From sequence record PQ471515.1: a stretch of 64,000 bases of DNA. One strand, 5' to 3'. Below the pieces are notes generated by a model. The model saw only the letters and a list, made by a program, of their open reading frames with translations. It was not told where the DNA came from and searched no databases. A program made the position numbers and the translations under genes. Position 1 is the stretch's first letter. Each line of letters opens with the position of its first letter. Shown one piece after another: positions 1-64,000 of this stretch.

Positions 1-92
1 ACAATTCCACTACCACACACTATGTGCTATCAACCCAGATTATAATACATATAAACTGTACTACATTCTCGCCCTAATATATAGGTACTGAT

Positions 93-278
93 ATGCATAG
101 AGAATACTATATACAATTTGTTAAAGGGAACTACAAACACGCCGTCCCCGTAAACCCCTTAAATTCTAATGACCCAAGTACTATATTCTTGTTCCATGAC
201 GCAATACGTACAGTACTCAATACTAAAGATGAACAGGTGCAGTACGTATTCTTACTATTACTTATATACAGACACTAA
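93..278 (+). CDS. family A small paralog
   Basis: N-term (K/R)EYY motif, hydrophobic C-term, tandem with 4 paralogs. Confidence 0.75.
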   Translation: MHREYYIQFVKGNYKHAVPVNPLNSNDPSTIFLFHDAIRTVLNTKDEQVQYVFLLLLIYRH

Positions 279-283
279 CTAAT

Positions 284-493
284 ATGAATAAAGAACATAA
301 AGAATACTACTCCAAACACCTCAGCCCCTCAGAACAAATGTTTCTAAGGACTACAGCACCTTTAAGTACTGATACTTATTTCGGCAGAGTATGCTACAAT
401 AATTGTATTCAAATGACTTTAAACGCAAACGACAATAATAACAGTACTAACCTGTACTCAGGCATCATAGGTATACTATTTCTATATGAATAA
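284..493 (+). CDS. family A small paralog
   Basis: MNKEHKEYYSKHL start. Confidence 0.8.
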   Translation: MNKEHKEYYSKHLSPSEQMFLRTTAPLSTDTYFGRVCYNNCIQMTLNANDNNNSTNLYSGIIGILFLYE

Positions 494-668
494 AGAACAT
501 AAAGACTTCTATATAAGAAAACTAACATTCGTCCCCGTAAAAATATATAAAGAATGCGACCCAAGATTATACCTATGGCACTTCAATGAGTGCATAAAAG
601 ATTCTATATACCCTAAGAACTATAAAGAACAATTGATCTCAGTACTAACACTAGTACTATCATATTAA
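486..668 (+). CDS. family A small paralog
   Basis: MNKEHKDFYIRKL start. Confidence 0.8.
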   Translation: MNKEHKDFYIRKLTFVPVKIYKECDPRLYLWHFNECIKDSIYPKNYKEQLISVLTLVLSY

Positions 669-681
669 TAGAGATAATACT

Positions 682-873
682 ATGCATAAAGACTATAAAG
701 AGTACTATATAAGTAAACTAAAAGAAAACGAACAAGCATGGGTTAACAATTTAATCCCCCTGGCAATGACTCAATACGAATTTAATATGTGTACAAAGAT
801 TGTTTTAACTAGTAATGATATCTCTAATACGTACTACTTCCTATTAAGAGTACTATATGGTACTTTGAAATAA
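682..873 (+). CDS. family A small paralog
   Basis: KDYKEYYISKL motif. Confidence 0.85.
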   Translation: MHKDYKEYYISKLKENEQAWVNNLIPLAMTQYEFNMCTKIVLTSNDISNTYYFLLRVLYGTLK

Positions 874-884
874 TAAGGTATACT

Positions 885-1091
885 ATGCAGAACATAAAAA
901 ACTATAAAGAGTACTATATAAGTAAACTACCACCGACTGACCAAGCATGGATTAGATCTATAATAGTACTGGCATTTAATAGATATGCATTTAACAGATG
1001 TACCGAGATTGCTATAGACCCTTATAATATTAAAGAGAATGTACAGCATAATCAGTACTACTATATGTTAATGCTTATATATAGGAAGTAA
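885..1091 (+). CDS. family A small paralog
   Basis: KNYKEYYISKL motif, DNA near-identical to start of 682 gene. Confidence 0.85.
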   Translation: MQNIKNYKEYYISKLPPTDQAWIRSIIVLAFNRYAFNRCTEIAIDPYNIKENVQHNQYYYMLMLIYRK

Positions 1092-1398
1092 TTCAACATA
1101 TAGACAGGGGGAAGCTCCGCAGGGAAAGCATTGGACAGGCTTTAACATATGTTATATATGTTAAAATTCAGCCTGGACAAATGCGATCACTAGGATTCTC
1201 CCCAGGCTAAACCCCGTAATCATATGTAGTCATAAGTAATCATATATAAACATTTATATGAGCACCGTAGAATCACAGAATGATTATATATGATTCAGTA
1301 CTGATTAGTATAGACAAGATTACTCAATAATGCTAGGGAAGGATTCAGTACTGCCCCAAAAGTATTCAGTACTGAAGGTGTCGATATCCCACTAAGTA

Positions 1399-1424
1399 GG
1401 CAGAGGAAGTCTGCCGTACTTTTT
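1399..1424 (+). terminator. intrinsic terminator-like hairpin
   Basis: GGCAGA-GGAAG-TCTGCC followed by T-rich tract. Confidence 0.5.
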
Positions 1425-1531
1425 AGTTTCCAAGCTCCTTTTCCATTTTGCAAATTACATCAAATGTAATCAAAAGTAATCACGCAATGATTAGTACTGA
1501 ATTATTACTTTCACCTTAATTTCAATTACCC

Positions 1532-1551
1532 TTTTACCCTTCGGGGTAAAA
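1532..1551. terminator. UUCG hairpin, possibly bidirectional terminator
   Basis: TTTTACCC-TTCG-GGGTAAAA. Confidence 0.45.
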
Positions 1552-1758
1552 TTCCATTACCCCTTGAGGCTCCAGCAAAAAGTTGGTTAGTACTCCATCC
1601 TAAATCTCGATCCTAAAAATTTTGGAGTACCTATGAAATAAAAGTTGGATCTTCGAAAGTTGAAATTTACGTTGGGACGTTTATGATTTGTGGGATATAA
1701 TGATGTTTGTAGTCGAGTAGAGATGAGTATATCAGTACTGAATGGTGAAAGAAAGTTA

Positions 1759-1786
1759 TTGACATTATGATTCAGTACTGTATAAT
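1759..1786 (+). promoter_or_regulatory. sigma70-type promoter with no downstream ORF
   Basis: TTGACA-16 bp-TATAAT followed by GTTCTACAT like the other early promoters. Confidence 0.75.
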
Positions 1787-1791
1787 GTTCT

Positions 1792-2080
1792 ACATAGGGT
1801 GATGAGTTGCTGCGAACAATTCATTTACTCTACCTCCTGTCGTGAGACAGTACAGAAAAGATAGTTCCTCCTGTGGTGGTACATCTTTTTGAACCTCATA
1901 TGAAAATCGTAATAACAGTACTGATATTAACAGAATGGTGTCAGTACTGATTTTAATCTAAAGCATTATGCCACCAGCTTGTGCTGGTGGATTCCCTCTA
2001 ACAGTATTCAGTACTACATGATGGTCTTCATCCTCCTAGGGTAACATAGTGAGGGCTATGATGGCAGTACTGAATACTCC
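1792..2080 (+). ncRNA. candidate structured ncRNA
   Basis: Stems 1803-1823, 1837-1850 (GUGA GNRA loop), 1856-1889, 1971-1990, 2003-2078 downstream of the promoter; no ORF. Confidence 0.4.
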
Positions 2081-2161
2081 CTTTCAAAAGATAGATCTAT
2101 GGTATAGTACTGACGGATTTTGGGTGTAGTTACCCTGGATGGATTTTGGACGTAGATATGT

Positions 2162-2297
2162 CTAGCCCTCCAGAAGTCTGGAAGTAAAGATGGCTATCCA
2201 TCTAGACGGCTAAACGGCTAGATTTCTGGATGGCTAGACGTTTGGACGGCTAAACGGCTAGATGGTTACACGTCTGGAAGTATAGACGGCTAAATCA
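2162..2297. repeat. degenerate 8-bp tandem repeat (consensus about CTRGAYGG)
   Basis: GGCTA at 2192, 2208, 2216, 2232, 2248, 2256, 2288 (all spacings multiples of 8); GACGGCTAAA at 2205, 2245, 2285. Confidence 0.85.
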
Positions 2298-2459
2298 AAA
2301 TTTTATTTTGTTTTTTCCAATAGTTCCCCTACCGCGTGGGGATAGTTTCCCCGCAGTATCTGGAGTTAGATTTTTCTGAATCTGGAATCATTATCTTATA
2401 AACTGGGGGCAATGTCAACGGCCTGGACGGATATTTTTAAAAATTTTTTCAGTACTGAA

Positions 2460-2543
2460 TTTTGGGCGTAACTATGCACCCGGTGGGCTTGAGTCTTTCT
2501 CGACTTGATGGAACTATTATACAGTACTGAAAAAATAAAGCAA
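2460..2543 (-). ncRNA. promoter-driven ORF-less CCCA-NN-GGGTGC element
   Basis: TTGCTT-16-TATAAT on - strand; core GCCCACCGGGTGC 2476-2488. Confidence 0.55.
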
Positions 2544-2577
2544 TACCCTGGAAGCAAAAAAGTTTTAATTAATTTGC

Positions 2578-2660
2578 TTGCTATCCTGGGCCGGACTATG
2601 GTACTATATTTCAGTACTGAGAAAGTGCGTTTACCTGCTAGGGTGCGGGAGTGTATCCTT
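2578..2660 (+). ncRNA. degenerate CCCA-NN-GGGTGC element
   Basis: TTGCTA-18-TACTAT; TAGGGTGCGGGAGTGTATC shared with the 4571 copy. Confidence 0.4.
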
Positions 2661-2675
2661 TTTTTATATCTTGAA

Positions 2676-2759
2676 TTTTGGGCGTAATTCCGCACCCTCT
2701 GGGGTTTCCGCTTTCTCGCGTCTATGTAGTAATTATACGCTTTTTCAGGATCAAGTCAA
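2676..2759 (-). ncRNA. promoter-driven ORF-less CCCA-NN-GGGTGC element
   Basis: TTGACT-16-TATAAT on - strand; core CCCCAGAGGGTGC 2692-2704; TTACGCCCAAAATTC tail shared with the 2460 copy. Confidence 0.55.
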
Positions 2760-3118
2760 TACCTAAAAACAAAATAATTGAAAATAATTTAACGCGTTTA
2801 AACGGCCCGTAAAGCCCTGGAATGATTGGAATGGTGCAAATGTATAGCTTAGGTGTATTAATGCGTTAGAATGCGTCTGAGGCCGTTTTATGGGGTGTAG
2901 TAGTGATTTGGTTGATTCAGTACTGAATAATAGTACTACTATATAGAAAGATAGTTCCCCTGGATGGTTGCAGTACTGAATGATAGTTCCCCTATATAGA
3001 AAGAAAACTATTTTAAAAGTATTTGTAGAAAGTACTTGCAAACTATGTTTAAAGGCGTATAATGTTTTACATCGAGAGCGGGAACACTTCCTGCTACACA
3101 TTACGAGAGATTAAAACG

Positions 3119-3481
3119 ATGGCGACTCAAATCACTAAAATTATTGCTAACCTGGTTAACTTTCGCGACGAGATGAAAGATCTTCCGGCAGAAACGGTAA
3201 AAATTCACATTGCAGCTTATCGGGAACTTATTGCAATGTTACCTCTTAAGCGTGAACAATACGCCGCAACCGTGATGCTTGATGCGATGATCCATAAGAT
3301 GATCGCCAGTGATTTAACGATGGCTTATCAGTACATGGGCGAATTGTTCGCGGTGTATAGTAAACCAGTACCAGGAATGGAAAGTACAGAAGTATTACAC
3401 GGTTTAAATTTAAAACAAGATGCATGGGATAATATGCCTCGTTTCCTGGTATGGGCTGACAGTGGCAAAATTTACGAATAA
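3119..3481 (+). CDS. hypothetical early protein
   Basis: Own promoter, hairpin and RBS; start moved to MATQIT. Confidence 0.85.
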   Translation: MATQITKIIANLVNFRDEMKDLPAETVKIHIAAYRELIAMLPLKREQYAATVMLDAMIHKMIASDLTMAYQYMGELFAVYSKPVPGMESTEVLHGLNLKQDAWDNMPRFLVWADSGKIYE

Positions 3482-3574
3482 GTTTAATAAAGTACTTGCA
3501 AACTATGTTTAATGGCGTATAATGTTTTACATCAGGTGGGGAATAGTTCCCCACTATATAAGAGGATTAAAAAA

Positions 3575-3814
3575 ATGGCTAAATCAAAAATGTTCTTAGG
3601 TCACAAAAACAAAACTCATTGGAATGTAAGCCTTTGGATTAATAACGATGAGTCATTGTACCGGTTGGCTCAGGACTTTATTAACGATAGCACTAATCGC
3701 AATGATGCGGCCCGTCATATGATGTTATTTTTAGAACAGACTGGACAAGATAAAACACCGGACGGATTCAAATATAGCACTACTGCGATCCGTGCTGCAA
3801 TGGTTGGAATGTAA
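3575..3814 (+). CDS. conserved phage hypothetical (HWNVSLWINN), paralog of 5618
   Basis: Promoter and RBS; last ~60 nt nearly identical to the 5618 gene. Confidence 0.9.
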   Translation: MAKSKMFLGHKNKTHWNVSLWINNDESLYRLAQDFINDSTNRNDAARHMMLFLEQTGQDKTPDGFKYSTTAIRAAMVGM

Positions 3815-3899
3815 TAGAATTTATTTAAAGTACTATCATTTTTTGCGATAGTACTTTAAAATAGTGTTTTATTCATACACCAACGATAAGGGCAACAGC

Positions 3900-4166
3900 A
3901 TGAATATTAAGTATTTTGCGACGCGTGAACAAGCTCGGATCGCCGCACGCCAGGACGGGGTAACGTTTAAAGATATGGGCGTACAATCGGAACGTGGTAA
4001 ACGTTGGGCCATTGTAAAGCGTAGTACCGCCAGATCATTACAGTACTGGTTAGCGGCCTTAAAAAGTCCCGATAGTGTATCGCGACGAGTGGTAGAAATA
4101 AAGCTCGACCGAAAGGGCAACCGCGTGACCGTGTACCGTACTAAAAAGATTGCAGTACTTGAATAA
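3900..4166 (+). CDS. hypothetical, paralog of 16705
   Basis: FATRE.ARI.AR and DRKGNRVTVY motifs shared. Confidence 0.85.
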   Translation: MNIKYFATREQARIAARQDGVTFKDMGVQSERGKRWAIVKRSTARSLQYWLAALKSPDSVSRRVVEIKLDRKGNRVTVYRTKKIAVLE

Positions 4167-4253
4167 AAAGTACTTGCAAACTATGTTTAATGGCGTATAA
4201 TGTTTTACATCGAGAGCGGGAACTCTTCCCGCCTATAACCTGGAGTAATAAAA

Positions 4254-4484
4254 ATGACTAATATGTATATGACTGAAGTTAAAACCGTAAAAGATACTAC
4301 CACGAATAAAACTACTTACTTACAGCGGATCTGCGGTGTATGGCAACGTATCAGCAAATCAAAGTACTTTAAATTAACATCATATGCAAACCGTTCGGAT
4401 TCATTCAGTACTGAAATAAAAGGTAATAAAGTACACCAATACGGCACTTATTATTATTATAGCCTGGACGCGATTGCAGTATAA
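4254..4484 (+). CDS. hypothetical early protein
   Basis: Promoter, hairpin, GGAG RBS. Confidence 0.85.
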   Translation: MTNMYMTEVKTVKDTTTNKTTYLQRICGVWQRISKSKYFKLTSYANRSDSFSTEIKGNKVHQYGTYYYYSLDAIAV

Positions 4485-4517
4485 GCAGTTTTTGAAAAAT
4501 ATTTACAATTGCCAGTA

Positions 4518-4600
4518 TTGACTTATTTTGTCAGTACTGGCATAATGTATTCATTGGCAGATAAGCCGTAGCCCATAGGGTGCGGGAGTGTATCTATAGA
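4518..4600 (+). ncRNA. promoter-driven ORF-less CCCA-NN-GGGTGC element
   Basis: TTGACT-17-CATAAT; core GCCCATAGGGTGC 4571-4583. Confidence 0.55.
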
Positions 4601-4614
4601 AAAAGTAGTTTATT

Positions 4615-4690
4615 ACAGTTACAATTGTGCACCCGGTGGGTTAGCTGTTGTCATGGGGTATATTATGCCAGTACTTGATAATGCTGTCAA
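4615..4690 (-). ncRNA. promoter-driven ORF-less CCCA-NN-GGGTGC element, convergent with the previous copy
   Basis: TTGACA-17-CATAAT on - strand; core ACCCACCGGGTGC 4629-4641. Confidence 0.55.
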
Positions 4691-4771
4691 TACTTTTTTT
4701 TACTATTCAGTACTGAAAACTATTTTTAAAAAGTACTTGCAAACTATGTTTAAAGGCGTATAATGTTTTAC

Positions 4772-4846
4772 ATCAGGACGGGGAACGAAATAAGTAACTT
4801 CCCGTTAAGTAGCCCAGGAGTAAGGCACACGAAAAACTCCCCTGAT
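4772..4846 (+). ncRNA. three-way-junction leader/sRNA element, copy 1
   Basis: ATCAGG/CCTGAT closing stem; ACGGG/CCCGT and GGAGT/ACTCC stems; lies between two promoters. Confidence 0.5.
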
Positions 4847-4914
4847 AAAATAGTTTGACAAATGTTTTTAAAAGCGTATAATACTTACATCAACTACTGA
4901 ATGAGGGTTACAAA

Positions 4915-5526
4915 ATGAAAACTATCACTACTACTACTTATGTTATGGCTTTTTCTGAATTGAACGCAGAACAACAAACGTCAGCTATCGAACTGGTTCG
5001 GGAACGTGAAAAAAACTTAAACGATGATTATTTTTCTGAAAGTGAAATTGAATACTATAAAGAAACAGTACTACCGGAATATGGCATTAATGACGCTGAT
5101 TTACGTTTCAGTGGCTTTTGGTCCCAGGGTGACGGTGCATCAATCAGTACTGACCACGTTGACGCAGTGAAGTTTTTACGCAAGGTAAGAGCATTAACTA
5201 AGTATCGCTCAATCCGTCACCTTCTGAATGAAGATGATTTGGCGATGAGTGTAAAGCGTTCTCACTCCCACTACTCGCATGAGAATACTGTAAGCGGGTA
5301 CATTGAATCGGCTTACACTGATTTAACCGCAAAACAAGAAACGTTAGTTAATGAGCTTGAGGAACTACTCACTGAAACTATTCGTGAATTATCCCGCAAG
5401 TTGTACCGTGATTTAGAGAATGCATATGAGGATCAATTCACTACTGAAAACATTACGGCACTGATTGAGGGTAACGAATATCAATTCAATGTCATTGATG
5501 GTGTAGTAGAATCAATCGAATATTAA
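4915..5526 (+). CDS. acidic conserved phage hypothetical protein
   Basis: 203 aa ORF with promoter and GAGG RBS. Confidence 0.9.
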   Translation: MKTITTTTYVMAFSELNAEQQTSAIELVREREKNLNDDYFSESEIEYYKETVLPEYGINDADLRFSGFWSQGDGASISTDHVDAVKFLRKVRALTKYRSIRHLLNEDDLAMSVKRSHSHYSHENTVSGYIESAYTDLTAKQETLVNELEELLTETIRELSRKLYRDLENAYEDQFTTENITALIEGNEYQFNVIDGVVESIEY

Positions 5527-5617
5527 TTTAAAAAGTACTTGCAAACTAAGTTTAAAGGCGTATAATACTTTATATCGAGGCGGGGAGTGGTTCCCCGCTC
5601 AAACGAGGATTAAAAAA

Positions 5618-5857
5618 ATGGCTAGTACTAAAACTTACAACGGACACAAAAACAAAACTCATTGGAATGTTTCCTTATGGATTAATAACGGTGAGTCATT
5701 GTATCGGCTTGCTCAAAGTTGCATCGCACAAAGTAGAACTAAAGATATTGCAGCGGAATGTATGTACCGCAGATTAAAAGCCAACGGTACTACTACAACG
5801 CCGGACGGATTCAAGTATAGCACTACTGCGATCCGTGCTGCAATGGTTGGAATGTAA
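5618..5857 (+). CDS. conserved phage hypothetical (HWNVSLWINN), paralog of 3575
   Basis: Promoter, hairpin, RBS. Confidence 0.9.
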   Translation: MASTKTYNGHKNKTHWNVSLWINNGESLYRLAQSCIAQSRTKDIAAECMYRRLKANGTTTTPDGFKYSTTAIRAAMVGM

Positions 5858-5915
5858 TATTCAGTACTGTAACAATGGCGGGGAATGGTTCCCGCCTTTA
5901 TTGAGGGTTTATCTA

Positions 5916-6176
5916 ATGAGTAAAGTAATTAACTATACAGTACTAAGCAAGTCATTATCTATCAGTCATTGCACCGATGGTTATTGGCTATTTGATGAAA
6001 CGCGTGGAATGAATTTAGCTATGCGTGCAAAAACTGCTGAGGCGGCGTATCTTGAGGCACTGGAATACTACCAGGAACGTTTAACGGAAGTAGAAGAAGA
6101 TTATAAAAGCCTCAAAGCGAAAGTAGATCATTTCGTCGGTCAATTCATCGAGGAAGACGACGACAAACAATATTGA
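5916..6176 (+). CDS. hypothetical, acidic coiled-coil C-terminus
   Basis: GAGG RBS; start moved to MSKVIN. Confidence 0.8.
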   Translation: MSKVINYTVLSKSLSISHCTDGYWLFDETRGMNLAMRAKTAEAAYLEALEYYQERLTEVEEDYKSLKAKVDHFVGQFIEEDDDKQY

Positions 6177-6264
6177 AAAAAAGTACTTGCAATTAGTTTT
6201 CAGTACTGTATAATGGTTTACATCAAAGGGAGAAATGGTTCTCCCTGGTAATGAGGAAAATAAA

Positions 6265-6486
6265 ATGGCTAATATCACTACTCTTTCCCAACTGGAAGCA
6301 CTGGTTAAATCTATGCGGGAACATGCCGACAAAATCGGCGTACAAGATCCAGCCGTTTGCTTCTGCGACGAATTGAATGATGATACCCTGGTAATAGCAG
6401 AAGTCCAGGACGTTTCTAACTATTCCTCGCGTTACACTGGCGGCGTAGCAAATAAAGGTGACTTCTGTTTATACCTTACAAAATAA
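6265..6486 (+). CDS. hypothetical early protein
   Basis: Promoter, hairpin, GAGG RBS. Confidence 0.85.
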   Translation: MANITTLSQLEALVKSMREHADKIGVQDPAVCFCDELNDDTLVIAEVQDVSNYSSRYTGGVANKGDFCLYLTK

Positions 6487-6491
6487 CAACG

Positions 6492-6521
6492 CGGGGAGAT
6501 AATAACTCCCCGTTACTTTTT
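6492..6521 (+). terminator. intrinsic terminator
   Basis: CGGGGAG/CTCCCCG stem then TTACTTTTT. Confidence 0.55.
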
Positions 6522-6539
6522 CAGTACTGAATCATTTAA

Positions 6540-6621
6540 TAGACGGATCTCGGCACCCGGTGGGTTAGTGACTGTTTCGTCTTGATGTAGTAATTATGCC
6601 AGTACTGGATGCACTTGTCAA
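6540..6621 (-). ncRNA. promoter-driven ORF-less CCCA-NN-GGGTGC element
   Basis: TTGACA-17-CATAAT on - strand; core 6553-6565. Confidence 0.55.
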
Positions 6622-6729
6622 CAACTATTTTTCAAATACTTTTTATTAAAATACTTGCAATTAGTTTTTAAACGCGTATAATGTTTTGCATAGGGGGAGC
6701 GGTTCCCCTGGTAACTAAGGAATAAGAAA

Positions 6730-6966
6730 ATGGTCGAACAAATCAAATCAACGTCTTCGAATGTAACGGGAACGGTAGCACACTTTACTAGTGATGAATC
6801 GCGGGGCGTTCCCTATTGTGCTGTACATGTAAACACTGAGGGTAACTACTGGTTTACGGTTTACGGATCTTATTCATTTGGTCGCCCTGGACATCAAAAA
6901 ATTCTGGATAAAGTACAACCAACGGGTAAAAATATCACTGCCGAAATGTTTTATAAAAAATCATAA
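6730..6966 (+). CDS. hypothetical early protein
   Basis: Promoter, hairpin, AAGG RBS. Confidence 0.85.
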   Translation: MVEQIKSTSSNVTGTVAHFTSDESRGVPYCAVHVNTEGNYWFTVYGSYSFGRPGHQKILDKVQPTGKNITAEMFYKKS

Positions 6967-7050
6967 AGTACTTGCAATTAGTTTTTAGTACTGTATAATA
7001 TTTTACATCGCAAGGGGGAGCGGTTCCCCCTGGTAACTAAGGATAATCAA

Positions 7051-7350
7051 ATGAAAATTGCAATCATCGCCCTGGCTTTATCTGTTTCCTCTTTCGCTGT
7101 TAATGCGTCATTAGATGTAAGTAGTGAAAAATTCATTCAGTGCACTGTTGCAATGACCGATGAAAGAACTGGCGAGATTGTATTAAAGGATTTAGAGATC
7201 CAGCCGGAAGCATTTAAAAACGGCCCGTTCCATGAAGAAGACGAAAACGGTAGCACAACAATTTATTATGATGCCAGTACTAAACGCGGTTCGGTCACTG
7301 TTATGGATACTGAGAAAGTAACTCATACTGGCGTTATTAATTGCCGTTGA
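7051..7350 (+). CDS. hypothetical exported protein
   Basis: Signal-peptide-like MKIAIIALALSVSSFAVNA. Confidence 0.85.
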   Translation: MKIAIIALALSVSSFAVNASLDVSSEKFIQCTVAMTDERTGEIVLKDLEIQPEAFKNGPFHEEDENGSTTIYYDASTKRGSVTVMDTEKVTHTGVINCR

Positions 7351-7371
7351 TATATACTACGGGGTAACATC

Positions 7372-7602
7372 ATGACTAAGCGAATTGTTTTACTTAACGA
7401 AAGCAGTACTACACAACTACTTAACGCCGTGCATTATGATATTGAAACGAGCGTTAATCTTATCAGTACTGTAGTACTATTGGACACTGGAAAGGTCGCC
7501 AATGAAAAAGCTATTGCAGGTGTACTAACTGATCTCAAGCCTGGTAGCAGTACACCCATAACGTTAAATGATAAAGTGTTTAATGTTTTAATTACTGAAT
7601 AA
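7372..7602 (+). CDS. hypothetical protein
   Basis: ORF with RBS, followed by terminator. Confidence 0.8.
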   Translation: MTKRIVLLNESSTTQLLNAVHYDIETSVNLISTVVLLDTGKVANEKAIAGVLTDLKPGSSTPITLNDKVFNVLITE

Positions 7603-7608
7603 GTACAT

Positions 7609-7631
7609 AGCCCACCTGGTGGGCTTTTTTG
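7609..7631 (+). terminator. intrinsic terminator
   Basis: AGCCCAC/GTGGGCT stem and T tract. Confidence 0.85.
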
Positions 7632-7719
7632 TTTTTGTAGTATCGTAGTACTGAGATACTTTGAAAATAGTTTTAAAAAAGTAGTTGACATTACCGCAGA
7701 AAAGCGTAGAATGTATTAC

Positions 7720-7778
7720 ATCAAGACGGGGAGCACTAAGTAGACCGCCAGTAAGTCGAACGAAAAACTGGACACGTC
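7720..7778 (+). ncRNA. three-way-junction element, divergent copy in the 5' leader of the H-NS-like gene
   Basis: TAAGTAG linker and AAG-N4-ACGAAAA loop kept; stem is CCAGT/ACTGG. Confidence 0.4.
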
Positions 7779-7835
7779 GAGAAAACTTTGATACACTAAT
7801 AAACGTAAACTAAACTTTAATTGAGGATTTATAAA

Positions 7836-8318
7836 ATGGCTAATGTAAAATCATTCATCAAAGCACTGGTAGCAAATGAAACTAACGTCGCGGCAGAGAT
7901 CCTGGCTGAACTGGATAACGATACCATGAAAGCGGTACGCAATAATTTTAACATCGCGTACAGTACTGCGAAAGAACTACAAGCAAATAAAGCGGCAGAA
8001 ATTGAAGCGGCAAAGGCGGCCCGTGAAGCAGAACTACAAGCAACAATCGAAAGTATTCAGGCGGCAGTAGTTGGATTGGATCTGGAAGTAGTTACAGAGA
8101 TGGCACAAAAAGCCCTGGCGGTTAAGTATGGGGAAGACAAGCCAGAAGTAAAAGCCAAAAAATGGATTCAGGAACGCGTAGCGGTAGTACTGGACAACGG
8201 GGAAGAATATCTGATTCCGGTGCGTGGTAACTGCATTGCGGTAGTACTGGATGCGATTAACTCCAGTGGTATGACTCGCGAGGAATGGATCGAAGCTCAT
8301 CGCAAAGTTGAAGCATAA
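7836..8318 (+). CDS. H-NS-like protein with altered DNA-binding motif
   Basis: Coiled-coil N-term; C-term DNGEEYLIPVRGNCIAVVLDAINSSGMTREEWI aligns by eye with H-NS [33 protein letters not shown]. Confidence 0.55.
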   Translation: MANVKSFIKALVANETNVAAEILAELDNDTMKAVRNNFNIAYSTAKELQANKAAEIEAAKAAREAELQATIESIQAAVVGLDLEVVTEMAQKALAVKYGEDKPEVKAKKWIQERVAVVLDNGEEYLIPVRGNCIAVVLDAINSSGMTREEWIEAHRKVEA

Positions 8319-8339
8319 CAATTAAAGTACTGAATCACT

Positions 8340-8365
8340 AGCCCACTGTATAAGTGGGCTTTTTT
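8340..8365 (+). terminator. intrinsic terminator
   Basis: AGCCCACT/AGTGGGCT stem and T tract. Confidence 0.85.
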
Positions 8366-8602
8366 GTGTTTATCGTTTACCAGTCCACCAGCACCGCCTA
8401 GAATCGATTCTAACGCATTAAACTGATTATCTGATGCATTGCCCTAGCTGGTGGCGTTAAGGCTGTAAGAACGCGATTGAGTGCGTTTAAAGTATTTTGC
8501 AAAAAGTAATAAAAAGTACTTGCACGATTAAGAGATTAGCGTATAATGTTTTACATCGAGAGGGGGAAACGGTTCTCCTTCCAAATCAAAGGAATCAAAA
8601 CA

Positions 8603-8830
8603 ATGGCTATCGTAATCACTCGCGTATCTGGTACAGTTGGCAATGCGGCAGTAGTAGCGGTTATCACTAACAAGAAAGGTGCGGAACTACATTTTGCAAT
8701 GTATAACTGGTCAGTTGATGAGTTTGGTCAGTACGCTAGTGTAGAATACATTGAAACCTATCAAGTGCCGTCGATTAGTTTAACTGATTTGGGCGTTGAG
8801 CGTATCCTTTGCCTGGATGAATTAAATTAA
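8603..8830 (+). CDS. hypothetical early protein
   Basis: Promoter, hairpin, AGGA RBS. Confidence 0.85.
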   Translation: MAIVITRVSGTVGNAAVVAVITNKKGAELHFAMYNWSVDEFGQYASVEYIETYQVPSISLTDLGVERILCLDELN

Positions 8831-8916
8831 AAAAGTACTTGCAAAGTAAATCAGATAAAGTATAATACATTACATCAAGGGGAGAAATGGTTCTCCCTGA
8901 TAATGAGGAAACTAAT

Positions 8917-9060
8917 ATGAAAACTTGTCAATGTGGTAAAAAATCTATTACTGGTTTAAAGCGGGGCGTTGCTCTTTGTCAGTACCATTATAATTTACAA
9001 GTATGGGGTAAAGAATGGGCCGACCAGGTGGAAGCTGTAAAGAAAGCAAAAAGTAAGTAA
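8917..9060 (+). CDS. small putative zinc-finger protein (CxC...CxxH), 47 aa
   Basis: Own promoter, GAGG RBS; below ORF-track cutoff. Confidence 0.75.
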   Translation: MKTCQCGKKSITGLKRGVALCQYHYNLQVWGKEWADQVEAVKKAKSK

Positions 9061-9142
9061 AAATATTATCACAGTACTATTGACATAGTTTGATAGTACT
9101 GGCATAATAGATTTTATCAAGACAACTAAGAGGAAACAAAAA

Positions 9143-9355
9143 ATGGCTATCATTACTAAAATCAAAGTAAGTAAAACCCTGGTTAAACTTGAACAAGTGA
9201 AAGCAGGTTATAAAGTATCTTGGTGCGGTATGTATCGGATGTTCGCAGATATTGATGAAGCAATCAATTATTACAGCGACACGGTTAAAAACTTTGTTCG
9301 TGCTGATGTGGTTATGGCAGTGGCAACGCACAAAGCAGCGAAAGAAAGTAAGTAA
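9143..9355 (+). CDS. hypothetical early protein
   Basis: Class-II promoter and RBS. Confidence 0.85.
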   Translation: MAIITKIKVSKTLVKLEQVKAGYKVSWCGMYRMFADIDEAINYYSDTVKNFVRADVVMAVATHKAAKESK

Positions 9356-9444
9356 AAATATTATCACAGTACTATTGACATAGTTTGATAGTACTGGCAT
9401 AATAGATTTTATCAAGACAACATATTAATTTAAGGAATACAAAA

Positions 9445-9768
9445 ATGGCTAAAACTATCATTAACACCGTTTCCCTGGCTGCAATCCGTGCAATCAATGT
9501 TGACGGTAAACGTTGGACTGATTCATATGGCAATACTTATCATTCTTGTCATGTAAGCGTTGAACTGGATAACGGTTTGAATGATCTGGCGGTTGAATCA
9601 TTTACTTATGGCTATGAAGATGCATATCAACAAACGGCGTTATCTCTCTTAAAGGAATCAGTAGACGGGCTTAATACTGATGAAACCTCCCTTACTCGTG
9701 TGTGCAATGATCTTAATATCCCGTTGCATTGTACTGTACAGAATGTTAAACGCAAAAAAGATCTTTAA
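9445..9768 (+). CDS. hypothetical, paralog of 16286
   Basis: RWTD..GNTYHSC motif shared. Confidence 0.9.
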   Translation: MAKTIINTVSLAAIRAINVDGKRWTDSYGNTYHSCHVSVELDNGLNDLAVESFTYGYEDAYQQTALSLLKESVDGLNTDETSLTRVCNDLNIPLHCTVQNVKRKKDL

Positions 9769-9848
9769 TTAGCTTTACTTTATGCAGATACTTTGATATA
9801 GTGTCTGCATAGGGGAAAGAAATTAAATTAACTTAAGAGGATCGTATA

Positions 9849-10118
9849 ATGAAAAATATCAGTACTTTAATCGATGCAGGTACTCATGTTCGTCGGTCTA
9901 TGGTTGCAACCAGTACTACAAAACAAGTAGCGAGCGGTTATCTTGTATTTGTGCACGATGGTAAACTCCTGGAACGTTCAATCAATTTTGATGTTAAAAA
10001 CAATTGCCGTTTTATTATCTTTAAGCGTGAGCAATATAAAATTGATTTACCAGCAAAGCCCATTAGTGGGGCGTACAACGTGCAATCATTGTTTGAACGT
10101 CAACCATACACCTATTAA
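9849..10118 (+). CDS. hypothetical early protein
   Basis: Promoter and GAGG RBS. Confidence 0.8.
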   Translation: MKNISTLIDAGTHVRRSMVATSTTKQVASGYLVFVHDGKLLERSINFDVKNNCRFIIFKREQYKIDLPAKPISGAYNVQSLFERQPYTY

Positions 10119-10169
10119 TCAAAACATCGTTAGCGGTCGATTCAGGCCGCTTATATTGGGGATTATACC

Positions 10170-10442
10170 ATGAACGTTAATCAAGTACTGAATGAGATCG
10201 AAAGCATCATTAAACCGATGAAGCGTACTGATGCTATGTTAACACCGGAAGAATGCCGCCTTTATGAGCGTTACAGCGTCGAACAAGTCCAGGCAATGGC
10301 TATGGCTACCCCAGCCGTTAAACCGCCTGAGAATGCGTTACAGGACGTTACAGGGGATTATATCATCAATCCAGTACTAGGGAAGATGGCTGCAATCACC
10401 GAAGATCAACAAGACTACTTAAGCCAGTACTTAAAAGGTTAA
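10170..10442 (+). CDS. hypothetical protein
   Basis: ORF with GGGG RBS. Confidence 0.8.
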   Translation: MNVNQVLNEIESIIKPMKRTDAMLTPEECRLYERYSVEQVQAMAMATPAVKPPENALQDVTGDYIINPVLGKMAAITEDQQDYLSQYLKG

Positions 10443-10447
10443 TTAAT

Positions 10448-10657
10448 ATGCTTACTGTACAGGATAAGATCGACATCTTAAAGGTTAATATGTATGTGAT
10501 TGATGCCGTACCTGGTAAAGTATTTGCATACGATGACACTACTGTAAGCGATTTCTACTATAGCCAGGCCGTGGGGGATCTTTCTGTACAGTCGGTTATT
10601 GAAAACGTAGTTAATGCAGCGTATGAGCATTTACTTTCAAATAGTACTTGCAATTAG
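10448..10657 (+). CDS. hypothetical protein
   Basis: ORF directly after the previous gene. Confidence 0.75.
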   Translation: MLTVQDKIDILKVNMYVIDAVPGKVFAYDDTTVSDFYYSQAVGDLSVQSVIENVVNAAYEHLLSNSTCN

Positions 10658-10726
10658 TTTTTAAACGCGTATAATGTTTTACATGAAGGGGAGAAATGAT
10701 TCTCCCCACTAATTAAGGAATATGAA

Positions 10727-10873
10727 ATGAAAGCATCAAAAAAGAGTACTAACAAGAAAGCACGTTCAACCTTAGATGGGGTATTCCCTTTACGTTTTGT
10801 TGATGAAGTAGTTTCCTACCCGCCGGGCCTTACTCCTGAGATGGTAGAAAGTTTGCGTAAATCTAAAAAATAG
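10727..10873 (+). CDS. small basic protein, 48 aa
   Basis: Own promoter, hairpin, AAGG RBS. Confidence 0.7.
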   Translation: MKASKKSTNKKARSTLDGVFPLRFVDEVVSYPPGLTPEMVESLRKSKK

Positions 10874-10955
10874 TACTTGCAATTAGTTTTTAGTACTGTA
10901 TAATAGTTTACATGAAGGGGAAAACGTTCCCCTTACACCTAACGAGGAAAGTATA

Positions 10956-11207
10956 ATGGAAACAATTTTAATCAAAGACACTGCTACTACTGTAACTTAT
11001 GATAATGATTGCATTATCCCAGGGACTGAGTACGGCGAACGTGTACCCGTTCAAGTAGAGATTGATACCACATACATCGACAAGGCTGACCAGTGTATCA
11101 CTATTGTAATTGGTGAATATCGTTTTCTACCAGAAGAGATCCAAAAATGGCAGAATATGATTGACCGTGCGAAATTAGTCGCACAAAGTTTAAAATACAA
11201 AGTTTAA
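10956..11207 (+). CDS. hypothetical early protein
   Basis: Promoter, hairpin, GAGG RBS. Confidence 0.85.
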   Translation: METILIKDTATTVTYDNDCIIPGTEYGERVPVQVEIDTTYIDKADQCITIVIGEYRFLPEEIQKWQNMIDRAKLVAQSLKYKV

Positions 11208-11293
11208 AATAATACTTGCAATTAGTTTTTAAACGCGTATAATGTTTTACATGAAGGGGAGAAATGATTCTCCCCAATAACAGGAGAAACAAA

Positions 11294-11446
11294 ATGAAAC
11301 AATACAACGCTCGGTTTGATGTTACTATCGGTAACGGCAAAGGTCAATTCTCTTTCAGTACTCGCAAAAGTTATACAGAAAACTTCCTGCGTAATTGTGC
11401 ACTGACCGCCGCACAAATTAAACATTACTTTCAGGCTAAAAAATGA
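11294..11446 (+). CDS. small hypothetical protein
   Basis: Promoter, AGGAG RBS; start at MKQYNA. Confidence 0.75.
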   Translation: MKQYNARFDVTIGNGKGQFSFSTRKSYTENFLRNCALTAAQIKHYFQAKK

Positions 11447-11532
11447 AATCATTAGCTTATTACAGTTCGGCCCTGGTCGGTGCATTGATCGCGGCGTTGT
11501 TAGTAACCTATCTATTCTTTATGGTGATTTAA
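11443..11532 (+). CDS. 29 aa single-pass membrane peptide
   Basis: ATGA overlap; hydrophobic MKSLAYYSSALVGALIAALLVTYLFFMVI. Confidence 0.55.
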   Translation: MKSLAYYSSALVGALIAALLVTYLFFMVI

Positions 11533-11676
11533 ATGAATCCAACAGGTTTAAACTATAAAAGTTGTTCGGCGTTTACGAAAGCAAATAAAGCGAATGCACG
11601 TAAAGCGAAAGTAAAGGAGTACATCAAGCAAGGCATGACGCGAAAGGCGGCGATTCTAAAAGCTAAAAATAAATGA
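11533..11676 (+). CDS. small Lys/Ala-rich basic protein, 47 aa
   Basis: Abuts the previous stop codon. Confidence 0.6.
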   Translation: MNPTGLNYKSCSAFTKANKANARKAKVKEYIKQGMTRKAAILKAKNK

Positions 11677-11685
11677 AAAAAGTGG

Positions 11686-11770
11686 TTGACTCCGGTCAGC
11701 CATTTTGCTATTATATATTCATTGAGAGATAGCTCACTAGCCCACAGGGTGCATAAGTGTATCTATTATA
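11686..11770 (+). ncRNA. promoter-driven ORF-less CCCA-NN-GGGTGC element
   Basis: TTGACT-17-TATTAT; core 11740-11752; near-identical to the 18623 copy. Confidence 0.6.
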
Positions 11771-11886
11771 TAAGTATTGAGTACTGAAAACTATTTTAAA
11801 AAAGTACTTGCAAACTATCTCAATAAGCGTATAATGTTTTACATCGAAAGGGGAAACGGTTTCCCCTGGTAATAAGGAAACAAATC

Positions 11887-12228
11887 ATGACTATCTCAAT
11901 TGCTCAATCTAACTTTGAAAACGAAATCATCGCCCAGGCACTGCGTTTAAATGATGGTCGGGCCGAAATTAATTACGGTTTAAATTCAGGCGGTTGTGAA
12001 AAATATCAGTACTTTGTAACGGCTGATGGCGGTGTCCTGGGTATCAATACAGTTATTGTAAACATCCAAAAAATTAATTTCAATGATCCAGACGATAGCC
12101 AGTTTTACATCACTGGCGTAGACGTGAACTATGAGGATGACTCACTAACTGATGATCACACTGGCGAGCGGTTAGAAAGTGCATACGGTGAAGATGATTA
12201 TCAGTCCGGTCCAGAAGATTTCGAATAA
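11887..12228 (+). CDS. acidic conserved phage hypothetical protein
   Basis: Promoter, hairpin, RBS. Confidence 0.9.
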   Translation: MTISIAQSNFENEIIAQALRLNDGRAEINYGLNSGGCEKYQYFVTADGGVLGINTVIVNIQKINFNDPDDSQFYITGVDVNYEDDSLTDDHTGERLESAYGEDDYQSGPEDFE

Positions 12229-12324
12229 TATAAAAAAATAGTTTGACAATAGATTATAGTACTGTATAATAGTTTACATCAAGGGGAGAAAAACTTCTCC
12301 CCACTAACAGAGAGAGAAAACAAA

Positions 12325-12537
12325 ATGGCTAATATCCGGTCGAAATTAAAAAATGCAAAACAAGTTTTATTTTCAGATCATGAATACTTTAATAAAGATA
12401 TTACAGGAGTTACAAGTATCAAGGAAGTAAAAGAAAAAACCGGCGTTTTGTGTGATGTGCGATTAGTTGGGACATTTGGGAATAACGTGCTATATCGCTG
12501 CGGTGATTACAATTTTACACTGACTATCATTAACTAA
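12325..12537 (+). CDS. hypothetical early protein
   Basis: Promoter, hairpin, RBS. Confidence 0.8.
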   Translation: MANIRSKLKNAKQVLFSDHEYFNKDITGVTSIKEVKEKTGVLCDVRLVGTFGNNVLYRCGDYNFTLTIIN

Positions 12538-12620
12538 AAATATTATCACAGTACTATTGACATAGTTTGATAGTACTGACATAATAACTTTTATCAACTA
12601 CACTACTAAGGAATTAAAAA

Positions 12621-12800
12621 ATGGCTATCATCGCAAAAACTGAAATCGTTGGTCTGGATTCTATCATCATGACGTTTGAAGATCAAAAAGGTATGTATGT
12701 AGTTTCCTATGGTGATTATGTTCGGGAGTATGAAACGGTAGACGAAGCCTTTGAAAGTTATATTCGCCAGGTGAATAAAGCATACGACGACTACCGCTAA
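12621..12800 (+). CDS. small hypothetical protein, 59 aa
   Basis: Class-II promoter, AAGG RBS. Confidence 0.75.
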   Translation: MAIIAKTEIVGLDSIIMTFEDQKGMYVVSYGDYVREYETVDEAFESYIRQVNKAYDDYR

Positions 12801-12899
12801 AATATATTACCAGTACTATTAAATCTATTGACAACGTTTGATAGTACTGTATAATAAGTTTTATAAACAGTAGTTAACTTAACCTAAGAGAGAAATAAA

Positions 12900-13043
12900 A
12901 TGATCGCACTGGATTCATTCATCGACGCAGTACTGGCAAAAACTGGCGAGGATCTGACCGCAGAACAATACGCGATGATCGAGCAATGTCAGCAAAACGG
13001 TAAATCGGTGAAAGATACTGTTAAGATTATCCGCAAGATGTAA
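12900..13043 (+). CDS. small hypothetical protein, 47 aa
   Basis: Promoter and RBS. Confidence 0.7.
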   Translation: MIALDSFIDAVLAKTGEDLTAEQYAMIEQCQQNGKSVKDTVKIIRKM

Positions 13044-13148
13044 GATTATAGCCCACTGGTTAACGCTGGTGGGCTTTAATCATTTACCCTATACAATGCC
13101 AGTACTAAACCGTTTATCTCGTTAGAATGCGTTACAGGACGTTTAACA

Positions 13149-13346
13149 ATGATTAGCATGAAATCAGTACAAAAACAAATAGAAACATTATCAAAAATTA
13201 AACGTAAACAATACTCCTTAGAATATACAATCAATGGTAACTATCATCTAATGAAAGAAAATAATTTTATAGTCATTGATGAATCATTGCAAATTATTAG
13301 TATAGTACTGAAAGCATTAATCAATGACAGAAAAAAATTAAAATAA
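13149..13346 (+). CDS. hypothetical protein
   Basis: ORF with AGGA RBS. Confidence 0.6.
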   Translation: MISMKSVQKQIETLSKIKRKQYSLEYTINGNYHLMKENNFIVIDESLQIISIVLKALINDRKKLK

Positions 13347-13349
13347 TTG

Positions 13350-13432
13350 TTGACATACAATGCCAGTACTGGCATAATACTTACATCAAGACGAGAACGT
13401 CACCAACCCATAGGGTGCACAAATGTAACTAT
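13350..13432 (+). ncRNA. promoter-driven ORF-less CCCA-NN-GGGTGC element
   Basis: TTGACA-17-CATAAT; core ACCCATAGGGTGC 13406-13418. Confidence 0.55.
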
Positions 13433-13440
13433 ATAATATC

Positions 13441-13513
13441 GATCAATAAATGATCAAAAAAGTACTGGATCAATTTAGCATAAGGCGTATAATTCTGATC
13501 AATTCTTGATCAA
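13441..13513 (+). promoter_or_regulatory. GATC cluster overlapping a promoter
   Basis: GATCAA at 13441, 13452, 13468, 13497, 13508; TGGATC-16-TATAAT. Confidence 0.5.
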
Positions 13514-13674
13514 AGGCAATAAACGTAGTTGAAATTATATAGAAAGTACAAAGGCGTTACCATTCGTGGTAATGCTGGGGAATATGTAGTATCATACGGT
13601 TTGAATAAAATCAGTACTAGTAGTATAATCGTAGCATTGCAGTACTATAGTATTTTTATAATGAGGTTAAAATA

Positions 13675-13932
13675 ATGGCTGTTGGATTCGCGAAGGACGG
13701 GGCCGAGCAAGACGAGATTAACGCAGTGATTCAGGCCGCTGTAAACCACGCTAGAACGCAAATTAACGCACAAATAGAATCACTGATACATTGCCTCGAC
13801 TGTGGCGATAAAATCCCTGAGAATCGCCGCCAGGTCGTTAAGGGGTGTAAGTACTGTATCACTTGCCAGGAGGATCATGATAGTACTTTTAAACGTCAAC
13901 CGCGTAATTGTTGGCATAGATCTATGAGATAA
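13675..13932 (+). CDS. TraR/DksA-family C4 zinc-finger protein (YbiI-like)
   Basis: CLDCGDKIPENRR...GCKYCITCQ; N-term MAVGFAKDGAEQDEI. Confidence 0.9.
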   Translation: MAVGFAKDGAEQDEINAVIQAAVNHARTQINAQIESLIHCLDCGDKIPENRRQVVKGCKYCITCQEDHDSTFKRQPRNCWHRSMR

Positions 13933-13995
13933 AAAGTATTGACAGTACTGAAAGATAGTGTATAATGTTTTATATCTTGACTGAGGATTGAAATC

Positions 13996-14352
13996 ATGGG
14001 AATACAACATATCACGCGTACTACTGACAATGGCGAGATCACTGGCTATCAAGTACAGGGCAAAGTAGCACAATTGCAGTACTGGTTTGTTAAACGTGGA
14101 ATCATTGCACCGGATCTTGATTATGACCGTGTAGCGTTTATTGATTCTCTTTATGTTGATCCTGATAGTCGGGGGAATGGTGAAGGTAACGAATTAATGA
14201 ATGCCTTTATTGATGCCGCCGATGATTCAGATTGTATCATCTTAGAATGCGATACGGGTGAAGATAACGCCTTTAATCTTAAAGAATGGTATGAAGGTTT
14301 CGGATTCGAGGTACTGATCGATAGTGAATATCCTATCATGATTTTATCATAG
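13996..14352 (+). CDS. GNAT-family acetyltransferase
   Basis: Motif A LYVDPDSRGNGEG and motif B WYEGFGF. Confidence 0.85.
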   Translation: MGIQHITRTTDNGEITGYQVQGKVAQLQYWFVKRGIIAPDLDYDRVAFIDSLYVDPDSRGNGEGNELMNAFIDAADDSDCIILECDTGEDNAFNLKEWYEGFGFEVLIDSEYPIMILS

Positions 14353-14431
14353 TACTTGCATTTAGTTTTCAGTACTGTATAATAGTTTACATGAAGGGGA
14401 GAATAGTTCTCCCCACTACAAGGAAAGACAA

Positions 14432-14620
14432 ATGGAAAACTTATCAAGTATTTTAGTACAAGATGATTTCGGTAATCCTGGAAGTGCTATCATTGTTCGG
14501 GGTAATAAAGCAACGTTTGTTATTGCTGGTGGACCCTTACAGCGTAGCATTAAAAATAATGCTGTTACCATTAATAATGTACGCTATCGCTTAGATAAAG
14601 AATTAATTCATAAACTGTAA
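14432..14620 (+). CDS. hypothetical early protein
   Basis: Promoter, hairpin, RBS. Confidence 0.8.
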   Translation: MENLSSILVQDDFGNPGSAIIVRGNKATFVIAGGPLQRSIKNNAVTINNVRYRLDKELIHKL

Positions 14621-14706
14621 AAAAGTACTGGACAATAGATTATAGTACTGTATAATAAGTTACATGAAGGGGAGAAAATGATTCTCCCCACTAAGAGGAA
14701 AGAAAA

Positions 14707-14919
14707 ATGCAAGGTCAACTAATCGTTCGTAAATGGTCTGATACTAACGAAAAACCGTGGGATGTACAATACATCGCCCCCAATGGTGAATCCAGATATC
14801 AACCAGGTGTAACGCATAGTACTGAGCAATTCGCCGCCGCTCATCGTGAACGTCTGTTACAATCAATGCAGCAAGGTTTCGGTGAAAAATTCATTCAGGA
14901 TCATTGGCTGAAAGATTAA
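14707..14919 (+). CDS. hypothetical early protein
   Basis: Promoter, hairpin, GAGG RBS. Confidence 0.85.
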   Translation: MQGQLIVRKWSDTNEKPWDVQYIAPNGESRYQPGVTHSTEQFAAAHRERLLQSMQQGFGEKFIQDHWLKD

Positions 14920-15005
14920 AAAGTACTTGCACAGTACTGAATAAAGTGTATAATGTTTTATATCGAGAGGGGAATAGTTCCCCTCCTAACAAAAAGGAAA
15001 GTATA

Positions 15006-15179
15006 ATGATCCAAGTAGAATTATCAGTACTGAAAGATCTATTTTATCGGTTAGGTACTAATGGCGAGTATCCTAAAAGTGATACCGCAAAACTTTTTGT
15101 ATCACTCGACTTATGGCAACGCGAACAATTAGTAATGTCGTGGCGTAAAGGTAAAGCAGATCGCGAGGTGAAAGCATGA
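15006..15179 (+). CDS. small hypothetical protein
   Basis: Promoter, AAGG RBS; start at MIQVEL. Confidence 0.75.
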   Translation: MIQVELSVLKDLFYRLGTNGEYPKSDTAKLFVSLDLWQREQLVMSWRKGKADREVKA

Positions 15180-15325
15180 AAGAATTCTTATTTGAAGTAG
15201 TGTTTCAAGGTGTCGGTAGTAATCAACTGATTCGCTCAAGTGGTTACAATGTTAACCAGGCATGGAATAACATTAAACAAATGTACCCGAACGCTATCAC
15301 ATATCGCAACCCGAAAGAAGTTTAA
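15176..15325 (+). CDS. small hypothetical protein, 49 aa
   Basis: ATGA overlap, GAGG RBS. Confidence 0.7.
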   Translation: MKEFLFEVVFQGVGSNQLIRSSGYNVNQAWNNIKQMYPNAITYRNPKEV

Positions 15326-15343
15326 AAATAATTGAAAAAGGGA

Positions 15344-15420
15344 TTGACTCCGGTCAGTCCCTTTGCTATTATATACGCATAGAAACAAATTAGCCCACCG
15401 GGTGCATAAATGTATCTATT
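15344..15420 (+). ncRNA. promoter-driven ORF-less CCCA-NN-GGGTGC element
   Basis: TTGACT-17-TATTAT; core 15393-15405; Chi at 15425. Confidence 0.6.
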
Positions 15421-15507
15421 GTTTGCTGGTGGCTAGTACTATCAAGTACTGAAAACTATTTTTAAAAAGTACTTGCAAAGTATCACGATAAGCGTATAAT
15501 GTTTTAC

Positions 15508-15580
15508 ATCAGGACGGGGAACGAAACAAGTAACCCCGTTAAGTAGTCCAGGAGTAAGACATACGAAAAACTCCCCTGAT
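15508..15580 (+). ncRNA. three-way-junction element, copy 2
   Basis: Near-identical to 4772-4846. Confidence 0.5.
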
Positions 15581-15649
15581 AAAATAGTTTGACAATAGAA
15601 ATTAAACGAGTATAATACTTACATCAACCACTGATAAGGAAACATTAAA

Positions 15650-15925
15650 ATGCGGATTCTACTGACAGCTAACGAAATCGAACAAGTACTGACTACTAAC
15701 CTGGAAGACTGGAAACGTGAAGCAGATATCCAGGCGGTTCAATGGCTTAACGATAAGTTAACGCCGGATGACTTAAGCAAGATTGTAGATCCTCAATTCT
15801 ACGAAGATATCCACGACACCGCGTTAAGCGTCGAGGATGTACTTGATAAGCACTATATTGATACTGATTTACAGGTTTACGGTCGTAAAAACTTTATCAC
15901 TATTCACGACATTTACAATACTTAA
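15650..15925 (+). CDS. acidic hypothetical protein
   Basis: Promoter, AAGG RBS. Confidence 0.85.
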   Translation: MRILLTANEIEQVLTTNLEDWKREADIQAVQWLNDKLTPDDLSKIVDPQFYEDIHDTALSVEDVLDKHYIDTDLQVYGRKNFITIHDIYNT

Positions 15926-16013
15926 GTATTGACAAAGTATCTTAGTACTGTATAATAGTTTACATCAAGTGAGGGGAAACGGTTCCCCTCCTAACAAAGA
16001 GAGAGAAATAAAA

Positions 16014-16196
16014 ATGGCTAAGTGCACTATCTGCAAGAAAGAAATAGTATTAGTTCCAAGTGCCCGAGAACGTGCCGCTCGGTTTGGTGGCAAAGCGTCA
16101 GACTATACAAAAATGTTTACTGCCCATACAGCTTGCCAGGTAGCAAAACGTTCACAAGAAAGCGTAGAATTAATGCGTAAACTTTCCAAAAAATAA
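16014..16196 (+). CDS. small putative zinc-binding protein (CxxC...HxxC)
   Basis: Promoter and hairpin; start at MAKCTIC. Confidence 0.8.
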   Translation: MAKCTICKKEIVLVPSARERAARFGGKASDYTKMFTAHTACQVAKRSQESVELMRKLSKK

Positions 16197-16285
16197 GTAT
16201 TGACAAAGTATCTTAGTACTGTATAATAGTTTACATCAAGCGAGGGGAATGGTTCCCCTCCTAACAAAGAGAGAGAGAAATAAAA

Positions 16286-16609
16286 ATGGCTATGATCCTT
16301 ACCCAGAAAGTGGAACTGAAAATTGTAACCTCCTTTGACATTAAAGTTAATCGCTGGACTGATCGGAACGGCAATACTTACCACTCTTGCTACGTGTCAG
16401 CGTTAATTGGCGACCGCTGGGAAGACCTGGGACACGAAACCTTTACATACGGTTACGGTACACAAGGCGAATACACGGGCTTGGAGATCATTAAAGAAAC
16501 CGTTATAGGTTTCAACCCGAAAGAAAAAGTTATTCACCGCATCGAAAAAGAGATTAACAAAGAAATAACAGTTCGCTACTACGATGTAAAACGTAAGAAA
16601 GACATGTAA
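16286..16609 (+). CDS. hypothetical, paralog of 9445
   Basis: RWTDRNGNTYHSC motif. Confidence 0.9.
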   Translation: MAMILTQKVELKIVTSFDIKVNRWTDRNGNTYHSCYVSALIGDRWEDLGHETFTYGYGTQGEYTGLEIIKETVIGFNPKEKVIHRIEKEINKEITVRYYDVKRKKDM

Positions 16610-16704
16610 TAGAATCCATTTAAAGTACTATTTGACATTGCCCAGATAGTACTTTATAATAGACGCTAACTTGTAGTACTATCTCAACTAATAGGATGTA
16701 TACC

Positions 16705-17100
16705 ATGATTACTAAATTCTACGCTACCCGTGAAGCTGCCCGTATTGTTGCACGCGAGGAAGGAGCAGCATTTAAAGACATGGGCAAAGATGCACCGAAA
16801 GGTCAACGCTGGGCCGTACAGTTCAAAGAAATCTCTGATATTGTGAATTCACCTGAGCCAGTACTGACAGCAGCAGAACTAAAACGAGCGGATATGCTGG
16901 CGGCAATACTTGACGCACAAGATGAGTTTATCGCTGGTTCTGATATCAAAGTACAGGCAAACCATACCGCTTGGACTCACGCGGATCACCTGGCAAACCT
17001 TAAGCGTCCAAGTGAACTGATTCGCAACCAGAAAGAGATCCGACACGACCGTAAGGGTAATCGTGTAACAGTATACAGTAAACGCCGCCAGGTTATCTAA
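16705..17100 (+). CDS. hypothetical, paralog of 3900
   Basis: FYATREAARIVAR and DRKGNRVTVY. Confidence 0.85.
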   Translation: MITKFYATREAARIVAREEGAAFKDMGKDAPKGQRWAVQFKEISDIVNSPEPVLTAAELKRADMLAAILDAQDEFIAGSDIKVQANHTAWTHADHLANLKRPSELIRNQKEIRHDRKGNRVTVYSKRRQVI

Positions 17101-17122
17101 TAACTTGCAGTACTAACAACAC

Positions 17123-17147
17123 GGCGGGTTCAGTTCCCGCCTTTTTT
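17123..17147 (+). terminator. intrinsic terminator
   Basis: GGCGGG/CCCGCC stem and T6. Confidence 0.8.
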
Positions 17148-17161
17148 ATAGGACAAACAAA

Positions 17162-17416
17162 ATGATTAAGGTTCAACTATATAAAGATAACATCTTACGG
17201 GTACACTATAAAGCACCGAAGAGAATCATCACAAAGGCCGTACAGCTTGCTAATGAGTTTATTAATGGTAACCTATTACCAAGGAAGTTAAGCAACGGGA
17301 AACTGCGTGTAATCGATGTGGACACTAACAACAGAATAGTAATTGAGAACACAGGAAAGATAAACCTATATGAACACCAACAATATAATAAGAAAATAAA
17401 ACTAATATCACGTTGA
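17162..17416 (+). CDS. basic hypothetical protein
   Basis: AGGA RBS. Confidence 0.75.
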   Translation: MIKVQLYKDNILRVHYKAPKRIITKAVQLANEFINGNLLPRKLSNGKLRVIDVDTNNRIVIENTGKINLYEHQQYNKKIKLISR

Positions 17417-17469
17417 CAGTACTCAAATGTTTTAGTACTATGTACATATACCAACACGGGAGAAACAAA

Positions 17470-17688
17470 ATGAAATTATCTAAAATCGAAAAGAAAACTA
17501 TTGATGAAGCAGTTAAGCACGGTTATACCTTTCGTAATGATTCACATTTTACCAATTTTCAACAAGGGTATCGTACTATTAAAAAACTTATTGACAAAGG
17601 TTTATTAGTTGAAGTCAATAACGGCAATGGCATTGAGTATCAACCAACACAGGACGCATTTTATTTTAAGAAATATAATATTATCTAA
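17470..17688 (+). CDS. hypothetical, possibly small winged-helix-like
   Basis: Promoter shared in sequence with the next gene; start at MKLSKI. Confidence 0.75.
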   Translation: MKLSKIEKKTIDEAVKHGYTFRNDSHFTNFQQGYRTIKKLIDKGLLVEVNNGNGIEYQPTQDAFYFKKYNII

Positions 17689-17745
17689 TTGACAGTACTC
17701 AAATGTTTTAGTACTATATGTACATACCAACACGGGGAAAACAAA

Positions 17746-17988
17746 ATGATTACTTTAGAAAAACGTATCAAAGAAACTACATCGCTGGTGGAATTGTTAA
17801 CAGTACTGAAATGTAAAACAACACCATTCAGCACGCCGGACTTTATTAATATGGTTGATGTTAATGGTCGCTATCGTATCACGGTCGAACAAGGAGCGGC
17901 GAAAGTATTCAGTACTAAAAACACTAAGGAAGTGATCCACGCCGTTAATGTTAAAAAAGTAGTTGCAATTGATAGTAAAGTACTGTAA
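17746..17988 (+). CDS. hypothetical early protein
   Basis: Duplicated promoter/leader; start at MITLEK. Confidence 0.8.
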   Translation: MITLEKRIKETTSLVELLTVLKCKTTPFSTPDFINMVDVNGRYRITVEQGAAKVFSTKNTKEVIHAVNVKKVVAIDSKVL

Positions 17989-18019
17989 TATAGTTTCATT
18001 AACTCAAGGAGAACATGCA

Positions 18020-18604
18020 ATGCGTAATTATACTAAATTCATCCGTACCCTGTCAGAAATGGAAACTAACAAAGAGATCCTTTCAGCTTGTCGGTTAGCT
18101 GGACTGGAGATCATCGGGGCGGGATCTTCCCGTATAGTTTTCGCTTTAAATGATCGGTTAGTGATTAAGGTCGCCAATTGTGATGCGGGTGTAGAACAAA
18201 ATGAAACTGAATGTAAGGTATGGAATTTTTTAGACTATGACCGCCCTCAATTGAAACAGTACTTTGCTAAAGTGCATATGCATTTAAGCGATCCTGATAA
18301 TATGTTTATCGTTATGGATCGGTTGAGTACTGCAAGCAAAGGCAGTGTAAAGCACGTTAACGCGTGCAACGAATTAAAGTACAATATTAAACGTAATGCA
18401 ATTGAACGCCAGCACCGCTTTGCTGATGCACTACAACACGTTGATGATACACTGTCAACACTAACGATAAGAGATATCAGAAAACAGAATATCGGCCAGG
18501 ATCGCAACGGCCTTATTAAAGTACTTGATTACGGTTTAACCCGCAATATCTGGAATCAGTACTATAAAAAGCGGGATGTAAAAGCCGTAACTATAACACG
18601 ATAA
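18020..18604 (+). CDS. protein kinase-like (Ser/Thr kinase fold)
   Basis: GAGSSRIVF loop, VIK, alphaC Glu, DIRKQN catalytic loop, DYG. Confidence 0.85.
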   Translation: MRNYTKFIRTLSEMETNKEILSACRLAGLEIIGAGSSRIVFALNDRLVIKVANCDAGVEQNETECKVWNFLDYDRPQLKQYFAKVHMHLSDPDNMFIVMDRLSTASKGSVKHVNACNELKYNIKRNAIERQHRFADALQHVDDTLSTLTIRDIRKQNIGQDRNGLIKVLDYGLTRNIWNQYYKKRDVKAVTITR

Positions 18605-18622
18605 AAAAGATTAAAAAAGGGA

Positions 18623-18706
18623 TTGACTTCGGTCAGTCCCTTTTCTATTATATATTCATTGAGAGATAGCTCACTGACCCACAGGGTGCATAAATGTATC
18701 TATTAT
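18623..18706 (+). ncRNA. promoter-driven ORF-less CCCA-NN-GGGTGC element
   Basis: TTGACT-17-TATTAT; core 18677-18689. Confidence 0.6.
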
Positions 18707-18827
18707 ATAAGTATTCAGTACTGAAAACTATTTTTAAAAAAGTACTTGCATTGTACTTAGAATCAAGTATAATGTTTTATATCGAGAGGGGGAAATGGTT
18801 CTCCCTCAAAGAATAAGGAATAAAATC

Positions 18828-19049
18828 ATGACTACAATGACTTGCATTTACGCTTCCAATCTTCTGAATGATGCGGCCTTTAATGTTGATTCAGAATATC
18901 AATGTTATCGGGATGAAAATAAAAAAGTTTTTGTAGTTGATAATAATGGTTTCCATATTGAATTACAATCCGGTTTCACTGGTGTTGATGGTAAATCAGT
19001 GTGGGGCGTACAGGATGATAAAGGCACATATCATTTTAAACGTAATTAA
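18828..19049 (+). CDS. hypothetical early protein
   Basis: Promoter, hairpin, RBS. Confidence 0.8.
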   Translation: MTTMTCIYASNLLNDAAFNVDSEYQCYRDENKKVFVVDNNGFHIELQSGFTGVDGKSVWGVQDDKGTYHFKRN

Positions 19050-19135
19050 GTATTGACAAAGTATATCAGTACTGTATAATAGTTTACATCAAGGGGAGAA
19101 TAGTTCTCCCCACACCAATAAAAGGAAACAAAATT

Positions 19136-19408
19136 ATGTCCAGCTACTCCGCTACTATGATCATTAAAGATATGAACGGTAATCCTACTTCTGCTGGTGG
19201 ATCATTTGGAAACATTAATTTAGATGGTCGGTTATCCATGCAATCAGCCATCGATGCAGCGAAAGAAGTTTTTAAGAATGAATGTACTGTAAGTAAGCTG
19301 GATTATATGGGATTCGCTATCGAGAAAACTAATCGTTTTGTGAACTACAAAAATCCACTGATGATCGATACTAACCTGAAAGCAAACGAAGTGGAATACT
19401 TATTATGA
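19136..19408 (+). CDS. hypothetical early protein
   Basis: Promoter, hairpin, RBS. Confidence 0.85.
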   Translation: MSSYSATMIIKDMNGNPTSAGGSFGNINLDGRLSMQSAIDAAKEVFKNECTVSKLDYMGFAIEKTNRFVNYKNPLMIDTNLKANEVEYLL

Positions 19409-19596
19409 CAGTTGAAGAAGTTAAAAAAGTACTGGCAGTACTACGATATCATAATCATTGCAAGGTGAAGAATGATCCTGATTATGTTGATTCATCCCTG
19501 GAGGAAGACACCTTAAACGCGATAAGCCATATGCAAACATTAGCAAAGCGTATGACCGAAAAGAATAGGCCGGACTATATCGGAAATAAAATTTAA
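19405..19596 (+). CDS. hypothetical protein
   Basis: ATGA overlap. Confidence 0.75.
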   Translation: MTVEEVKKVLAVLRYHNHCKVKNDPDYVDSSLEEDTLNAISHMQTLAKRMTEKNRPDYIGNKI

Positions 19597-19683
19597 AAAG
19601 TACTTGCATTGTAGTTAGATTAACGTATAATGTTTTATATCGAGAGGGGGAAATGGTTTCCCCTCAAGTCCAGGAGATACACC

Positions 19684-19947
19684 ATGAACACTATCGAAAT
19701 CACTATCAATGCACACGTATACGACAACGTAGTACTGCAAACTACTATGACCGCTAATGATACCAGTACTTTGCGGAATACTGTTATTAGTGCCGTATGT
19801 GCTGCAATCGGTGATGTTGCCCTGGAAAATGCAGAACATATCAACAACGGTTTCACTATGTGCAAACGTGATAACGCAAAACATATCATCGTGGAAGGTT
19901 ACGGCGGTGTAGAATTTAATGTTTATATGAAAAAAGTACTTGCATAA
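19684..19947 (+). CDS. hypothetical early protein
   Basis: Promoter, AGGAG RBS; start at MNTIEI. Confidence 0.85.
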   Translation: MNTIEITINAHVYDNVVLQTTMTANDTSTLRNTVISAVCAAIGDVALENAEHINNGFTMCKRDNAKHIIVEGYGGVEFNVYMKKVLA

Positions 19948-20014
19948 TAACTAAAACAAAGTATAATGTTTTGCATAGGGGGAGATATCCTCCCCCACTA
20001 AAAGGAGTAATAAA

Positions 20015-20239
20015 ATGGCTAACTTTGATGAACTGATGCGGGAAGTAGCTAACCTGGCAGAAGAGAAGAAATCATTCGATTCTATCTATAACACCGCTCA
20101 CCGTGATTCAGTACTGGCATGTAACCAGGATCAAAAAGATGAACTAATCGCCACATATCATGAAGCATGGAAGTACTACCGACAATGGGAGAAAGAAGAA
20201 AGCGAGTCTACCATCGAAGGTATCAATAATCTAATCTAA
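20015..20239 (+). CDS. acidic hypothetical protein
   Basis: Promoter, hairpin, AGGAG RBS. Confidence 0.85.
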   Translation: MANFDELMREVANLAEEKKSFDSIYNTAHRDSVLACNQDQKDELIATYHEAWKYYRQWEKEESESTIEGINNLI

Positions 20240-20313
20240 AGTTTTATTTCAGTACTATTGACATAGCTTGATAGTACTGATGTAATAACTTTACTAACTA
20301 AAGGGGAAACATA

Positions 20314-20571
20314 ATGGAGCAGTTCACACAATATCGGGTAAATCCTCAAGCTATGGCCTACGTAGAAGACCATAAAACGTTACCAGTACTGCAACCAGTT
20401 AAAGGCCGTATCTATCGTGGCCTTGCCTGGGATACGGCCCAGGATGGATATAAAACCGTCGCCGTGGGGATGTATTGCGGGAATGGTGAATGGTTTGATC
20501 CTAGCAATCCGATTGCACTTGACAGTACTGAAAAAATGAAATGGGCCGACTACATCGAAGATATTTCATAA
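20314..20571 (+). CDS. hypothetical early protein
   Basis: Promoter and RBS. Confidence 0.85.
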   Translation: MEQFTQYRVNPQAMAYVEDHKTLPVLQPVKGRIYRGLAWDTAQDGYKTVAVGMYCGNGEWFDPSNPIALDSTEKMKWADYIEDIS

Positions 20572-20661
20572 AAACTATTTGACAGTACTAACCAGTAATG
20601 TATAATGTTTTACATAGAGCGGGGGAATAGTTCTCCCGCCAATAGTTTGGAGTTAAACATT

Positions 20662-20862
20662 ATGTCTATCGCTATCGCCCTGGTTGAAGTACTGAAAGAA
20701 GCTAAAGCCAACCTTATCGATGTACAGATTAAGGAATTGCAAAACGGCTTAATCGGCTGTACTTGTACCGCTGGTGGAGCGGCAGACTATCGAGAACACG
20801 AATCACTCGAATCACTGGTTCGGTATCTTACCATGATCGTTGATGATTGGAGAATCATCTAA
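20662..20862 (+). CDS. hypothetical early protein
   Basis: Promoter, GGAG RBS; start at MSIAIA. Confidence 0.8.
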   Translation: MSIAIALVEVLKEAKANLIDVQIKELQNGLIGCTCTAGGAADYREHESLESLVRYLTMIVDDWRII

Positions 20863-20885
20863 CAAAAAAAAGAATAAAAAAGGGA

Positions 20886-20960
20886 TTGACTCCGGTCAGT
20901 CCCTTTGCTATTATATACGCATAGACAAAAACTAGCCCACAGGGTGCATAGGTGTATCTA
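20886..20960 (+). ncRNA. promoter-driven ORF-less CCCA-NN-GGGTGC element
   Basis: TTGACT-17-TATTAT; core 20935-20947; Chi at 20994. Confidence 0.6.
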
Positions 20961-21109
20961 AAATATATAGTTAATAACGGTGAGTAACTATCTGCTGGTG
21001 GAGTGAAAACTATTAATAAAAAAACTATTGACAAAGTATATCAGTACTGCAATAATGTATCTCGTAGGGCGGCAATGGTGCGACGGCCCACAAAGTTAGG
21101 AGCTTCAAA

Positions 21110-21442
21110 ATGACTACTTCAATCGCTATCGTTAAAGCTTTCATCCGTACCAATGTTTCTTCTGTATTCATCGACGGACTGGATCGGGAAGTAGAATACT
21201 CAATCATTATCGCACAAACGGTAAACGGTGCTCGGTACATCCTGAATGATAGTGAAGCAAATCACTACTACTTCACTAAAGCCACTGGCTTTAAACGCAT
21301 CGATGCTGATGTAGTATACGCTAAGATGAATAAGCTGGTAGACAAGATTAACGCGAAAGGTACTATCGATTTACAGTACTGGACCGAAACCGATCCAGAA
21401 TATGGATCACACCGCTACCTGAATCCAGGTATCAAAATGTAA
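21110..21442 (+). CDS. hypothetical early protein
   Basis: Promoter, AGGAG RBS. Confidence 0.85.
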   Translation: MTTSIAIVKAFIRTNVSSVFIDGLDREVEYSIIIAQTVNGARYILNDSEANHYYFTKATGFKRIDADVVYAKMNKLVDKINAKGTIDLQYWTETDPEYGSHRYLNPGIKM

Positions 21443-21531
21443 AAAGTACTTGCATAGTACTTAGATTCATGTATAATGTTTTACATAGAGAGGGGGAAAT
21501 GGTTCTCCCTCCTAAATTAAGGAGTTTTATC

Positions 21532-21933
21532 ATGACCTTCTCAATCACTTCCTTCGCTGACGTTTTAGTACTGGCTCGGACTTTTGGTAAAGATGCACTG
21601 GAGTACGCTGTAAGTAATGGCACTATCCAACCGGAACAGTGCCGCATCATTGGAAACTGCAAACGTTGGGCGGTATCCAATACTATTGCACTGGAAAACT
21701 TCAACGATGGCAACAATGAATATTCTGTTGATGCAGTATTCGAAGCCGTAGACCTGGGCGGTATCTATAACACTAACCTGAATGATGTGCGTATCGTTCG
21801 CACGGGGTTCGGTGCTTATGATGTATCTATCCGTGAAGCTATGGACAATGGATACATTAGCAAGGACTTACTTGCTCACATCATGCAGCTATGGACGGAA
21901 CGTAACGAAGCACGCACTATCTTAGGGCTGTAA
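21532..21933 (+). CDS. hypothetical early protein
   Basis: Promoter, hairpin, AGGAG RBS. Confidence 0.85.
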   Translation: MTFSITSFADVLVLARTFGKDALEYAVSNGTIQPEQCRIIGNCKRWAVSNTIALENFNDGNNEYSVDAVFEAVDLGGIYNTNLNDVRIVRTGFGAYDVSIREAMDNGYISKDLLAHIMQLWTERNEARTILGL

Positions 21934-22001
21934 GCGTTACACATCACTAAACATCATAGGCCGCTCTCTAGCGGCCTTAACTATATCAGGAGGGCATACA
22001 T

Positions 22002-22211
22002 ATGTTCTATACAGTATATAGCGTTCTAGGCACTATTGCAGGCGTACATGATAACGTCGATAGTGCTATGCGTACAGTACTGCAACAGGTTCCACTAAAG
22101 CCTAAGACCATTAAGCAGATGACAGCACGACTAACCAGGGCGACGGCTGGCGTGGAAGTATGGCAGGACTATGGGGATACACAGATAATCGTAAGCGTAA
22201 CGAAGGATTAA
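22002..22211 (+). CDS. hypothetical protein
   Basis: AGGAGG RBS. Confidence 0.75.
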   Translation: MFYTVYSVLGTIAGVHDNVDSAMRTVLQQVPLKPKTIKQMTARLTRATAGVEVWQDYGDTQIIVSVTKD

Positions 22212-22235
22212 TGCGTAAAAGGATTTAGTACTGAA

Positions 22236-22318
22236 TCATAAAAAAGTCAAGGCATTTTTAAACTTCAGCGTTAAAAAAATGCATAGGTAATCCCTTGACT
22301 TTTATGAATAAAAAGGGA
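22236..22318. repeat. nested inverted repeat at the early-block boundary
   Basis: TCATAAAAAAGTCAAGG 22236-22252 vs CCTTGACTTTTATGA 22293-22307; inner GCATTTTTAAAC/GTTAAAAAAATGC. Confidence 0.7.
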
Positions 22319-22459
22319 TTGGACTATGGCAAAATGCGTAGGGGGCTAAAGGGCGGGTAACCTTAGCGACTTCGATAAAGGGGTATTACTTATAAAATGT
22401 TATTGACTTTTATATGAATCGTATATTATTGGATTGATATTATTTTTAATGGAGTCCCT

Positions 22460-22657
22460 ATGCGTATTTTAACTCAAGAAGAGCACAACCACACACTCAT
22501 ATCCAACATGGCATATATTCTACATATGTCACATATCCGTGGTATGGCATATAAGCGTGAATTGGTTATGAAACTTTTCATAGGAACTAACTATCAAGAA
22601 AAGTATATCGAACTATACTTACAAGAATTACGAAGGGACATAAAAGGAAGACGATGA
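22460..22657 (+). CDS. family B paralog
   Basis: FIGTNYQE. Confidence 0.9.
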   Translation: MRILTQEEHNHTLISNMAYILHMSHIRGMAYKRELVMKLFIGTNYQEKYIELYLQELRRDIKGRR

Positions 22658-22854
22658 AAATGCGTATTTTAAATAAAGAAGATTATCAAGAACTGTTACG
22701 TAAAAACATGGTAAAGATTTATAACACAGACACAAACTTAGAACGAATTGAGTTATACCTTTTGATTACATTGGGAACAAGCTATCAGGGAAGATGGGTG
22801 ATTCAATATATGGATGCATTGAAAAATGAAATATTATCCACGAGGAAACAATGA
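22654..22854 (+). CDS. family B paralog
   Basis: TLGTSYQG. Confidence 0.9.
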   Translation: MKMRILNKEDYQELLRKNMVKIYNTDTNLERIELYLLITLGTSYQGRWVIQYMDALKNEILSTRKQ

Positions 22855-23060
22855 AAACTATAACACGAACCCAATCATACGGTCTTATCTTGAGATACAT
22901 GGACTTAATGTTGGATATCAGAAAAGACCTTCCTAAAACTGCAATTGAAGTTGCAAGAGCAGAGATCCGCATGTTGGCTGTACTGAACACAAACCATCAG
23001 GAAGAGTATGTTGACGATTGGATTCGATTTTTAATAGAAGATATTAAGAGGAAACTATGA
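22851..23060 (+). CDS. family B paralog
   Basis: VLNTNHQE. Confidence 0.9.
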   Translation: MKTITRTQSYGLILRYMDLMLDIRKDLPKTAIEVARAEIRMLAVLNTNHQEEYVDDWIRFLIEDIKRKL

Positions 23061-23269
23061 TTTTTTTAACACCAGAAGAATATAAGATACGTTTTGTTTC
23101 TGTCCAGAATAAAATCTTAATTATATACAATTCAAATGCAGACCTTAACTTATCAAGGGTATTAGAAAAAGATTTACTTATGGGTGCATTTTTGGATACA
23201 GACTTTCAGGTGTATTATGTAGGGGAATACTTAATTGCACTCCAGAATTACATTAAGAGTAAACTATGA
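23057..23269 (+). CDS. family B paralog
   Basis: FLDTDFQV. Confidence 0.9.
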   Translation: MIFLTPEEYKIRFVSVQNKILIIYNSNADLNLSRVLEKDLLMGAFLDTDFQVYYVGEYLIALQNYIKSKL

Positions 23270-23478
23270 ATAGCATTAACTCAAATCTATATGCCGAACG
23301 CGTCGCTGCAAGACAACTTGAAATTCTCATAGTATATGAAGAGACTGATGATTTGAACTTAGCATTAGTATTGGAAAATGATATACTATTGGGTGCATTC
23401 CTCGGCACAGATTATCAGGAGCACTTCTTGAATGAGTATATAATTGCACTCCAGAAATACATTAAGAGCAAACTATGA
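23266..23478 (+). CDS. family B paralog
   Basis: FLGTDYQE. Confidence 0.9.
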   Translation: MNSINSNLYAERVAARQLEILIVYEETDDLNLALVLENDILLGAFLGTDYQEHFLNEYIIALQKYIKSKL

Positions 23479-23693
23479 AACATTTAAGTAATTACGAGAA
23501 GAATAAAATTATCGTTGCTGCAATAAACAAATATTTTACACTTCCTCACACAGAAGGTTTATGTGTAAGGGAACACAGGATAAACACCACCGATATACGC
23601 ATGATGGCTGTACTGGGGACGAACTTTCAGGAAGAGTATGTTGTTGCACACATAGTTGCCCTCACTGATTTAATAAGGGACAAATGCAAATGA
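23475..23693 (+). CDS. family B paralog
   Basis: VLGTNFQE. Confidence 0.9.
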   Translation: MKHLSNYEKNKIIVAAINKYFTLPHTEGLCVREHRINTTDIRMMAVLGTNFQEEYVVAHIVALTDLIRDKCK

Positions 23694-23908
23694 AAGACAT
23701 AAACACTCAAGAATATCTTAAACGATTAGAACAAGGGAAGAACTTTAGACTTCAAGTTTACGATGATGAATCACTAACATCCAATGAAAAGTATGTTATA
23801 CTAACAGACTCAACATTAATACCATTTGTAGGAACAAACTATCAGGAGGTTATGGTAGACAACCACATCACGGCCTTAAAATGTCATGTCAGGGATTTAG
23901 GTAAATGA
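23684..23908 (+). CDS. family B paralog
   Basis: FVGTNYQE. Confidence 0.9.
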   Translation: MQMKDINTQEYLKRLEQGKNFRLQVYDDESLTSNEKYVILTDSTLIPFVGTNYQEVMVDNHITALKCHVRDLGK

Positions 23909-24162
23909 AACACTTAACTGATGATGAATTTGAAACTATAATTCGTAAACTAACCCCCATCACAAGGATAGTCTACGGTGACCCCAGCCTTACATGGAAC
24001 CAAATGCGAGCTAAAGTTAATGAGCTATGGTTGCTGTACTTTATGGGGACTCAATATCAAGATAAGTTTTGCACAGAATATATCGAACAATTAACGAATG
24101 TTATACAGGATAAACTAGATGATTATTTGCTCACAAAACATGAAGACTTTATCAGGAGTTGA
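23905..24162 (+). CDS. family B paralog
   Basis: FMGTQYQD. Confidence 0.9.
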   Translation: MKHLTDDEFETIIRKLTPITRIVYGDPSLTWNQMRAKVNELWLLYFMGTQYQDKFCTEYIEQLTNVIQDKLDDYLLTKHEDFIRS

Positions 24163-24391
24163 GTATCAAACTGCCCTATTCTCTTTAATCCATACCCTTA
24201 GAAAAAACAATGCCTTACATGGTGCACCTGAAGTGGATGTTATCAACGGTGAACTTTATCTTATGAAATTCATTGGAACAAACTATCAAGATCTGTTCAT
24301 TCAACGATACTTATCAGCATTAAGAAACCAAATCCAATATAAAACCATCAAGGCCAAAAAAGAATGGAATAAACAATGCGACACAGACTAA
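24140..24391 (+). CDS. family B paralog
   Basis: FIGTNYQD; start at MKTLSG. Confidence 0.85.
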   Translation: MKTLSGVEYQTALFSLIHTLRKNNALHGAPEVDVINGELYLMKFIGTNYQDLFIQRYLSALRNQIQYKTIKAKKEWNKQCDTD

Positions 24392-24627
24392 ATCACAAAA
24401 TGTATTGTAAACTATTACAGACACTGGCACAGAAACACTATGACACGGTATCTGGAATATTACCCTATGATATCATGCGTTTACTTCACTGTGAGGCCGA
24501 GATGCTTGTACTGATGACTGGCACAGATAAAAACGCAATTGCCAAATCAATAGATATGTTCATCGAAGCACAATGTCAACACATTAGAACCGAGATATGG
24601 AGGCGAGAGAATGATAACCCTAAATGA
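24376..24627 (+). CDS. family B paralog (divergent)
   Basis: MTGTDKNA. Confidence 0.8.
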   Translation: MRHRLNHKMYCKLLQTLAQKHYDTVSGILPYDIMRLLHCEAEMLVLMTGTDKNAIAKSIDMFIEAQCQHIRTEIWRRENDNPK

Positions 24628-24826
24628 GTATCAGTATCATTGGAGGTTACAAGCTATAAGAAGGAAAGTTGTTAGTATTTCTTTAGACAAGTCTATTGCA
24701 CAAGAGGACAAATGTGTTATAATAGCTGAAATGAAGTTGGGTGCTTTCGTAGGAACAAACTATCAAAACATCTACACTGACGTATTGTTAAGTGCCTTAC
24801 GTAACAAGGTGATATCAAAAGAATGA
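24611..24826 (+). CDS. family B paralog
   Basis: FVGTNYQN. Confidence 0.9.
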   Translation: MITLNEYQYHWRLQAIRRKVVSISLDKSIAQEDKCVIIAEMKLGAFVGTNYQNIYTDVLLSALRNKVISKE

Positions 24827-25041
24827 GAAAATTACAAGGCTTTGAATACATCAGACTCCTGAAAACATGTGCCAACAGAAGAGTAAAGATTCAATCTGAT
24901 AAGAGCATCCCTGCCAACCTAAAACATGCAATGATAGCTGAACTCTATGCAGGGGCACTCATAGGGACAAACTATCAACAAATGTATATAGACATGTGGG
25001 TTGATGCATTAGTCAAGGAGATCCAAAGTAAATGCAAATGA
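24823..25041 (+). CDS. family B paralog
   Basis: LIGTNYQQ. Confidence 0.9.
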   Translation: MRKLQGFEYIRLLKTCANRRVKIQSDKSIPANLKHAMIAELYAGALIGTNYQQMYIDMWVDALVKEIQSKCK

Positions 25042-25250
25042 TTAATTTAAGTAAAGATGAATATTATGATCGTCTTGCAAAAACTTATCCAGCACGTAAC
25101 GCCGTTTATAATAGTAACATTATTGAACGCTCAAAGAAGTTGATTGTAGTGAATGAGATTAAGATGCTTTCAGTCTTAGGAACAAACTATCAAGAGAATG
25201 CTGTACTGTTGTTAATTGATGCCCTCCAGAGAGAGATACAAAGTAAATGA
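25032..25250 (+). CDS. family B paralog
   Basis: VLGTNYQE. Confidence 0.9.
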   Translation: MQMINLSKDEYYDRLAKTYPARNAVYNSNIIERSKKLIVVNEIKMLSVLGTNYQENAVLLLIDALQREIQSK

Positions 25251-25483
25251 TTAATTTATCTTTCCATGAATATCAAAAACGTTTAAATGCATCAAGGGAT
25301 ATAAGGATTCAAATCTTCAATAACAAAAAATTGAAACCTGACACCAGAAGAATCAAAATAATAGAAGCAGAGTTATGCAACTTCCTGGGGACGAACCATC
25401 AGGAAGGTAAGATAAAAAACTATCTTAGAGAACTAATGAATTGTATCGAAAATAAATGCGATGCTTTGGAGAATAAAAAATGA
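25247..25483 (+). CDS. family B paralog
   Basis: FLGTNHQE. Confidence 0.9.
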   Translation: MINLSFHEYQKRLNASRDIRIQIFNNKKLKPDTRRIKIIEAELCNFLGTNHQEGKIKNYLRELMNCIENKCDALENKK

Positions 25484-25737
25484 TCAATTTAAGTAAAGAT
25501 GAATATACCGAGCGTATGACAAAAATCTCACCTAAACGTAATGCAATCTATTACAGCCAAGAAATTCCACACAGTAAGAAGATGATTATGTATCGTGAGT
25601 TAAAGATGGGTATGTTCTTAGGAACAAACTATCAAGAACCAGAAGTAAATCGCTTAATAAATGAATTACTCATGGAAATCAGAGGTAAGCTGTACTTTCA
25701 TCAAATGACCCAGCCACTGAGGTGTACTAAGAAATGA
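25480..25737 (+). CDS. family B paralog
   Basis: FLGTNYQE. Confidence 0.9.
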   Translation: MINLSKDEYTERMTKISPKRNAIYYSQEIPHSKKMIMYRELKMGMFLGTNYQEPEVNRLINELLMEIRGKLYFHQMTQPLRCTKK

Positions 25738-25949
25738 TCAACATCACATTGCAAGAAAGATTCATCCGAATCAACTATGCAATTACCAAATTAGATGATA
25801 CTATAGGCAACCAAAGTTTACCGTTCAAAACAAGAATGATATTAGAGTGCGAAGCCAAGTTAGGTGTACTGTTAGGGACGCAACACCAACAACGATATGT
25901 GGAAATCTGGATTGATCTTTTAACCCAAAATGCACATGAGAGAATGTAA
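25734..25949 (+). CDS. family B paralog
   Basis: LLGTQHQQ. Confidence 0.9.
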   Translation: MINITLQERFIRINYAITKLDDTIGNQSLPFKTRMILECEAKLGVLLGTQHQQRYVEIWIDLLTQNAHERM

Positions 25950-26180
25950 ATGCAAAAGGAAATGATATACTTAACACATGATGAATTTCAAGAGAAGATG
26001 TTAAAAGCCAATAACATTACTCTTAAGTTCGTTCCAAATCAATCAATATATGAAATGTCTGCGAATGTATTGTTTCAGAAGCTACCATACGTTCTTGGAA
26101 CTGATAAACAAGAATTTATGGTTCAAAATATGATTGAGCATCTTGCAATGAGTATTATGGAAAAAGTAAATGCAAAATGA
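25950..26180 (+). CDS. family B paralog
   Basis: VLGTDKQE. Confidence 0.9.
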   Translation: MQKEMIYLTHDEFQEKMLKANNITLKFVPNQSIYEMSANVLFQKLPYVLGTDKQEFMVQNMIEHLAMSIMEKVNAK

Positions 26181-26430
26181 AATGATATACTTAACCTATA
26201 ATGAATACGTCGAGAGATTAGTTCGTGCCAAGAGATATACCAATAAACGTCCAATTGACCTAAACCAAACCCCAGCAGAAAGGAGTGCAGAAGTATTATT
26301 CCAATCACTACCATATCTTCTGGGAACTGATAGACAAGAGGAATATGTTGCACGTATGATTAGATATCTTAAAATCACTATTAAGGAAAAAGTAAATGCA
26401 AATGCAAATGAAATACTTAACAGACGATGA
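26170..26430 (+). CDS. family B paralog
   Basis: LLGTDRQE. Confidence 0.9.
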   Translation: MQNEMIYLTYNEYVERLVRAKRYTNKRPIDLNQTPAERSAEVLFQSLPYLLGTDRQEEYVARMIRYLKITIKEKVNANANEILNRR

Positions 26431-26653
26431 GTTAAAAGAACGATTAATTAAATCCAGAAAACTTACAAATCAACTTCCAAACGACACAAACAAGTCACAT
26501 GCCGAAAGGAGTGCAGAAGTTTTATACATTCAACTCCTGTACTTTCTTGGAACTGACAGACAAGAGTATTACATTGAAAGTATGCTTCGATATCTTAAAT
26601 TTTCTATAAAGGAAAAGGTACATGCTCAAGAATTTAAAAATCCTAACAGTTAA
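26396..26653 (+). CDS. family B paralog
   Basis: FLGTDRQE. Confidence 0.9.
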   Translation: MQMQMKYLTDDELKERLIKSRKLTNQLPNDTNKSHAERSAEVLYIQLLYFLGTDRQEYYIESMLRYLKFSIKEKVHAQEFKNPNS

Positions 26654-26864
26654 TGAATATCATAAGATTGTAATGAAAACTAATAGTGCAATTTCTAAAA
26701 AATCAAACCCAAAGTACATACTGGAACACACATTTGAAGAACGTCAATTAGCTTTAGTTGAAGCAAAACTTCTTGCACTCCTAGGAACAAACTATCAGGA
26801 AGAATACATCAGAAAACTAATATACCTTTTAACTAAACACATCAGGAAAAGAAAAAAAGCATGA
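26622..26864 (+). CDS. family B paralog
   Basis: LLGTNYQE. Confidence 0.9.
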   Translation: MLKNLKILTVNEYHKIVMKTNSAISKKSNPKYILEHTFEERQLALVEAKLLALLGTNYQEEYIRKLIYLLTKHIRKRKKA

Positions 26865-27091
26865 AGCACTTGACAGATGATGAACATGGGCTTATAGTAA
26901 TGGATGTAATCAACATCGAATACAAAAAGTTGATACGCTACCGTTGTTATGAAGATAAGCAACTCGTTCTAGAAGAACAGAAGTTGTTTCGACTCTTAAA
27001 CACAAACTACCAAGCACAATACGAAGAATCGTATATGTACCTTTTGGCGAGGAAAGCAAAAAGAGATTATGAAAATTTTAAGCCACAGTGA
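26861..27091 (+). CDS. family B paralog
   Basis: LLNTNYQA. Confidence 0.9.
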   Translation: MKHLTDDEHGLIVMDVINIEYKKLIRYRCYEDKQLVLEEQKLFRLLNTNYQAQYEESYMYLLARKAKRDYENFKPQ

Positions 27092-27284
27092 ACAAACAGA
27101 ATTGTTAATCTTTAATACAAGTAAATTCTTAAACATAACATTGTCTGATATAGATGATGATGAAAAAGAGTTACTTAGAGCAGATTTAAGAGTTCTTTTA
27201 TATATTGGAACTAACTTCCAAGAGCAATTCGTTGAGGACTACATCGATGAACTTAAAGAATCTGTACTGAGAACATGCAAATGA
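27069..27284 (+). CDS. family B paralog
   Basis: YIGTNFQE. Confidence 0.9.
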   Translation: MKILSHSEQTELLIFNTSKFLNITLSDIDDDEKELLRADLRVLLYIGTNFQEQFVEDYIDELKESVLRTCK

Positions 27285-27517
27285 AAATCCTTTCACCAAG
27301 TGAATACCACGAACTATTAAGTAGTTTAATTCTAAAATTGTATATAGCAAAGACCACAGATTTACCTGATGAAGAAAAAAATATTCTAATGAGTGAAATC
27401 TATGTTAATTCTACCCTAGGGACTAACTATCAAGAATGTAATATTAATGATTACATCAAAGAACTAAAAAGGTTTATCCAATGCAAATGCGAATCATTAC
27501 CGAAACAGAATACCTAA
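27275..27517 (+). CDS. family B paralog
   Basis: TLGTNYQE. Confidence 0.9.
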   Translation: MQMKILSPSEYHELLSSLILKLYIAKTTDLPDEEKNILMSEIYVNSTLGTNYQECNINDYIKELKRFIQCKCESLPKQNT

Positions 27518-27723
27518 CAATCTTAAATGGACTGTTTTTGAAGTTATTTGCCATTAACACATCAAAACTACCAGATACTGATAAAATTATTAAGTTAAAT
27601 GAAATCTATGTTCAAGCTACACTGGGAACTAACTATCAAGAAGCCAATGTGTATAATTACATTAATACACTCAAAAGGGTAATAAAATTAAAATGCACAA
27701 ACAGCCAATACACAAACCCCTAG
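27481..27723 (+). CDS. family B paralog
   Basis: TLGTNYQE. Confidence 0.9.
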   Translation: MQMRIITETEYLTILNGLFLKLFAINTSKLPDTDKIIKLNEIYVQATLGTNYQEANVYNYINTLKRVIKLKCTNSQYTNP

Positions 27724-27923
27724 GAACAGCAGAATACATTGAACTAATGGCTGCAAACTTCTCATCCTTTAAGAAACTGATGCAAGAATCAAATAATGAT
27801 TTAGAATATCATATCAAAAGTTCAGATTTAAGATTACTACTCACTCTAGGAACAGACAGTCAGTACAAATTCGTACAGGAGCATATTAGAGCACTTTTAA
27901 ATGGCATCAGGGATAAACTATGA
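27693..27923 (+). CDS. family B paralog
   Basis: TLGTDSQY. Confidence 0.85.
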   Translation: MHKQPIHKPLGTAEYIELMAANFSSFKKLMQESNNDLEYHIKSSDLRLLLTLGTDSQYKFVQEHIRALLNGIRDKL

Positions 27924-28135
27924 AGGAAATATCAAATCAAGAGTACTTGGCACTGTTCAGAAAAAATAGTCAAGAATTTCTGAATATTGATACAAGGACT
28001 GATATAAGTGAACTTCAGAAAAATCTTTTGCGTTCAGAGATGATAGTACTGACACTCTTAGGAACACAGCATCAAGAGAGAACTGTTAATTCACACATAG
28101 GTATTCTTATACAGATTGTACAGGAAAAGATATGA
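27920..28135 (+). CDS. family B paralog
   Basis: LLGTQHQE. Confidence 0.9.
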   Translation: MKEISNQEYLALFRKNSQEFLNIDTRTDISELQKNLLRSEMIVLTLLGTQHQERTVNSHIGILIQIVQEKI

Positions 28136-28353
28136 GAATCATAACACAACAAGATATTCTTAAGTTCACAAGGGTTCATGCATCTGAATTTGATGCTATA
28201 TTATCAAAAAGTTACAACAACCCTTATACAGAAGATGTACACTACAATGAATTATGGGTGTATATACTTTTAGGTACAGATCATCAAGAGCAAGCCGTAC
28301 AGAAGTATTTGACAGCTTTACGTGATGCTACAGCTAATGGAGTACATGTTTAA
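28132..28353 (+). CDS. family B paralog
   Basis: LLGTDHQE. Confidence 0.9.
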   Translation: MRIITQQDILKFTRVHASEFDAILSKSYNNPYTEDVHYNELWVYILLGTDHQEQAVQKYLTALRDATANGVHV

Positions 28354-28354
28354 T

Positions 28355-28606
28355 ATGAAAGTACTGACAGAATTAGAAATGTATCATAGATTTAACAAGT
28401 ACTATCATTTACTTAAACCTATACAGAGGATTAAGTGTCCCTTTGTAGTGAAACAGGTATTAATTTATGAGCATAAGTTATTTGTATCATTAGGTACGAA
28501 TGAACAAGAGTATTATTTGAAGTTGTACTTAATTACATTAATAGATTTAATTCACTATAAAACCACACAATCTAAACAAGCTAATAAAGAGAAATATGAA
28601 AACTAA
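28355..28606 (+). CDS. family B paralog
   Basis: SLGTNEQE; start at MKVLTE. Confidence 0.85.
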   Translation: MKVLTELEMYHRFNKYYHLLKPIQRIKCPFVVKQVLIYEHKLFVSLGTNEQEYYLKLYLITLIDLIHYKTTQSKQANKEKYEN

Positions 28607-28934
28607 TATACAACTCAAGGTTTATAAATCATTTGCAAGTACATACATCAAATGCTATACATGTAACTATGTAATGGACTACAAAGGTAAGCCATTTACA
28701 CTTACTTACGATAATACAAGAGGTTTTTATATATCTTTTGCTGATTACAAATATAACATATACGAACACATTGACATTGAAGATTTAAGTACTTTATCAC
28801 AAGAAGAATACTTTCAAGAATCATTAGTATGGGATTTAGAGTTCCCTATGTCATTAGTACATAAAATGATAGTACTAATAAAAGAAACTAAGCCTGTACC
28901 TAATGGTTATGAAGATCACATTATTGAGTATTAA
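28596..28934 (+). CDS. family C, short type
   Basis: LSQEEYFQESLVWD; close paralog of 28949. Confidence 0.9.
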   Translation: MKTNIQLKVYKSFASTYIKCYTCNYVMDYKGKPFTLTYDNTRGFYISFADYKYNIYEHIDIEDLSTLSQEEYFQESLVWDLEFPMSLVHKMIVLIKETKPVPNGYEDHIIEY

Positions 28935-28948
28935 TATATAAGGTAACT

Positions 28949-29290
28949 ATGAAAACTAATATACAACTCAACGTATACAGTTCAGAAGAACATACATATA
29001 TCAAATGCAGTCTATGTAAAGATGTAATGGACTACAAAGGTAAGCCATTCACAATTACTTATGATTCTGATGTTAATGATTTATATATATCATTTCTTAA
29101 TTACGAAAATAAAATATACAAGCACGTTGATATTAAAGATTTAAGTACTTTATCACCAGAGGAATACTTTCAGGAATCGTTAGTATGGGATTTGGAGTTT
29201 CCTATGCCATTAGTACATAAAATGGTAGTCCAAATGAAAGAAGCTAAACCGGAGTTTAACGGTTATGAAGAACACACAATTGAGTATTAA
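28949..29290 (+). CDS. family C, short type
   Basis: LSPEEYFQESLVWD. Confidence 0.9.
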   Translation: MKTNIQLNVYSSEEHTYIKCSLCKDVMDYKGKPFTITYDSDVNDLYISFLNYENKIYKHVDIKDLSTLSPEEYFQESLVWDLEFPMPLVHKMVVQMKEAKPEFNGYEEHTIEY

Positions 29291-29521
29291 ATGAAAAGAT
29301 TATCATACGAAGATTACACCAATCTTATCAGGACTTTACAACCACAAATACAACAAATAAATTCTCTTCCTATACCCCAAGAAGAACGTGCAGTACTGAA
29401 AGATGAGTTAATTTTAAAATGCACAGTAGGAACAAACTATCAAGCTGATAGTGTTCGATATTTAATTTGGGGTTTAATGAGTATAATAGAGAACAAAGCA
29501 GTTGACAGTACTCTATTGTAG
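29291..29521 (+). CDS. family B paralog
   Basis: TVGTNYQA. Confidence 0.85.
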   Translation: MKRLSYEDYTNLIRTLQPQIQQINSLPIPQEERAVLKDELILKCTVGTNYQADSVRYLIWGLMSIIENKAVDSTLL

Positions 29522-29530
29522 TGCTATAGT
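29502..29530 (+). promoter_or_regulatory. sigma70-type promoter at the left edge of the ACT-depleted block
   Basis: TTGACA-17-TATAGT with extended -10 TG. Confidence 0.75.
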
Positions 29531-29561
29531 ACATGAACGTTAATCATTAGGGTAGAAAATT

Positions 29562-29807
29562 ATGTTGAATTTTTTAAATTTCCTTATCGTCTTGTGTATT
29601 GTTCTTGGGATTGCACCATTTGTATTGTATTTCATGGATTCAGATGAAATGCAGAAGATGAATTGTACAAGGACAGGACAGAGTAGAGTAGAGACGATTC
29701 TTATGCCTGTTACGGTTATTGTTAACAACATGCCCATTACCAACATGGTCCCTACCCTAACGACAACGTACCAGTACTCTTGTACAGACGGAGAGAGGTG
29801 GAGATAA
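29562..29807 (+). CDS. membrane-anchored hypothetical protein
   Basis: N-terminal TM helix, two Cys in the C-terminal domain. Confidence 0.8.
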   Translation: MLNFLNFLIVLCIVLGIAPFVLYFMDSDEMQKMNCTRTGQSRVETILMPVTVIVNNMPITNMVPTLTTTYQYSCTDGERWR

Positions 29808-30130
29808 TGCGTAAGTTCAATTGTATTGTACGTAAGAATTCTTGTTACATTGTAGTAGCTGATTTTAATACGGGTTCTGGGTTGAAGATATTTGAGTACA
29901 GAAAATGCAATAATTCTTTTCATTGGAAATTAGGTGCAAGAAAAACAAATACAATTTCAGTACCGAATTTATGTTCTATCTCTGAAGAAGAAGAGTTTCA
30001 GTACTTGTTAGTACATGATGATTCTTTAGGATTTACATTTGTAGATATGAAGGAAGTACAAAAGCAGATGATTGCACATTGTCATCTTCCAAAGAATTTT
30101 GTTCAACGCGTATGTGAATTCTACATATAA
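29807..30130 (+). CDS. family C, short type
   Basis: ISEEEEFQYLLVHD; start at MRKFNC. Confidence 0.85.
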   Translation: MRKFNCIVRKNSCYIVVADFNTGSGLKIFEYRKCNNSFHWKLGARKTNTISVPNLCSISEEEEFQYLLVHDDSLGFTFVDMKEVQKQMIAHCHLPKNFVQRVCEFYI

Positions 30131-30139
30131 GAGAAGAAT

Positions 30140-30451
30140 ATGAAATTTAATATAGCAAAAACATCGAGTATATGTATTTTTGGTTATGCAGAAGAGTTAG
30201 GTGATATTGACATTCTTTTGTACAAAAAGGATGGTGTTATGCATTTCAAGTACCAGGATGAAGAGGCAGACAATTATCTTTTACCTAATTTAGTACAAAT
30301 GCAGGAAGAGGAATTATTCCAGTACAGCTTAATATACGACATTGATATTTGCACGATGCCAGTATTAATTAATATACAAAAAGTTATGCTCGATATGTAT
30401 GATAAGCTAATACAAGGTATGTCAGGGAGGATCATTGAAATCGATATATAA
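30140..30451 (+). CDS. family C, short type
   Basis: MQEEELFQYSLIYD. Confidence 0.9.
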   Translation: MKFNIAKTSSICIFGYAEELGDIDILLYKKDGVMHFKYQDEEADNYLLPNLVQMQEEELFQYSLIYDIDICTMPVLINIQKVMLDMYDKLIQGMSGRIIEIDI

Positions 30452-30647
30452 GAATTTACCTAATGAATATATGTTGAAGTACAAAGAGTTTATTAAAGAT
30501 GTATATGTAGATCCTTTCAATATCAAATTTGCAGAGTTCGAAGTATCATTTTATCTAGGGACAATAGTACAGGACCAATACGTTGATAATCTAATAAGGT
30601 GTTTGAAAAAGGAGATACAATGCAGACCCAAAGGTATAAAAAGGTAG
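30435..30647 (+). CDS. family B paralog (divergent)
   Basis: YLGTIVQD. Confidence 0.8.
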   Translation: MKSIYKNLPNEYMLKYKEFIKDVYVDPFNIKFAEFEVSFYLGTIVQDQYVDNLIRCLKKEIQCRPKGIKR

Positions 30648-30892
30648 ATTCTTTATTGTACGCTTCAAAGTACAGGGATTTTTGTTTACGCGGTTCTGGA
30701 GGGGGAGAGGAAGATTTCGCTCTGAGATTATCAGAATTCAATATGTTATTTTATCTTGGTACAAAAGAACAAGAAGATACAGTACAGAAATTTCTCAATC
30801 ACCTTGTACAAAAAATTAATATGCAAATTTTGATGCTTGAGTTACAGAATGAGATAAATGAATATGAATCCAGAAATAGTTCAGGATCTTAA
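30620..30892 (+). CDS. family B paralog (divergent)
   Basis: YLGTKEQE; start at MQTQRY. Confidence 0.8.
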   Translation: MQTQRYKKVDSLLYASKYRDFCLRGSGGGEEDFALRLSEFNMLFYLGTKEQEDTVQKFLNHLVQKINMQILMLELQNEINEYESRNSSGS

Positions 30893-31253
30893 AAAAGTAA
30901 TATTTCTTTTGAATACAAGAAGCTCTTTATATAAGGAGTTCCAAGATAAGGATGGTTCTTTTAAACCATTATGTATAGAATTCAATGATTTAATTACAGA
31001 TGCATTGTTTGAATTTTCAGAGAAATATCAAGATACAGTGTTCGGTGTTAAGAATGCTATTAATCCAAGGACAGGTACAAGGAAGATAACGTTATCTCAT
31101 TTTGCATTTGACAATAAAGATTTTTTCAGTTATAATCCCAGTACATCTTTATATTTTATTCCAAAAGGAGACAAGAATAGTCCTATTCATTACGGATGGA
31201 TTATATCTTATGTAGTGCAAGGGAAGGAGTATCCTATTAAATGGCACGATTAG
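30858..31253 (+). CDS. hypothetical protein
   Basis: 131 aa ORF in operon. Confidence 0.8.
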   Translation: MNMNPEIVQDLKKVIFLLNTRSSLYKEFQDKDGSFKPLCIEFNDLITDALFEFSEKYQDTVFGVKNAINPRTGTRKITLSHFAFDNKDFFSYNPSTSLYFIPKGDKNSPIHYGWIISYVVQGKEYPIKWHD

Positions 31254-31392
31254 GGAGTGAAGATTATAATATGAATATATTATTAAGAAATATTAATGCA
31301 GATTATTGTGTATGGGTTAAGAATAGAGATATGATGTATTATGATTTTTATTTAGATTGTGCCATTAAGCGTTTTTTAAGAGAAGAACATTA

Positions 31393-31575
31393 ATGAAAGA
31401 CGTTAATACAAAAGCAATAAATGATTTAAATGATTCTTTATTAGTAAGTATCAAGATGTATTACAATATACATTTAAAGGGTGGTATAGATAATTACAAT
31501 TATTATCTTTCATTAGTTACAATAGAACATTTAAATTATCTAGATCATTTATTACATCCAAATCCTCCATATTAA
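31393..31575 (+). CDS. small hypothetical protein
   Basis: ORF in operon. Confidence 0.6.
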   Translation: MKDVNTKAINDLNDSLLVSIKMYYNIHLKGGIDNYNYYLSLVTIEHLNYLDHLLHPNPPY

Positions 31576-31586
31576 GGAATACCAAT

Positions 31587-31916
31587 ATGAATAAAATTAT
31601 TTTAGCTCTAACATTTATTTTATCAATGTTCGCTAATACCGTACAGGCCGCTGCACATGATGTATATCAATTTGATTGCAGATTACAAAACAATGACAAA
31701 ATCGACATTTATTTGCACAATACAGAAGTTCCGTATTTGCAGATTGAGTCCACAAAGTACATTTATTTTGGTGAGAATTCAGTACAGGAATTTTTATTCA
31801 AGCACACATCAGAAGATGTGATTATTTCTTTGCAGTTCGTTGATAGTTCATTAACGCTGATGCATTTCAAAAATGAAAAAGGTTTAGTTACCGTGCTTAA
31901 ATGCACAAGGGTATAA
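31587..31916 (+). CDS. hypothetical exported protein
   Basis: Signal-peptide-like N-term, AAGGA RBS. Confidence 0.85.
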   Translation: MNKIILALTFILSMFANTVQAAAHDVYQFDCRLQNNDKIDIYLHNTEVPYLQIESTKYIYFGENSVQEFLFKHTSEDVIISLQFVDSSLTLMHFKNEKGLVTVLKCTRV

Positions 31917-31917
31917 T

Positions 31918-32478
31918 ATGAATGATATTGAGTTATTGGTACATAAGATTTGCACAATATCGTTAGTGCTGAACAATGCGAATACAGTACAGAGTTCCCT
32001 TTTAAGAATTAATAAAGTTGGGAGTAGTTTATATTTGGAAGTAAAAGCTGGTTTTGCAGGTCAGTACAATGATAAAATCAAAGAAGAAGTTAAGGGAAGT
32101 GAAGATGCTTTCATTGAGGTTTGTGCAACAGTTGGTTCAAATCCAATTTCAGTATCACCTTTAATGCGAAATGAAAATTCAGAATTTGATTCCAGTTTTG
32201 AAGGTTATTTGTGGTATAATTATGGTGATGATTATTTTATATATCAGAATTCCAAAACGGATTACAGTGAAGAAGGTATAAAATTCATTGATCCTTACAA
32301 TGAAGCAGAAGTATTTCAGACATCCCTAATATACAATACAAATCAAATGAAGTATCTTATGTTGTTTAGTACAATGCATTTGAATCCATTGAAAGATAAT
32401 TTAAAATTTTTCATTCGTTTAGAATTAGTTGATATTGCTTATGATCTTTTAATGCAAGGATATAGTTATGAAGTATAA
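31918..32478 (+). CDS. family C, long type
   Basis: NEAEVFQTSLIYN; paralog of 32555. Confidence 0.9.
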   Translation: MNDIELLVHKICTISLVLNNANTVQSSLLRINKVGSSLYLEVKAGFAGQYNDKIKEEVKGSEDAFIEVCATVGSNPISVSPLMRNENSEFDSSFEGYLWYNYGDDYFIYQNSKTDYSEEGIKFIDPYNEAEVFQTSLIYNTNQMKYLMLFSTMHLNPLKDNLKFFIRLELVDIAYDLLMQGYSYEV

Positions 32479-32548
32479 AATGCTGTATACAAAAGATATG
32501 ATTTATGTTGAATTAGAAGTCAATGACGATGTATCCATCAATAGGTAA
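32468..32548 (+). pseudogene. 26 aa stub of the 33051-type gene
   Basis: MKYKMLYTKDMIYVELE then early stop; shares a 36-bp junction repeat with 33032-33067. Confidence 0.65.
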
Positions 32549-32554
32549 TAATAT

Positions 32555-33061
32555 ATGAATGAGATAGAATTATTAGCACACAAGATTAGTACAGTAATGC
32601 TTATGCTCAAGAATAATCATTCTATGCATAAGTACATTTTTATAGGTGATTTACGCATAGAAGATAGATATGATAAATTATCGTTTATGTTTAAAGATGA
32701 AAGTAATGCAAAAGTTTGTTTTGCAGCATTTACCCAAGGCAATCCAGAACAAGCATCTCCTGTTATATACGAAAATAGTGAAGGGTATTTGTGGGTCAAC
32801 ACAAACGATTATTTCTTTTATGTTTTGAAACAAGATGATGAAGTAGAAGCACGAATTGATTTAATTGATATTAGTTCAGATTGTAGTGCTGAATTATTTC
32901 AGAAATCGTTATTATACAGTCCTCGTCAAATACATTATCTAAAGTTATTCAGTTCATTGTACGCGAATCCTTTAATTAAGGGTTTTAAATTTTATATCAA
33001 AATTCCGCACCTTTCAAACGTTTATGATATGTTAATGCAAGGATATAGTTATGAAGTATAA
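32555..33061 (+). CDS. family C, long type
   Basis: SAELFQKSLLYS. Confidence 0.9.
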   Translation: MNEIELLAHKISTVMLMLKNNHSMHKYIFIGDLRIEDRYDKLSFMFKDESNAKVCFAAFTQGNPEQASPVIYENSEGYLWVNTNDYFFYVLKQDDEVEARIDLIDISSDCSAELFQKSLLYSPRQIHYLKLFSSLYANPLIKGFKFYIKIPHLSNVYDMLMQGYSYEV

Positions 33062-33362
33062 AATGCTTTATACATTAACATTAATATATGTAGAATTAGA
33101 ATCCGATTCAGATGCATGGAATTTGGTTAAAGAGGTCGATACCAATCAATGGTACATGGCAAATTTAGACGCACAGGTTGTTACGGATTATTTTATAGAT
33201 TTTAATACATTATCTGAAGAAGAATTTTTCCAAATGCAATTGGTGGTTGACATGTACGGACATGACATGGTAACATTAAGAAATATACAGAAAGTAGTTA
33301 ATGAATTCCAAAGCAAGAAAGATTATGAGGTAGGAGCGTATTATGACATCGACGTACAGTGA
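33051..33362 (+). CDS. family C, short type
   Basis: LSEEEFFQMQLVVD. Confidence 0.9.
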   Translation: MKYKMLYTLTLIYVELESDSDAWNLVKEVDTNQWYMANLDAQVVTDYFIDFNTLSEEEFFQMQLVVDMYGHDMVTLRNIQKVVNEFQSKKDYEVGAYYDIDVQ

Positions 33363-33382
33363 AAGCAATGAGTACAATAGTT

Positions 33383-33709
33383 ATGAAGTATAAAATGCTT
33401 TATACATTATCAGGGATATATGTAGAATTAGAACCCGATTATCCAGATGGATGGAATTTTATTAAACGCTCCGAAAGAAATACATGGCACATGGCACATT
33501 TGGATAATGACGTAATATTAGACAATTTTGTGGATTTTAATACATTATCAGAAGAAGAATTCTTCCAAATGCAATGTGTGCTTGACACAAAAGGATTTGA
33601 TGTGCTATTATTAAAGAATATACAAAAAGCTGTTAACGAATTAATATCCAATGACGAGTTAGGCAAAGTGAGGCTGTTCCATGATCTCGAAGTACCGTAC
33701 CAGCAATGA
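33383..33709 (+). CDS. family C, short type
   Basis: LSEEEFFQMQCVLD; start at MKYKML. Confidence 0.9.
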   Translation: MKYKMLYTLSGIYVELEPDYPDGWNFIKRSERNTWHMAHLDNDVILDNFVDFNTLSEEEFFQMQCVLDTKGFDVLLLKNIQKAVNELISNDELGKVRLFHDLEVPYQQ

Positions 33710-34250
33710 AATTCAGTACACCTACGCTAATGCAATCCTAATGGGACAAAAGTTAGCTTGTATTGTTGCAGCCTTATATAATGTACAGAAAGCAGCACAT
33801 AATAAAAAACCATATACAAGAATCATTAACGCATTCATGGGGTTTAAACCATCTGATTTTGATTCACATATTGCGTGCACAAGTTATTTTGACAAACGAT
33901 TCAATACACCTGATACCCAAAATGCCCGTAGTGTTATTAGTCTTTTACAGTTTAATCCAACACCAGTTATATCAAAGAATGATTTGGATTACACATGGTA
34001 CAATTCAAATCAAGATTCATTTTATTCTAATGATCAATCGATTGAATATAATAAAATTAAATCAGAGGAAGCATTTTTTCAGGAATCATTATTTACACAT
34101 GAACGTTCTTTGTTTTATAGTGTTATGTTGAGTACAGTATACAATAGTCCATTACACAAGAATAACAAAATTAATTTCAGTTTTTGTGCTTATGCGATTG
34201 ATGGTGTTTATGAGTGCTTAATGGAGGTATTGAGTTATGAAGCTGAATAA
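33681..34250 (+). CDS. family C, long type
   Basis: KSEEAFFQESLFTH. Confidence 0.85.
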   Translation: MISKYRTSNEIQYTYANAILMGQKLACIVAALYNVQKAAHNKKPYTRIINAFMGFKPSDFDSHIACTSYFDKRFNTPDTQNARSVISLLQFNPTPVISKNDLDYTWYNSNQDSFYSNDQSIEYNKIKSEEAFFQESLFTHERSLFYSVMLSTVYNSPLHKNNKINFSFCAYAIDGVYECLMEVLSYEAE

Positions 34251-34578
34251 TACATTTGATATTAAGAAGTTAAGAGAATGGTTTTATAGTATTGAAATTG
34301 AAGCCATTCCTTATCATAGATATGAACAAAGTGATTTACAAAGTATTGATATCAGAGAGTTGTACAAATATTATCAGAGTGCATTAGAGATGCATAAGTT
34401 ATTTTTGAGTACAAATTTCATTTTGAATTACAATTTTGAGGAATTTAATAATTATAATTTAGTACAGAAATATGTAGTAGCAAAGTACATGTACAATCAA
34501 GGTATCAAAGGTTGCCTCGAATTCAATACCGTTCTTATTTTAGTTGAGGTAATTTTATGCACCGCATGTCTGATTTAG
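34237..34578 (+). CDS. hypothetical protein
   Basis: GGAGG RBS, in operon. Confidence 0.8.
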   Translation: MKLNNTFDIKKLREWFYSIEIEAIPYHRYEQSDLQSIDIRELYKYYQSALEMHKLFLSTNFILNYNFEEFNNYNLVQKYVVAKYMYNQGIKGCLEFNTVLILVEVILCTACLI

Positions 34579-35054
34579 AGTTCAGTTTAGATGCAGCCTT
34601 TAAATTTGTTCACAAAATAGAAACAATATATCGTACATTATGTGCAATAACATCAGTATCAAAAGAGTTTGATGTTGGTGAAAGGTATCAGGTGTGGAAT
34701 AATTCATTTTATAATAAAGAACATTCTGCGACGGCATTTTATATTTTAGCATTTAATCCCAGCAATTGTTACCCAGAGAAGCATGAACGTTATCCAAATG
34801 ACGACATGTGGTTTGAGTACAAAGAAGATGCTGATATGTCGTCAATTGTAGTTCCTGATGATTTTAATGCACAAGATTTAACAGAAGAGTGGTGGTTCCA
34901 GCAGAATTTAGTACATGATGATATTGATTTATTTTTCTATATTGCATTTAAAATGCTTTATCACAACAATATAGTTAAAGAAAGTTTATCGTTTTCATGT
35001 CTATATATTGATGATTTGTACAATGAAATTCAAATAAACATGCCTGTATCGTAA
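34566..35054 (+). CDS. family C, long type
   Basis: LTEEWWFQQNLVHD. Confidence 0.9.
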   Translation: MSDLEFSLDAAFKFVHKIETIYRTLCAITSVSKEFDVGERYQVWNNSFYNKEHSATAFYILAFNPSNCYPEKHERYPNDDMWFEYKEDADMSSIVVPDDFNAQDLTEEWWFQQNLVHDDIDLFFYIAFKMLYHNNIVKESLSFSCLYIDDLYNEIQINMPVS

Positions 35055-35070
35055 GATATGGGCTTTTTTT
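35042..35070 (+). terminator. intrinsic terminator
   Basis: GCCTGTATC-GTAA-GATATGGGC and T7. Confidence 0.75.
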
Positions 35071-35072
35071 GT

Positions 35073-35101
35073 TTGACACGAGTACAAATGCATGGTACAA
35101 T
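35073..35101 (+). promoter_or_regulatory. sigma70-type promoter
   Basis: TTGACA-17-TACAAT with extended -10. Confidence 0.8.
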
Positions 35102-35127
35102 GTGTAATCATTTTTAAGGAGATACCT

Positions 35128-35703
35128 ATGGAAAATTTTAAAATACCAGATGATTTCAATTCAGTACAAGAGATTGTACACAAGGTTCATTATATTTTTA
35201 ATGAATTAATTATTGCCAATTCATCCGGTATGCAAATTGAGTTAAAGGATATTGATAGAGAAGAAGTTTTTTTGGGTTCCCCAAATTCAATCATTCCTTT
35301 TTATGGACAAGATCGTTTATGGTTCATGAGAGATACCCCAATTGACAAATACAAAATACAAAACAAATCAGAGTTTTATTATATTTTTGATTGTCTTAAT
35401 ATTACATTACAAACACAAGATATAAATGCAATGAGTGCCATGAGTGCAGAGGATTATTTTCAGTACAGTACAGTGTATAGTCCAGAAGAAATCTTTGTTG
35501 TTATGCTCGTTGCAAAATTGAGTACAGTTAATTTTGGGACGTACCCAAATAAATCATTCAAGATTATTATTCCTGCATTCGTTGATCTTTATGATTTCAT
35601 TGTGCACAAGAAAGAAAGTACAGTGTACGATATGTATCGTTCAAATATCAGTTTATTTGCATCAAGTGCAGTAAATGCAGTGATTACAGGGGAATTAAAA
35701 TGA
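35128..35703 (+). CDS. family C, long type
   Basis: MSAEDYFQYSTVYS; AAGGAG RBS. Confidence 0.9.
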   Translation: MENFKIPDDFNSVQEIVHKVHYIFNELIIANSSGMQIELKDIDREEVFLGSPNSIIPFYGQDRLWFMRDTPIDKYKIQNKSEFYYIFDCLNITLQTQDINAMSAMSAEDYFQYSTVYSPEEIFVVMLVAKLSTVNFGTYPNKSFKIIIPAFVDLYDFIVHKKESTVYDMYRSNISLFASSAVNAVITGELK

Positions 35704-36308
35704 ACATAGACCAATTAATGAAGTACAGTACAAATACAATTCCAGTGCTAAGTAAAGCATTAGATGCATTCAATGCTAAGTACCCTGAAGGTTCCGAGTT
35801 AAATATTCCTTTTACCACAGAAGGGATTGTTGATACGTACATTGTAAACATCAGTAGTACAGGTATTGTTTTGAAGCAAAAGTACGGCGAAAGTGAATAT
35901 TATGGATTGAAGCTGGATAATATTTCAGGAGAGAAGACACCTTATGAGTTTTGGGTTCCGAATAACATTGAGTCATGGAAAACAAATATTAATAAGAGAG
36001 ACGAAAGAAATTTACCTCTTGTACAAAATAATGAAAAAAGAATTGACGTATTTTATTATTACAGTACAGCCCAGTTTCCAGAAGAGATTTATTTAAATTC
36101 AGAGGTGCATGAAGATATTGAATCATTTTTCTTTCAGTTATCATTGGTACAGGATATCATGCCTGTGCAAATGTTCAGGGATGAAATAAATTTAGCGAAA
36201 GAGATTTCGGATATGTTACCTGAATTTAGTGTTCTTTATGGTAGTAGAGCTTTACCTGAAAATGTATACAAAGAATTTATTTCCATTGTTAAAGGGTTGA
36301 ATATATAA
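35700..36308 (+). CDS. family C, long type
   Basis: DIESFFFQLSLVQD. Confidence 0.85.
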   Translation: MNIDQLMKYSTNTIPVLSKALDAFNAKYPEGSELNIPFTTEGIVDTYIVNISSTGIVLKQKYGESEYYGLKLDNISGEKTPYEFWVPNNIESWKTNINKRDERNLPLVQNNEKRIDVFYYYSTAQFPEEIYLNSEVHEDIESFFFQLSLVQDIMPVQMFRDEINLAKEISDMLPEFSVLYGSRALPENVYKEFISIVKGLNI

Positions 36309-36309
36309 T

Positions 36310-36504
36310 ATGACCGCCTATGATATCAAACAAAGGCATACGAAGTTTGATTTGTTCACATACCAATTCCACAATGATATAGTGAATTTTAACATCAATG
36401 CGTCCTTGCATCCTACATCACAAGATGATTTTGACAACAGAGTGCTTAACATCGTGGTGCTTTTGTGTTATAATCATTTCAGTGAATATTTTAACGCCAA
36501 ATGA
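36310..36504 (+). CDS. small hypothetical protein
   Basis: ORF in operon. Confidence 0.65.
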   Translation: MTAYDIKQRHTKFDLFTYQFHNDIVNFNINASLHPTSQDDFDNRVLNIVVLLCYNHFSEYFNAK

Positions 36505-36520
36505 GGCAGATGAGGCACAC

Positions 36521-37039
36521 ATGTATCAGGCCAAGTACAATACATCATATGAGTATGGGCACAACATTTTGAAGATCATCAAAGCGTTAGAGGGTGGATT
36601 GCTTAGTCATAAGTACACCAGAGTAGGTGACAATTGGTTCAGAAATGATGATGAGTTCAGAAGTCATAAGATTGTTTACAGCAATAATTACAGTGCCAAT
36701 TACCTTCAGGATGTTGCTATGTGCTTCGAATACGTGTTACAGTTCAGGGGTTCCATCAGTCCTGAGCTAAGAGAACACATGTACATTCGATACCTACCAA
36801 TGCTTAAGGATGAGAAAACAATATTCAATTCAGTACATCAAAGAGTACGAGAGAGATCATTCAGGGATATTTTAGAAGATGAAGCTGCCTATTTTCAGCA
36901 ATCATTGATTGATGCTCCTGATGTGTTACAGATGCAGAATTTGTATAATGTATTAGATGCGAACATCGATACGGATATCTTTTTTTCCTTAAGTGATTAT
37001 GAAACATTTTTGGAAGATTTAAAGGAAATAGGATTATGA
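36521..37039 (+). CDS. family C, long type
   Basis: EDEAAYFQQSLID; start at MYQAKY. Confidence 0.85.
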   Translation: MYQAKYNTSYEYGHNILKIIKALEGGLLSHKYTRVGDNWFRNDDEFRSHKIVYSNNYSANYLQDVAMCFEYVLQFRGSISPELREHMYIRYLPMLKDEKTIFNSVHQRVRERSFRDILEDEAAYFQQSLIDAPDVLQMQNLYNVLDANIDTDIFFSLSDYETFLEDLKEIGL

Positions 37040-37380
37040 GTAGATTTTCAGTTTATATAGTAAACGTCAGTAAAGATGGTAGTTTAATTGAATTTGATGT
37101 AGTTGATGACAATGATAATTCATATTGTATTAAGGTACAGGACAATGATGTACAGTTCAGTACAAGGACAAATTTTGAGAATCCAGTCCAAGTTCCGAAT
37201 TTCATAGAAGATGAAGCTGCACGATTCCAATACGAAACGGCCTTTGATAATTTAGCGATGCATATTATTATGCAACAGAGTTTAGTTCAATTGCTTCAGG
37301 TATTCAGACAAAATATATATGTACATGAAGTGTCGATTAATGGTATTCAAAGTTCCGTTTTGTTCGGTACAAATATGTAA
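37036..37380 (+). CDS. family C, short type
   Basis: EDEAARFQYETAFD. Confidence 0.85.
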   Translation: MSRFSVYIVNVSKDGSLIEFDVVDDNDNSYCIKVQDNDVQFSTRTNFENPVQVPNFIEDEAARFQYETAFDNLAMHIIMQQSLVQLLQVFRQNIYVHEVSINGIQSSVLFGTNM

Positions 37381-37390
37381 GGAAAGTACA

Positions 37391-37945
37391 ATGAGTTCAA
37401 TGAGTTTATTAGATACATTAGAAAAAGACAGAAGTGCCATTAAGAGATTAAAAAATCTTGTCCAGAACATTGCGAACAACGCTGAGAAGTTCAGTGACAA
37501 TCTTAGTATAGGTGATATAACCAGTACAGGAATAAAATCCCTGAAGTCAGATTTATTAATTCATAAGGAAGATAAATTATTATTTGTATTGAGTTCAGAT
37601 TTAATGGTTGCAAGTAATGGTTTCAATTCGATATCAACACAAGATGGTAGTACAGGATTATATCTATCACAGGGTGTCCAGACGAACGATCAGAAGTGTT
37701 TTAGTTCAGGAGTACAGAATCCCTTTAAGTTCAGTACAGAACAAGCTACAGAGCTTTTAGATGCATCAGAAGAGATGTTATTTCAGTACAAAACGGTTCA
37801 TACAGATTTTGAATTACGATGCATGTACGCTGTTAAGCATTATGTTCAGGAGTTCGAGGATTTAAGTTATCTTTTAGTTCGAACGAATACAAAGAACATT
37901 GGTGCATTAGAAGATTACATTTCAAAAGTTGTTAAAGGGTGCTGA
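37391..37945 (+). CDS. family C, long type
   Basis: ASEEMLFQYKTVHT; start at MSSMSL. Confidence 0.85.
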   Translation: MSSMSLLDTLEKDRSAIKRLKNLVQNIANNAEKFSDNLSIGDITSTGIKSLKSDLLIHKEDKLLFVLSSDLMVASNGFNSISTQDGSTGLYLSQGVQTNDQKCFSSGVQNPFKFSTEQATELLDASEEMLFQYKTVHTDFELRCMYAVKHYVQEFEDLSYLLVRTNTKNIGALEDYISKVVKGC

Positions 37946-38106
37946 TGAAAGAATTATTTGAAGAACAGTTCGATACATATGTGGATAATATTCTTTATTC
38001 TAGTCGTGCTAGTCAACGAGGAAATCGTGCTTACAACATAGATTACCTATTAACGGTGCTGAGTTCACAGTACACCTACGCTGTGCAGAGGACATATTAT
38101 GGATAA
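37945..38106 (+). CDS. small hypothetical protein, 53 aa
   Basis: TGATG overlap; fills the operon gap. Confidence 0.55.
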   Translation: MKELFEEQFDTYVDNILYSSRASQRGNRAYNIDYLLTVLSSQYTYAVQRTYYG

Positions 38107-38302
38107 TTTTAGAGATGTTGCAAAGGAGAAGTTCAAGTGCAGTTTAGATTACGGTTTAAATGATTTTCTTACATGCACAATGTACAGGAATGATGATTAT
38201 GAGCAATCCGTAATTTCGTTGCACAGATATTTCGAAATAATTTATGCAAGATATCTTAGAAGGTTAGATGGGATAGGGGATTGGAATTATGATTACGTTT
38301 GA
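38099..38302 (+). CDS. small hypothetical protein
   Basis: GAGG RBS. Confidence 0.7.
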   Translation: MDNFRDVAKEKFKCSLDYGLNDFLTCTMYRNDDYEQSVISLHRYFEIIYARYLRRLDGIGDWNYDYV

Positions 38303-38504
38303 AGAGCCGGAAGTAGTATATTGCTATAGTGTGAAAGGTTTTGAATACATGATGGATTCGATTTTGAAGGATACATATTTGGTTCAGATTGCAGTTGCAG
38401 ATAATGCAGTACAACGAGTATTGAATATATACGAGAGGACGAGTCGAAGGCTTTGTGCAATGAAAAGGATTGAAGAAATCAAGCTTTCTAGGCTGAATAA
38501 ATAG
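38289..38504 (+). CDS. small hypothetical protein
   Basis: Overlapping ORF in operon. Confidence 0.7.
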   Translation: MITFEEPEVVYCYSVKGFEYMMDSILKDTYLVQIAVADNAVQRVLNIYERTSRRLCAMKRIEEIKLSRLNK

Positions 38505-38520
38505 AGACGTTTCATTTTCA

Positions 38521-38660
38521 CAGGCCGCTGGGGGGGGGTCAAAAAAATTTTCGCTGAAAAACATGTTAAGGTATATGTTTAATATAAAGTTTTAAAATGT
38601 GTTCACAGAGTACAGTTCATGTTTCCTGAAACAAAAAATACCCCGCCGCGAACGTTCTCC
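38521..38660. other. GC-rich intergenic element with a G9 run
   Basis: CAGGCCGCT-G9-TC-A7-TTTTCGCT at 38521 and AAAAAATACCCCGCCGCG at about 38633-38650. Confidence 0.6.
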
Positions 38661-38701
38661 TTATATTGGAGTTTACCTTATTAATTACAGTAGAGATTAA
38701 G

Positions 38702-39079
38702 ATGCAAATAAAATATAATGAATTTTGTATAGGGACATGGATGTACACGGGTGAGTTGATTACGTGTTGTAATTTGTACAAAGGTGATTTAAACTACACA
38801 AGGGGCAAGGTTATAAAGTTCTGGAATTCACAATTTTATTTAATGGATCTTGGTACTGGATTTAGTTGTAAAGCAACCGATATGCTGGACTATACCTTAA
38901 TGGATGATGCTGCACTATTTCAGGAGTCATTAGTATTTGACAAGAAGTACATCTGTACATTAGAAGAGATTGTTGAAATCCAGCGTAGAATTAAATGCAT
39001 TCACAGGGAATGTATAGATAAATGGTGTAAAACTGGTGAAACTAATTTTAGTAATCATTTCAATCTAGGGGAAGAGTGA
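38702..39079 (+). CDS. family C, short type (CNLxKGD subfamily)
   Basis: MDDAALFQESLVFD. Confidence 0.9.
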   Translation: MQIKYNEFCIGTWMYTGELITCCNLYKGDLNYTRGKVIKFWNSQFYLMDLGTGFSCKATDMLDYTLMDDAALFQESLVFDKKYICTLEEIVEIQRRIKCIHRECIDKWCKTGETNFSNHFNLGEE

Positions 39080-39240
39080 TGGAATTTGATTTTGTAATAT
39101 CAGTACATTCTTTTAAGAACAGTTTTCAGTACTTTTGTAATTTAAACAAAGGTGATTTGATTATGGATACAGATACAGAGGCTGTATACAGTTCTAATAT
39201 TCTGTACAAATTCAGTACTAATCTGAAGGAGATTTTATGA
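39079..39240 (+). pseudogene. truncated duplicate of the 39608 gene
   Basis: First ~83 nt differ from 39608 at about 5 positions, then diverges and lacks the FQ module. Confidence 0.7.
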
Positions 39241-39608
39241 AAAAAGAAATTAGAATTCAATTCGGTATGAGGAAAAAAGAGGTCATCTGTACACTGAATC
39301 ATGCGGTCGTGGAAAGCCTTGGTGGTGCATTACAAAAATTCTCCCATTTTGTTCTTGTACTATATGAAAATGGGTCTTTTAAAATCTTCACATATGATGA
39401 TTCAAAAAATTACCGTAATGATTTTGTAAATCTGACAGTACTGTCAGAAGAGGAATTCTTTCAGGAAAGTACTGTCTGGAATTTACCAGGAGCACCAATT
39501 GAATACGTCCGTGCTACACAGGCAGAAATGATCAAAGTAATGCAGAACTATCCAGAAGATTATATGACTAAGTTTCCTGAATCTATTTATGTAGAGGTTG
39601 AGTACTGA
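39237..39608 (+). CDS. family C, short type
   Basis: LSEEEFFQESTVWN. Confidence 0.9.
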   Translation: MKKEIRIQFGMRKKEVICTLNHAVVESLGGALQKFSHFVLVLYENGSFKIFTYDDSKNYRNDFVNLTVLSEEEFFQESTVWNLPGAPIEYVRATQAEMIKVMQNYPEDYMTKFPESIYVEVEY

Positions 39609-39964
39609 TGGAATTTGATTTTTTAATATCAGTACATACTTTCAAGCACAGTTATCAGTACTTTTGTAATTTAAACAAAGGTGATTTGATGCACAGTGCA
39701 AATGAGTATATTCATTTTACGGATGGTAAATTCACATTCATTGATTACAATTCATTACAGTATCCACATCAGGATATGCCGGATTATACAGTAATGGATG
39801 CCGCTGAACTATTTCAGGAGTCATTAGTATTTGATAAGAAGTACTTGTGTACATTTGAAGAAGTTATTGCAATACAAAATGAAATGAAAGAGTATGACTC
39901 TTTGAATAAAGGCAATGTCAGTATTAATCAAGAATACAAATTCAATATAGGAATACCAGAATGA
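39608..39964 (+). CDS. family C, short type (CNLxKGD subfamily)
   Basis: MDAAELFQESLVFD. Confidence 0.9.
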   Translation: MEFDFLISVHTFKHSYQYFCNLNKGDLMHSANEYIHFTDGKFTFIDYNSLQYPHQDMPDYTVMDAAELFQESLVFDKKYLCTFEEVIAIQNEMKEYDSLNKGNVSINQEYKFNIGIPE

Positions 39965-40326
39965 CATATGATTATTCAATGTACGTTTGTAAGTCCAGAA
40001 CGGGGTGGGATTTGTGCTGTAATCTTGTCAAGGGTGATTCGGAACATGAGTTGAGTTTATATATTCAGTACTCGGATTTGTGTTTTAATTTCATTGATGT
40101 ATTACATGATGACTTCGACTATAACTCTGAAAGTATTACAGATTATACAGTACTGGATGATGTTGAACTATTTCAAGCTTCTTTGGTGTTTGACAAGAAT
40201 AAGTACTCATGTACAATAGAAGATATGATTTTTATACAAAATGAAATGAAGAGATATGTTAAAGAAAACACCTTTGATACATCTACACCAACAACAAGTA
40301 ATTATTATTTCAATACAGGTGAGTAA
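39961..40326 (+). CDS. family C, short type (CNLxKGD subfamily)
   Basis: LDDVELFQASLVFD. Confidence 0.9.
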   Translation: MTYDYSMYVCKSRTGWDLCCNLVKGDSEHELSLYIQYSDLCFNFIDVLHDDFDYNSESITDYTVLDDVELFQASLVFDKNKYSCTIEDMIFIQNEMKRYVKENTFDTSTPTTSNYYFNTGE

Positions 40327-40327
40327 T

Positions 40328-40672
40328 ATGGAATATGATTTTTCTATGTTTATACCTAAGATTAGTACTTCACTGGAAGTGTATTGCAATCTTAACAAAG
40401 GTGATTATGAACACAAAATGGATCAGTACATTAAATTTAATGGTTCTTACTTTAGCTTCATTGATTATCAGGCCAAAGGAACAGTTGTAGAAAATATGAA
40501 AGACTATACAACTGTACAGGGTGAGGCTGAAATATTTCAAGAGTCATTAATATTTGACAAGAAGTACTTGTGTACACTAGAGGAAGTAATTGAACTCCAA
40601 CAGAAGATGAAAGAATATAGAAGAATCTGTATAGAGACTGATTCCAAAGATAGGTATCGTTTTAAGCTATGA
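40328..40672 (+). CDS. family C, short type (CNLxKGD subfamily)
   Basis: GEAEIFQESLIFD; start at MEYDFS. Confidence 0.9.
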   Translation: MEYDFSMFIPKISTSLEVYCNLNKGDYEHKMDQYIKFNGSYFSFIDYQAKGTVVENMKDYTTVQGEAEIFQESLIFDKKYLCTLEEVIELQQKMKEYRRICIETDSKDRYRFKL

Positions 40673-40854
40673 ATAAAAAAGAACAAATGGAATCATTCAT
40701 GAATACAATACTTCGACGATTCGTAATTGATATTAGACATAACAACAGCATTAGGAATGACATGTACTTCGGTACATATGATATTAGTGAATTGTATATA
40801 GCTAATATTCACATGGTGTACCGAGATTATATCAAGACACAACACAGGAGTTGA
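40669..40854 (+). CDS. small hypothetical protein
   Basis: ATGA overlap. Confidence 0.7.
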   Translation: MNKKEQMESFMNTILRRFVIDIRHNNSIRNDMYFGTYDISELYIANIHMVYRDYIKTQHRS

Positions 40855-40855
40855 T

Positions 40856-41326
40856 ATGAGTTTTTCAAGAGCATTAGAAATTGCTAAGTTAATTGATTTA
40901 TGTAAAAAGGAAATAGTACTCAATCAACTCAATGGGTATCTATTCAAGGAAGGTAAAGCTTATTGTCGAATGATATACGATGACAGTAGTGAGTACATTC
41001 ACATGTATGAAGAAAACTTAGATTCTTCTGAAACAACACTCAATGGGTGTGATGTTAATTTGGAAGATAATTACATGTACTTCTGTCGTGATGCTGATAT
41101 TTTAATACAAGATTCTGACATTATAACTGGTGCAGCAGAGCAACATCTCCCGTATTCAGTACTGGATAATGACTGGGGAAGTGAAGAGTTCTACTTCCAG
41201 CAGAATACTATCTACGAGGAAGATGTACTTGACAAGCTTGTCATTCTGTGGTACTTTAATAATACCGATTGTCCTAGCTTCTATCTGGACTTGGATCTAC
41301 TACGAGTTATTAAAGAGGATATATGA
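40856..41326 (+). CDS. family C, long type (MSLxxAL subfamily)
   Basis: WGSEEFYFQQNTIYE. Confidence 0.9.
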   Translation: MSFSRALEIAKLIDLCKKEIVLNQLNGYLFKEGKAYCRMIYDDSSEYIHMYEENLDSSETTLNGCDVNLEDNYMYFCRDADILIQDSDIITGAAEQHLPYSVLDNDWGSEEFYFQQNTIYEEDVLDKLVILWYFNNTDCPSFYLDLDLLRVIKEDI

Positions 41327-41763
41327 GTTTAGCAAGTGCACTTAAACTGGCACACAAAATACATCACTTCCACGATAACATAAAAAGTGGTTTCTATGGT
41401 GATAAAGTAAGTGCATTTGGTAATGAGTATTATCTATCAGGTATAAAGACATACTCTGATGATATTTTACTTATGGGCCATGATAAAGACAATACTATAC
41501 AGTACTCTTCATGTAGTCAATATACTAGTTTTTTTGTATATATTCCAGGTACTAAGATTACTTTTGACACATCAAATACACCTGTTGACTTCGGGGTACT
41601 TGATGGGCCGTGGGGTACTGAAGAGTATTACTTCCAACAGAGTCTTATTTTTAACCAAGAAATGCTTGATTCCTTGGTTGTTTTGTGGTACTTTAAGGAA
41701 TTGAATTTTGAACCCTTCTTCCTTGACTGGGGAGCATGTGAATATTTAAGTACAGGGGATTAG
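41323..41763 (+). CDS. family C, long type (MSLxxAL subfamily)
   Basis: WGTEEYYFQQSLIFN. Confidence 0.9.
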   Translation: MSLASALKLAHKIHHFHDNIKSGFYGDKVSAFGNEYYLSGIKTYSDDILLMGHDKDNTIQYSSCSQYTSFFVYIPGTKITFDTSNTPVDFGVLDGPWGTEEYYFQQSLIFNQEMLDSLVVLWYFKELNFEPFFLDWGACEYLSTGD

Positions 41764-41765
41764 TA

Positions 41766-42254
41766 ATGTCATTACAAAGTGCATTGAAAGAAGCAAAGAA
41801 GATTCATGAGTACATGATTATGGTACAAGAAGGTTCAGTGCCTGGTGTGTATAAAACATCTGATACTGAATTTTTTGTAAAAGACCGCGACGATTATGAT
41901 GAGTCAGAGATACATGCAGAAACGTTAGTACTACACACTGATACGGGTGATACTGATGACTGTGAATATCATATGTACAATCAATACATTAGTTATTGTA
42001 GAGATGAAGATATTATAATTTACAGCCCTGATTACGATGATTATGACACAATTATTCCGTATTCAGTACTGGAAGGTCCGTGGGACAGTGAGGAATATTA
42101 CTTCCAGAACAGTACTGTGTACAATGAAGAAGAATTAGATGTTATTGTAATTATGTGGTACTTTAAAAGTATTGGTTCTGGTAGTTTCTATTTCGATTAT
42201 GAATACGTAGAGAATACTGTAGGGGAAGATAATGTCATTACGAAGTGCTCTTGA
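41766..42254 (+). CDS. family C, long type, very acidic
   Basis: WDSEEYYFQNSTVYN. Confidence 0.9.
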   Translation: MSLQSALKEAKKIHEYMIMVQEGSVPGVYKTSDTEFFVKDRDDYDESEIHAETLVLHTDTGDTDDCEYHMYNQYISYCRDEDIIIYSPDYDDYDTIIPYSVLEGPWDSEEYYFQNSTVYNEEELDVIVIMWYFKSIGSGSFYFDYEYVENTVGEDNVITKCS

Positions 42255-42675
42255 TAAAGCAAAAGAACTACAGGCATATATTGAAGATATTAAGGCTGGG
42301 AAGTTCGAAGAAGTATACAAAGCCGAGAATGGTAACTACTACAAGGATTGTGATTTTGCTACAACTACAGTTATTCTTGGGTTGAATTCCAAAAGTCCCG
42401 CAGATTTTTCACAATACAATCCAGATGCAGAATTTATCAGTTATGCTTATGGTGGTGAAATCCGTTTTTATAATCGCAGCAGACCTTTAAAATTGAACTT
42501 TGAAGTACTGAAAGGTCCGTGGGATAGTGAAGAGTATTACTTTCAGAATAGTACTTTGTATGATAATGAAGTACTAGATACTTTAGTTATTATGTGGTAC
42601 TTTAAAAGTATTGATAGCACAAGATTTTATTTGGATTATGAATATGTACGTGAAGCATATAAGGGTAAACGATGA
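42232..42675 (+). CDS. family C, long type (MSLxxAL subfamily)
   Basis: WDSEEYYFQNSTLYD. Confidence 0.9.
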   Translation: MSLRSALDKAKELQAYIEDIKAGKFEEVYKAENGNYYKDCDFATTTVILGLNSKSPADFSQYNPDAEFISYAYGGEIRFYNRSRPLKLNFEVLKGPWDSEEYYFQNSTLYDNEVLDTLVIMWYFKSIDSTRFYLDYEYVREAYKGKR

Positions 42676-42986
42676 AATTCTTATACAGTATTCAGTACAT
42701 TCCTGGTACAATTAGTTTAATGTATTTCTTCGATCATGATAATTTCCAGCACCTTGCCGTTAGAAGATGTAATGAATCTTTAATGATTGAATATCTTCAC
42801 GATTGTGATTATATTCCTGACTTCCTTGAATGTGATTACAGAGATGATCATGAAACATTTCTTTTTCAGGAATCACTTATATGGGATAAGAGAATTAATT
42901 TTCATGCCTTAATTGAGATACAAAAACAAGTGAAGTACTACTGGGATTACTTAATTACCCAAGAATATATAGAGATTGAAATATAA
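42672..42986 (+). CDS. family C, short type
   Basis: DHETFLFQESLIWD. Confidence 0.9.
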   Translation: MKFLYSIQYIPGTISLMYFFDHDNFQHLAVRRCNESLMIEYLHDCDYIPDFLECDYRDDHETFLFQESLIWDKRINFHALIEIQKQVKYYWDYLITQEYIEIEI

Positions 42987-43429
42987 TGTACGAAAGTGAT
43001 CTTAAGCACGCTGAGGAATTAGTTAATATAGTAAAGTTCTTTCAAAATAATGTAAAGTACTTAGACTATAAAGGGGCATATATTAGTACTATAAGTGTTG
43101 GAACAGATATTCTAGGATTAGGTAATGAATATAAGTACGAGTCACATGATTATGATTTGGAATTCAAGTACTTCGTATGGGATTCTGGAACTTTCTATTC
43201 TATAGAGGAAGATGGCAAATATTTTGAATTCACAGAAGAAGAAGTACTATTTTTAAATTCAGAAGATGCTTACTTCCAGTACAGTACTATATACCCAAAT
43301 GGGGCGTTAAGAGCTTTAGTAGTTTTTAATGCATTCCTGAAAGAGAACTTTAATAATTCTATATTCATTGATTTAGATTATGTATATGAACTAAATCAGG
43401 TGATATATATGGAGTCCAGAAAAAAATGA
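42986..43429 (+). CDS. family C, long type
   Basis: NSEDAYFQYSTIYP. Confidence 0.9.
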   Translation: MYESDLKHAEELVNIVKFFQNNVKYLDYKGAYISTISVGTDILGLGNEYKYESHDYDLEFKYFVWDSGTFYSIEEDGKYFEFTEEEVLFLNSEDAYFQYSTIYPNGALRALVVFNAFLKENFNNSIFIDLDYVYELNQVIYMESRKK

Positions 43430-43872
43430 GTTACGAAAGTGCAATCAAGAAAGCAAATGATATTCTAAAAGTTGTTAAGTTCTTCAAAGAAAATCCTGAA
43501 TACGTAGATGATGAACGAAGAGAAGTTTCTAATGGTACGAAGATTACAATTGATTCTTTATTTGACACTAGCAACAACAACTGTAGTACTATTGAATTAG
43601 CATACGATTATATTTCATTGAACAGAAAATATGATGAAGTTACGATAGAGCGTCATGAGAATGAAGAATCTTTTAAAATTTCTGATATTTTATCTCTGAG
43701 TACAGAAGAAGGGTACTTCCAGGGAAGTACTGTTTATAATGAAGGAACACTAGACAATCTATGTACATTTAGTGTACTATATCAGAAGTCAGTATTGGAT
43801 ATATTTTATCTAGACACTGAAAAACTTGATAGGTTAGTTGATTTCGTTACTATAGAAGAGGCATCCGTTTGA
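43426..43872 (+). CDS. family C, long type
   Basis: STEEGYFQGSTVYN. Confidence 0.9.
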   Translation: MSYESAIKKANDILKVVKFFKENPEYVDDERREVSNGTKITIDSLFDTSNNNCSTIELAYDYISLNRKYDEVTIERHENEESFKISDILSLSTEEGYFQGSTVYNEGTLDNLCTFSVLYQKSVLDIFYLDTEKLDRLVDFVTIEEASV

Positions 43873-44405
43873 GAAAAATTAACATTAATGATTATGATGC
43901 ATTACAAGATTTATCAAAAAAGATTCGCACTATCGTACCAGTACTGAAGAAATGCAGTACTGGATTAATCGATCCTAGTACTGTTGTTAATGAGAAGTAC
44001 AATTTTCATTATGTATTACAGGGTACTGGGGCATTCCAGAAGTGTGAGGTGCGTGAGAAACACGTAATTGATACATCATTGTTTTCTATTGGTGCACCTA
44101 TGTCGAATAATACTATTTTCCTGGATGACGCAGGAAATATTCAACAATTAACATTTAAGAAAAGGAAAAAGAACAATAACATTGGTGTGTACGCGATGAA
44201 GTGGGGTCAACCTGATTTGAAGCGTGAAATTCACATCCCTAAGTACAATTACAATTCATTTGAAGAACAGTGCTTTCAACTATCTTGTACTGATCCTGAC
44301 TATGCTATTATTCAGTTCTATATGGAATTGCAGATTGCATTTAACAGTAATTTGTATATTAACTTATTGGCGATGAACATCGATGAAGTATTCAAAAACA
44401 TTTAA
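43869..44405 (+). CDS. family C, long type
   Basis: SFEEQCFQLSCTD; TTG start with GAGG RBS. Confidence 0.8.
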   Translation: MRKININDYDALQDLSKKIRTIVPVLKKCSTGLIDPSTVVNEKYNFHYVLQGTGAFQKCEVREKHVIDTSLFSIGAPMSNNTIFLDDAGNIQQLTFKKRKKNNNIGVYAMKWGQPDLKREIHIPKYNYNSFEEQCFQLSCTDPDYAIIQFYMELQIAFNSNLYINLLAMNIDEVFKNI

Positions 44406-44601
44406 TCGAATTGAATACATGAGAACTGTGAGTGCAGTGTGGGACATATGGTTCACTACTAAACCAAAAATGGATTACCATGACTTTAAGCTATTGTTCT
44501 TCGTTGGTTCTAATAAACAGGACGTTGCAATGAAGGGTTATATTGAGCACTTACAGGAACTAATACAGAAGAGGATTTATGAAAATAATAGACCAAAGTG
44601 A
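44383..44601 (+). CDS. family B paralog (outlier)
   Basis: FVGSNKQD. Confidence 0.8.
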   Translation: MKYSKTFNRIEYMRTVSAVWDIWFTTKPKMDYHDFKLLFFVGSNKQDVAMKGYIEHLQELIQKRIYENNRPK

Positions 44602-44773
44602 CATTGATAAACTCTTCGGTATATACTCTAAAAGAATGATGCAAATATCAGACTCATTTAGTACTGAATTCAAAGAGTTAAAAGTACTGATGTATTTGGG
44701 TACACAGTATCAGGAACAAGTTGTTAAAGAATATATTGATTCTTTACAGAAGGATATTCGTTATGTACAATGA
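44579..44773 (+). CDS. family B paralog (outlier)
   Basis: YLGTQYQE. Confidence 0.85.
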   Translation: MKIIDQSDIDKLFGIYSKRMMQISDSFSTEFKELKVLMYLGTQYQEQVVKEYIDSLQKDIRYVQ

Positions 44774-45317
44774 ACTTGACTTAGCATTTGAGCGTGTAAA
44801 AATCTTCATTGAAACTTATCTTATGCATGAAACTATACTGAAAACAAAAGGAATATGGTTCACTGATAAATTTCTTACTATGGCTATGAGAGGTGGAATG
44901 AAACATCTGTACTGCACAGATAATGCAAGAATTTCAGTACTGAATTATGATGAAAGTGTAGCATCCAGTACCAGTTTAATTTCTACATACAATGATAATG
45001 TTATTAGTATTATGTGCAATATGAATGTCCCATCTATTTCTGTATATAAAAACTGTGATAGTTCATTGGAGTACAAGATTGAGCAGTACTTATATCCTAA
45101 CACAGAAGAAAACATCTTTCAAAATAGTCTTATGTGGGATGATACATCTACTAAGTGCATATATCTTTATAATAAATTAAAAGAGTACATTGTTGATAGT
45201 TCAATTAGTACTGCTGTATTCAGTGTTACTGTTTTTAATGATAATCGTGAAGATATGAGTTATTACAGAGACATTGTAAGAATACATGCAAAGTATAAGG
45301 AACTACTATGTTATTAA
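44763..45317 (+). CDS. family C, long type
   Basis: NTEENIFQNSLMWD; start at MYNELD. Confidence 0.85.
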   Translation: MYNELDLAFERVKIFIETYLMHETILKTKGIWFTDKFLTMAMRGGMKHLYCTDNARISVLNYDESVASSTSLISTYNDNVISIMCNMNVPSISVYKNCDSSLEYKIEQYLYPNTEENIFQNSLMWDDTSTKCIYLYNKLKEYIVDSSISTAVFSVTVFNDNREDMSYYRDIVRIHAKYKELLCY

Positions 45318-45910
45318 ATGCAAATAAATGTTGTAGTACTGAGGTTCATTTGTATTTTAAGAAATTAGTAAATGATATTATCTATATGCAAGAAATCATT
45401 TATCACAAAAGAATGGACTTAGAAAAAGCATTAGTTCAGTTCTCTTTTAATCTCGATGGTGATATATCGTTAGATGGTGATGGATTGCGTATAGCATTTG
45501 ACGGTAATACAAATAGGGTTTTCTTTTGGATAGATAATAAATTATGTTCATCAATATGTCGTACTTTTTATAACCCTATTTCGGACTTATATCAATTGGT
45601 GTATTCTAAAGGTGCAGTTGAAGCATCATACGGTGATAGCTTTGCACTAGGGAAGAGTATCCCATATATGCAATCATTTGATATTGAATTAGTCAGTACT
45701 GATGAAGATGCGATGTTCACAAATGATATAACAATGCAGCGTGAATCTGCAATGAGATATATTACAAATTCTATGCATACATTCTTCGAAAGAACAGAAT
45801 TTGATAATGTGTATATAGCAAATGTAAATATTTTTACTGACCTTTGTCAGTTCTTGAGAAGTATTTTTGATTTCGATGAAAGCTATTGTAAGCTTTATAC
45901 TGAGGTTTAA
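45308..45910 (+). CDS. hypothetical, degenerate family C
   Basis: TDEDAMFTNDI at the motif position. Confidence 0.8.
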   Translation: MLLNANKCCSTEVHLYFKKLVNDIIYMQEIIYHKRMDLEKALVQFSFNLDGDISLDGDGLRIAFDGNTNRVFFWIDNKLCSSICRTFYNPISDLYQLVYSKGAVEASYGDSFALGKSIPYMQSFDIELVSTDEDAMFTNDITMQRESAMRYITNSMHTFFERTEFDNVYIANVNIFTDLCQFLRSIFDFDESYCKLYTEV

Positions 45911-45915
45911 ATGCC

Positions 45916-46275
45916 ATGAATACCATTAGTATTACGTACTACACAACGAAAAAATACGTTTGTTGTTTACTTTCGTTAAAGACAAATGATGATATGTTTG
46001 AAATGGCGGCATATACATTAGAATTGTCAGAAGATGGATTTCAATGTCATGAAGCGTACTCAAATACACGTGAAGATACAATTGATACTACGCTAATGCA
46101 AGAAGATGAGTTATTTCAAGAAAGTTTAGTATGGGATAAAAAATACTATTGTGATTTTGATTTTCTTTGTTTAATCCAGAAAGAAATGAAAAGGATCTTC
46201 GACAATTATCCGGTGAAGAGATTGAGTACTAAGCCGGAGCAGTACAGGAGAATTTTATTCCGTTATGAAGACTGA
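45916..46275 (+). CDS. family C, short type
   Basis: MQEDELFQESLVWD. Confidence 0.9.
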   Translation: MNTISITYYTTKKYVCCLLSLKTNDDMFEMAAYTLELSEDGFQCHEAYSNTREDTIDTTLMQEDELFQESLVWDKKYYCDFDFLCLIQKEMKRIFDNYPVKRLSTKPEQYRRILFRYED

Positions 46276-46603
46276 ATTAGTAAAAATAATGTACGCAACT
46301 CACACCAAGTTATTATTGGTTAAAATGGATTACAACAGAAAACATAATGAATTCTGTACATTAATCCGAAATGAGGAATCATTTACATTGCGTACAAATG
46401 ATAAGCCAATGCTAACTATAAATGATTTTTCATGTTTAGATACAGGTGAATTGTTCCAGGAGTCATTAGTACTGGATAGTAGTATACATTTGGAAATTGA
46501 AGTACTACAACAGTACCAGATACTTTTGAATCGTATTATGGAAAATTATCCATGTGAAGTTGGTGGACCAATGCAATTCAAATCAAAGATGTATGAACTA
46601 TGA
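46265..46603 (+). CDS. family C, short type
   Basis: LDTGELFQESLVLD. Confidence 0.9.
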   Translation: MKTELVKIMYATHTKLLLVKMDYNRKHNEFCTLIRNEESFTLRTNDKPMLTINDFSCLDTGELFQESLVLDSSIHLEIEVLQQYQILLNRIMENYPCEVGGPMQFKSKMYEL

Positions 46604-46610
46604 GGTTAGT

Positions 46611-47144
46611 ATGTTAGATAAAATAAAGAACGAGGGAACTCTATACAATCATCTTAAGTTGGATACGTTCGAGGCAGCAATCAGTACTGCACAAGATATA
46701 ATTGATATTATCAAGTACATTAAAGAAAATAAGTTAAAATGTGTGAAAACGCCAGAACGTACAATGTACAAAGATGACGACCTTCACGTATCAGTTGTTA
46801 AGCCAAAAGATAAGGATGGTAATAGAGATTTCTATAATAACAGTGGACAGTATGAATGTGAATATGATCCCGAATTTAGAGGTGGATTCATGTGCTTCAG
46901 TAAAACAGATACTTCACATGTTGAGATACGTACATTAAAAGGTCTAGGTAGATTTGAGTTCATGGATATAGAACTAAATGAAGAAAACTACTTCCAACAA
47001 TCATTACTTAATACTGAATACAATTTAGGTGTACTATTCATGTACAAGTACTTATATGAGCACTTAAATGAAGACTTCTATCTGGACTTAGAAGATTACC
47101 ATTTAGTATGGAAAGAAATGGTAGAACTTCGTGAGAACTCTTGA
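46611..47144 (+). CDS. family C, long type
   Basis: LNEENYFQQSLLNT; GAGG RBS before MLDKIK. Confidence 0.85.
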   Translation: MLDKIKNEGTLYNHLKLDTFEAAISTAQDIIDIIKYIKENKLKCVKTPERTMYKDDDLHVSVVKPKDKDGNRDFYNNSGQYECEYDPEFRGGFMCFSKTDTSHVEIRTLKGLGRFEFMDIELNEENYFQQSLLNTEYNLGVLFMYKYLYEHLNEDFYLDLEDYHLVWKEMVELRENS

Positions 47145-47170
47145 CACCCTCCAAATCTTTGTGATATAAT
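47141..47170 (+). promoter_or_regulatory. sigma70-type promoter
   Basis: TTGACA-18-TATAAT with extended -10. Confidence 0.7.
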
Positions 47171-47203
47171 CTCTTTATATTAATTGTAAAGGGTTATATC
47201 ACA

Positions 47204-47686
47204 ATGTCCAAAGACCTATCATTTAGCAATGCACAAAAAATCGCACAAAATATCATTAAACTTCATAAGTTCCTTTTAACAGTTAAAGAGAATATAATTC
47301 TCCCACGATGCACACTTTATGCGTACAAAAATTATTTGTCAATGAATAGCAATTTGTTGTATACTACAGATGAGAATTTCTGTGGTATTCGTGTACTTGA
47401 CGATGCACCAACAGGGGATTTTATCTCATATTGTTTCCATACATCTGATAGTTTTAAGTACTATCATCCTAGATTTAATGATGATGAATATGAATATGAC
47501 ACATTTAATGTTAGATCAGAAGAAGAATTCTTCCAGTACAGTACTTTGTACAATGAGAGAATCGTGTTTAGTTCTACAATTTTTACAGTACTTAAAGATG
47601 AACTCAATGACGCAGATGATAGATTCTATATGGATTTAAACTTCGTAGATGAAATCATTGAGTACATGGAGAAAAATGGTCTATGA
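47204..47686 (+). CDS. family C, long type
   Basis: RSEEEFFQYSTLYN. Confidence 0.9.
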   Translation: MSKDLSFSNAQKIAQNIIKLHKFLLTVKENIILPRCTLYAYKNYLSMNSNLLYTTDENFCGIRVLDDAPTGDFISYCFHTSDSFKYYHPRFNDDEYEYDTFNVRSEEEFFQYSTLYNERIVFSSTIFTVLKDELNDADDRFYMDLNFVDEIIEYMEKNGL

Positions 47687-48165
47687 TTACAACAGAATAT
47701 GATTACGATGGTGTTTTAGAATTTGCATCTAACATTCATCGCATTGCAAAGGAGTTCAGAAGTCCCCAACCTTTCGGTGGAATGCCTTTTGGTGGAATGT
47801 TCCAATATGACCAATTCAGTTCAACCAAAGGAAGACTTGCCTTTAAAAATAATAGGGACAATCAAGTATATGCTGAGTACTTTGACGATAATGACTTTCA
47901 TTACAGAGGTGAATATATTTCATATTGCCAAGGGTCCGATTTGAAGATTAACATTGATACATTTAGAGATTCAGTGCTTATCCCTTACAATGAGTTAGTT
48001 TTCATGACTGAAGAAATGTACTTCCAAGGGTCTTGTATTCATGATGCAAAAGTACTTAATGCTATATTACTTTATGGTGCACTACTTCATCATTACAAAT
48101 ACAAACAACGATTCTTTTTAGATTTAGATGTATACCATAAATGCGTGGATTATTTGAATGCATAA
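47683..48165 (+). CDS. family C, long type
   Basis: MTEEMYFQGSCIHD. Confidence 0.9.
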   Translation: MITTEYDYDGVLEFASNIHRIAKEFRSPQPFGGMPFGGMFQYDQFSSTKGRLAFKNNRDNQVYAEYFDDNDFHYRGEYISYCQGSDLKINIDTFRDSVLIPYNELVFMTEEMYFQGSCIHDAKVLNAILLYGALLHHYKYKQRFFLDLDVYHKCVDYLNA

Positions 48166-48520
48166 TACAACAACAATTCAGTACATGACGGATGGCAATG
48201 ATTGCTTTGCTTCAAGATATGAATTCATCAAGAACCATTTCGTAACCTATATCCCTGAATATAATCAGTTTTATCTACAGATTTACCAAAATGATTCATA
48301 TATGAATGAGATATATTCTGAAATAAAAATCCCTGATTATAGTACTTTATCAGAAGAGGAATTGTTTCAGGAGAGCACTGTCAATACTGAAGATGTGTAC
48401 GAACTAATGGAATACCAGAAGGTACTTAAATATTTCCATGACGTTCAGGATATACAAATGGATAGTGTTAAAACGTGGAATTATAACACATACGAGGTAA
48501 ATTATGTTCGAAATGATTAA
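48158..48520 (+). CDS. family C, short type
   Basis: LSEEELFQESTVN. Confidence 0.9.
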   Translation: MHNTTTIQYMTDGNDCFASRYEFIKNHFVTYIPEYNQFYLQIYQNDSYMNEIYSEIKIPDYSTLSEEELFQESTVNTEDVYELMEYQKVLKYFHDVQDIQMDSVKTWNYNTYEVNYVRND

Positions 48521-48917
48521 AATTATGCAACGATGCATTGTTGACCAACATGGAATATATGGATATAGTTTAAGTGCAGCTATTGACAAAAACAAAACAA
48601 CCTATGTAAGCTATAATTCAGTACTTGGATTTGATATATTCATTGATGCCAACAATAAAATCAAACAAGCCAAGGATGTATCTATAATGACCCCTGATGA
48701 GCTATTTCAGTACAGCTTAGTTCTGCCCACCTGTATTGATTTACAACGCCTAGGAGCTATACAGAAGGTTTTACGCGAACATAAAGTACAACCAAATAAA
48801 ATTACACACATTCCAGAAACATTCTACAAACCCATAGAAGTAGAAACACCTGATTATATGTTAAGTGATGATGAGTTCTACAAGAAACACTTCCCTGGTA
48901 AAGTTTGGAGAGACTAA
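48504..48917 (+). CDS. family C, short type
   Basis: MTPDELFQYSLVL. Confidence 0.85.
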   Translation: MFEMIKIMQRCIVDQHGIYGYSLSAAIDKNKTTYVSYNSVLGFDIFIDANNKIKQAKDVSIMTPDELFQYSLVLPTCIDLQRLGAIQKVLREHKVQPNKITHIPETFYKPIEVETPDYMLSDDEFYKKHFPGKVWRD

Positions 48918-49399
48918 TGAACCGAAAGTACAGAGAAACTATGAAGTTCGCTAAGGAGTGTTTAGAGACAGTTGATTTCATTTTCGATAACAAAGACTCA
49001 TTGGGTCGCCACTTCGTAATTACAAAGAAAGAAGATAAGAGATACAAGTGTCAAAGATTAGGATACAGTATTGAGTTCTCCTTAATGATTGATGGAATGA
49101 TAAACTCCTTATATGAATGTGGTAAGACTGATTACATTTCATTTAGATCTTGGAGTGAACGTGTCATGTTCTTGACTCCAAATGGAGTTGTATATCCTTT
49201 TCTTGATGATTTATCAGAAGAAAGTTACTTTCAAAATAGTTTAATTTACACAGAAAAAGAACTCAAAATGCTATTCATTATGTCGTACTTTAAAAAGTAC
49301 TGCAATTTTAAATCATTATCTTTTGAGATCTCTGCAATGAAAGTATTCATTAAAAATGTAAAAGAATTAAAGAGGATTTACGATGTACATAGAAAATGA
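48917..49399 (+). CDS. family C, long type
   Basis: LSEESYFQNSLIYT; start at MNRKYR. Confidence 0.85.
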   Translation: MNRKYRETMKFAKECLETVDFIFDNKDSLGRHFVITKKEDKRYKCQRLGYSIEFSLMIDGMINSLYECGKTDYISFRSWSERVMFLTPNGVVYPFLDDLSEESYFQNSLIYTEKELKMLFIMSYFKKYCNFKSLSFEISAMKVFIKNVKELKRIYDVHRK

Positions 49400-49925
49400 T
49401 AATGTAAAATGCATTGCCGACATTTGTATAAAATTAATGAAAATTTTCATTAACCCAAAATACAAGACTCGTTCTTTACGTCATAATATTGATGATCATT
49501 GTGTAATTACTATTCTAGGTAGTATGCTTGATGTAAAGTACGATGGTAAATTGTTATTCGGTGTCCGAGAAGAGAAGATAGATGATGTCTTCTTTTCTCC
49601 TAAAGATAAGTTTGAACCTTCTGATTATAAAGTAATTATTCGTGATGATAGTATCTACATTAGTAGTGACTATTCAAATTACGTCGAACAGATATACACT
49701 GAAAATGTTGACTACAACCATGAACTACTAGATTTACCAACATCAGACATAGATATGGAGAGAATCAAATTTTCATTATCAAATAATGAGTACTTAGGTA
49801 TACAAACATATTATGCACTTCAGGGAAAGATTCCACCTGCGATGTATATAAGAATTGAGATTGGTAATGTATTCAGTGATAAGGTTATATCAATTGCTGA
49901 TAAAATATTGAAGGTACAATTATGA
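49383..49925 (+). CDS. hypothetical, degenerate family C
   Basis: Similar size and C-terminal pattern; FQ motif eroded. Confidence 0.8.
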   Translation: MYIENDNVKCIADICIKLMKIFINPKYKTRSLRHNIDDHCVITILGSMLDVKYDGKLLFGVREEKIDDVFFSPKDKFEPSDYKVIIRDDSIYISSDYSNYVEQIYTENVDYNHELLDLPTSDIDMERIKFSLSNNEYLGIQTYYALQGKIPPAMYIRIEIGNVFSDKVISIADKILKVQL

Positions 49926-50479
49926 ATTTTACTAATTATAATTTACATAGACTTGAATTACGTCATTGTATTGCATTTGCAAAAACATTAATGTGCATCA
50001 TTGATACACTATCATCTAAAACTTTTCGAAAGGATAATGATTTATGCCTTAAAAAAGGTAAAGTACAAAAATACGATTATACAGATGAAACGTATTTTGA
50101 TATCTTTTTGGGAACAAATGATAGTACAAGAGTAGGATGTTTGGGAACAGTTGGGACACATTGCTTTACATGGAATCCAAATTCAAGTACAGTACGAATT
50201 GACACCAACGATACATGTTATGCTGACCTTAGTACTGAATCTGATTTAGAATCAGTTATGTTCCAACACATGTTAATCCATAAACCAAATGAATTTCTTT
50301 ACATTGTTGCTTTTAGTTATCTCTTACAAAATTATAAATCAGGTTTTACTATTGAAACTGATATCGATGAGATTATGGATGAGATTCCTAGTTTAAAAGA
50401 TATTCTTGAAGAAAAAGATTTCTATCAGGACTTTAGAGATTTATACAACATGCACAGGGAGTTATCTGATAATGAATAA
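49922..50479 (+). CDS. family C, long type
   Basis: DLESVMFQHMLIH. Confidence 0.85.
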   Translation: MNFTNYNLHRLELRHCIAFAKTLMCIIDTLSSKTFRKDNDLCLKKGKVQKYDYTDETYFDIFLGTNDSTRVGCLGTVGTHCFTWNPNSSTVRIDTNDTCYADLSTESDLESVMFQHMLIHKPNEFLYIVAFSYLLQNYKSGFTIETDIDEIMDEIPSLKDILEEKDFYQDFRDLYNMHRELSDNE

Positions 50480-50990
50480 AGATGATATTCTAATCAGACT
50501 AATCAACAGTCTGTTAAAATTCGTGAATAGTGATAGTGATACACACAATGTAGGTGACATTGAATTCAAATCATTTGGAATGTACGGTGAGGACAAAACA
50601 TATTATGCATCAATGAAATTCCAAGATTATTATGAAATGTTAATTGCGTTAACATACGAAGATGTGGACCCAAGATGGAGTTCCAGTATTTCTCTGTCGA
50701 GAATGGTAATTCGTAGTAAACATCGTTACATTTCGTCAAAGAATACTCCTAATTTGTTTGATATTGTTTTGAATGAAAATACCAACCCCCCATCTAAACA
50801 TGATATCGTACCTTTAACTGATGAAGTACAGTTTCAATTGAGTACCATTTGTGATGAAGATGTGATATCATGTATGAAAATTTACGAGAAGATTGGTAGT
50901 GATATCCCTAAGAACTATTACATAACAATAGATGGAACGTACCTCCGAGATGAGGCTCTAGCGTACATTGACAGCGTTTTACCAAAATAA
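50472..50990 (+). CDS. family C, long type
   Basis: LTDEVQFQLSTICD; start at MNKDDI. Confidence 0.85.
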   Translation: MNKDDILIRLINSLLKFVNSDSDTHNVGDIEFKSFGMYGEDKTYYASMKFQDYYEMLIALTYEDVDPRWSSSISLSRMVIRSKHRYISSKNTPNLFDIVLNENTNPPSKHDIVPLTDEVQFQLSTICDEDVISCMKIYEKIGSDIPKNYYITIDGTYLRDEALAYIDSVLPK

Positions 50991-51010
50991 AGACCCTTAT
51001 GGGTCTTTTT
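50989..51010 (+). terminator. intrinsic terminator
   Basis: AAAGACCC-TTAT-GGGTCTTTTT. Confidence 0.8.
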
Positions 51011-51021
51011 GTGTTTAGTGC

Positions 51022-51050
51022 TTTACATGAGCATTCAGGTGTGTTATAAT
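51022..51050 (+). promoter_or_regulatory. sigma70-type promoter
   Basis: TTTACA-17-TATAAT with extended -10. Confidence 0.75.
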
Positions 51051-51077
51051 CGCTTTTAACAGAGTACAGGAGAAGAT

Positions 51078-51641
51078 ATGAGTACTGAATTAATTAAAGA
51101 AATCACATTGTTGGTAAAGCATTGTTTTAAGTTCATTGATGATAATGGTTCACGCCAGTACATTAAAGTTAATGAGAAATATAACATTAACGTCCTAAAG
51201 AATGAAACCGTTAACAGTTATGCAAACATTGAGTTAGATGTTGAGGACAAATACACAGCATTACACATCATTTCGTCCGGCGATAGAAAACAAGATTATC
51301 GTTCTACATTTTATGATGATAGTGTTACTGTTGGTTATAACTTTCATAAAAATAAAATTGCTTATAAGAATACATACACACATGAAGTAATTGAAGAGTA
51401 CAATTATAAAATTAAAAAAGACGAGTACGATGTACTTTTATTCAATGCGAACCTCATACACAACGCTGGTACTGTTCGCAATCTTATGTTAGCATATGAA
51501 ATTCCAAAGATTATAGAAAGAAATGAATTGATAATCTTTAAAACTATATTAAAATTCAGTACAGAAGAATTAGAAGATCTAATACTGGCTCTTAAGACGT
51601 TCATCAATGAACATGTACCTGTTAAATTAGAGGACTTATAA
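51078..51641 (+). CDS. hypothetical, degenerate family C
   Basis: AGGAG RBS; DEYDVLLFNANLIHN. Confidence 0.85.
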   Translation: MSTELIKEITLLVKHCFKFIDDNGSRQYIKVNEKYNINVLKNETVNSYANIELDVEDKYTALHIISSGDRKQDYRSTFYDDSVTVGYNFHKNKIAYKNTYTHEVIEEYNYKIKKDEYDVLLFNANLIHNAGTVRNLMLAYEIPKIIERNELIIFKTILKFSTEELEDLILALKTFINEHVPVKLEDL

Positions 51642-52225
51642 TGCAAGCTGAACACATTCAAATTATGAAATTGATGCATGACATTGCAGAACTATCTGAA
51701 AAGCACAACATTACTGAACATGAGCCTATTGGAAATTATCGTCTTAAAGTTGAATGCAAATCACCATATCGTTTTGGTTCAGTAGTACTGGAGTCTTATA
51801 AAGTTTACGATTATGGAACGACGAAAAAAGGTTCATGGGATACTATGGCAATGTATATCCGAACATCAAGACATAGTGAGCAAATCGGTTCCATTACTCC
51901 AAACATGATATTTGTCAATGCTTTACACGAAGATATTAATCGAATTGTTGAATCTAATTTTGATGACGTAGAGAATGATACATATTTGGAAATTCCACCA
52001 GAACTAGATCAAAGTGAAGACATTCGTGAAGCATACATTTTCCAGAGATCAGTACTTGACAACTTCAAGGAATTTGAGTACATGATGCTTTGCTATGAAA
52101 CTGCAAAAGCTATTGACACTGGCGAATTGGTAATGTATAGTAAGTTCATTAACTGTGAATCCGATACATTAAAAGAGCTACACGCGGCAATCAAAAACAT
52201 CAAGGATACATATGAACGCTTATAG
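51641..52225 (+). CDS. family C, long type
   Basis: DIREAYIFQRSVLD. Confidence 0.85.
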   Translation: MQAEHIQIMKLMHDIAELSEKHNITEHEPIGNYRLKVECKSPYRFGSVVLESYKVYDYGTTKKGSWDTMAMYIRTSRHSEQIGSITPNMIFVNALHEDINRIVESNFDDVENDTYLEIPPELDQSEDIREAYIFQRSVLDNFKEFEYMMLCYETAKAIDTGELVMYSKFINCESDTLKELHAAIKNIKDTYERL

Positions 52226-52790
52226 TTATATGACAGCCCGACACCAACAGCTATATGATATCAGTACAAAAATGTTATCCATTGTTGGTAGTGCCAAAGA
52301 AATTAACAAACATTACCTCATTCGTGATGTGAGATTTTCATCTAAATGTATGTCCAAAGAATATTACGATCACGGTATTCTTACTATTTCTGGTGCCAGG
52401 AATATTTGTATTGTAAAAAATAATAGTAAAAGTAATGAAGAGTGCGAGATTAGATCCGATATCCAAATTAATGATGATGGAAGTTTTTCACACCATCCAT
52501 TTCATATTAGTACTGTTGGTGTTTTATATAATATTAAAGTACTATTCGGTGATAAAGAGTATGAGTTAAAAGCTATCAATCCAGAATCAAGTACAGTTGA
52601 TGAAGAACTGTTTCAGATGAGCACCGTTATACCTGAAGAGGTTCTTAGTACTGTTGTTTTTTGTAGTTTAATTTATCACACATACAAAAAGAACCAATTC
52701 GATTTCCACATTTTAGGAACGTACATCTTCAATACTTTGAATGTTGATCGTTTAAAAGCATTAAATGCAGCAATGGATAAGGTGCTATAA
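52212..52790 (+). CDS. family C, long type
   Basis: VDEELFQMSTVIP. Confidence 0.9.
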   Translation: MNAYSYMTARHQQLYDISTKMLSIVGSAKEINKHYLIRDVRFSSKCMSKEYYDHGILTISGARNICIVKNNSKSNEECEIRSDIQINDDGSFSHHPFHISTVGVLYNIKVLFGDKEYELKAINPESSTVDEELFQMSTVIPEEVLSTVVFCSLIYHTYKKNQFDFHILGTYIFNTLNVDRLKALNAAMDKVL

Positions 52791-53218
52791 TGACAAGAGA
52801 TGAATGCTTATACATATGGGATATAATTGAAACTACACTTTCAAATCCAGAAAATTATAAAACACAAAAAAGACAACGACACAAAACATGGATAGATTTG
52901 TTTGTTGATGAAAAACATGTACTAACAATTTGGGATTCACAAAGGGCATCTGCATCTACACTGTTGGACAATCAATGCATTGATTGCATTAATTCCACTT
53001 TTCATCTTCACGGTACTACAATTTTCGGCACATTTCTAGATATTGAAAGTAAAGATGATATTGATTCACTTGCTTTACAATACGGAGTACTATATAATAC
53101 TAAATTAATTTACGATTTAGTACTAGCTTCTTATGTGTATAAATTAATGATGAAATATAATCATATTTCTGTTTCAGTTTATACTAAGGATATTATTTCA
53201 TTAAGAGACAAATCATGA
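52790..53218 (+). CDS. hypothetical, degenerate family C
   Basis: DIDSLALQYGVLYN. Confidence 0.8.
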   Translation: MTRDECLYIWDIIETTLSNPENYKTQKRQRHKTWIDLFVDEKHVLTIWDSQRASASTLLDNQCIDCINSTFHLHGTTIFGTFLDIESKDDIDSLALQYGVLYNTKLIYDLVLASYVYKLMMKYNHISVSVYTKDIISLRDKS

Positions 53219-53721
53219 GTTTATTAAATGCACTAGAGTTGGTTGAGATGTATGAGATTTTGTCTTCATATAAAAATTCACCAAAAGATGTAATTCTCAA
53301 CAAAAAGTTCCATGTCAGTGTTGAACATATAACAAATATAGATATGATTTCTTTGGTGGAAAGTAATAAGTCAGGTCTGGAGCGTGATATCATGCGTTTG
53401 ATTTATATTCCTAAACCATCATATACTAATGATAGTTCAATTAGTAATGAGACATTCATGTATAGTCCTGGTACGGATTCTACTATAGTATCGCTGTCCA
53501 AACAATCAATGGATACTTTCAAATTCGGATATACCAGTACTGATAACACCGAAGAAGTTGAATTCCAATTTAACACAGTAAGTTCGCATGGAAATATTAT
53601 TGCATTCATGTCATACTTATGGACTATTAAATCAAATTATATTGTATATAGTTCTAATTACACACAAGATAGTATTGTTGAATCATTTAAAGTTCTAAAG
53701 GAATACTATGAAAATAACTAA
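53215..53721 (+). CDS. family C, long type
   Basis: NTEEVEFQFNTVS. Confidence 0.85.
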   Translation: MSLLNALELVEMYEILSSYKNSPKDVILNKKFHVSVEHITNIDMISLVESNKSGLERDIMRLIYIPKPSYTNDSSISNETFMYSPGTDSTIVSLSKQSMDTFKFGYTSTDNTEEVEFQFNTVSSHGNIIAFMSYLWTIKSNYIVYSSNYTQDSIVESFKVLKEYYENN

Positions 53722-54289
53722 TGATTTTATTAGAAGCTTAGTGCACCCTATGCTTGGTGTTATGAAAAAATTACAAACTCTACCTGAAGACAACGATTAC
53801 AAGTTTAATCGTTTTGATTCAGATGTGTTTTGTATTGAAATGGAAATTAATAACAATCGTTATTTTCATTTAAAATTCAAAGAATCGTCGAGTTCGCACT
53901 ACAACTTTGACATGAATTTTAAAATAAGCAATGATATTGAAGAAAACGCAATATCAAATCATATTAGCAGAAATGGTTTCATGCATAGAACTAATATGTT
54001 CAATAATAAAAACAGTATTATATCTAAATGGAATCATCAATTCACTAAAATTTGTGATATTGATTGCAGTACATTTGGTGAAGAACAATACTTTCAGTTA
54101 AGTACAATACATGAACTTCCACCATATGATTGTGTAAAAACATGGTTTGATATTCATAATATAATTGATGATGCAATCGTACTTCCATTTGGGTTGTCAA
54201 TATCATATACTGCACCTAAAACGTTTGTTTTTACTGAAGATATGATTATGAAAAAGATATGGGCGATGATGCCACTTATGCTTGATTAA
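53708..54289 (+). CDS. family C, long type
   Basis: FGEEQYFQLSTIHE. Confidence 0.9.
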   Translation: MKITNDFIRSLVHPMLGVMKKLQTLPEDNDYKFNRFDSDVFCIEMEINNNRYFHLKFKESSSSHYNFDMNFKISNDIEENAISNHISRNGFMHRTNMFNNKNSIISKWNHQFTKICDIDCSTFGEEQYFQLSTIHELPPYDCVKTWFDIHNIIDDAIVLPFGLSISYTAPKTFVFTEDMIMKKIWAMMPLMLD

Positions 54290-54300
54290 CGGAGAACTAC

Positions 54301-54852
54301 ATGAATCAAAGTCATGATCTTTTTAAATTATGTGCATCCAAAGATGTGGAAGGATGGGCAGATAAAATCAATACAATTATCAACCGTTATCTTGGCTTCT
54401 GTGCACGATCACGAAGTGAAGGTTCAATGCGTTTCCAAATAACCATGACAATCGATGGTGTTACGATTTATGTCAACGAAGAACGTCTTGGTATTAATCT
54501 ATATGATAGTTGTGTCTTTGCTATTCACCAGAAAATGGGGGCAGGTTGGGGTTGTAATAATATGAACACCAATGCTTTTTTCTGGGTAGGTCATAGCAAC
54601 ACAGTACTTGATCCTTCAACTAAATCAAACCTATTAGTTGATAATATCGTATATGATTTAGCTTACTCTGAAGAACAACATTTTCAGTTAAGTACATTGC
54701 ATAATTTAGTCAAATATGAAGATTGTATCAAAGCATTAGAATTATGTCATTCACTTGAACTTAAAGAAAAATTGATACAAATTTACCCGTTGTTCTTCCA
54801 TGAAGAAGTACAATGCACACTAGATCATATTTTATATGGGTACGACAAATGA
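54301..54852 (+). CDS. family C, long type
   Basis: YSEEQHFQLSTLHN. Confidence 0.9.
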   Translation: MNQSHDLFKLCASKDVEGWADKINTIINRYLGFCARSRSEGSMRFQITMTIDGVTIYVNEERLGINLYDSCVFAIHQKMGAGWGCNNMNTNAFFWVGHSNTVLDPSTKSNLLVDNIVYDLAYSEEQHFQLSTLHNLVKYEDCIKALELCHSLELKEKLIQIYPLFFHEEVQCTLDHILYGYDK

Positions 54853-55451
54853 GAAAAAGTTATCAAGAAGCTATTGACCTAATTCGAGAAGTTATTAAGG
54901 TGGCTCCAGGTGCGATAGCATTCAAGAAGTCCCTATATAAAAAGTATGGTTCCATGTCAAGTATGTGCTGTCAAAAGAAACGTAGTAAATTCACTACGCA
55001 GTACTGGCACGATTCTATTATCCTGAGTAATGAACATCAGCGTATTTTAACAATCGAATCAGTAGATAATCAATATGGTGAAGGAATGATTTGTGTTCCT
55101 GACTATGATGAAATTAATTTCAATTGTGGAGATTATGAGACTACATTATTATTACACGAGGGTTACCCTGAAGGTGATGTAATGGCAGAGTATAATCCAA
55201 AAACCAAAATACTGAAACGTGGTATGCAGTTCAAAATCAATAACAAAGATGATGTGGAAGCAGCACTAATGCAACTTAGTACTAGTGAACCTATCACTAT
55301 TGATGTAGAAGAGTTATGGGGCATCATTTCAGTACTTAATGAGTGTTATAAAATTAAATCATTACATAAGTACTCTATCATTTTACATACTAATTGTGCA
55401 ATGATAAAATGCAAGAACATACAAGAGATGGTGGTTCCAGATGAACTTTAA
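54849..55451 (+). CDS. hypothetical, degenerate family C
   Basis: DVEAALMQLSTSE; start at MRKSYQ. Confidence 0.85.
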   Translation: MRKSYQEAIDLIREVIKVAPGAIAFKKSLYKKYGSMSSMCCQKKRSKFTTQYWHDSIILSNEHQRILTIESVDNQYGEGMICVPDYDEINFNCGDYETTLLLHEGYPEGDVMAEYNPKTKILKRGMQFKINNKDDVEAALMQLSTSEPITIDVEELWGIISVLNECYKIKSLHKYSIILHTNCAMIKCKNIQEMVVPDEL

Positions 55452-56025
55452 AGAAATAGAAAGTAAAATTAAGTACTTCAAAGATATTAAAAAACTTTGG
55501 GAAAAGTATAAAATTGATTATCAGTTCCAAGATGATGATACGGTTCAAAGCATTGATATTAATATTCGTGTGAAGTTCAAGAATGGCAATTATGGCGAAG
55601 TTAAATTGAATGCTATTGGTGTATTCCTTAAGGATTATGATGGTTCTTCACTCGCTCAATTCGATTTCACACCTGATCCTGATGATATGTTATTGAGTGA
55701 AGTCAATGCATATGACCTTGAGATGTTTAATGGTAAGCCTTTACTATTCCGCTTATCAGATGAATGGGATGAGATTTACTACACATACAAAGATGGTGTG
55801 ATTCGAGACGTAAATGATGAAGTAGTAAATGATATGGAAGAACGTCTATTTCAAGAATCATGTGTGTCATCGGAGTCATATACATATCAATATCTACTTG
55901 ACATGTTCGATTTGTATAGTAAAATAGATTCAGAAATGAGTACATTGGGTATTCATTATCTTACAATCAACGACTTTGCACAACTTGAAACAGCGGTTAA
56001 AGCCCTGGTCAAAGTACTGAAATAG
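55441..56025 (+). CDS. family C, long type
   Basis: DMEERLFQESCVS. Confidence 0.9.
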   Translation: MNFKEIESKIKYFKDIKKLWEKYKIDYQFQDDDTVQSIDINIRVKFKNGNYGEVKLNAIGVFLKDYDGSSLAQFDFTPDPDDMLLSEVNAYDLEMFNGKPLLFRLSDEWDEIYYTYKDGVIRDVNDEVVNDMEERLFQESCVSSESYTYQYLLDMFDLYSKIDSEMSTLGIHYLTINDFAQLETAVKALVKVLK

Positions 56026-56034
56026 GAATGAATA

Positions 56035-56448
56035 ATGAAACTGTATCATGCGAGTACTGTAAAAATTGATAACTTTTATATCCCGTATGGTGGCCTTCAT
56101 ATGGGTGGCAAACACAGTGCTTTAGAAGCTGCATTACGCAAGCTGAGAAGCCCACTAAACGTCGTTGACGCTGATACAGTATACTTGCATACCTTAGAAG
56201 TTGATGTTGATAACGTGCTTCTATGGACGGATATGGGCAGTGATGATGAATGGCGTGGAGTGATTGAGTACTGCGAAATTAACGGCTATGATGCAGTTCA
56301 GTACCAAAACGATTACGAACCAGATACAGTTCCTAGCTATATGATTTGGGATACGTCTAAGGTTCGCATTATTGAAGTTGATGCGATGCATATGGATGAA
56401 GCTGAAATGATCATCGAAGATTTCCTTGATGAATATGAAGGTGTATAA
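56035..56448 (+). CDS. ADP-ribosyltransferase-like fold protein
   Basis: LYHAS, GLHMG...A...A, GYDAVQYQNDYE...SYMIW match the H-Y-E class/ART-PolyVal-like pattern. Confidence 0.6.
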   Translation: MKLYHASTVKIDNFYIPYGGLHMGGKHSALEAALRKLRSPLNVVDADTVYLHTLEVDVDNVLLWTDMGSDDEWRGVIEYCEINGYDAVQYQNDYEPDTVPSYMIWDTSKVRIIEVDAMHMDEAEMIIEDFLDEYEGV

Positions 56449-56966
56449 TGATTGAACCTATGACAGTACTAGCACGTACTAAATTATTATTGAAGATTGG
56501 TGAGATATTCACTGATATTTTGTACAGTGGGATTGATATACATGAATTAGGCATTAAGCAACCGTGGGAAATAACCAAGTTCTCTGCGTTCTATCGTTTA
56601 TCATATAAAGGGGAAACGGTTCTGGACTGGAACCCCAAAGCCAAATTCATGGAATATGCGGCGTTATATGGAAGCAATGGTGGTATAACAAATAATTTTA
56701 AAGAAATTAAAGTCCTAATTGGGTCAAAGGAATTTAATGATCTACTATATCCAGAATTTAAGTTAACAGAAGAATTAATATTTCAGTACTCTTTGATTTT
56801 AAAAGATCTTAATGATTTAGAGTACTACAAAGAGTTAGTAGATATTTTTATTAATACTCGACTTTCAAAAGATATTGTGATATTCTGGTATGTTGAGTAT
56901 GTTACAGAGGAATTGCTTGAAGAATTTCTTCTAAATATGACAGCAATCAAGGAGAAGTTATGTTAG
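56448..56966 (+). CDS. family C, long type
   Basis: LTEELIFQYSLIL. Confidence 0.9.
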   Translation: MIEPMTVLARTKLLLKIGEIFTDILYSGIDIHELGIKQPWEITKFSAFYRLSYKGETVLDWNPKAKFMEYAALYGSNGGITNNFKEIKVLIGSKEFNDLLYPEFKLTEELIFQYSLILKDLNDLEYYKELVDIFINTRLSKDIVIFWYVEYVTEELLEEFLLNMTAIKEKLC

Positions 56967-57433
56967 ACATTTTAGGAAACATCGATACAGCAAATTATTT
57001 TATTCAAGATGCACTGTTCAATACAGTACAGAAAGGGTTGGATGTACGATGTAATATCCATCAGGGAGATGGGTATTTTGTTGATATCACTGAAACACGC
57101 AAGAACGTGTTCAATTTAAACATTACAACATTAGCACGTCAGAACATTGCACGTATTTTGGTCAATAAAGATGAAGTAGTTCTTCGTTATAATTCCAAAT
57201 TCTTGTTCACATACAAGAAGAAGACTGACATGTTCAGTACTAATTTGTTTGATGAACCCTTCAATCTAGAAGACTTAGAAGCAACTTTCTTTACACAGAA
57301 CACTATGCTGAAATTCAATGATGTTGAATTTTCATCAGAAGTAATGTCTGAAACACTACAAATGGTTAAGGTAGTATTCTATGCTTTTCAACAGTTTAAC
57401 GAAGAACGAAACAAGGTTAACAACAACAGATGA
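56960..57433 (+). CDS. hypothetical, degenerate family C
   Basis: DLEATFFTQNTML. Confidence 0.8.
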   Translation: MLDILGNIDTANYFIQDALFNTVQKGLDVRCNIHQGDGYFVDITETRKNVFNLNITTLARQNIARILVNKDEVVLRYNSKFLFTYKKKTDMFSTNLFDEPFNLEDLEATFFTQNTMLKFNDVEFSSEVMSETLQMVKVVFYAFQQFNEERNKVNNNR

Positions 57434-57794
57434 ACTAATCGCGGCGATGGGAGCCAATGAGAAATACTTCAATGGGATTCATTTTTTTAAAACAGATCTT
57501 AGTGAAAGTAAAGTACTATATGTGTATGGTTCCCAGTACTGCATTGTTACAAAGCACCCCGACGCGATTTCACTAAAATTTAATACTTATTCAAAAAACT
57601 TCTTGACGATTAATAAAAGCAATGTTACTATGTCTGGTATAGGGAATCAGGTTGTTGAGATTCCTTTGGACTCAATTGATTCTATTGAGTTCTTTCAATA
57701 CGAGTGCTTAGGTGTTGATTTTGGTACTGTCAGTACTGAATCTATGCGAACATTAATTAATTTACTTAAAGGTAAAGTTCATGCTTTTAACTAA
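57381..57794 (+). CDS. family C, short type (start uncertain)
   Basis: IDSIEFFQYECLG. Confidence 0.75.
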   Translation: MLFNSLTKNETRLTTTDELIAAMGANEKYFNGIHFFKTDLSESKVLYVYGSQYCIVTKHPDAISLKFNTYSKNFLTINKSNVTMSGIGNQVVEIPLDSIDSIEFFQYECLGVDFGTVSTESMRTLINLLKGKVHAFN

Positions 57795-58281
57795 TTCTAT
57801 GAAGTATTCATTTAAAATTATCAAAGAAATACTAAATGGATCTAAAAATCATAGTGGGTCTTCCTTTACTAGTGACCAGATCCAACACAGTACAAAGGAT
57901 TGTACTGTAATCTTTGGGTTACATAGTCTGCGTTTGACAATAGTAAATAATATTGATAACACAGCAATTGTAATCACCCCATGTCATATTCAGAATGAAA
58001 CTGGTGTATACTTACACCACATGGGGACTGTATTCTACATCTTCAATACTGAAGAAAACATTGTTAAAGAATACAACACACTCAATGTTGATGCGGGTGA
58101 GTTATTTCAATTGAGTACTGTCAATGATTGTAACTTCAGTGACAATGCAGAAGTACTTCCATTGTTTCTAAGTCTTCTCAATAACATGGAAAAACTAACC
58201 ACGGCATACAACAAAAGTGACGTACCGCAAGCAGTATTGAATATCACCGAAGCAATGGAGAAATACAAAGCTGTGACCTAA
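57781..58281 (+). CDS. family C, long type
   Basis: VDAGELFQLSTVND. Confidence 0.85.
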   Translation: MLLTNSMKYSFKIIKEILNGSKNHSGSSFTSDQIQHSTKDCTVIFGLHSLRLTIVNNIDNTAIVITPCHIQNETGVYLHHMGTVFYIFNTEENIVKEYNTLNVDAGELFQLSTVNDCNFSDNAEVLPLFLSLLNNMEKLTTAYNKSDVPQAVLNITEAMEKYKAVT

Positions 58282-58323
58282 TATATGTGCACATGGAGTG
58301 CCTTTGAAGATCAAGGATAGATC

Positions 58324-58797
58324 ATGGAGATTAAAACTGTTGAGAATGGAAAGATAGATGACATTTTAGAGTTGGACGCATTCAAAGTTCATGATATAAT
58401 GTTCAATGTAAAGGACATAATTCAGTGCTTGTTTTTATGCAGTAAAACTATGCACGACTTCTTTCACAATCCAAATACTAATGTTTTTATACTAACAATC
58501 AGTACTAGTAATTCGTTTATCATGGGTATGCCTATGAGTACAAATGACGAGTACATTGATTGTGTTATTCGTAACAATGATAATATTACCCCACAATCTG
58601 AAGTACGTAAGAAAAAGAATACATACACTATCAAAGATGATAAAATCATGATGTGTTGTAGTAAAGGGTTTATTTTGGATAATTTTAAAGTGAAAGATAG
58701 TTATCATGATTTTAAAGTATCAGAGACACAAACTAATGTAGTTCTTTACGCAAGTGATATTGAAAGCCTAACAGTTAAAGATCCCGATTTGGAGTAA
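58324..58797 (+). CDS. hypothetical protein
   Basis: AAGGA RBS, 157 aa. Confidence 0.8.
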   Translation: MEIKTVENGKIDDILELDAFKVHDIMFNVKDIIQCLFLCSKTMHDFFHNPNTNVFILTISTSNSFIMGMPMSTNDEYIDCVIRNNDNITPQSEVRKKKNTYTIKDDKIMMCCSKGFILDNFKVKDSYHDFKVSETQTNVVLYASDIESLTVKDPDLE

Positions 58798-58799
58798 GT

Positions 58800-58931
58800 A
58801 TGGCTAAAAATGTAAACAACTTTGTACAAAAGCATATGAATGAGTTTAATAAACCTCAAACACATGTGGACCGTAAAAAAGCAATGAAGAATGGTAAAGT
58901 AAAACACAAGTCGAGATTTATTCTCGACTAA
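58800..58931 (+). CDS. small basic phage protein, 43 aa
   Basis: GGAG RBS; NFVQKH..EFNKP..H.DRKK..K.G..KHK pattern; terminator hairpin 58909-58938. Confidence 0.75.
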   Translation: MAKNVNNFVQKHMNEFNKPQTHVDRKKAMKNGKVKHKSRFILD

Positions 58932-58960
58932 TTTTTTGTCCAAATTTATGGAGATTGTAT

Positions 58961-59812
58961 ATGTTAGATAGCACTGACTTTCGCAATTTTAAAAAGTATT
59001 CAGTACTTGAACATATCAACGAATTTCTAAATTCCCCAACACCATTTGGCATCAGTACATCAGATACATACGATGGATATAGAATCTTCCCATGCAATGA
59101 CTTTCAAATTTCTGTCAAAAAAGGTACTTCAAAAGAAGTTGCAATTCGTGATGTAGTACTGTATAGCGATTCTTCTATTTCTTACTGTCATGATGTGAAC
59201 AATTTTGAATCTCTTTCAACACCTAATTGTTCATACTACAAATCCAATGACACTATGATGTACAAAGAAGAACACATCAATGGGGTTTCGTTTTATAAAA
59301 CCGCCAGTGATAAATCATATACATCTAGAGATGATTTTGGAAAATATACATGCACTATGTATACGGATGATGAAAAATCAAATCGTATTCATTCATTCGA
59401 ATCCAAATTCAAAGAGAGTGAAGTTTCAAATATCACTATACAAGAAAAGGTTACCGAAGATGGTGTTGTGTATCGTAGTACTGCATTCTTCCGAATGAAA
59501 GATATTGCAACTGGTCGCCCAATGATGTATAATATTGACATATTCATGAAAGGTGAAACATCGGAAGTGGTGATTAGTACTGGTTATCGTGCCAACTACA
59601 CATTTACAATGCATTCACCTGATGCATCGTTGGTACATCTATTCAACAATTTATATACTTTCCAATTCGAACTTGGTTTCGAAACAAATGAATATCAAAT
59701 ATTTGAGATATTAAAAAGTAATATTATTAAGAAATTGGAATATTACTTCCAGTTAGGCGGGAAGATGAACATAGTTAATACTATGTTGTGCAACATAAAA
59801 GAAACAATGTAA
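58961..59812 (+). CDS. hypothetical beta-rich protein
   Basis: GGAG RBS; possible degenerate family C tail. Confidence 0.85.
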   Translation: MLDSTDFRNFKKYSVLEHINEFLNSPTPFGISTSDTYDGYRIFPCNDFQISVKKGTSKEVAIRDVVLYSDSSISYCHDVNNFESLSTPNCSYYKSNDTMMYKEEHINGVSFYKTASDKSYTSRDDFGKYTCTMYTDDEKSNRIHSFESKFKESEVSNITIQEKVTEDGVVYRSTAFFRMKDIATGRPMMYNIDIFMKGETSEVVISTGYRANYTFTMHSPDASLVHLFNNLYTFQFELGFETNEYQIFEILKSNIIKKLEYYFQLGGKMNIVNTMLCNIKETM

Positions 59813-59828
59813 TTATGGAGGATTTGGT

Positions 59829-60122
59829 ATGGATACTAAATTCAAACTTATTTTCAAAACAGAACCGTATATCCCTTATACTGGTGAACGTTTTATTCCA
59901 CCTGGTGCTGTGGAGATTGAGCATCCTGATGGAACAAAATTGTATCTCAGCCCATGTTCGTATGAACGTGCAGTTGAAATGCTAATTATGAATAGCAAAC
60001 ACTGTAGTAATAAGTACATTAGCTACTTATACAATGAACATATTCTAGAATTTAATGATGAGAATATGTTTATGCTGGCTATTAACGATTTCAATAACTG
60101 GCACGAAAGTTTGACTATTTGA
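59829..60122 (+). CDS. hypothetical protein
   Basis: GGAGG RBS. Confidence 0.8.
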   Translation: MDTKFKLIFKTEPYIPYTGERFIPPGAVEIEHPDGTKLYLSPCSYERAVEMLIMNSKHCSNKYISYLYNEHILEFNDENMFMLAINDFNNWHESLTI

Positions 60123-60132
60123 TAAAATATTG

Positions 60133-60160
60133 TGGACATAACAATTCCTTGCGATATAAT
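60133..60160 (+). promoter_or_regulatory. sigma70-type promoter
   Basis: TGGACA-16-TATAAT. Confidence 0.6.
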
Positions 60161-60193
60161 GTTCACATCTTTTTTTGATAAATGGAGATATAG

Positions 60194-60580
60194 ATGAATA
60201 CAAGTTCTGTTCTAAAAGCGATTGGTGGTGTACTTCTGATTGAAGTCCAGGGTGAACCTAAGCTATGTTGCTTAGAAGACATGAAGAATACTAAACACTT
60301 CAGTACTGGACAGATTTTCAATGCTATTCGTGTTCTTAACGACAAATCAGTACAAGACTATGGAAAGGTATGGCCTTCGTATGTAAATCCTGAAGGTGAA
60401 ATTAGTGCTGATTGGAAAACAATTGAAGCAGTACGTGTGAGTTGTGAGAGCGATTGGGATTTCATCGTTGAAGTATGTGACCAACTGCAAGAAGATGTGC
60501 CAGAGATTGTAGAACGTAAAGAAGTTCTTGCACAACTTGATAAATTCCGTCACGGTACTCTACCGTATGACGTAATCTAA
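60194..60580 (+). CDS. hypothetical protein
   Basis: GGAG RBS. Confidence 0.85.
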   Translation: MNTSSVLKAIGGVLLIEVQGEPKLCCLEDMKNTKHFSTGQIFNAIRVLNDKSVQDYGKVWPSYVNPEGEISADWKTIEAVRVSCESDWDFIVEVCDQLQEDVPEIVERKEVLAQLDKFRHGTLPYDVI

Positions 60581-60631
60581 TCTGATTTATTAAAAACTAT
60601 CTAACTAACATTATATAAAAAGGAATTTAAA

Positions 60632-60937
60632 ATGGAAGACAACGGAATGAAATTTGATATGTTTGAAGGTGTACCAGAGTTCGATTTCAATAAACTTGAA
60701 AATGGTGAAGAATCAGAACTAGTAAGTGTTACACTAAAATCAGATACCAAAAAGAAATATTCCCCATCAGTTCGTTCACGTTCTCAAGAAGAATATGAAA
60801 CCTTCATTGAGAGTATTCATTACGAAACGTTCCATCATGCAGATGGTACTCCGTATGAAGTTCGTGTTACAGTACTGAAGCCTGAAGTAAATCAAATGGA
60901 AAATCTACGTCCTGTTTACTGCTGGGCAAGCCACTAA
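60632..60937 (+). CDS. acidic hypothetical protein
   Basis: AAGGA RBS. Confidence 0.85.
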   Translation: MEDNGMKFDMFEGVPEFDFNKLENGEESELVSVTLKSDTKKKYSPSVRSRSQEEYETFIESIHYETFHHADGTPYEVRVTVLKPEVNQMENLRPVYCWASH

Positions 60938-60943
60938 TAAACC

Positions 60944-60977
60944 AAAGGACGGGATATAATATCTCGTCCTTTTTTTT
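60944..60977 (+). terminator. intrinsic terminator
   Basis: AAAGGACGGGAT/ATCTCGTCCTTT stem and T tract. Confidence 0.8.
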
Positions 60978-60989
60978 GTCTGGAGATAT

Positions 60990-61847
60990 ATGAAACTTTA
61001 TCTAATTGTTGACTACAGTAAGGGTTATTATGACTACACAGAAGATTCTGAAGGGTATTGCTCGTCTACTAATGTAAATGTACGCAGCAGTAGTACACAT
61101 GAGCATGAATCTATTACAAATCTAAAAGATTTTATTGCATACCGAGCATTTGAAAAGAATTTCTGTCGTAGTAGATATTCGAAGTTTGAGTACCCGTTGA
61201 TTGATGTTCCTGATGAATTGATGTTCCAGTTAATGCTCACTGGAGTACAAGATTATGATTACATCGCGTACAATCACATTACTAAGAAAATTTATATCGG
61301 TACGTCAACACATGACATTTCTATGTATGCATCATGCCCTGATGATCGAATGAAGGATAGAAATTCACGAAATTCATACAGTAGTGGTTCAGTTGGTTTA
61401 AATGATGCATTAAATAAAAATTTATTCTTTGAGTACGAGTTTGATAATCATCGAGGGAAAAAAGACCGAGAAGATTATTGTACTGAAATTGATAGTTCAA
61501 ATGGATATGAAGAAGTGAAAGAAGCGATAATGCCATATATCCTTGACAAGTACTACAAAGATTTTCAGTACTGTAGTAATTTTCTAATCCGAAATTCTAT
61601 CATAATCGGTCGTCAAAGTACTGCATTCTCTAAGTACTACAATGATTCCCCTGTTGCTGAAAATGAAAACTGTAATGTTCTCTCAATCCCACGTGAAGAT
61701 ATGGTATTCATGTTCACATCTTTCATTGAAGATGATGAGTTGTATGTAAAAAACAAGCACAGGTTCATGCCAAGTAAGATTGAGGTTATGAGAAGCTTAA
61801 GTGCAGATATCTTAACGAATTTCACTGAAAAAACAGAATACAACTGA
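60990..61847 (+). CDS. hypothetical with internal family-C-like motif
   Basis: VPDELMFQLMLT at an internal position; GGAG RBS. Confidence 0.85.
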   Translation: MKLYLIVDYSKGYYDYTEDSEGYCSSTNVNVRSSSTHEHESITNLKDFIAYRAFEKNFCRSRYSKFEYPLIDVPDELMFQLMLTGVQDYDYIAYNHITKKIYIGTSTHDISMYASCPDDRMKDRNSRNSYSSGSVGLNDALNKNLFFEYEFDNHRGKKDREDYCTEIDSSNGYEEVKEAIMPYILDKYYKDFQYCSNFLIRNSIIIGRQSTAFSKYYNDSPVAENENCNVLSIPREDMVFMFTSFIEDDELYVKNKHRFMPSKIEVMRSLSADILTNFTEKTEYN

Positions 61848-61877
61848 GACATACCATAAGTTTATGATATAATGTAA

Positions 61878-61909
61878 GGTGACAGCAGAATATGTTGTCA
61901 CCTTTTTTT
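61878..61909 (+). terminator. intrinsic terminator
   Basis: GGTGACAGCA/TGTTGTCACC stem and T7. Confidence 0.75.
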
Positions 61910-62440
61910 AATCCTGAAAGGTTCCATATGGAAATGATTGAAGCCTAATCCACTCGAAAAGTAGAGGGTAGATGAGTAGTCCTTTCAGTACGAACAGCAA
62001 ATGAAACCCGTTAGATGATGGCATAGTTTGAACCACTCACGGCAATGCGGCTGTATAAAGAACTCCAATAGGATAAAGAGAGTTCCTCGATAGACATATA
62101 AGGATCGCACCTTACCAATTATCTAAGGGAGATTTCATGAGAAATTTGCGGTCGTAATTTATACAAAATAGTTGCGTCCAAAATTCGTGAAATCAAATAC
62201 AAGTACTGGTCATATGGTATTTGTATTATGTGTCGGGATGTTTAAGACCGACGACCGTTGCTACAAGAACCGCGATAGAGAGAAACAGAGCAACCCGCTT
62301 TCGCCTCGTAAGAGAATTCGTGATATGAACTATGTGAAGGCCACCAGCGTCAAACTTTTTTGTTCTTTCCCCTGCGGGGGGATGAAATATGCTCAAGCAA
62401 ACCCCGTCAATATTAATTAAAACAAATCATAGTACTTTCG
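61910..62440. ncRNA. candidate large structured ncRNA region
   Basis: About 530 nt with no credible CDS, GC higher than flanks, several stems. Confidence 0.35.
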
Positions 62441-62469
62441 TTGAATTAGACATGCGAAGCGTGTATAAT
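62441..62469 (+). promoter_or_regulatory. sigma70-type promoter
   Basis: TTGAAT-17-TATAAT. Confidence 0.55.
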
Positions 62470-62527
62470 TCGACTGGTGTTGATGAAGTCAACGCCATGT
62501 ACAGTCATTGATGTTTCCATAGGAATA

Positions 62528-63073
62528 ATGATGTCATTTATTAAAAAATCTAAAAGCGTCACTTATAAAACACTAGAATTTGTTGATTCAGACAATCAGA
62601 ACCAAGACCAAGAGAATTTTACTGGTTTTGTTGTGATTAAAGAAAAGGGATGTATTTCGTACATCAAAGAGTTGCAGTGCGGTTTTGAATTAACTTCCAT
62701 TAAGTTATTCCCAACCAAGAAGCCTACAATTCTTAAAGCTCGTTATGGGAACTACTACGAAGAGCGTTATAGTAATAATCTAATCAGTGCGAAAGCACAT
62801 ATCGTCAATGGAGAACTAGAAGGAGAATATAGAAAATTCAACCCACAAGGAAAATGTGTTTGGGTTAAATACTTCAATTCAGGAAATGATGTAACATCAG
62901 AAATTATTGAGTTTTTAGGTTTAACATGTACCCTTGAAACTCTTCATGATTACAAATTTAATACTGAAGAAGAGTTTAATCTGATGATGCGTTATGGATC
63001 ACATTTTAAATTTTTATATGAATACAACATTGACAGTAGTACTTTTGATGACATAGTACTTAACTGTCTATAA
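62528..63073 (+). CDS. MORN-variant repeat protein with family-C-like tail
   Basis: NGELEGEYRKFNPQGK repeat pattern; NTEEEFNLMMRYG; AGGA RBS. Confidence 0.75.
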   Translation: MMSFIKKSKSVTYKTLEFVDSDNQNQDQENFTGFVVIKEKGCISYIKELQCGFELTSIKLFPTKKPTILKARYGNYYEERYSNNLISAKAHIVNGELEGEYRKFNPQGKCVWVKYFNSGNDVTSEIIEFLGLTCTLETLHDYKFNTEEEFNLMMRYGSHFKFLYEYNIDSSTFDDIVLNCL

Positions 63074-63089
63074 TCAAAGGAAATTATGT

Positions 63090-63614
63090 ATGTCGAAGAA
63101 GGATGCTTCGAAGAAAAAACAATCAGTACATTTCAGTACTGGAAAAGATAACTGGACTACTCCAAAGGATTTCTTTGAAGATTTGGATGAACTCTGGGAA
63201 TTTACACTAGATGCAGCATGTGTTAAAGAAACAGCATTGTGTGATAATTTCTTTACACCAGAAGATAATTCACTTGAACAGGACTGGGGAAACAATATCG
63301 TGTGGCTCAACCCACCGTACAGTGATTTGAAAACGTGGTTATCTAAGGCAGTTGATGCATATAACAAAGGTGCTACAGTACTGATTCTCGTACCATCAAG
63401 AACTGATACTATTGCGTTCCAGGACTATGCGTCTAAGTTATGCGACTGTATTTGTTTTATAAAAGGTCGCTTAAAGTTCGGTATCCCTGAAGAACCAGAT
63501 AAAAAGACGGATAGTGCTCCATTCCCTAGTTGTTTAATAGTACTGGATAAGTATTTGACTCCAGCTAAAATCAACTATCTTAAATCTATTGGTCAGGTGA
63601 TGAAGAACATATGA
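63090..63614 (+). CDS. phage DNA N6-adenine methyltransferase (Dam-like family)
   Basis: DNWTTP, FTLDAAC, WLNPPYS, LVPSRTDT, IKGRLKF, SAPFPS motifs. Confidence 0.9.
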   Translation: MSKKDASKKKQSVHFSTGKDNWTTPKDFFEDLDELWEFTLDAACVKETALCDNFFTPEDNSLEQDWGNNIVWLNPPYSDLKTWLSKAVDAYNKGATVLILVPSRTDTIAFQDYASKLCDCICFIKGRLKFGIPEEPDKKTDSAPFPSCLIVLDKYLTPAKINYLKSIGQVMKNI

Positions 63615-64000
63615 AAGAAACATGCGTAGTGACATTCGGAAGAATTAACCCAGTACATCGTGGTCATGGTTTAGTATTTGAAAAAGCTCAAGCACTACAA
63701 GAACAGTACAATGCGGATTTGAAAATATTCCTTAGCACCAGTACTGATGCCGTCAAAAACCCATTACCTCCTGAACTGAAAATGTACTATACAGAAGGAT
63801 TTTACCCATCTGTACAAGAAAATATCTATACAGAAGATAATCTGTTTGATATAATGAGAGAACTGGATGGAAAGTACTTAGATGTTCTTTTCATATGTGG
63901 TTCAGACAGACTTGAACCATTCCAAAAAACGCTTGACACGTACAATGGGAAGTTATATAATTTTTGTTCAATCAAGGCAGTTCAAGCTGGAATTGATCGA
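63611..64000 (+). CDS. HxGH-type (cytidylyltransferase-like) nucleotidyltransferase, cut by window end
   Basis: TFGRINPVHRGH and ICGSDR motifs. Confidence 0.8.
   Translation, partial: MKETCVVTFGRINPVHRGHGLVFEKAQALQEQYNADLKIFLSTSTDAVKNPLPPELKMYYTEGFYPSVQENIYTEDNLFDIMRELDGKYLDVLFICGSDRLEPFQKTLDTYNGKLYNFCSIKAVQAGIDR

Follow-up and report, generated by a model that had tools for sequence, protein, structure and literature searches.

The window analysed here comprises bases 1-64000 of Escherichia phage Turkey3 (PQ471515.1; 361 kb, Asteriusvirus-like) and contains, on its + strand, a tract of 8787 nt (30006..38792) that is devoid of the trinucleotide ACT. The tract is preceded by a sigma-70-type promoter (29502..29530, + strand; TTGACA-17-TATAGT with TG) and by a sparse zone at the 5' end of the transcription unit (29537..30005, + strand), which takes in the gene of a small membrane protein (29562-29807) together with most of 29807-30130. 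An initial annotation of this DNA had placed about 25 genes in the tract; we counted 21 annotated CDS lying wholly within it, spanning 30140-38504 and all on the + strand, plus two partial ones. A terminator-like hairpin (35042-35063, + strand) followed by a promoter-like site (35073-35101, + strand; TTGACA-17-TACAAT) indicates that at least two transcription units are covered, and more promoter-like sites are found at 31108-31136, 33582-33611 and 36446-36474. Downstream lies a closing intergenic element (38505..38701, + strand) made of a G-run, tCAAAAAAATTTTCGCT (38541-38555) and a C-rich run, whose core A7T4CGCT is present in a single copy in the 361-kb genome. This element has no Rfam match and its fold z-score is 0.45 (not significant), and a structured RNA was therefore rejected. 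In the first gene past the tract (38702..39079, + strand), ACT is back at 38793, 91 nt in, and then continues at normal density.

The proteins encoded in the tract gave no Pfam domain at the family's curated cutoff, the best trace being a sub-threshold DUF1803 (17.8 bits vs a cutoff of 32.2), and PHROGs assigned them to families of unknown function only. Only six homologue clusters were found for these proteins, and the AlphaFold model of the 35700-36308 product has a pLDDT of 37.5, too low to be of use.

The complete absence of ACT from the + strand of the tract, as initially claimed, was borne out by direct count: 0 copies were observed, when mononucleotide composition predicts 131, the dinucleotides of the region itself 60 and the frequency in the rest of the window 194. 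The last two ACT before the tract are at 29776 and 30003 and are the only ones after the transcript start of the 29502 promoter, exactly where they had been reported, so that a gap of 8790 nt separates 30003 from 38793. By comparison, the second-longest gap among the 1212 ACT of the 64-kb window is 310 nt, and in the 361-kb genome, where no other such gap exists, it is 475 nt. ACT density over the whole genome has a median of 20 per kb, with a minimum of 6 in any 1-kb window outside the tract. We looked for equally long deserts of other trinucleotides and there are none in the window, the longest gap being that of the rare CGG (4804 nt). When gap length is multiplied by frequency over the whole genome, ACT reaches 178.6 and the next unrelated case 68. 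These window and whole-genome statistics rule out chance or low complexity as the cause of the gap.

The purge affects only the sense strand. Indeed, AGT, the reverse complement of ACT, is still plentiful in the tract, as the initial annotation had noticed (228 copies; 26 per kb vs 21 per kb, a slight rise), and no AGT desert is present anywhere in the 361-kb genome. Avoidance of a restriction site in double-stranded DNA was discarded on this basis, since the loss does not concern both strands. As every NACT and every ACTN tetramer is gone from the tract, the depleted unit is exactly ACT; the only missing words are ACT and words containing it. ACA is even enriched (264 copies), TAC and GCT are present in 197 and 67 copies, and the most enriched triplets are ATT (416 against 274) and TTT (381 against 224). 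The GC content and the skews run on unchanged to ~46 kb, past the return of ACT at 38793. A compositional island or a recent horizontal transfer was thus rejected, the composition matching that of the flanks and the depletion being motif-specific.

We then considered how ACT is avoided. It is missing in all three frames and also in intergenic DNA, in agreement with the initial annotation, the 825 non-coding nt of the tract containing 0 ACT when ~17 are expected. A codon NAC is never followed by a codon starting with T in the tract (0/145, vs 133/462 elsewhere), and a Leu codon CTN never follows an NNA codon (0/65, vs 63/177 elsewhere). The avoidance is thus a context-dependent choice among synonymous codons; as it is independent of frame and extends to non-coding DNA, selection acts on a nucleic acid, not on the protein or tRNA usage. 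The palindrome (C)AGTACT(G) is over-represented 8-59x, whichever the frame and outside coding DNA as well. AGTAC is equally dense in the tract and outside (5.9 vs 6.5 per kb), but the base that follows differs: 47 of the 52 copies in the tract have A, and 264 of the 358 outside have T. The palindrome is kept in the tract as cAGTACAg, of which the minus-strand copy alone survives, and the replacement of AGTACT by AGTACA that had been pointed out is correct. The pair of paralogues cited with it was found as described, with AGT ACT TTA TCA outside the tract and AAT ACA TTA TC. within it.

The depletion is conserved in relatives. Tracts of 7511, 7649, 7212 and 4402 nt are present in 121Q, Sharanji, the Salmonella Asteriusvirus SD-15_S21 and Turkey5, respectively, and in a second genus the group of Salmonella phage Munch carries a version of 2 kb and three genes. 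The gene content of the region differs among close relatives, and the proteins of the Turkey5 tract orthologues are just 23-29% identical. Between Turkey3 and 121Q, 1331 substitutions have accumulated across the tract without creating a single ACT; the same number of substitutions placed at random created 57.8 +/- 7 (minimum 35 in 2000 trials), indicating that every site is individually selected against. The absence of ACT thus persists through 20% nucleotide divergence and down to 23% protein identity. Scanning 40-50 kb each of RaK2, K64-1, CBB, BF, GAP32 and Munch-group phages, we observed no tract in the syntenic region of Serratia phage BF and Pectobacterium phage CBB, nor in the scanned part of Klebsiella phage RaK2. 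Altogether, the context-dependent synonymous choice, the conservation through divergence and the recurrence in a second genus fully support a strong, strand-specific purifying selection against ACT.

The edges that had been assigned to the tract, the 29502 promoter and the GC-rich intergenic element, were both confirmed, and the tract matches the boundaries of transcription units. The spacer of the head promoter, which is not transcribed, holds AGTACT and hence an ACT at 29510, tolerated 27 nt upstream of the start; the same promoter at the orthologous locus of 121Q has two ACT in its spacer, and the spacer at 35073-35101, inside the tract, has AGTACA instead. From the transcript start onward ACT is depleted, the sparse zone containing 2 copies when 9.5 are expected (P(<=2)=0.004), both within CAGTACT. 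Similarly, sparse zones precede the tracts of 121Q and Sharanji, with retained ACT ~130-250 nt apart, Turkey5 has a nearly ACT-free stretch of 717 nt before its tract, and Munch an ACT gap of 434 nt. At the other edge, the closing element is kept 3' of each tract that was inspected (121Q, Sharanji, Turkey5, Munch and Kae01), and CBB and BF have the element too, with no tract beside it; in Turkey5, the orthologue of the first gene after the tract has its first ACT ~140 nt in. The tract ends at this conserved intergenic element in two genera, and its boundaries are those of transcription.

The tract is not a feature of the genome ends. In fEgEco12, whose direct terminal repeat (DTR) was assigned to 1-20,993 by PhageTerm and restriction digests, it lies beyond the repeat, at 29,016-37,319; in Kae01 the annotated DTR is 1-19,736 and the tract 24,053-26,008. 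The terminal repeat of CBB contains no tract. A link with the genome end had been suggested by the Sharanji record, which begins 443 nt from its tract. With the fEgEco12 and Kae01 tracts 4-8 kb past the terminal repeat, we rejected both a model based on the genome end, a 3' tail or a primase acting at the terminus and a T5-like pre-early or first-step-transfer region.

We infer that RNA is the molecule under selection, because spacer ACT is tolerated and depletion runs from the start site onward, so that the tract follows transcription units. The variable gene content was counted in the same direction, as accessory and counter-defence loci vary likewise, and so was the Munch tract, its 2 kb and three genes being a meaningful size for an mRNA and trivial for replication. 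A set of early operons would thus keep its mRNAs free of ACU, and the tract, like an interferase-proof mRNA, lacks the putative recognition motif throughout, in every frame and in non-coding DNA. The agent would recognise ACU in single-stranded RNA, and in the simplest case would be an endoribonuclease with a MazF/Kid kind of specificity, encoded by the phage, triggered by it or supplied by Escherichia/Salmonella hosts. An ordinary mRNA, with an ACU about every 50 nt, would be cut, and ~21 fast-evolving accessory proteins would still be produced while the other mRNA of the cell is shredded. We give nearly even odds to the exemption of these early mRNAs from an ACU-specific, ribosome-independent endoribonuclease; that Asteriusvirus and Munch-like phages use or regularly face a new pure-ACU endoribonuclease, against which they evolved a nuclease-proof regulon, is a more tentative proposal, with perhaps one chance in three. 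Against this reading, two or three ACU, all in CAGUACU, are retained within 0.5 kb of the transcript start.

We know of no ACU-specific nuclease, and no RNase domain was detected by Pfam in 20 tract proteins and 29 other proteins of the window. One protein of the sequence-specific RNase type, PhoH2 (PIN+PhoH), is present, but it is found in all Rak2-like phages, tract-less ones included, and was rejected as the discriminating nuclease; moreover, mycobacterial PhoH2 prefers AC[A/U][A/U][G/C] and so would cut ACA too. Among toxins, the cleavage motifs are ^ACA for MazF, U^AC for ChpB, GCU for MqsR, UU^ACU for Kid and UU^ACUCA for MazF-hw. E. coli MazF, ChpB and MqsR do not fit, as ACA, TAC and GCT are plentiful in the tract, nor does Kid, all four NACT tetramers being gone and not TTACT alone. 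E. coli has eleven endoribonuclease toxins, nine of which were profiled, none cleaving ACU; a common host toxin is disfavoured because Sharanji grows on K-12, whose nine profiled toxins spare ACU. The model of mRNA immunity put forward initially thus fits best, given the transcription-unit edges and the three-gene minimum, but no ACU nuclease was found and its E. coli candidates are excluded by their motifs.

The initial annotation had also considered an effect on DNA, in which the phage primase (gene at record 233025-234080; no Pfam match) or another ssDNA enzyme would use ACT as its template trinucleotide and the + strand would remain unprimed or unmodified. The full site would be GTACT or AGTACT, which would also account for the genome-wide enrichment of the palindrome, and the survival of its minus-strand copy alone in the tract is in line with this idea, as is the reading of trinucleotides, with a cryptic 3' base, by T7- and T4-type primases. 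However, AGTACT is also enriched in RaK2, CBB and BF, which have no tract in the scanned regions, the replisome genes are shared by tract-less relatives, and the genome has no AGT desert as a mirror image. In addition, the Munch tract is about the size of one Okazaki fragment, hardly selectable site by site, and the edges coincide with promoters and the intergenic element, not with a replication landmark. This model, weakened by the short Munch tract, the distance from the genome ends and the tract-less relatives, is now unlikely. The strand and transcription-unit logic that favours nuclease-proof messages would equally suit a co-transcriptional factor which arrests E. coli RNA polymerase, or makes it pause, at non-template ACT or nascent ACU, in a shut-off of host transcription like that by T4 Alc, the tract genes being the units that still need transcription. 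T4 Alc, which causes sequence- and template-dependent termination, is a precedent, but to our knowledge no trinucleotide-specific terminator of this kind has been described, and the remainder of the phage genome, with its strong early operons at 1-22 kb, is ACT-rich and yet needs the host polymerase; we consider this rather unlikely.

Editing, modification or binding of ACU in RNA, instead of cleavage, would be another way to select against the triplet, for example through an off-target TadA-like deaminase adapted to tRNA-Ser(ACU) or an ACU-binding translational repressor. Turkey3 indeed has a tRNA-Ser whose anticodon, ACU in the loop CUACUAA, is unusual; this tRNA is found at 100% identity across 18 Asteriusvirus records. 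Deaminase-fold proteins are encoded as well, one with a MafB19-type match, and the Sharanji annotation includes a tRNA-specific adenosine deaminase. But this tRNA was not found in the tract-bearing Turkey5, Salmonella SD phages and Munch group, and it was rejected as a linked feature since tRNA and tract are distributed differently. Moreover, TadA-type enzymes require a tRNA-like hairpin whereas the avoidance is context-free, and weak binding would not account for the complete loss of ACT, making this possibility quite improbable. As for a regional mutational process acting in place of selection, such as a strand-biased deamination of ACT, the enrichment of ATT and TTT would be expected, but the change of AGTACT to AGTACA is T-to-A at unchanged density, every available synonymous route is used according to context, and the edges are sharp while composition stays constant. 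These data already suggest that no single mutation type dominates the ACT losses, and we consider such a process hardly credible.

The nearest analogy to nuclease-proof messages is the single-protein-production principle, in which engineered ACA-less transcripts are still translated with MazF on. In both cases a short motif is absent in every frame, and the message survives, or would survive, a ribosome-independent endoribonuclease that destroys bulk mRNA. However, the ACA-less transcripts are engineered and the UUACUCA bias of MazF-hw in natural genes is statistical and concerns single genes, whereas the phage tract is natural, absolute, multi-operon, up to 8.8 kb long and directed to the triplet ACU. 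Kid/PemK, ChpB and MazF-ec are enterobacterial toxins cutting just before AC in 3-5-nt motifs, and by analogy little change would be needed for a member specific to ACU, the difference being that all NACT are absent here while ACA and TAC abound. T4 RegB, a phage endoribonuclease, likewise divides the phage messages by sequence into those it cuts and those it spares, but acts mainly at GGAG in Shine-Dalgarno sites and needs S1; we know of no operon-wide motif purge described for it, such as that of ACT in Turkey3. T7 has its EcoP15I sites in a single orientation, and the first-step-transfer DNA of T5 is EcoRI-free; these are likewise regional or orientation-specific losses of short motifs under nuclease pressure, but of 5-6-bp dsDNA sites, not of a trinucleotide on one strand.

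In the literature on Asteriusvirus we found no earlier account of the feature, as the initial annotation had supposed. Stranded k-mer desert scans can expose hidden sequence-specific activities. If an ACU RNase is indeed involved, it would represent a new mechanism of phage-host conflict and a new 3-nt RNA-cutting tool. The tract would be the first natural nuclease-proof regulon at the scale of operons, a counterpart of engineered single-protein production, and would flag, by sequence alone, which among hundreds of uncharacterised jumbo-phage genes work under an ACU-cutting regime.

Escherichia phage Turkey3 (PQ471515.1; 361,208 bp) belongs to the Asteriusvirus group of Rak2-like jumbo myoviruses, with relatives such as 121Q and PBECO4, and the + strand carries nearly all genes of window 1-64000. 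On this strand we observed ACT at 29776 and 30003, the next one lying only at 38793. The 8787-nt tract in between (30006-38792) is, as the initial annotation had claimed, devoid of ACT, whereas base composition predicts 131 copies and the ACT frequency elsewhere in the window predicts 194; AGT, the opposite-strand reading of ACT, indeed stays abundant there (228 copies). Every NACT and every ACTN tetramer is missing, so what is avoided is precisely the triplet ACT. Equally long deserts of other words were searched for by scanning every 3-mer and 4-mer, the remaining 297 kb of Turkey3 being added to the window. The product of gap length and word frequency is 178.6 for the tract and 68 for the runner-up unrelated word. 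The whole genome contains 7339 ACT (median 20 per kb), its poorest 1-kb window beyond the tract still has 6, its second-longest ACT gap is 475 nt, and no AGT desert was detected anywhere in it.

Other compositional oddities were seen in the genome. At record positions 147007-158700 (sequence piece L008), the + strand runs for long distances without AAAA (5283 nt), TATG, ATGA and CATG over a pair of giant genes on the minus strand (147640-153360 and 153510-158426). These genes, 5-6 kb in length, therefore lack TTTT, CATA, TCAT and CATG on their coding strand across kilobases, probably because of an unusual and repetitive amino-acid makeup. Hexamers such as ACCACC, CACCAG, CCACCA and CTGGTG are 4-5-fold over-represented genome-wide, an excess that may originate in a minus-strand array of about 17 RCC1/HERC1-like repeat genes (record 337-357 kb).

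The absence of ACT is due to selection on the nucleic acid and not on the protein. Codon tests were carried out on the 21 annotated CDS lying wholly within the tract, where Thr is encoded by ACA, ACC and ACG, never by ACT. For Tyr, His, Asn and Asp, NAC is used in 133 of 462 cases ahead of a codon not starting with T but in 0 of 145 ahead of a T-starting codon; CTN is used for Leu in 63 of 177 cases when the preceding codon does not end in A, versus 0 of 65 after NNA. The 825 non-coding nt of the tract contain 0 ACT where about 17 are expected, so the desert does hold in all frames and in intergenic DNA. A paralogue pair already pointed out in the initial annotation reads GAT TTA AGT ACT TTA TCA outside the tract and GAT TTT AAT ACA TTA TC. 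inside.

The palindrome AGTACT is present in 981 copies in the genome (122 expected) and CAGTACTG in 226, against 3.8 expected from base composition and 14 from a second-order Markov model; over the 361 kb, (C)AGTACT(G) is thus over-represented 8-59-fold. AGTACT is found in all three frames, with a non-coding density twice as high. Examples of CAGTACTG lie at window positions 1774, 2919 and 4709, and the palindrome also occurs at loci L018, L020, L021 and L024. Copies of AGTAC inside the tract match those outside in density and in their preference for flanking C and G, and the next base is A in 47 of 52 cases, in agreement with the proposed change of AGTACT to AGTACA; the function of the palindrome therefore appears to be retained, only the + strand ACT being surrendered. 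The enrichment is common to RaK2, CBB, BF and Munch, and since it exists in relatives without a tract in the regions scanned, the two traits are separable. The E. coli SlmA-binding site GTGAGTACTCAC has the same core as the palindrome (PMC3020112), and infection by Sharanji, a tract-bearing relative, leads to filamentation (PMC11895373); the phage palindrome favours C at -1, the SlmA-type G being found in just 9% of copies. Between 22227 and 27942, 5.7 kb are without any AGTACT, though ACT is present; this stretch spans a tandem array of paralogous genes of about 70-80 aa, the array starting just past the inferred end of the terminal repeat, and includes the lowest AGT window of the genome (5 per kb at 22251).

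The edges coincide, as initially noted, with a promoter and an intergenic element. The tract begins behind a + strand sigma-70-type promoter (29502-29530, TTGACA-17-TATAGT with TG), which has AGTACT, hence an ACT, within its untranscribed spacer. From the presumed start to 30005, the + strand holds 2 ACT versus 9.5 expected (P = 0.004), both inside CAGTACT; 121Q is no different in this respect, and the tracts of Turkey5 and Munch likewise lie behind comparable ACT-poor stretches. The tract interior contains a terminator-like hairpin (35042-35063) followed by a promoter-like site (35073-35101), and further strong promoter matches at 31108, 33582 and 36446. The tract is closed by a 197-nt intergenic element (38505-38701), known initially as a GC-rich element at 38521-38660, whose core tCAAAAAAATTTTCGCT (38541-38555) lies within tCAAAAAAATTTYCGCT, flanked by G- and C-runs. 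This core is single-copy in Turkey3 and is present at the 3' end of every examined tract in both genera. The element keeps its location within the early-gene array across three genera (Asteriusvirus, the Munch group and CBB/BF), its core being found also in CBB and BF, which are without a tract. It gave no Rfam match and no significant fold, and may serve as a special promoter, a site for a regulator or an origin. In each lineage ACT returns 41-140 nt into the following gene, which is what normal frequency resuming at the gene start would give.

In orthologous regions, the coding strand is ACT-free over 7511 nt in 121Q, 7649 nt in Sharanji, 7212 nt in Salmonella Asteriusvirus SD-15_S21 and 4402 nt in the divergent Turkey5, where the homologous tract genes are syntenic but share only 23-29% amino-acid identity. 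Between Turkey3 and 121Q, 1331 of the 6755 aligned tract positions are substituted. When these substitutions were reassigned at random within codon-position and source-base classes (2000 trials), they created 57.8 ± 7.0 ACTs and never fewer than 35; the real ones created zero. The tract is old and under active maintenance. Salmonella phage Munch, from another genus (RNA ligase 60% identical), has three genes and 1955 nt without ACT (gap times frequency, 42), and its close relative fENko-Kae01 (Kae01), a Klebsiella aerogenes phage, has the same stretch with one ACT within. In the 40-50 kb scanned per genome, to which the absence applies, the syntenic early regions of RaK2 (Klebsiella), CBB (Pectobacterium) and BF (Serratia) have no tract, their longest ACT gaps being 370, 299 and 284 nt and the positional counterpart genes containing 9-20 ACT each. 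The depletion is thus seen in two Escherichia/Salmonella-infecting lineages and not in the three others sampled.

A link to the physical genome end was first suspected: only 443 nt separate the start of the Sharanji record from its tract, and this phage has a 20.7-kb direct terminal repeat. It was rejected: fEgEco12, 97% identical to Turkey3 in the tract, has its repeat at 1-20,993 and its tract at 29,016-37,319, and in Kae01 an annotated repeat (1-19,736) is followed by the tract (24,053-26,008); 4-8 kb thus separate the end of the repeat from the tract. Colinearity would place the Turkey3 repeat at roughly window 1-21 kb. Near-identical long early promoters (AAAAGTACTTGCAAACTATGTTTAAAGGCGTATAATG) at 3031, 3491, 4169, 4732, 5534, 6182 and 6967 recur every 0.5-1 kb over the first ~22 kb, that is, this inferred repeat. 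Its early genes include a DksA/TraR zinc finger (13675-13929), a small GNAT acetyltransferase (13996-14349) and a protein-kinase-like domain (18020-18601), plausibly host-takeover functions.

Sense-strand specificity, frame independence, zero per-site tolerance and edges at promoters and an intergenic boundary make the transcript most likely the selected molecule. The trait on a three-gene, 2-kb unit also fits mRNA and not replication, 2 kb being about one Okazaki fragment. Avoidance of a primase or single-stranded DNA site, the other model initially proposed, would neatly tie in the AGTACT enrichment, but we consider it unlikely given this 2-kb version, the lack of a tract in some relatives over the syntenic regions scanned, and the non-terminal position. 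A co-transcriptional terminator of the Alc type is still less likely: it shares the strand logic of the RNA reading but is without precedent for a bare triplet. The same holds on both sides for ACU-directed editing or binding, which we regard as improbable; the idea of editing arose from a phage tRNA-Ser whose anticodon, ACU, is unusual, but searches of several tract-bearing phages did not find this tRNA. A mutational origin is hardly credible, being contradicted by the T-to-A swap in the palindrome and by context-dependent avoidance routes. The tRNA-Ser(ACU) (A34; loop CUACUAA; L015 31586-31677, record 295585-295676) adjoins tRNA-Ser(GCU), tRNA-Ser(UGA) and two tRNA-Thr(UGU), is 100% identical in 18 Asteriusvirus records and may serve the many AGU codons arising from in-frame AGTACT. 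Deaminase-fold proteins are among the Turkey3 gene products, and the Sharanji annotation lists a tRNA adenosine deaminase.

Among known principles, the tract comes closest to escape from a ribosome-independent interferase, ACA-less messages being still translated while MazF is active; MazF cuts at ^ACA, ChpB at U^AC, Kid at UU^ACU and MazF-hw at UU^ACUCA. On this principle and the transcript logic, we tentatively favour, at somewhat short of an even chance, the tract as a nuclease-proof early regulon: a putative ACU-specific endoribonuclease would cut ordinary mRNA, and the ACU-free transcripts would escape. We know of no such enzyme. The RNA-level immunity proposed initially thus fits the sense-strand, frame-free, operon-edged avoidance, but its nuclease was not found, Pfam detecting no RNase domain in 49 window proteins. 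Known E. coli toxins were rejected as the agent, their motifs being abundant inside the tract. None of nine K-12 endoribonuclease toxins profiled in one study cuts ACU, yet Sharanji, a K-12 phage, retains the tract. A 'PhoH-like protein' (L006 25978-27417, record 89978-91417) is a PhoH2 with an N-terminal PIN_4 nuclease domain and a PhoH ATPase, a family with reported cleavage at AC[A/U][A/U][G/C]. The protein is shared, at 69-80% identity, with K64-1, 7t3, CBB and BF, and its conservation in relatives without the tract weakens its candidacy. The host distribution and the single ACT leak in the Klebsiella phage hint at a host-encoded agent, and the constant motif over many hosts including K-12 hints at a phage-encoded one.

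That phages and cells shed sequence motifs under nuclease pressure is familiar in kind. What is undescribed, as far as we found in the literature and as initially stated, is a trinucleotide desert that is absolute, confined to one strand, delimited by operons and conserved across two phage genera; the question it raises is directly testable in a K-12 system.
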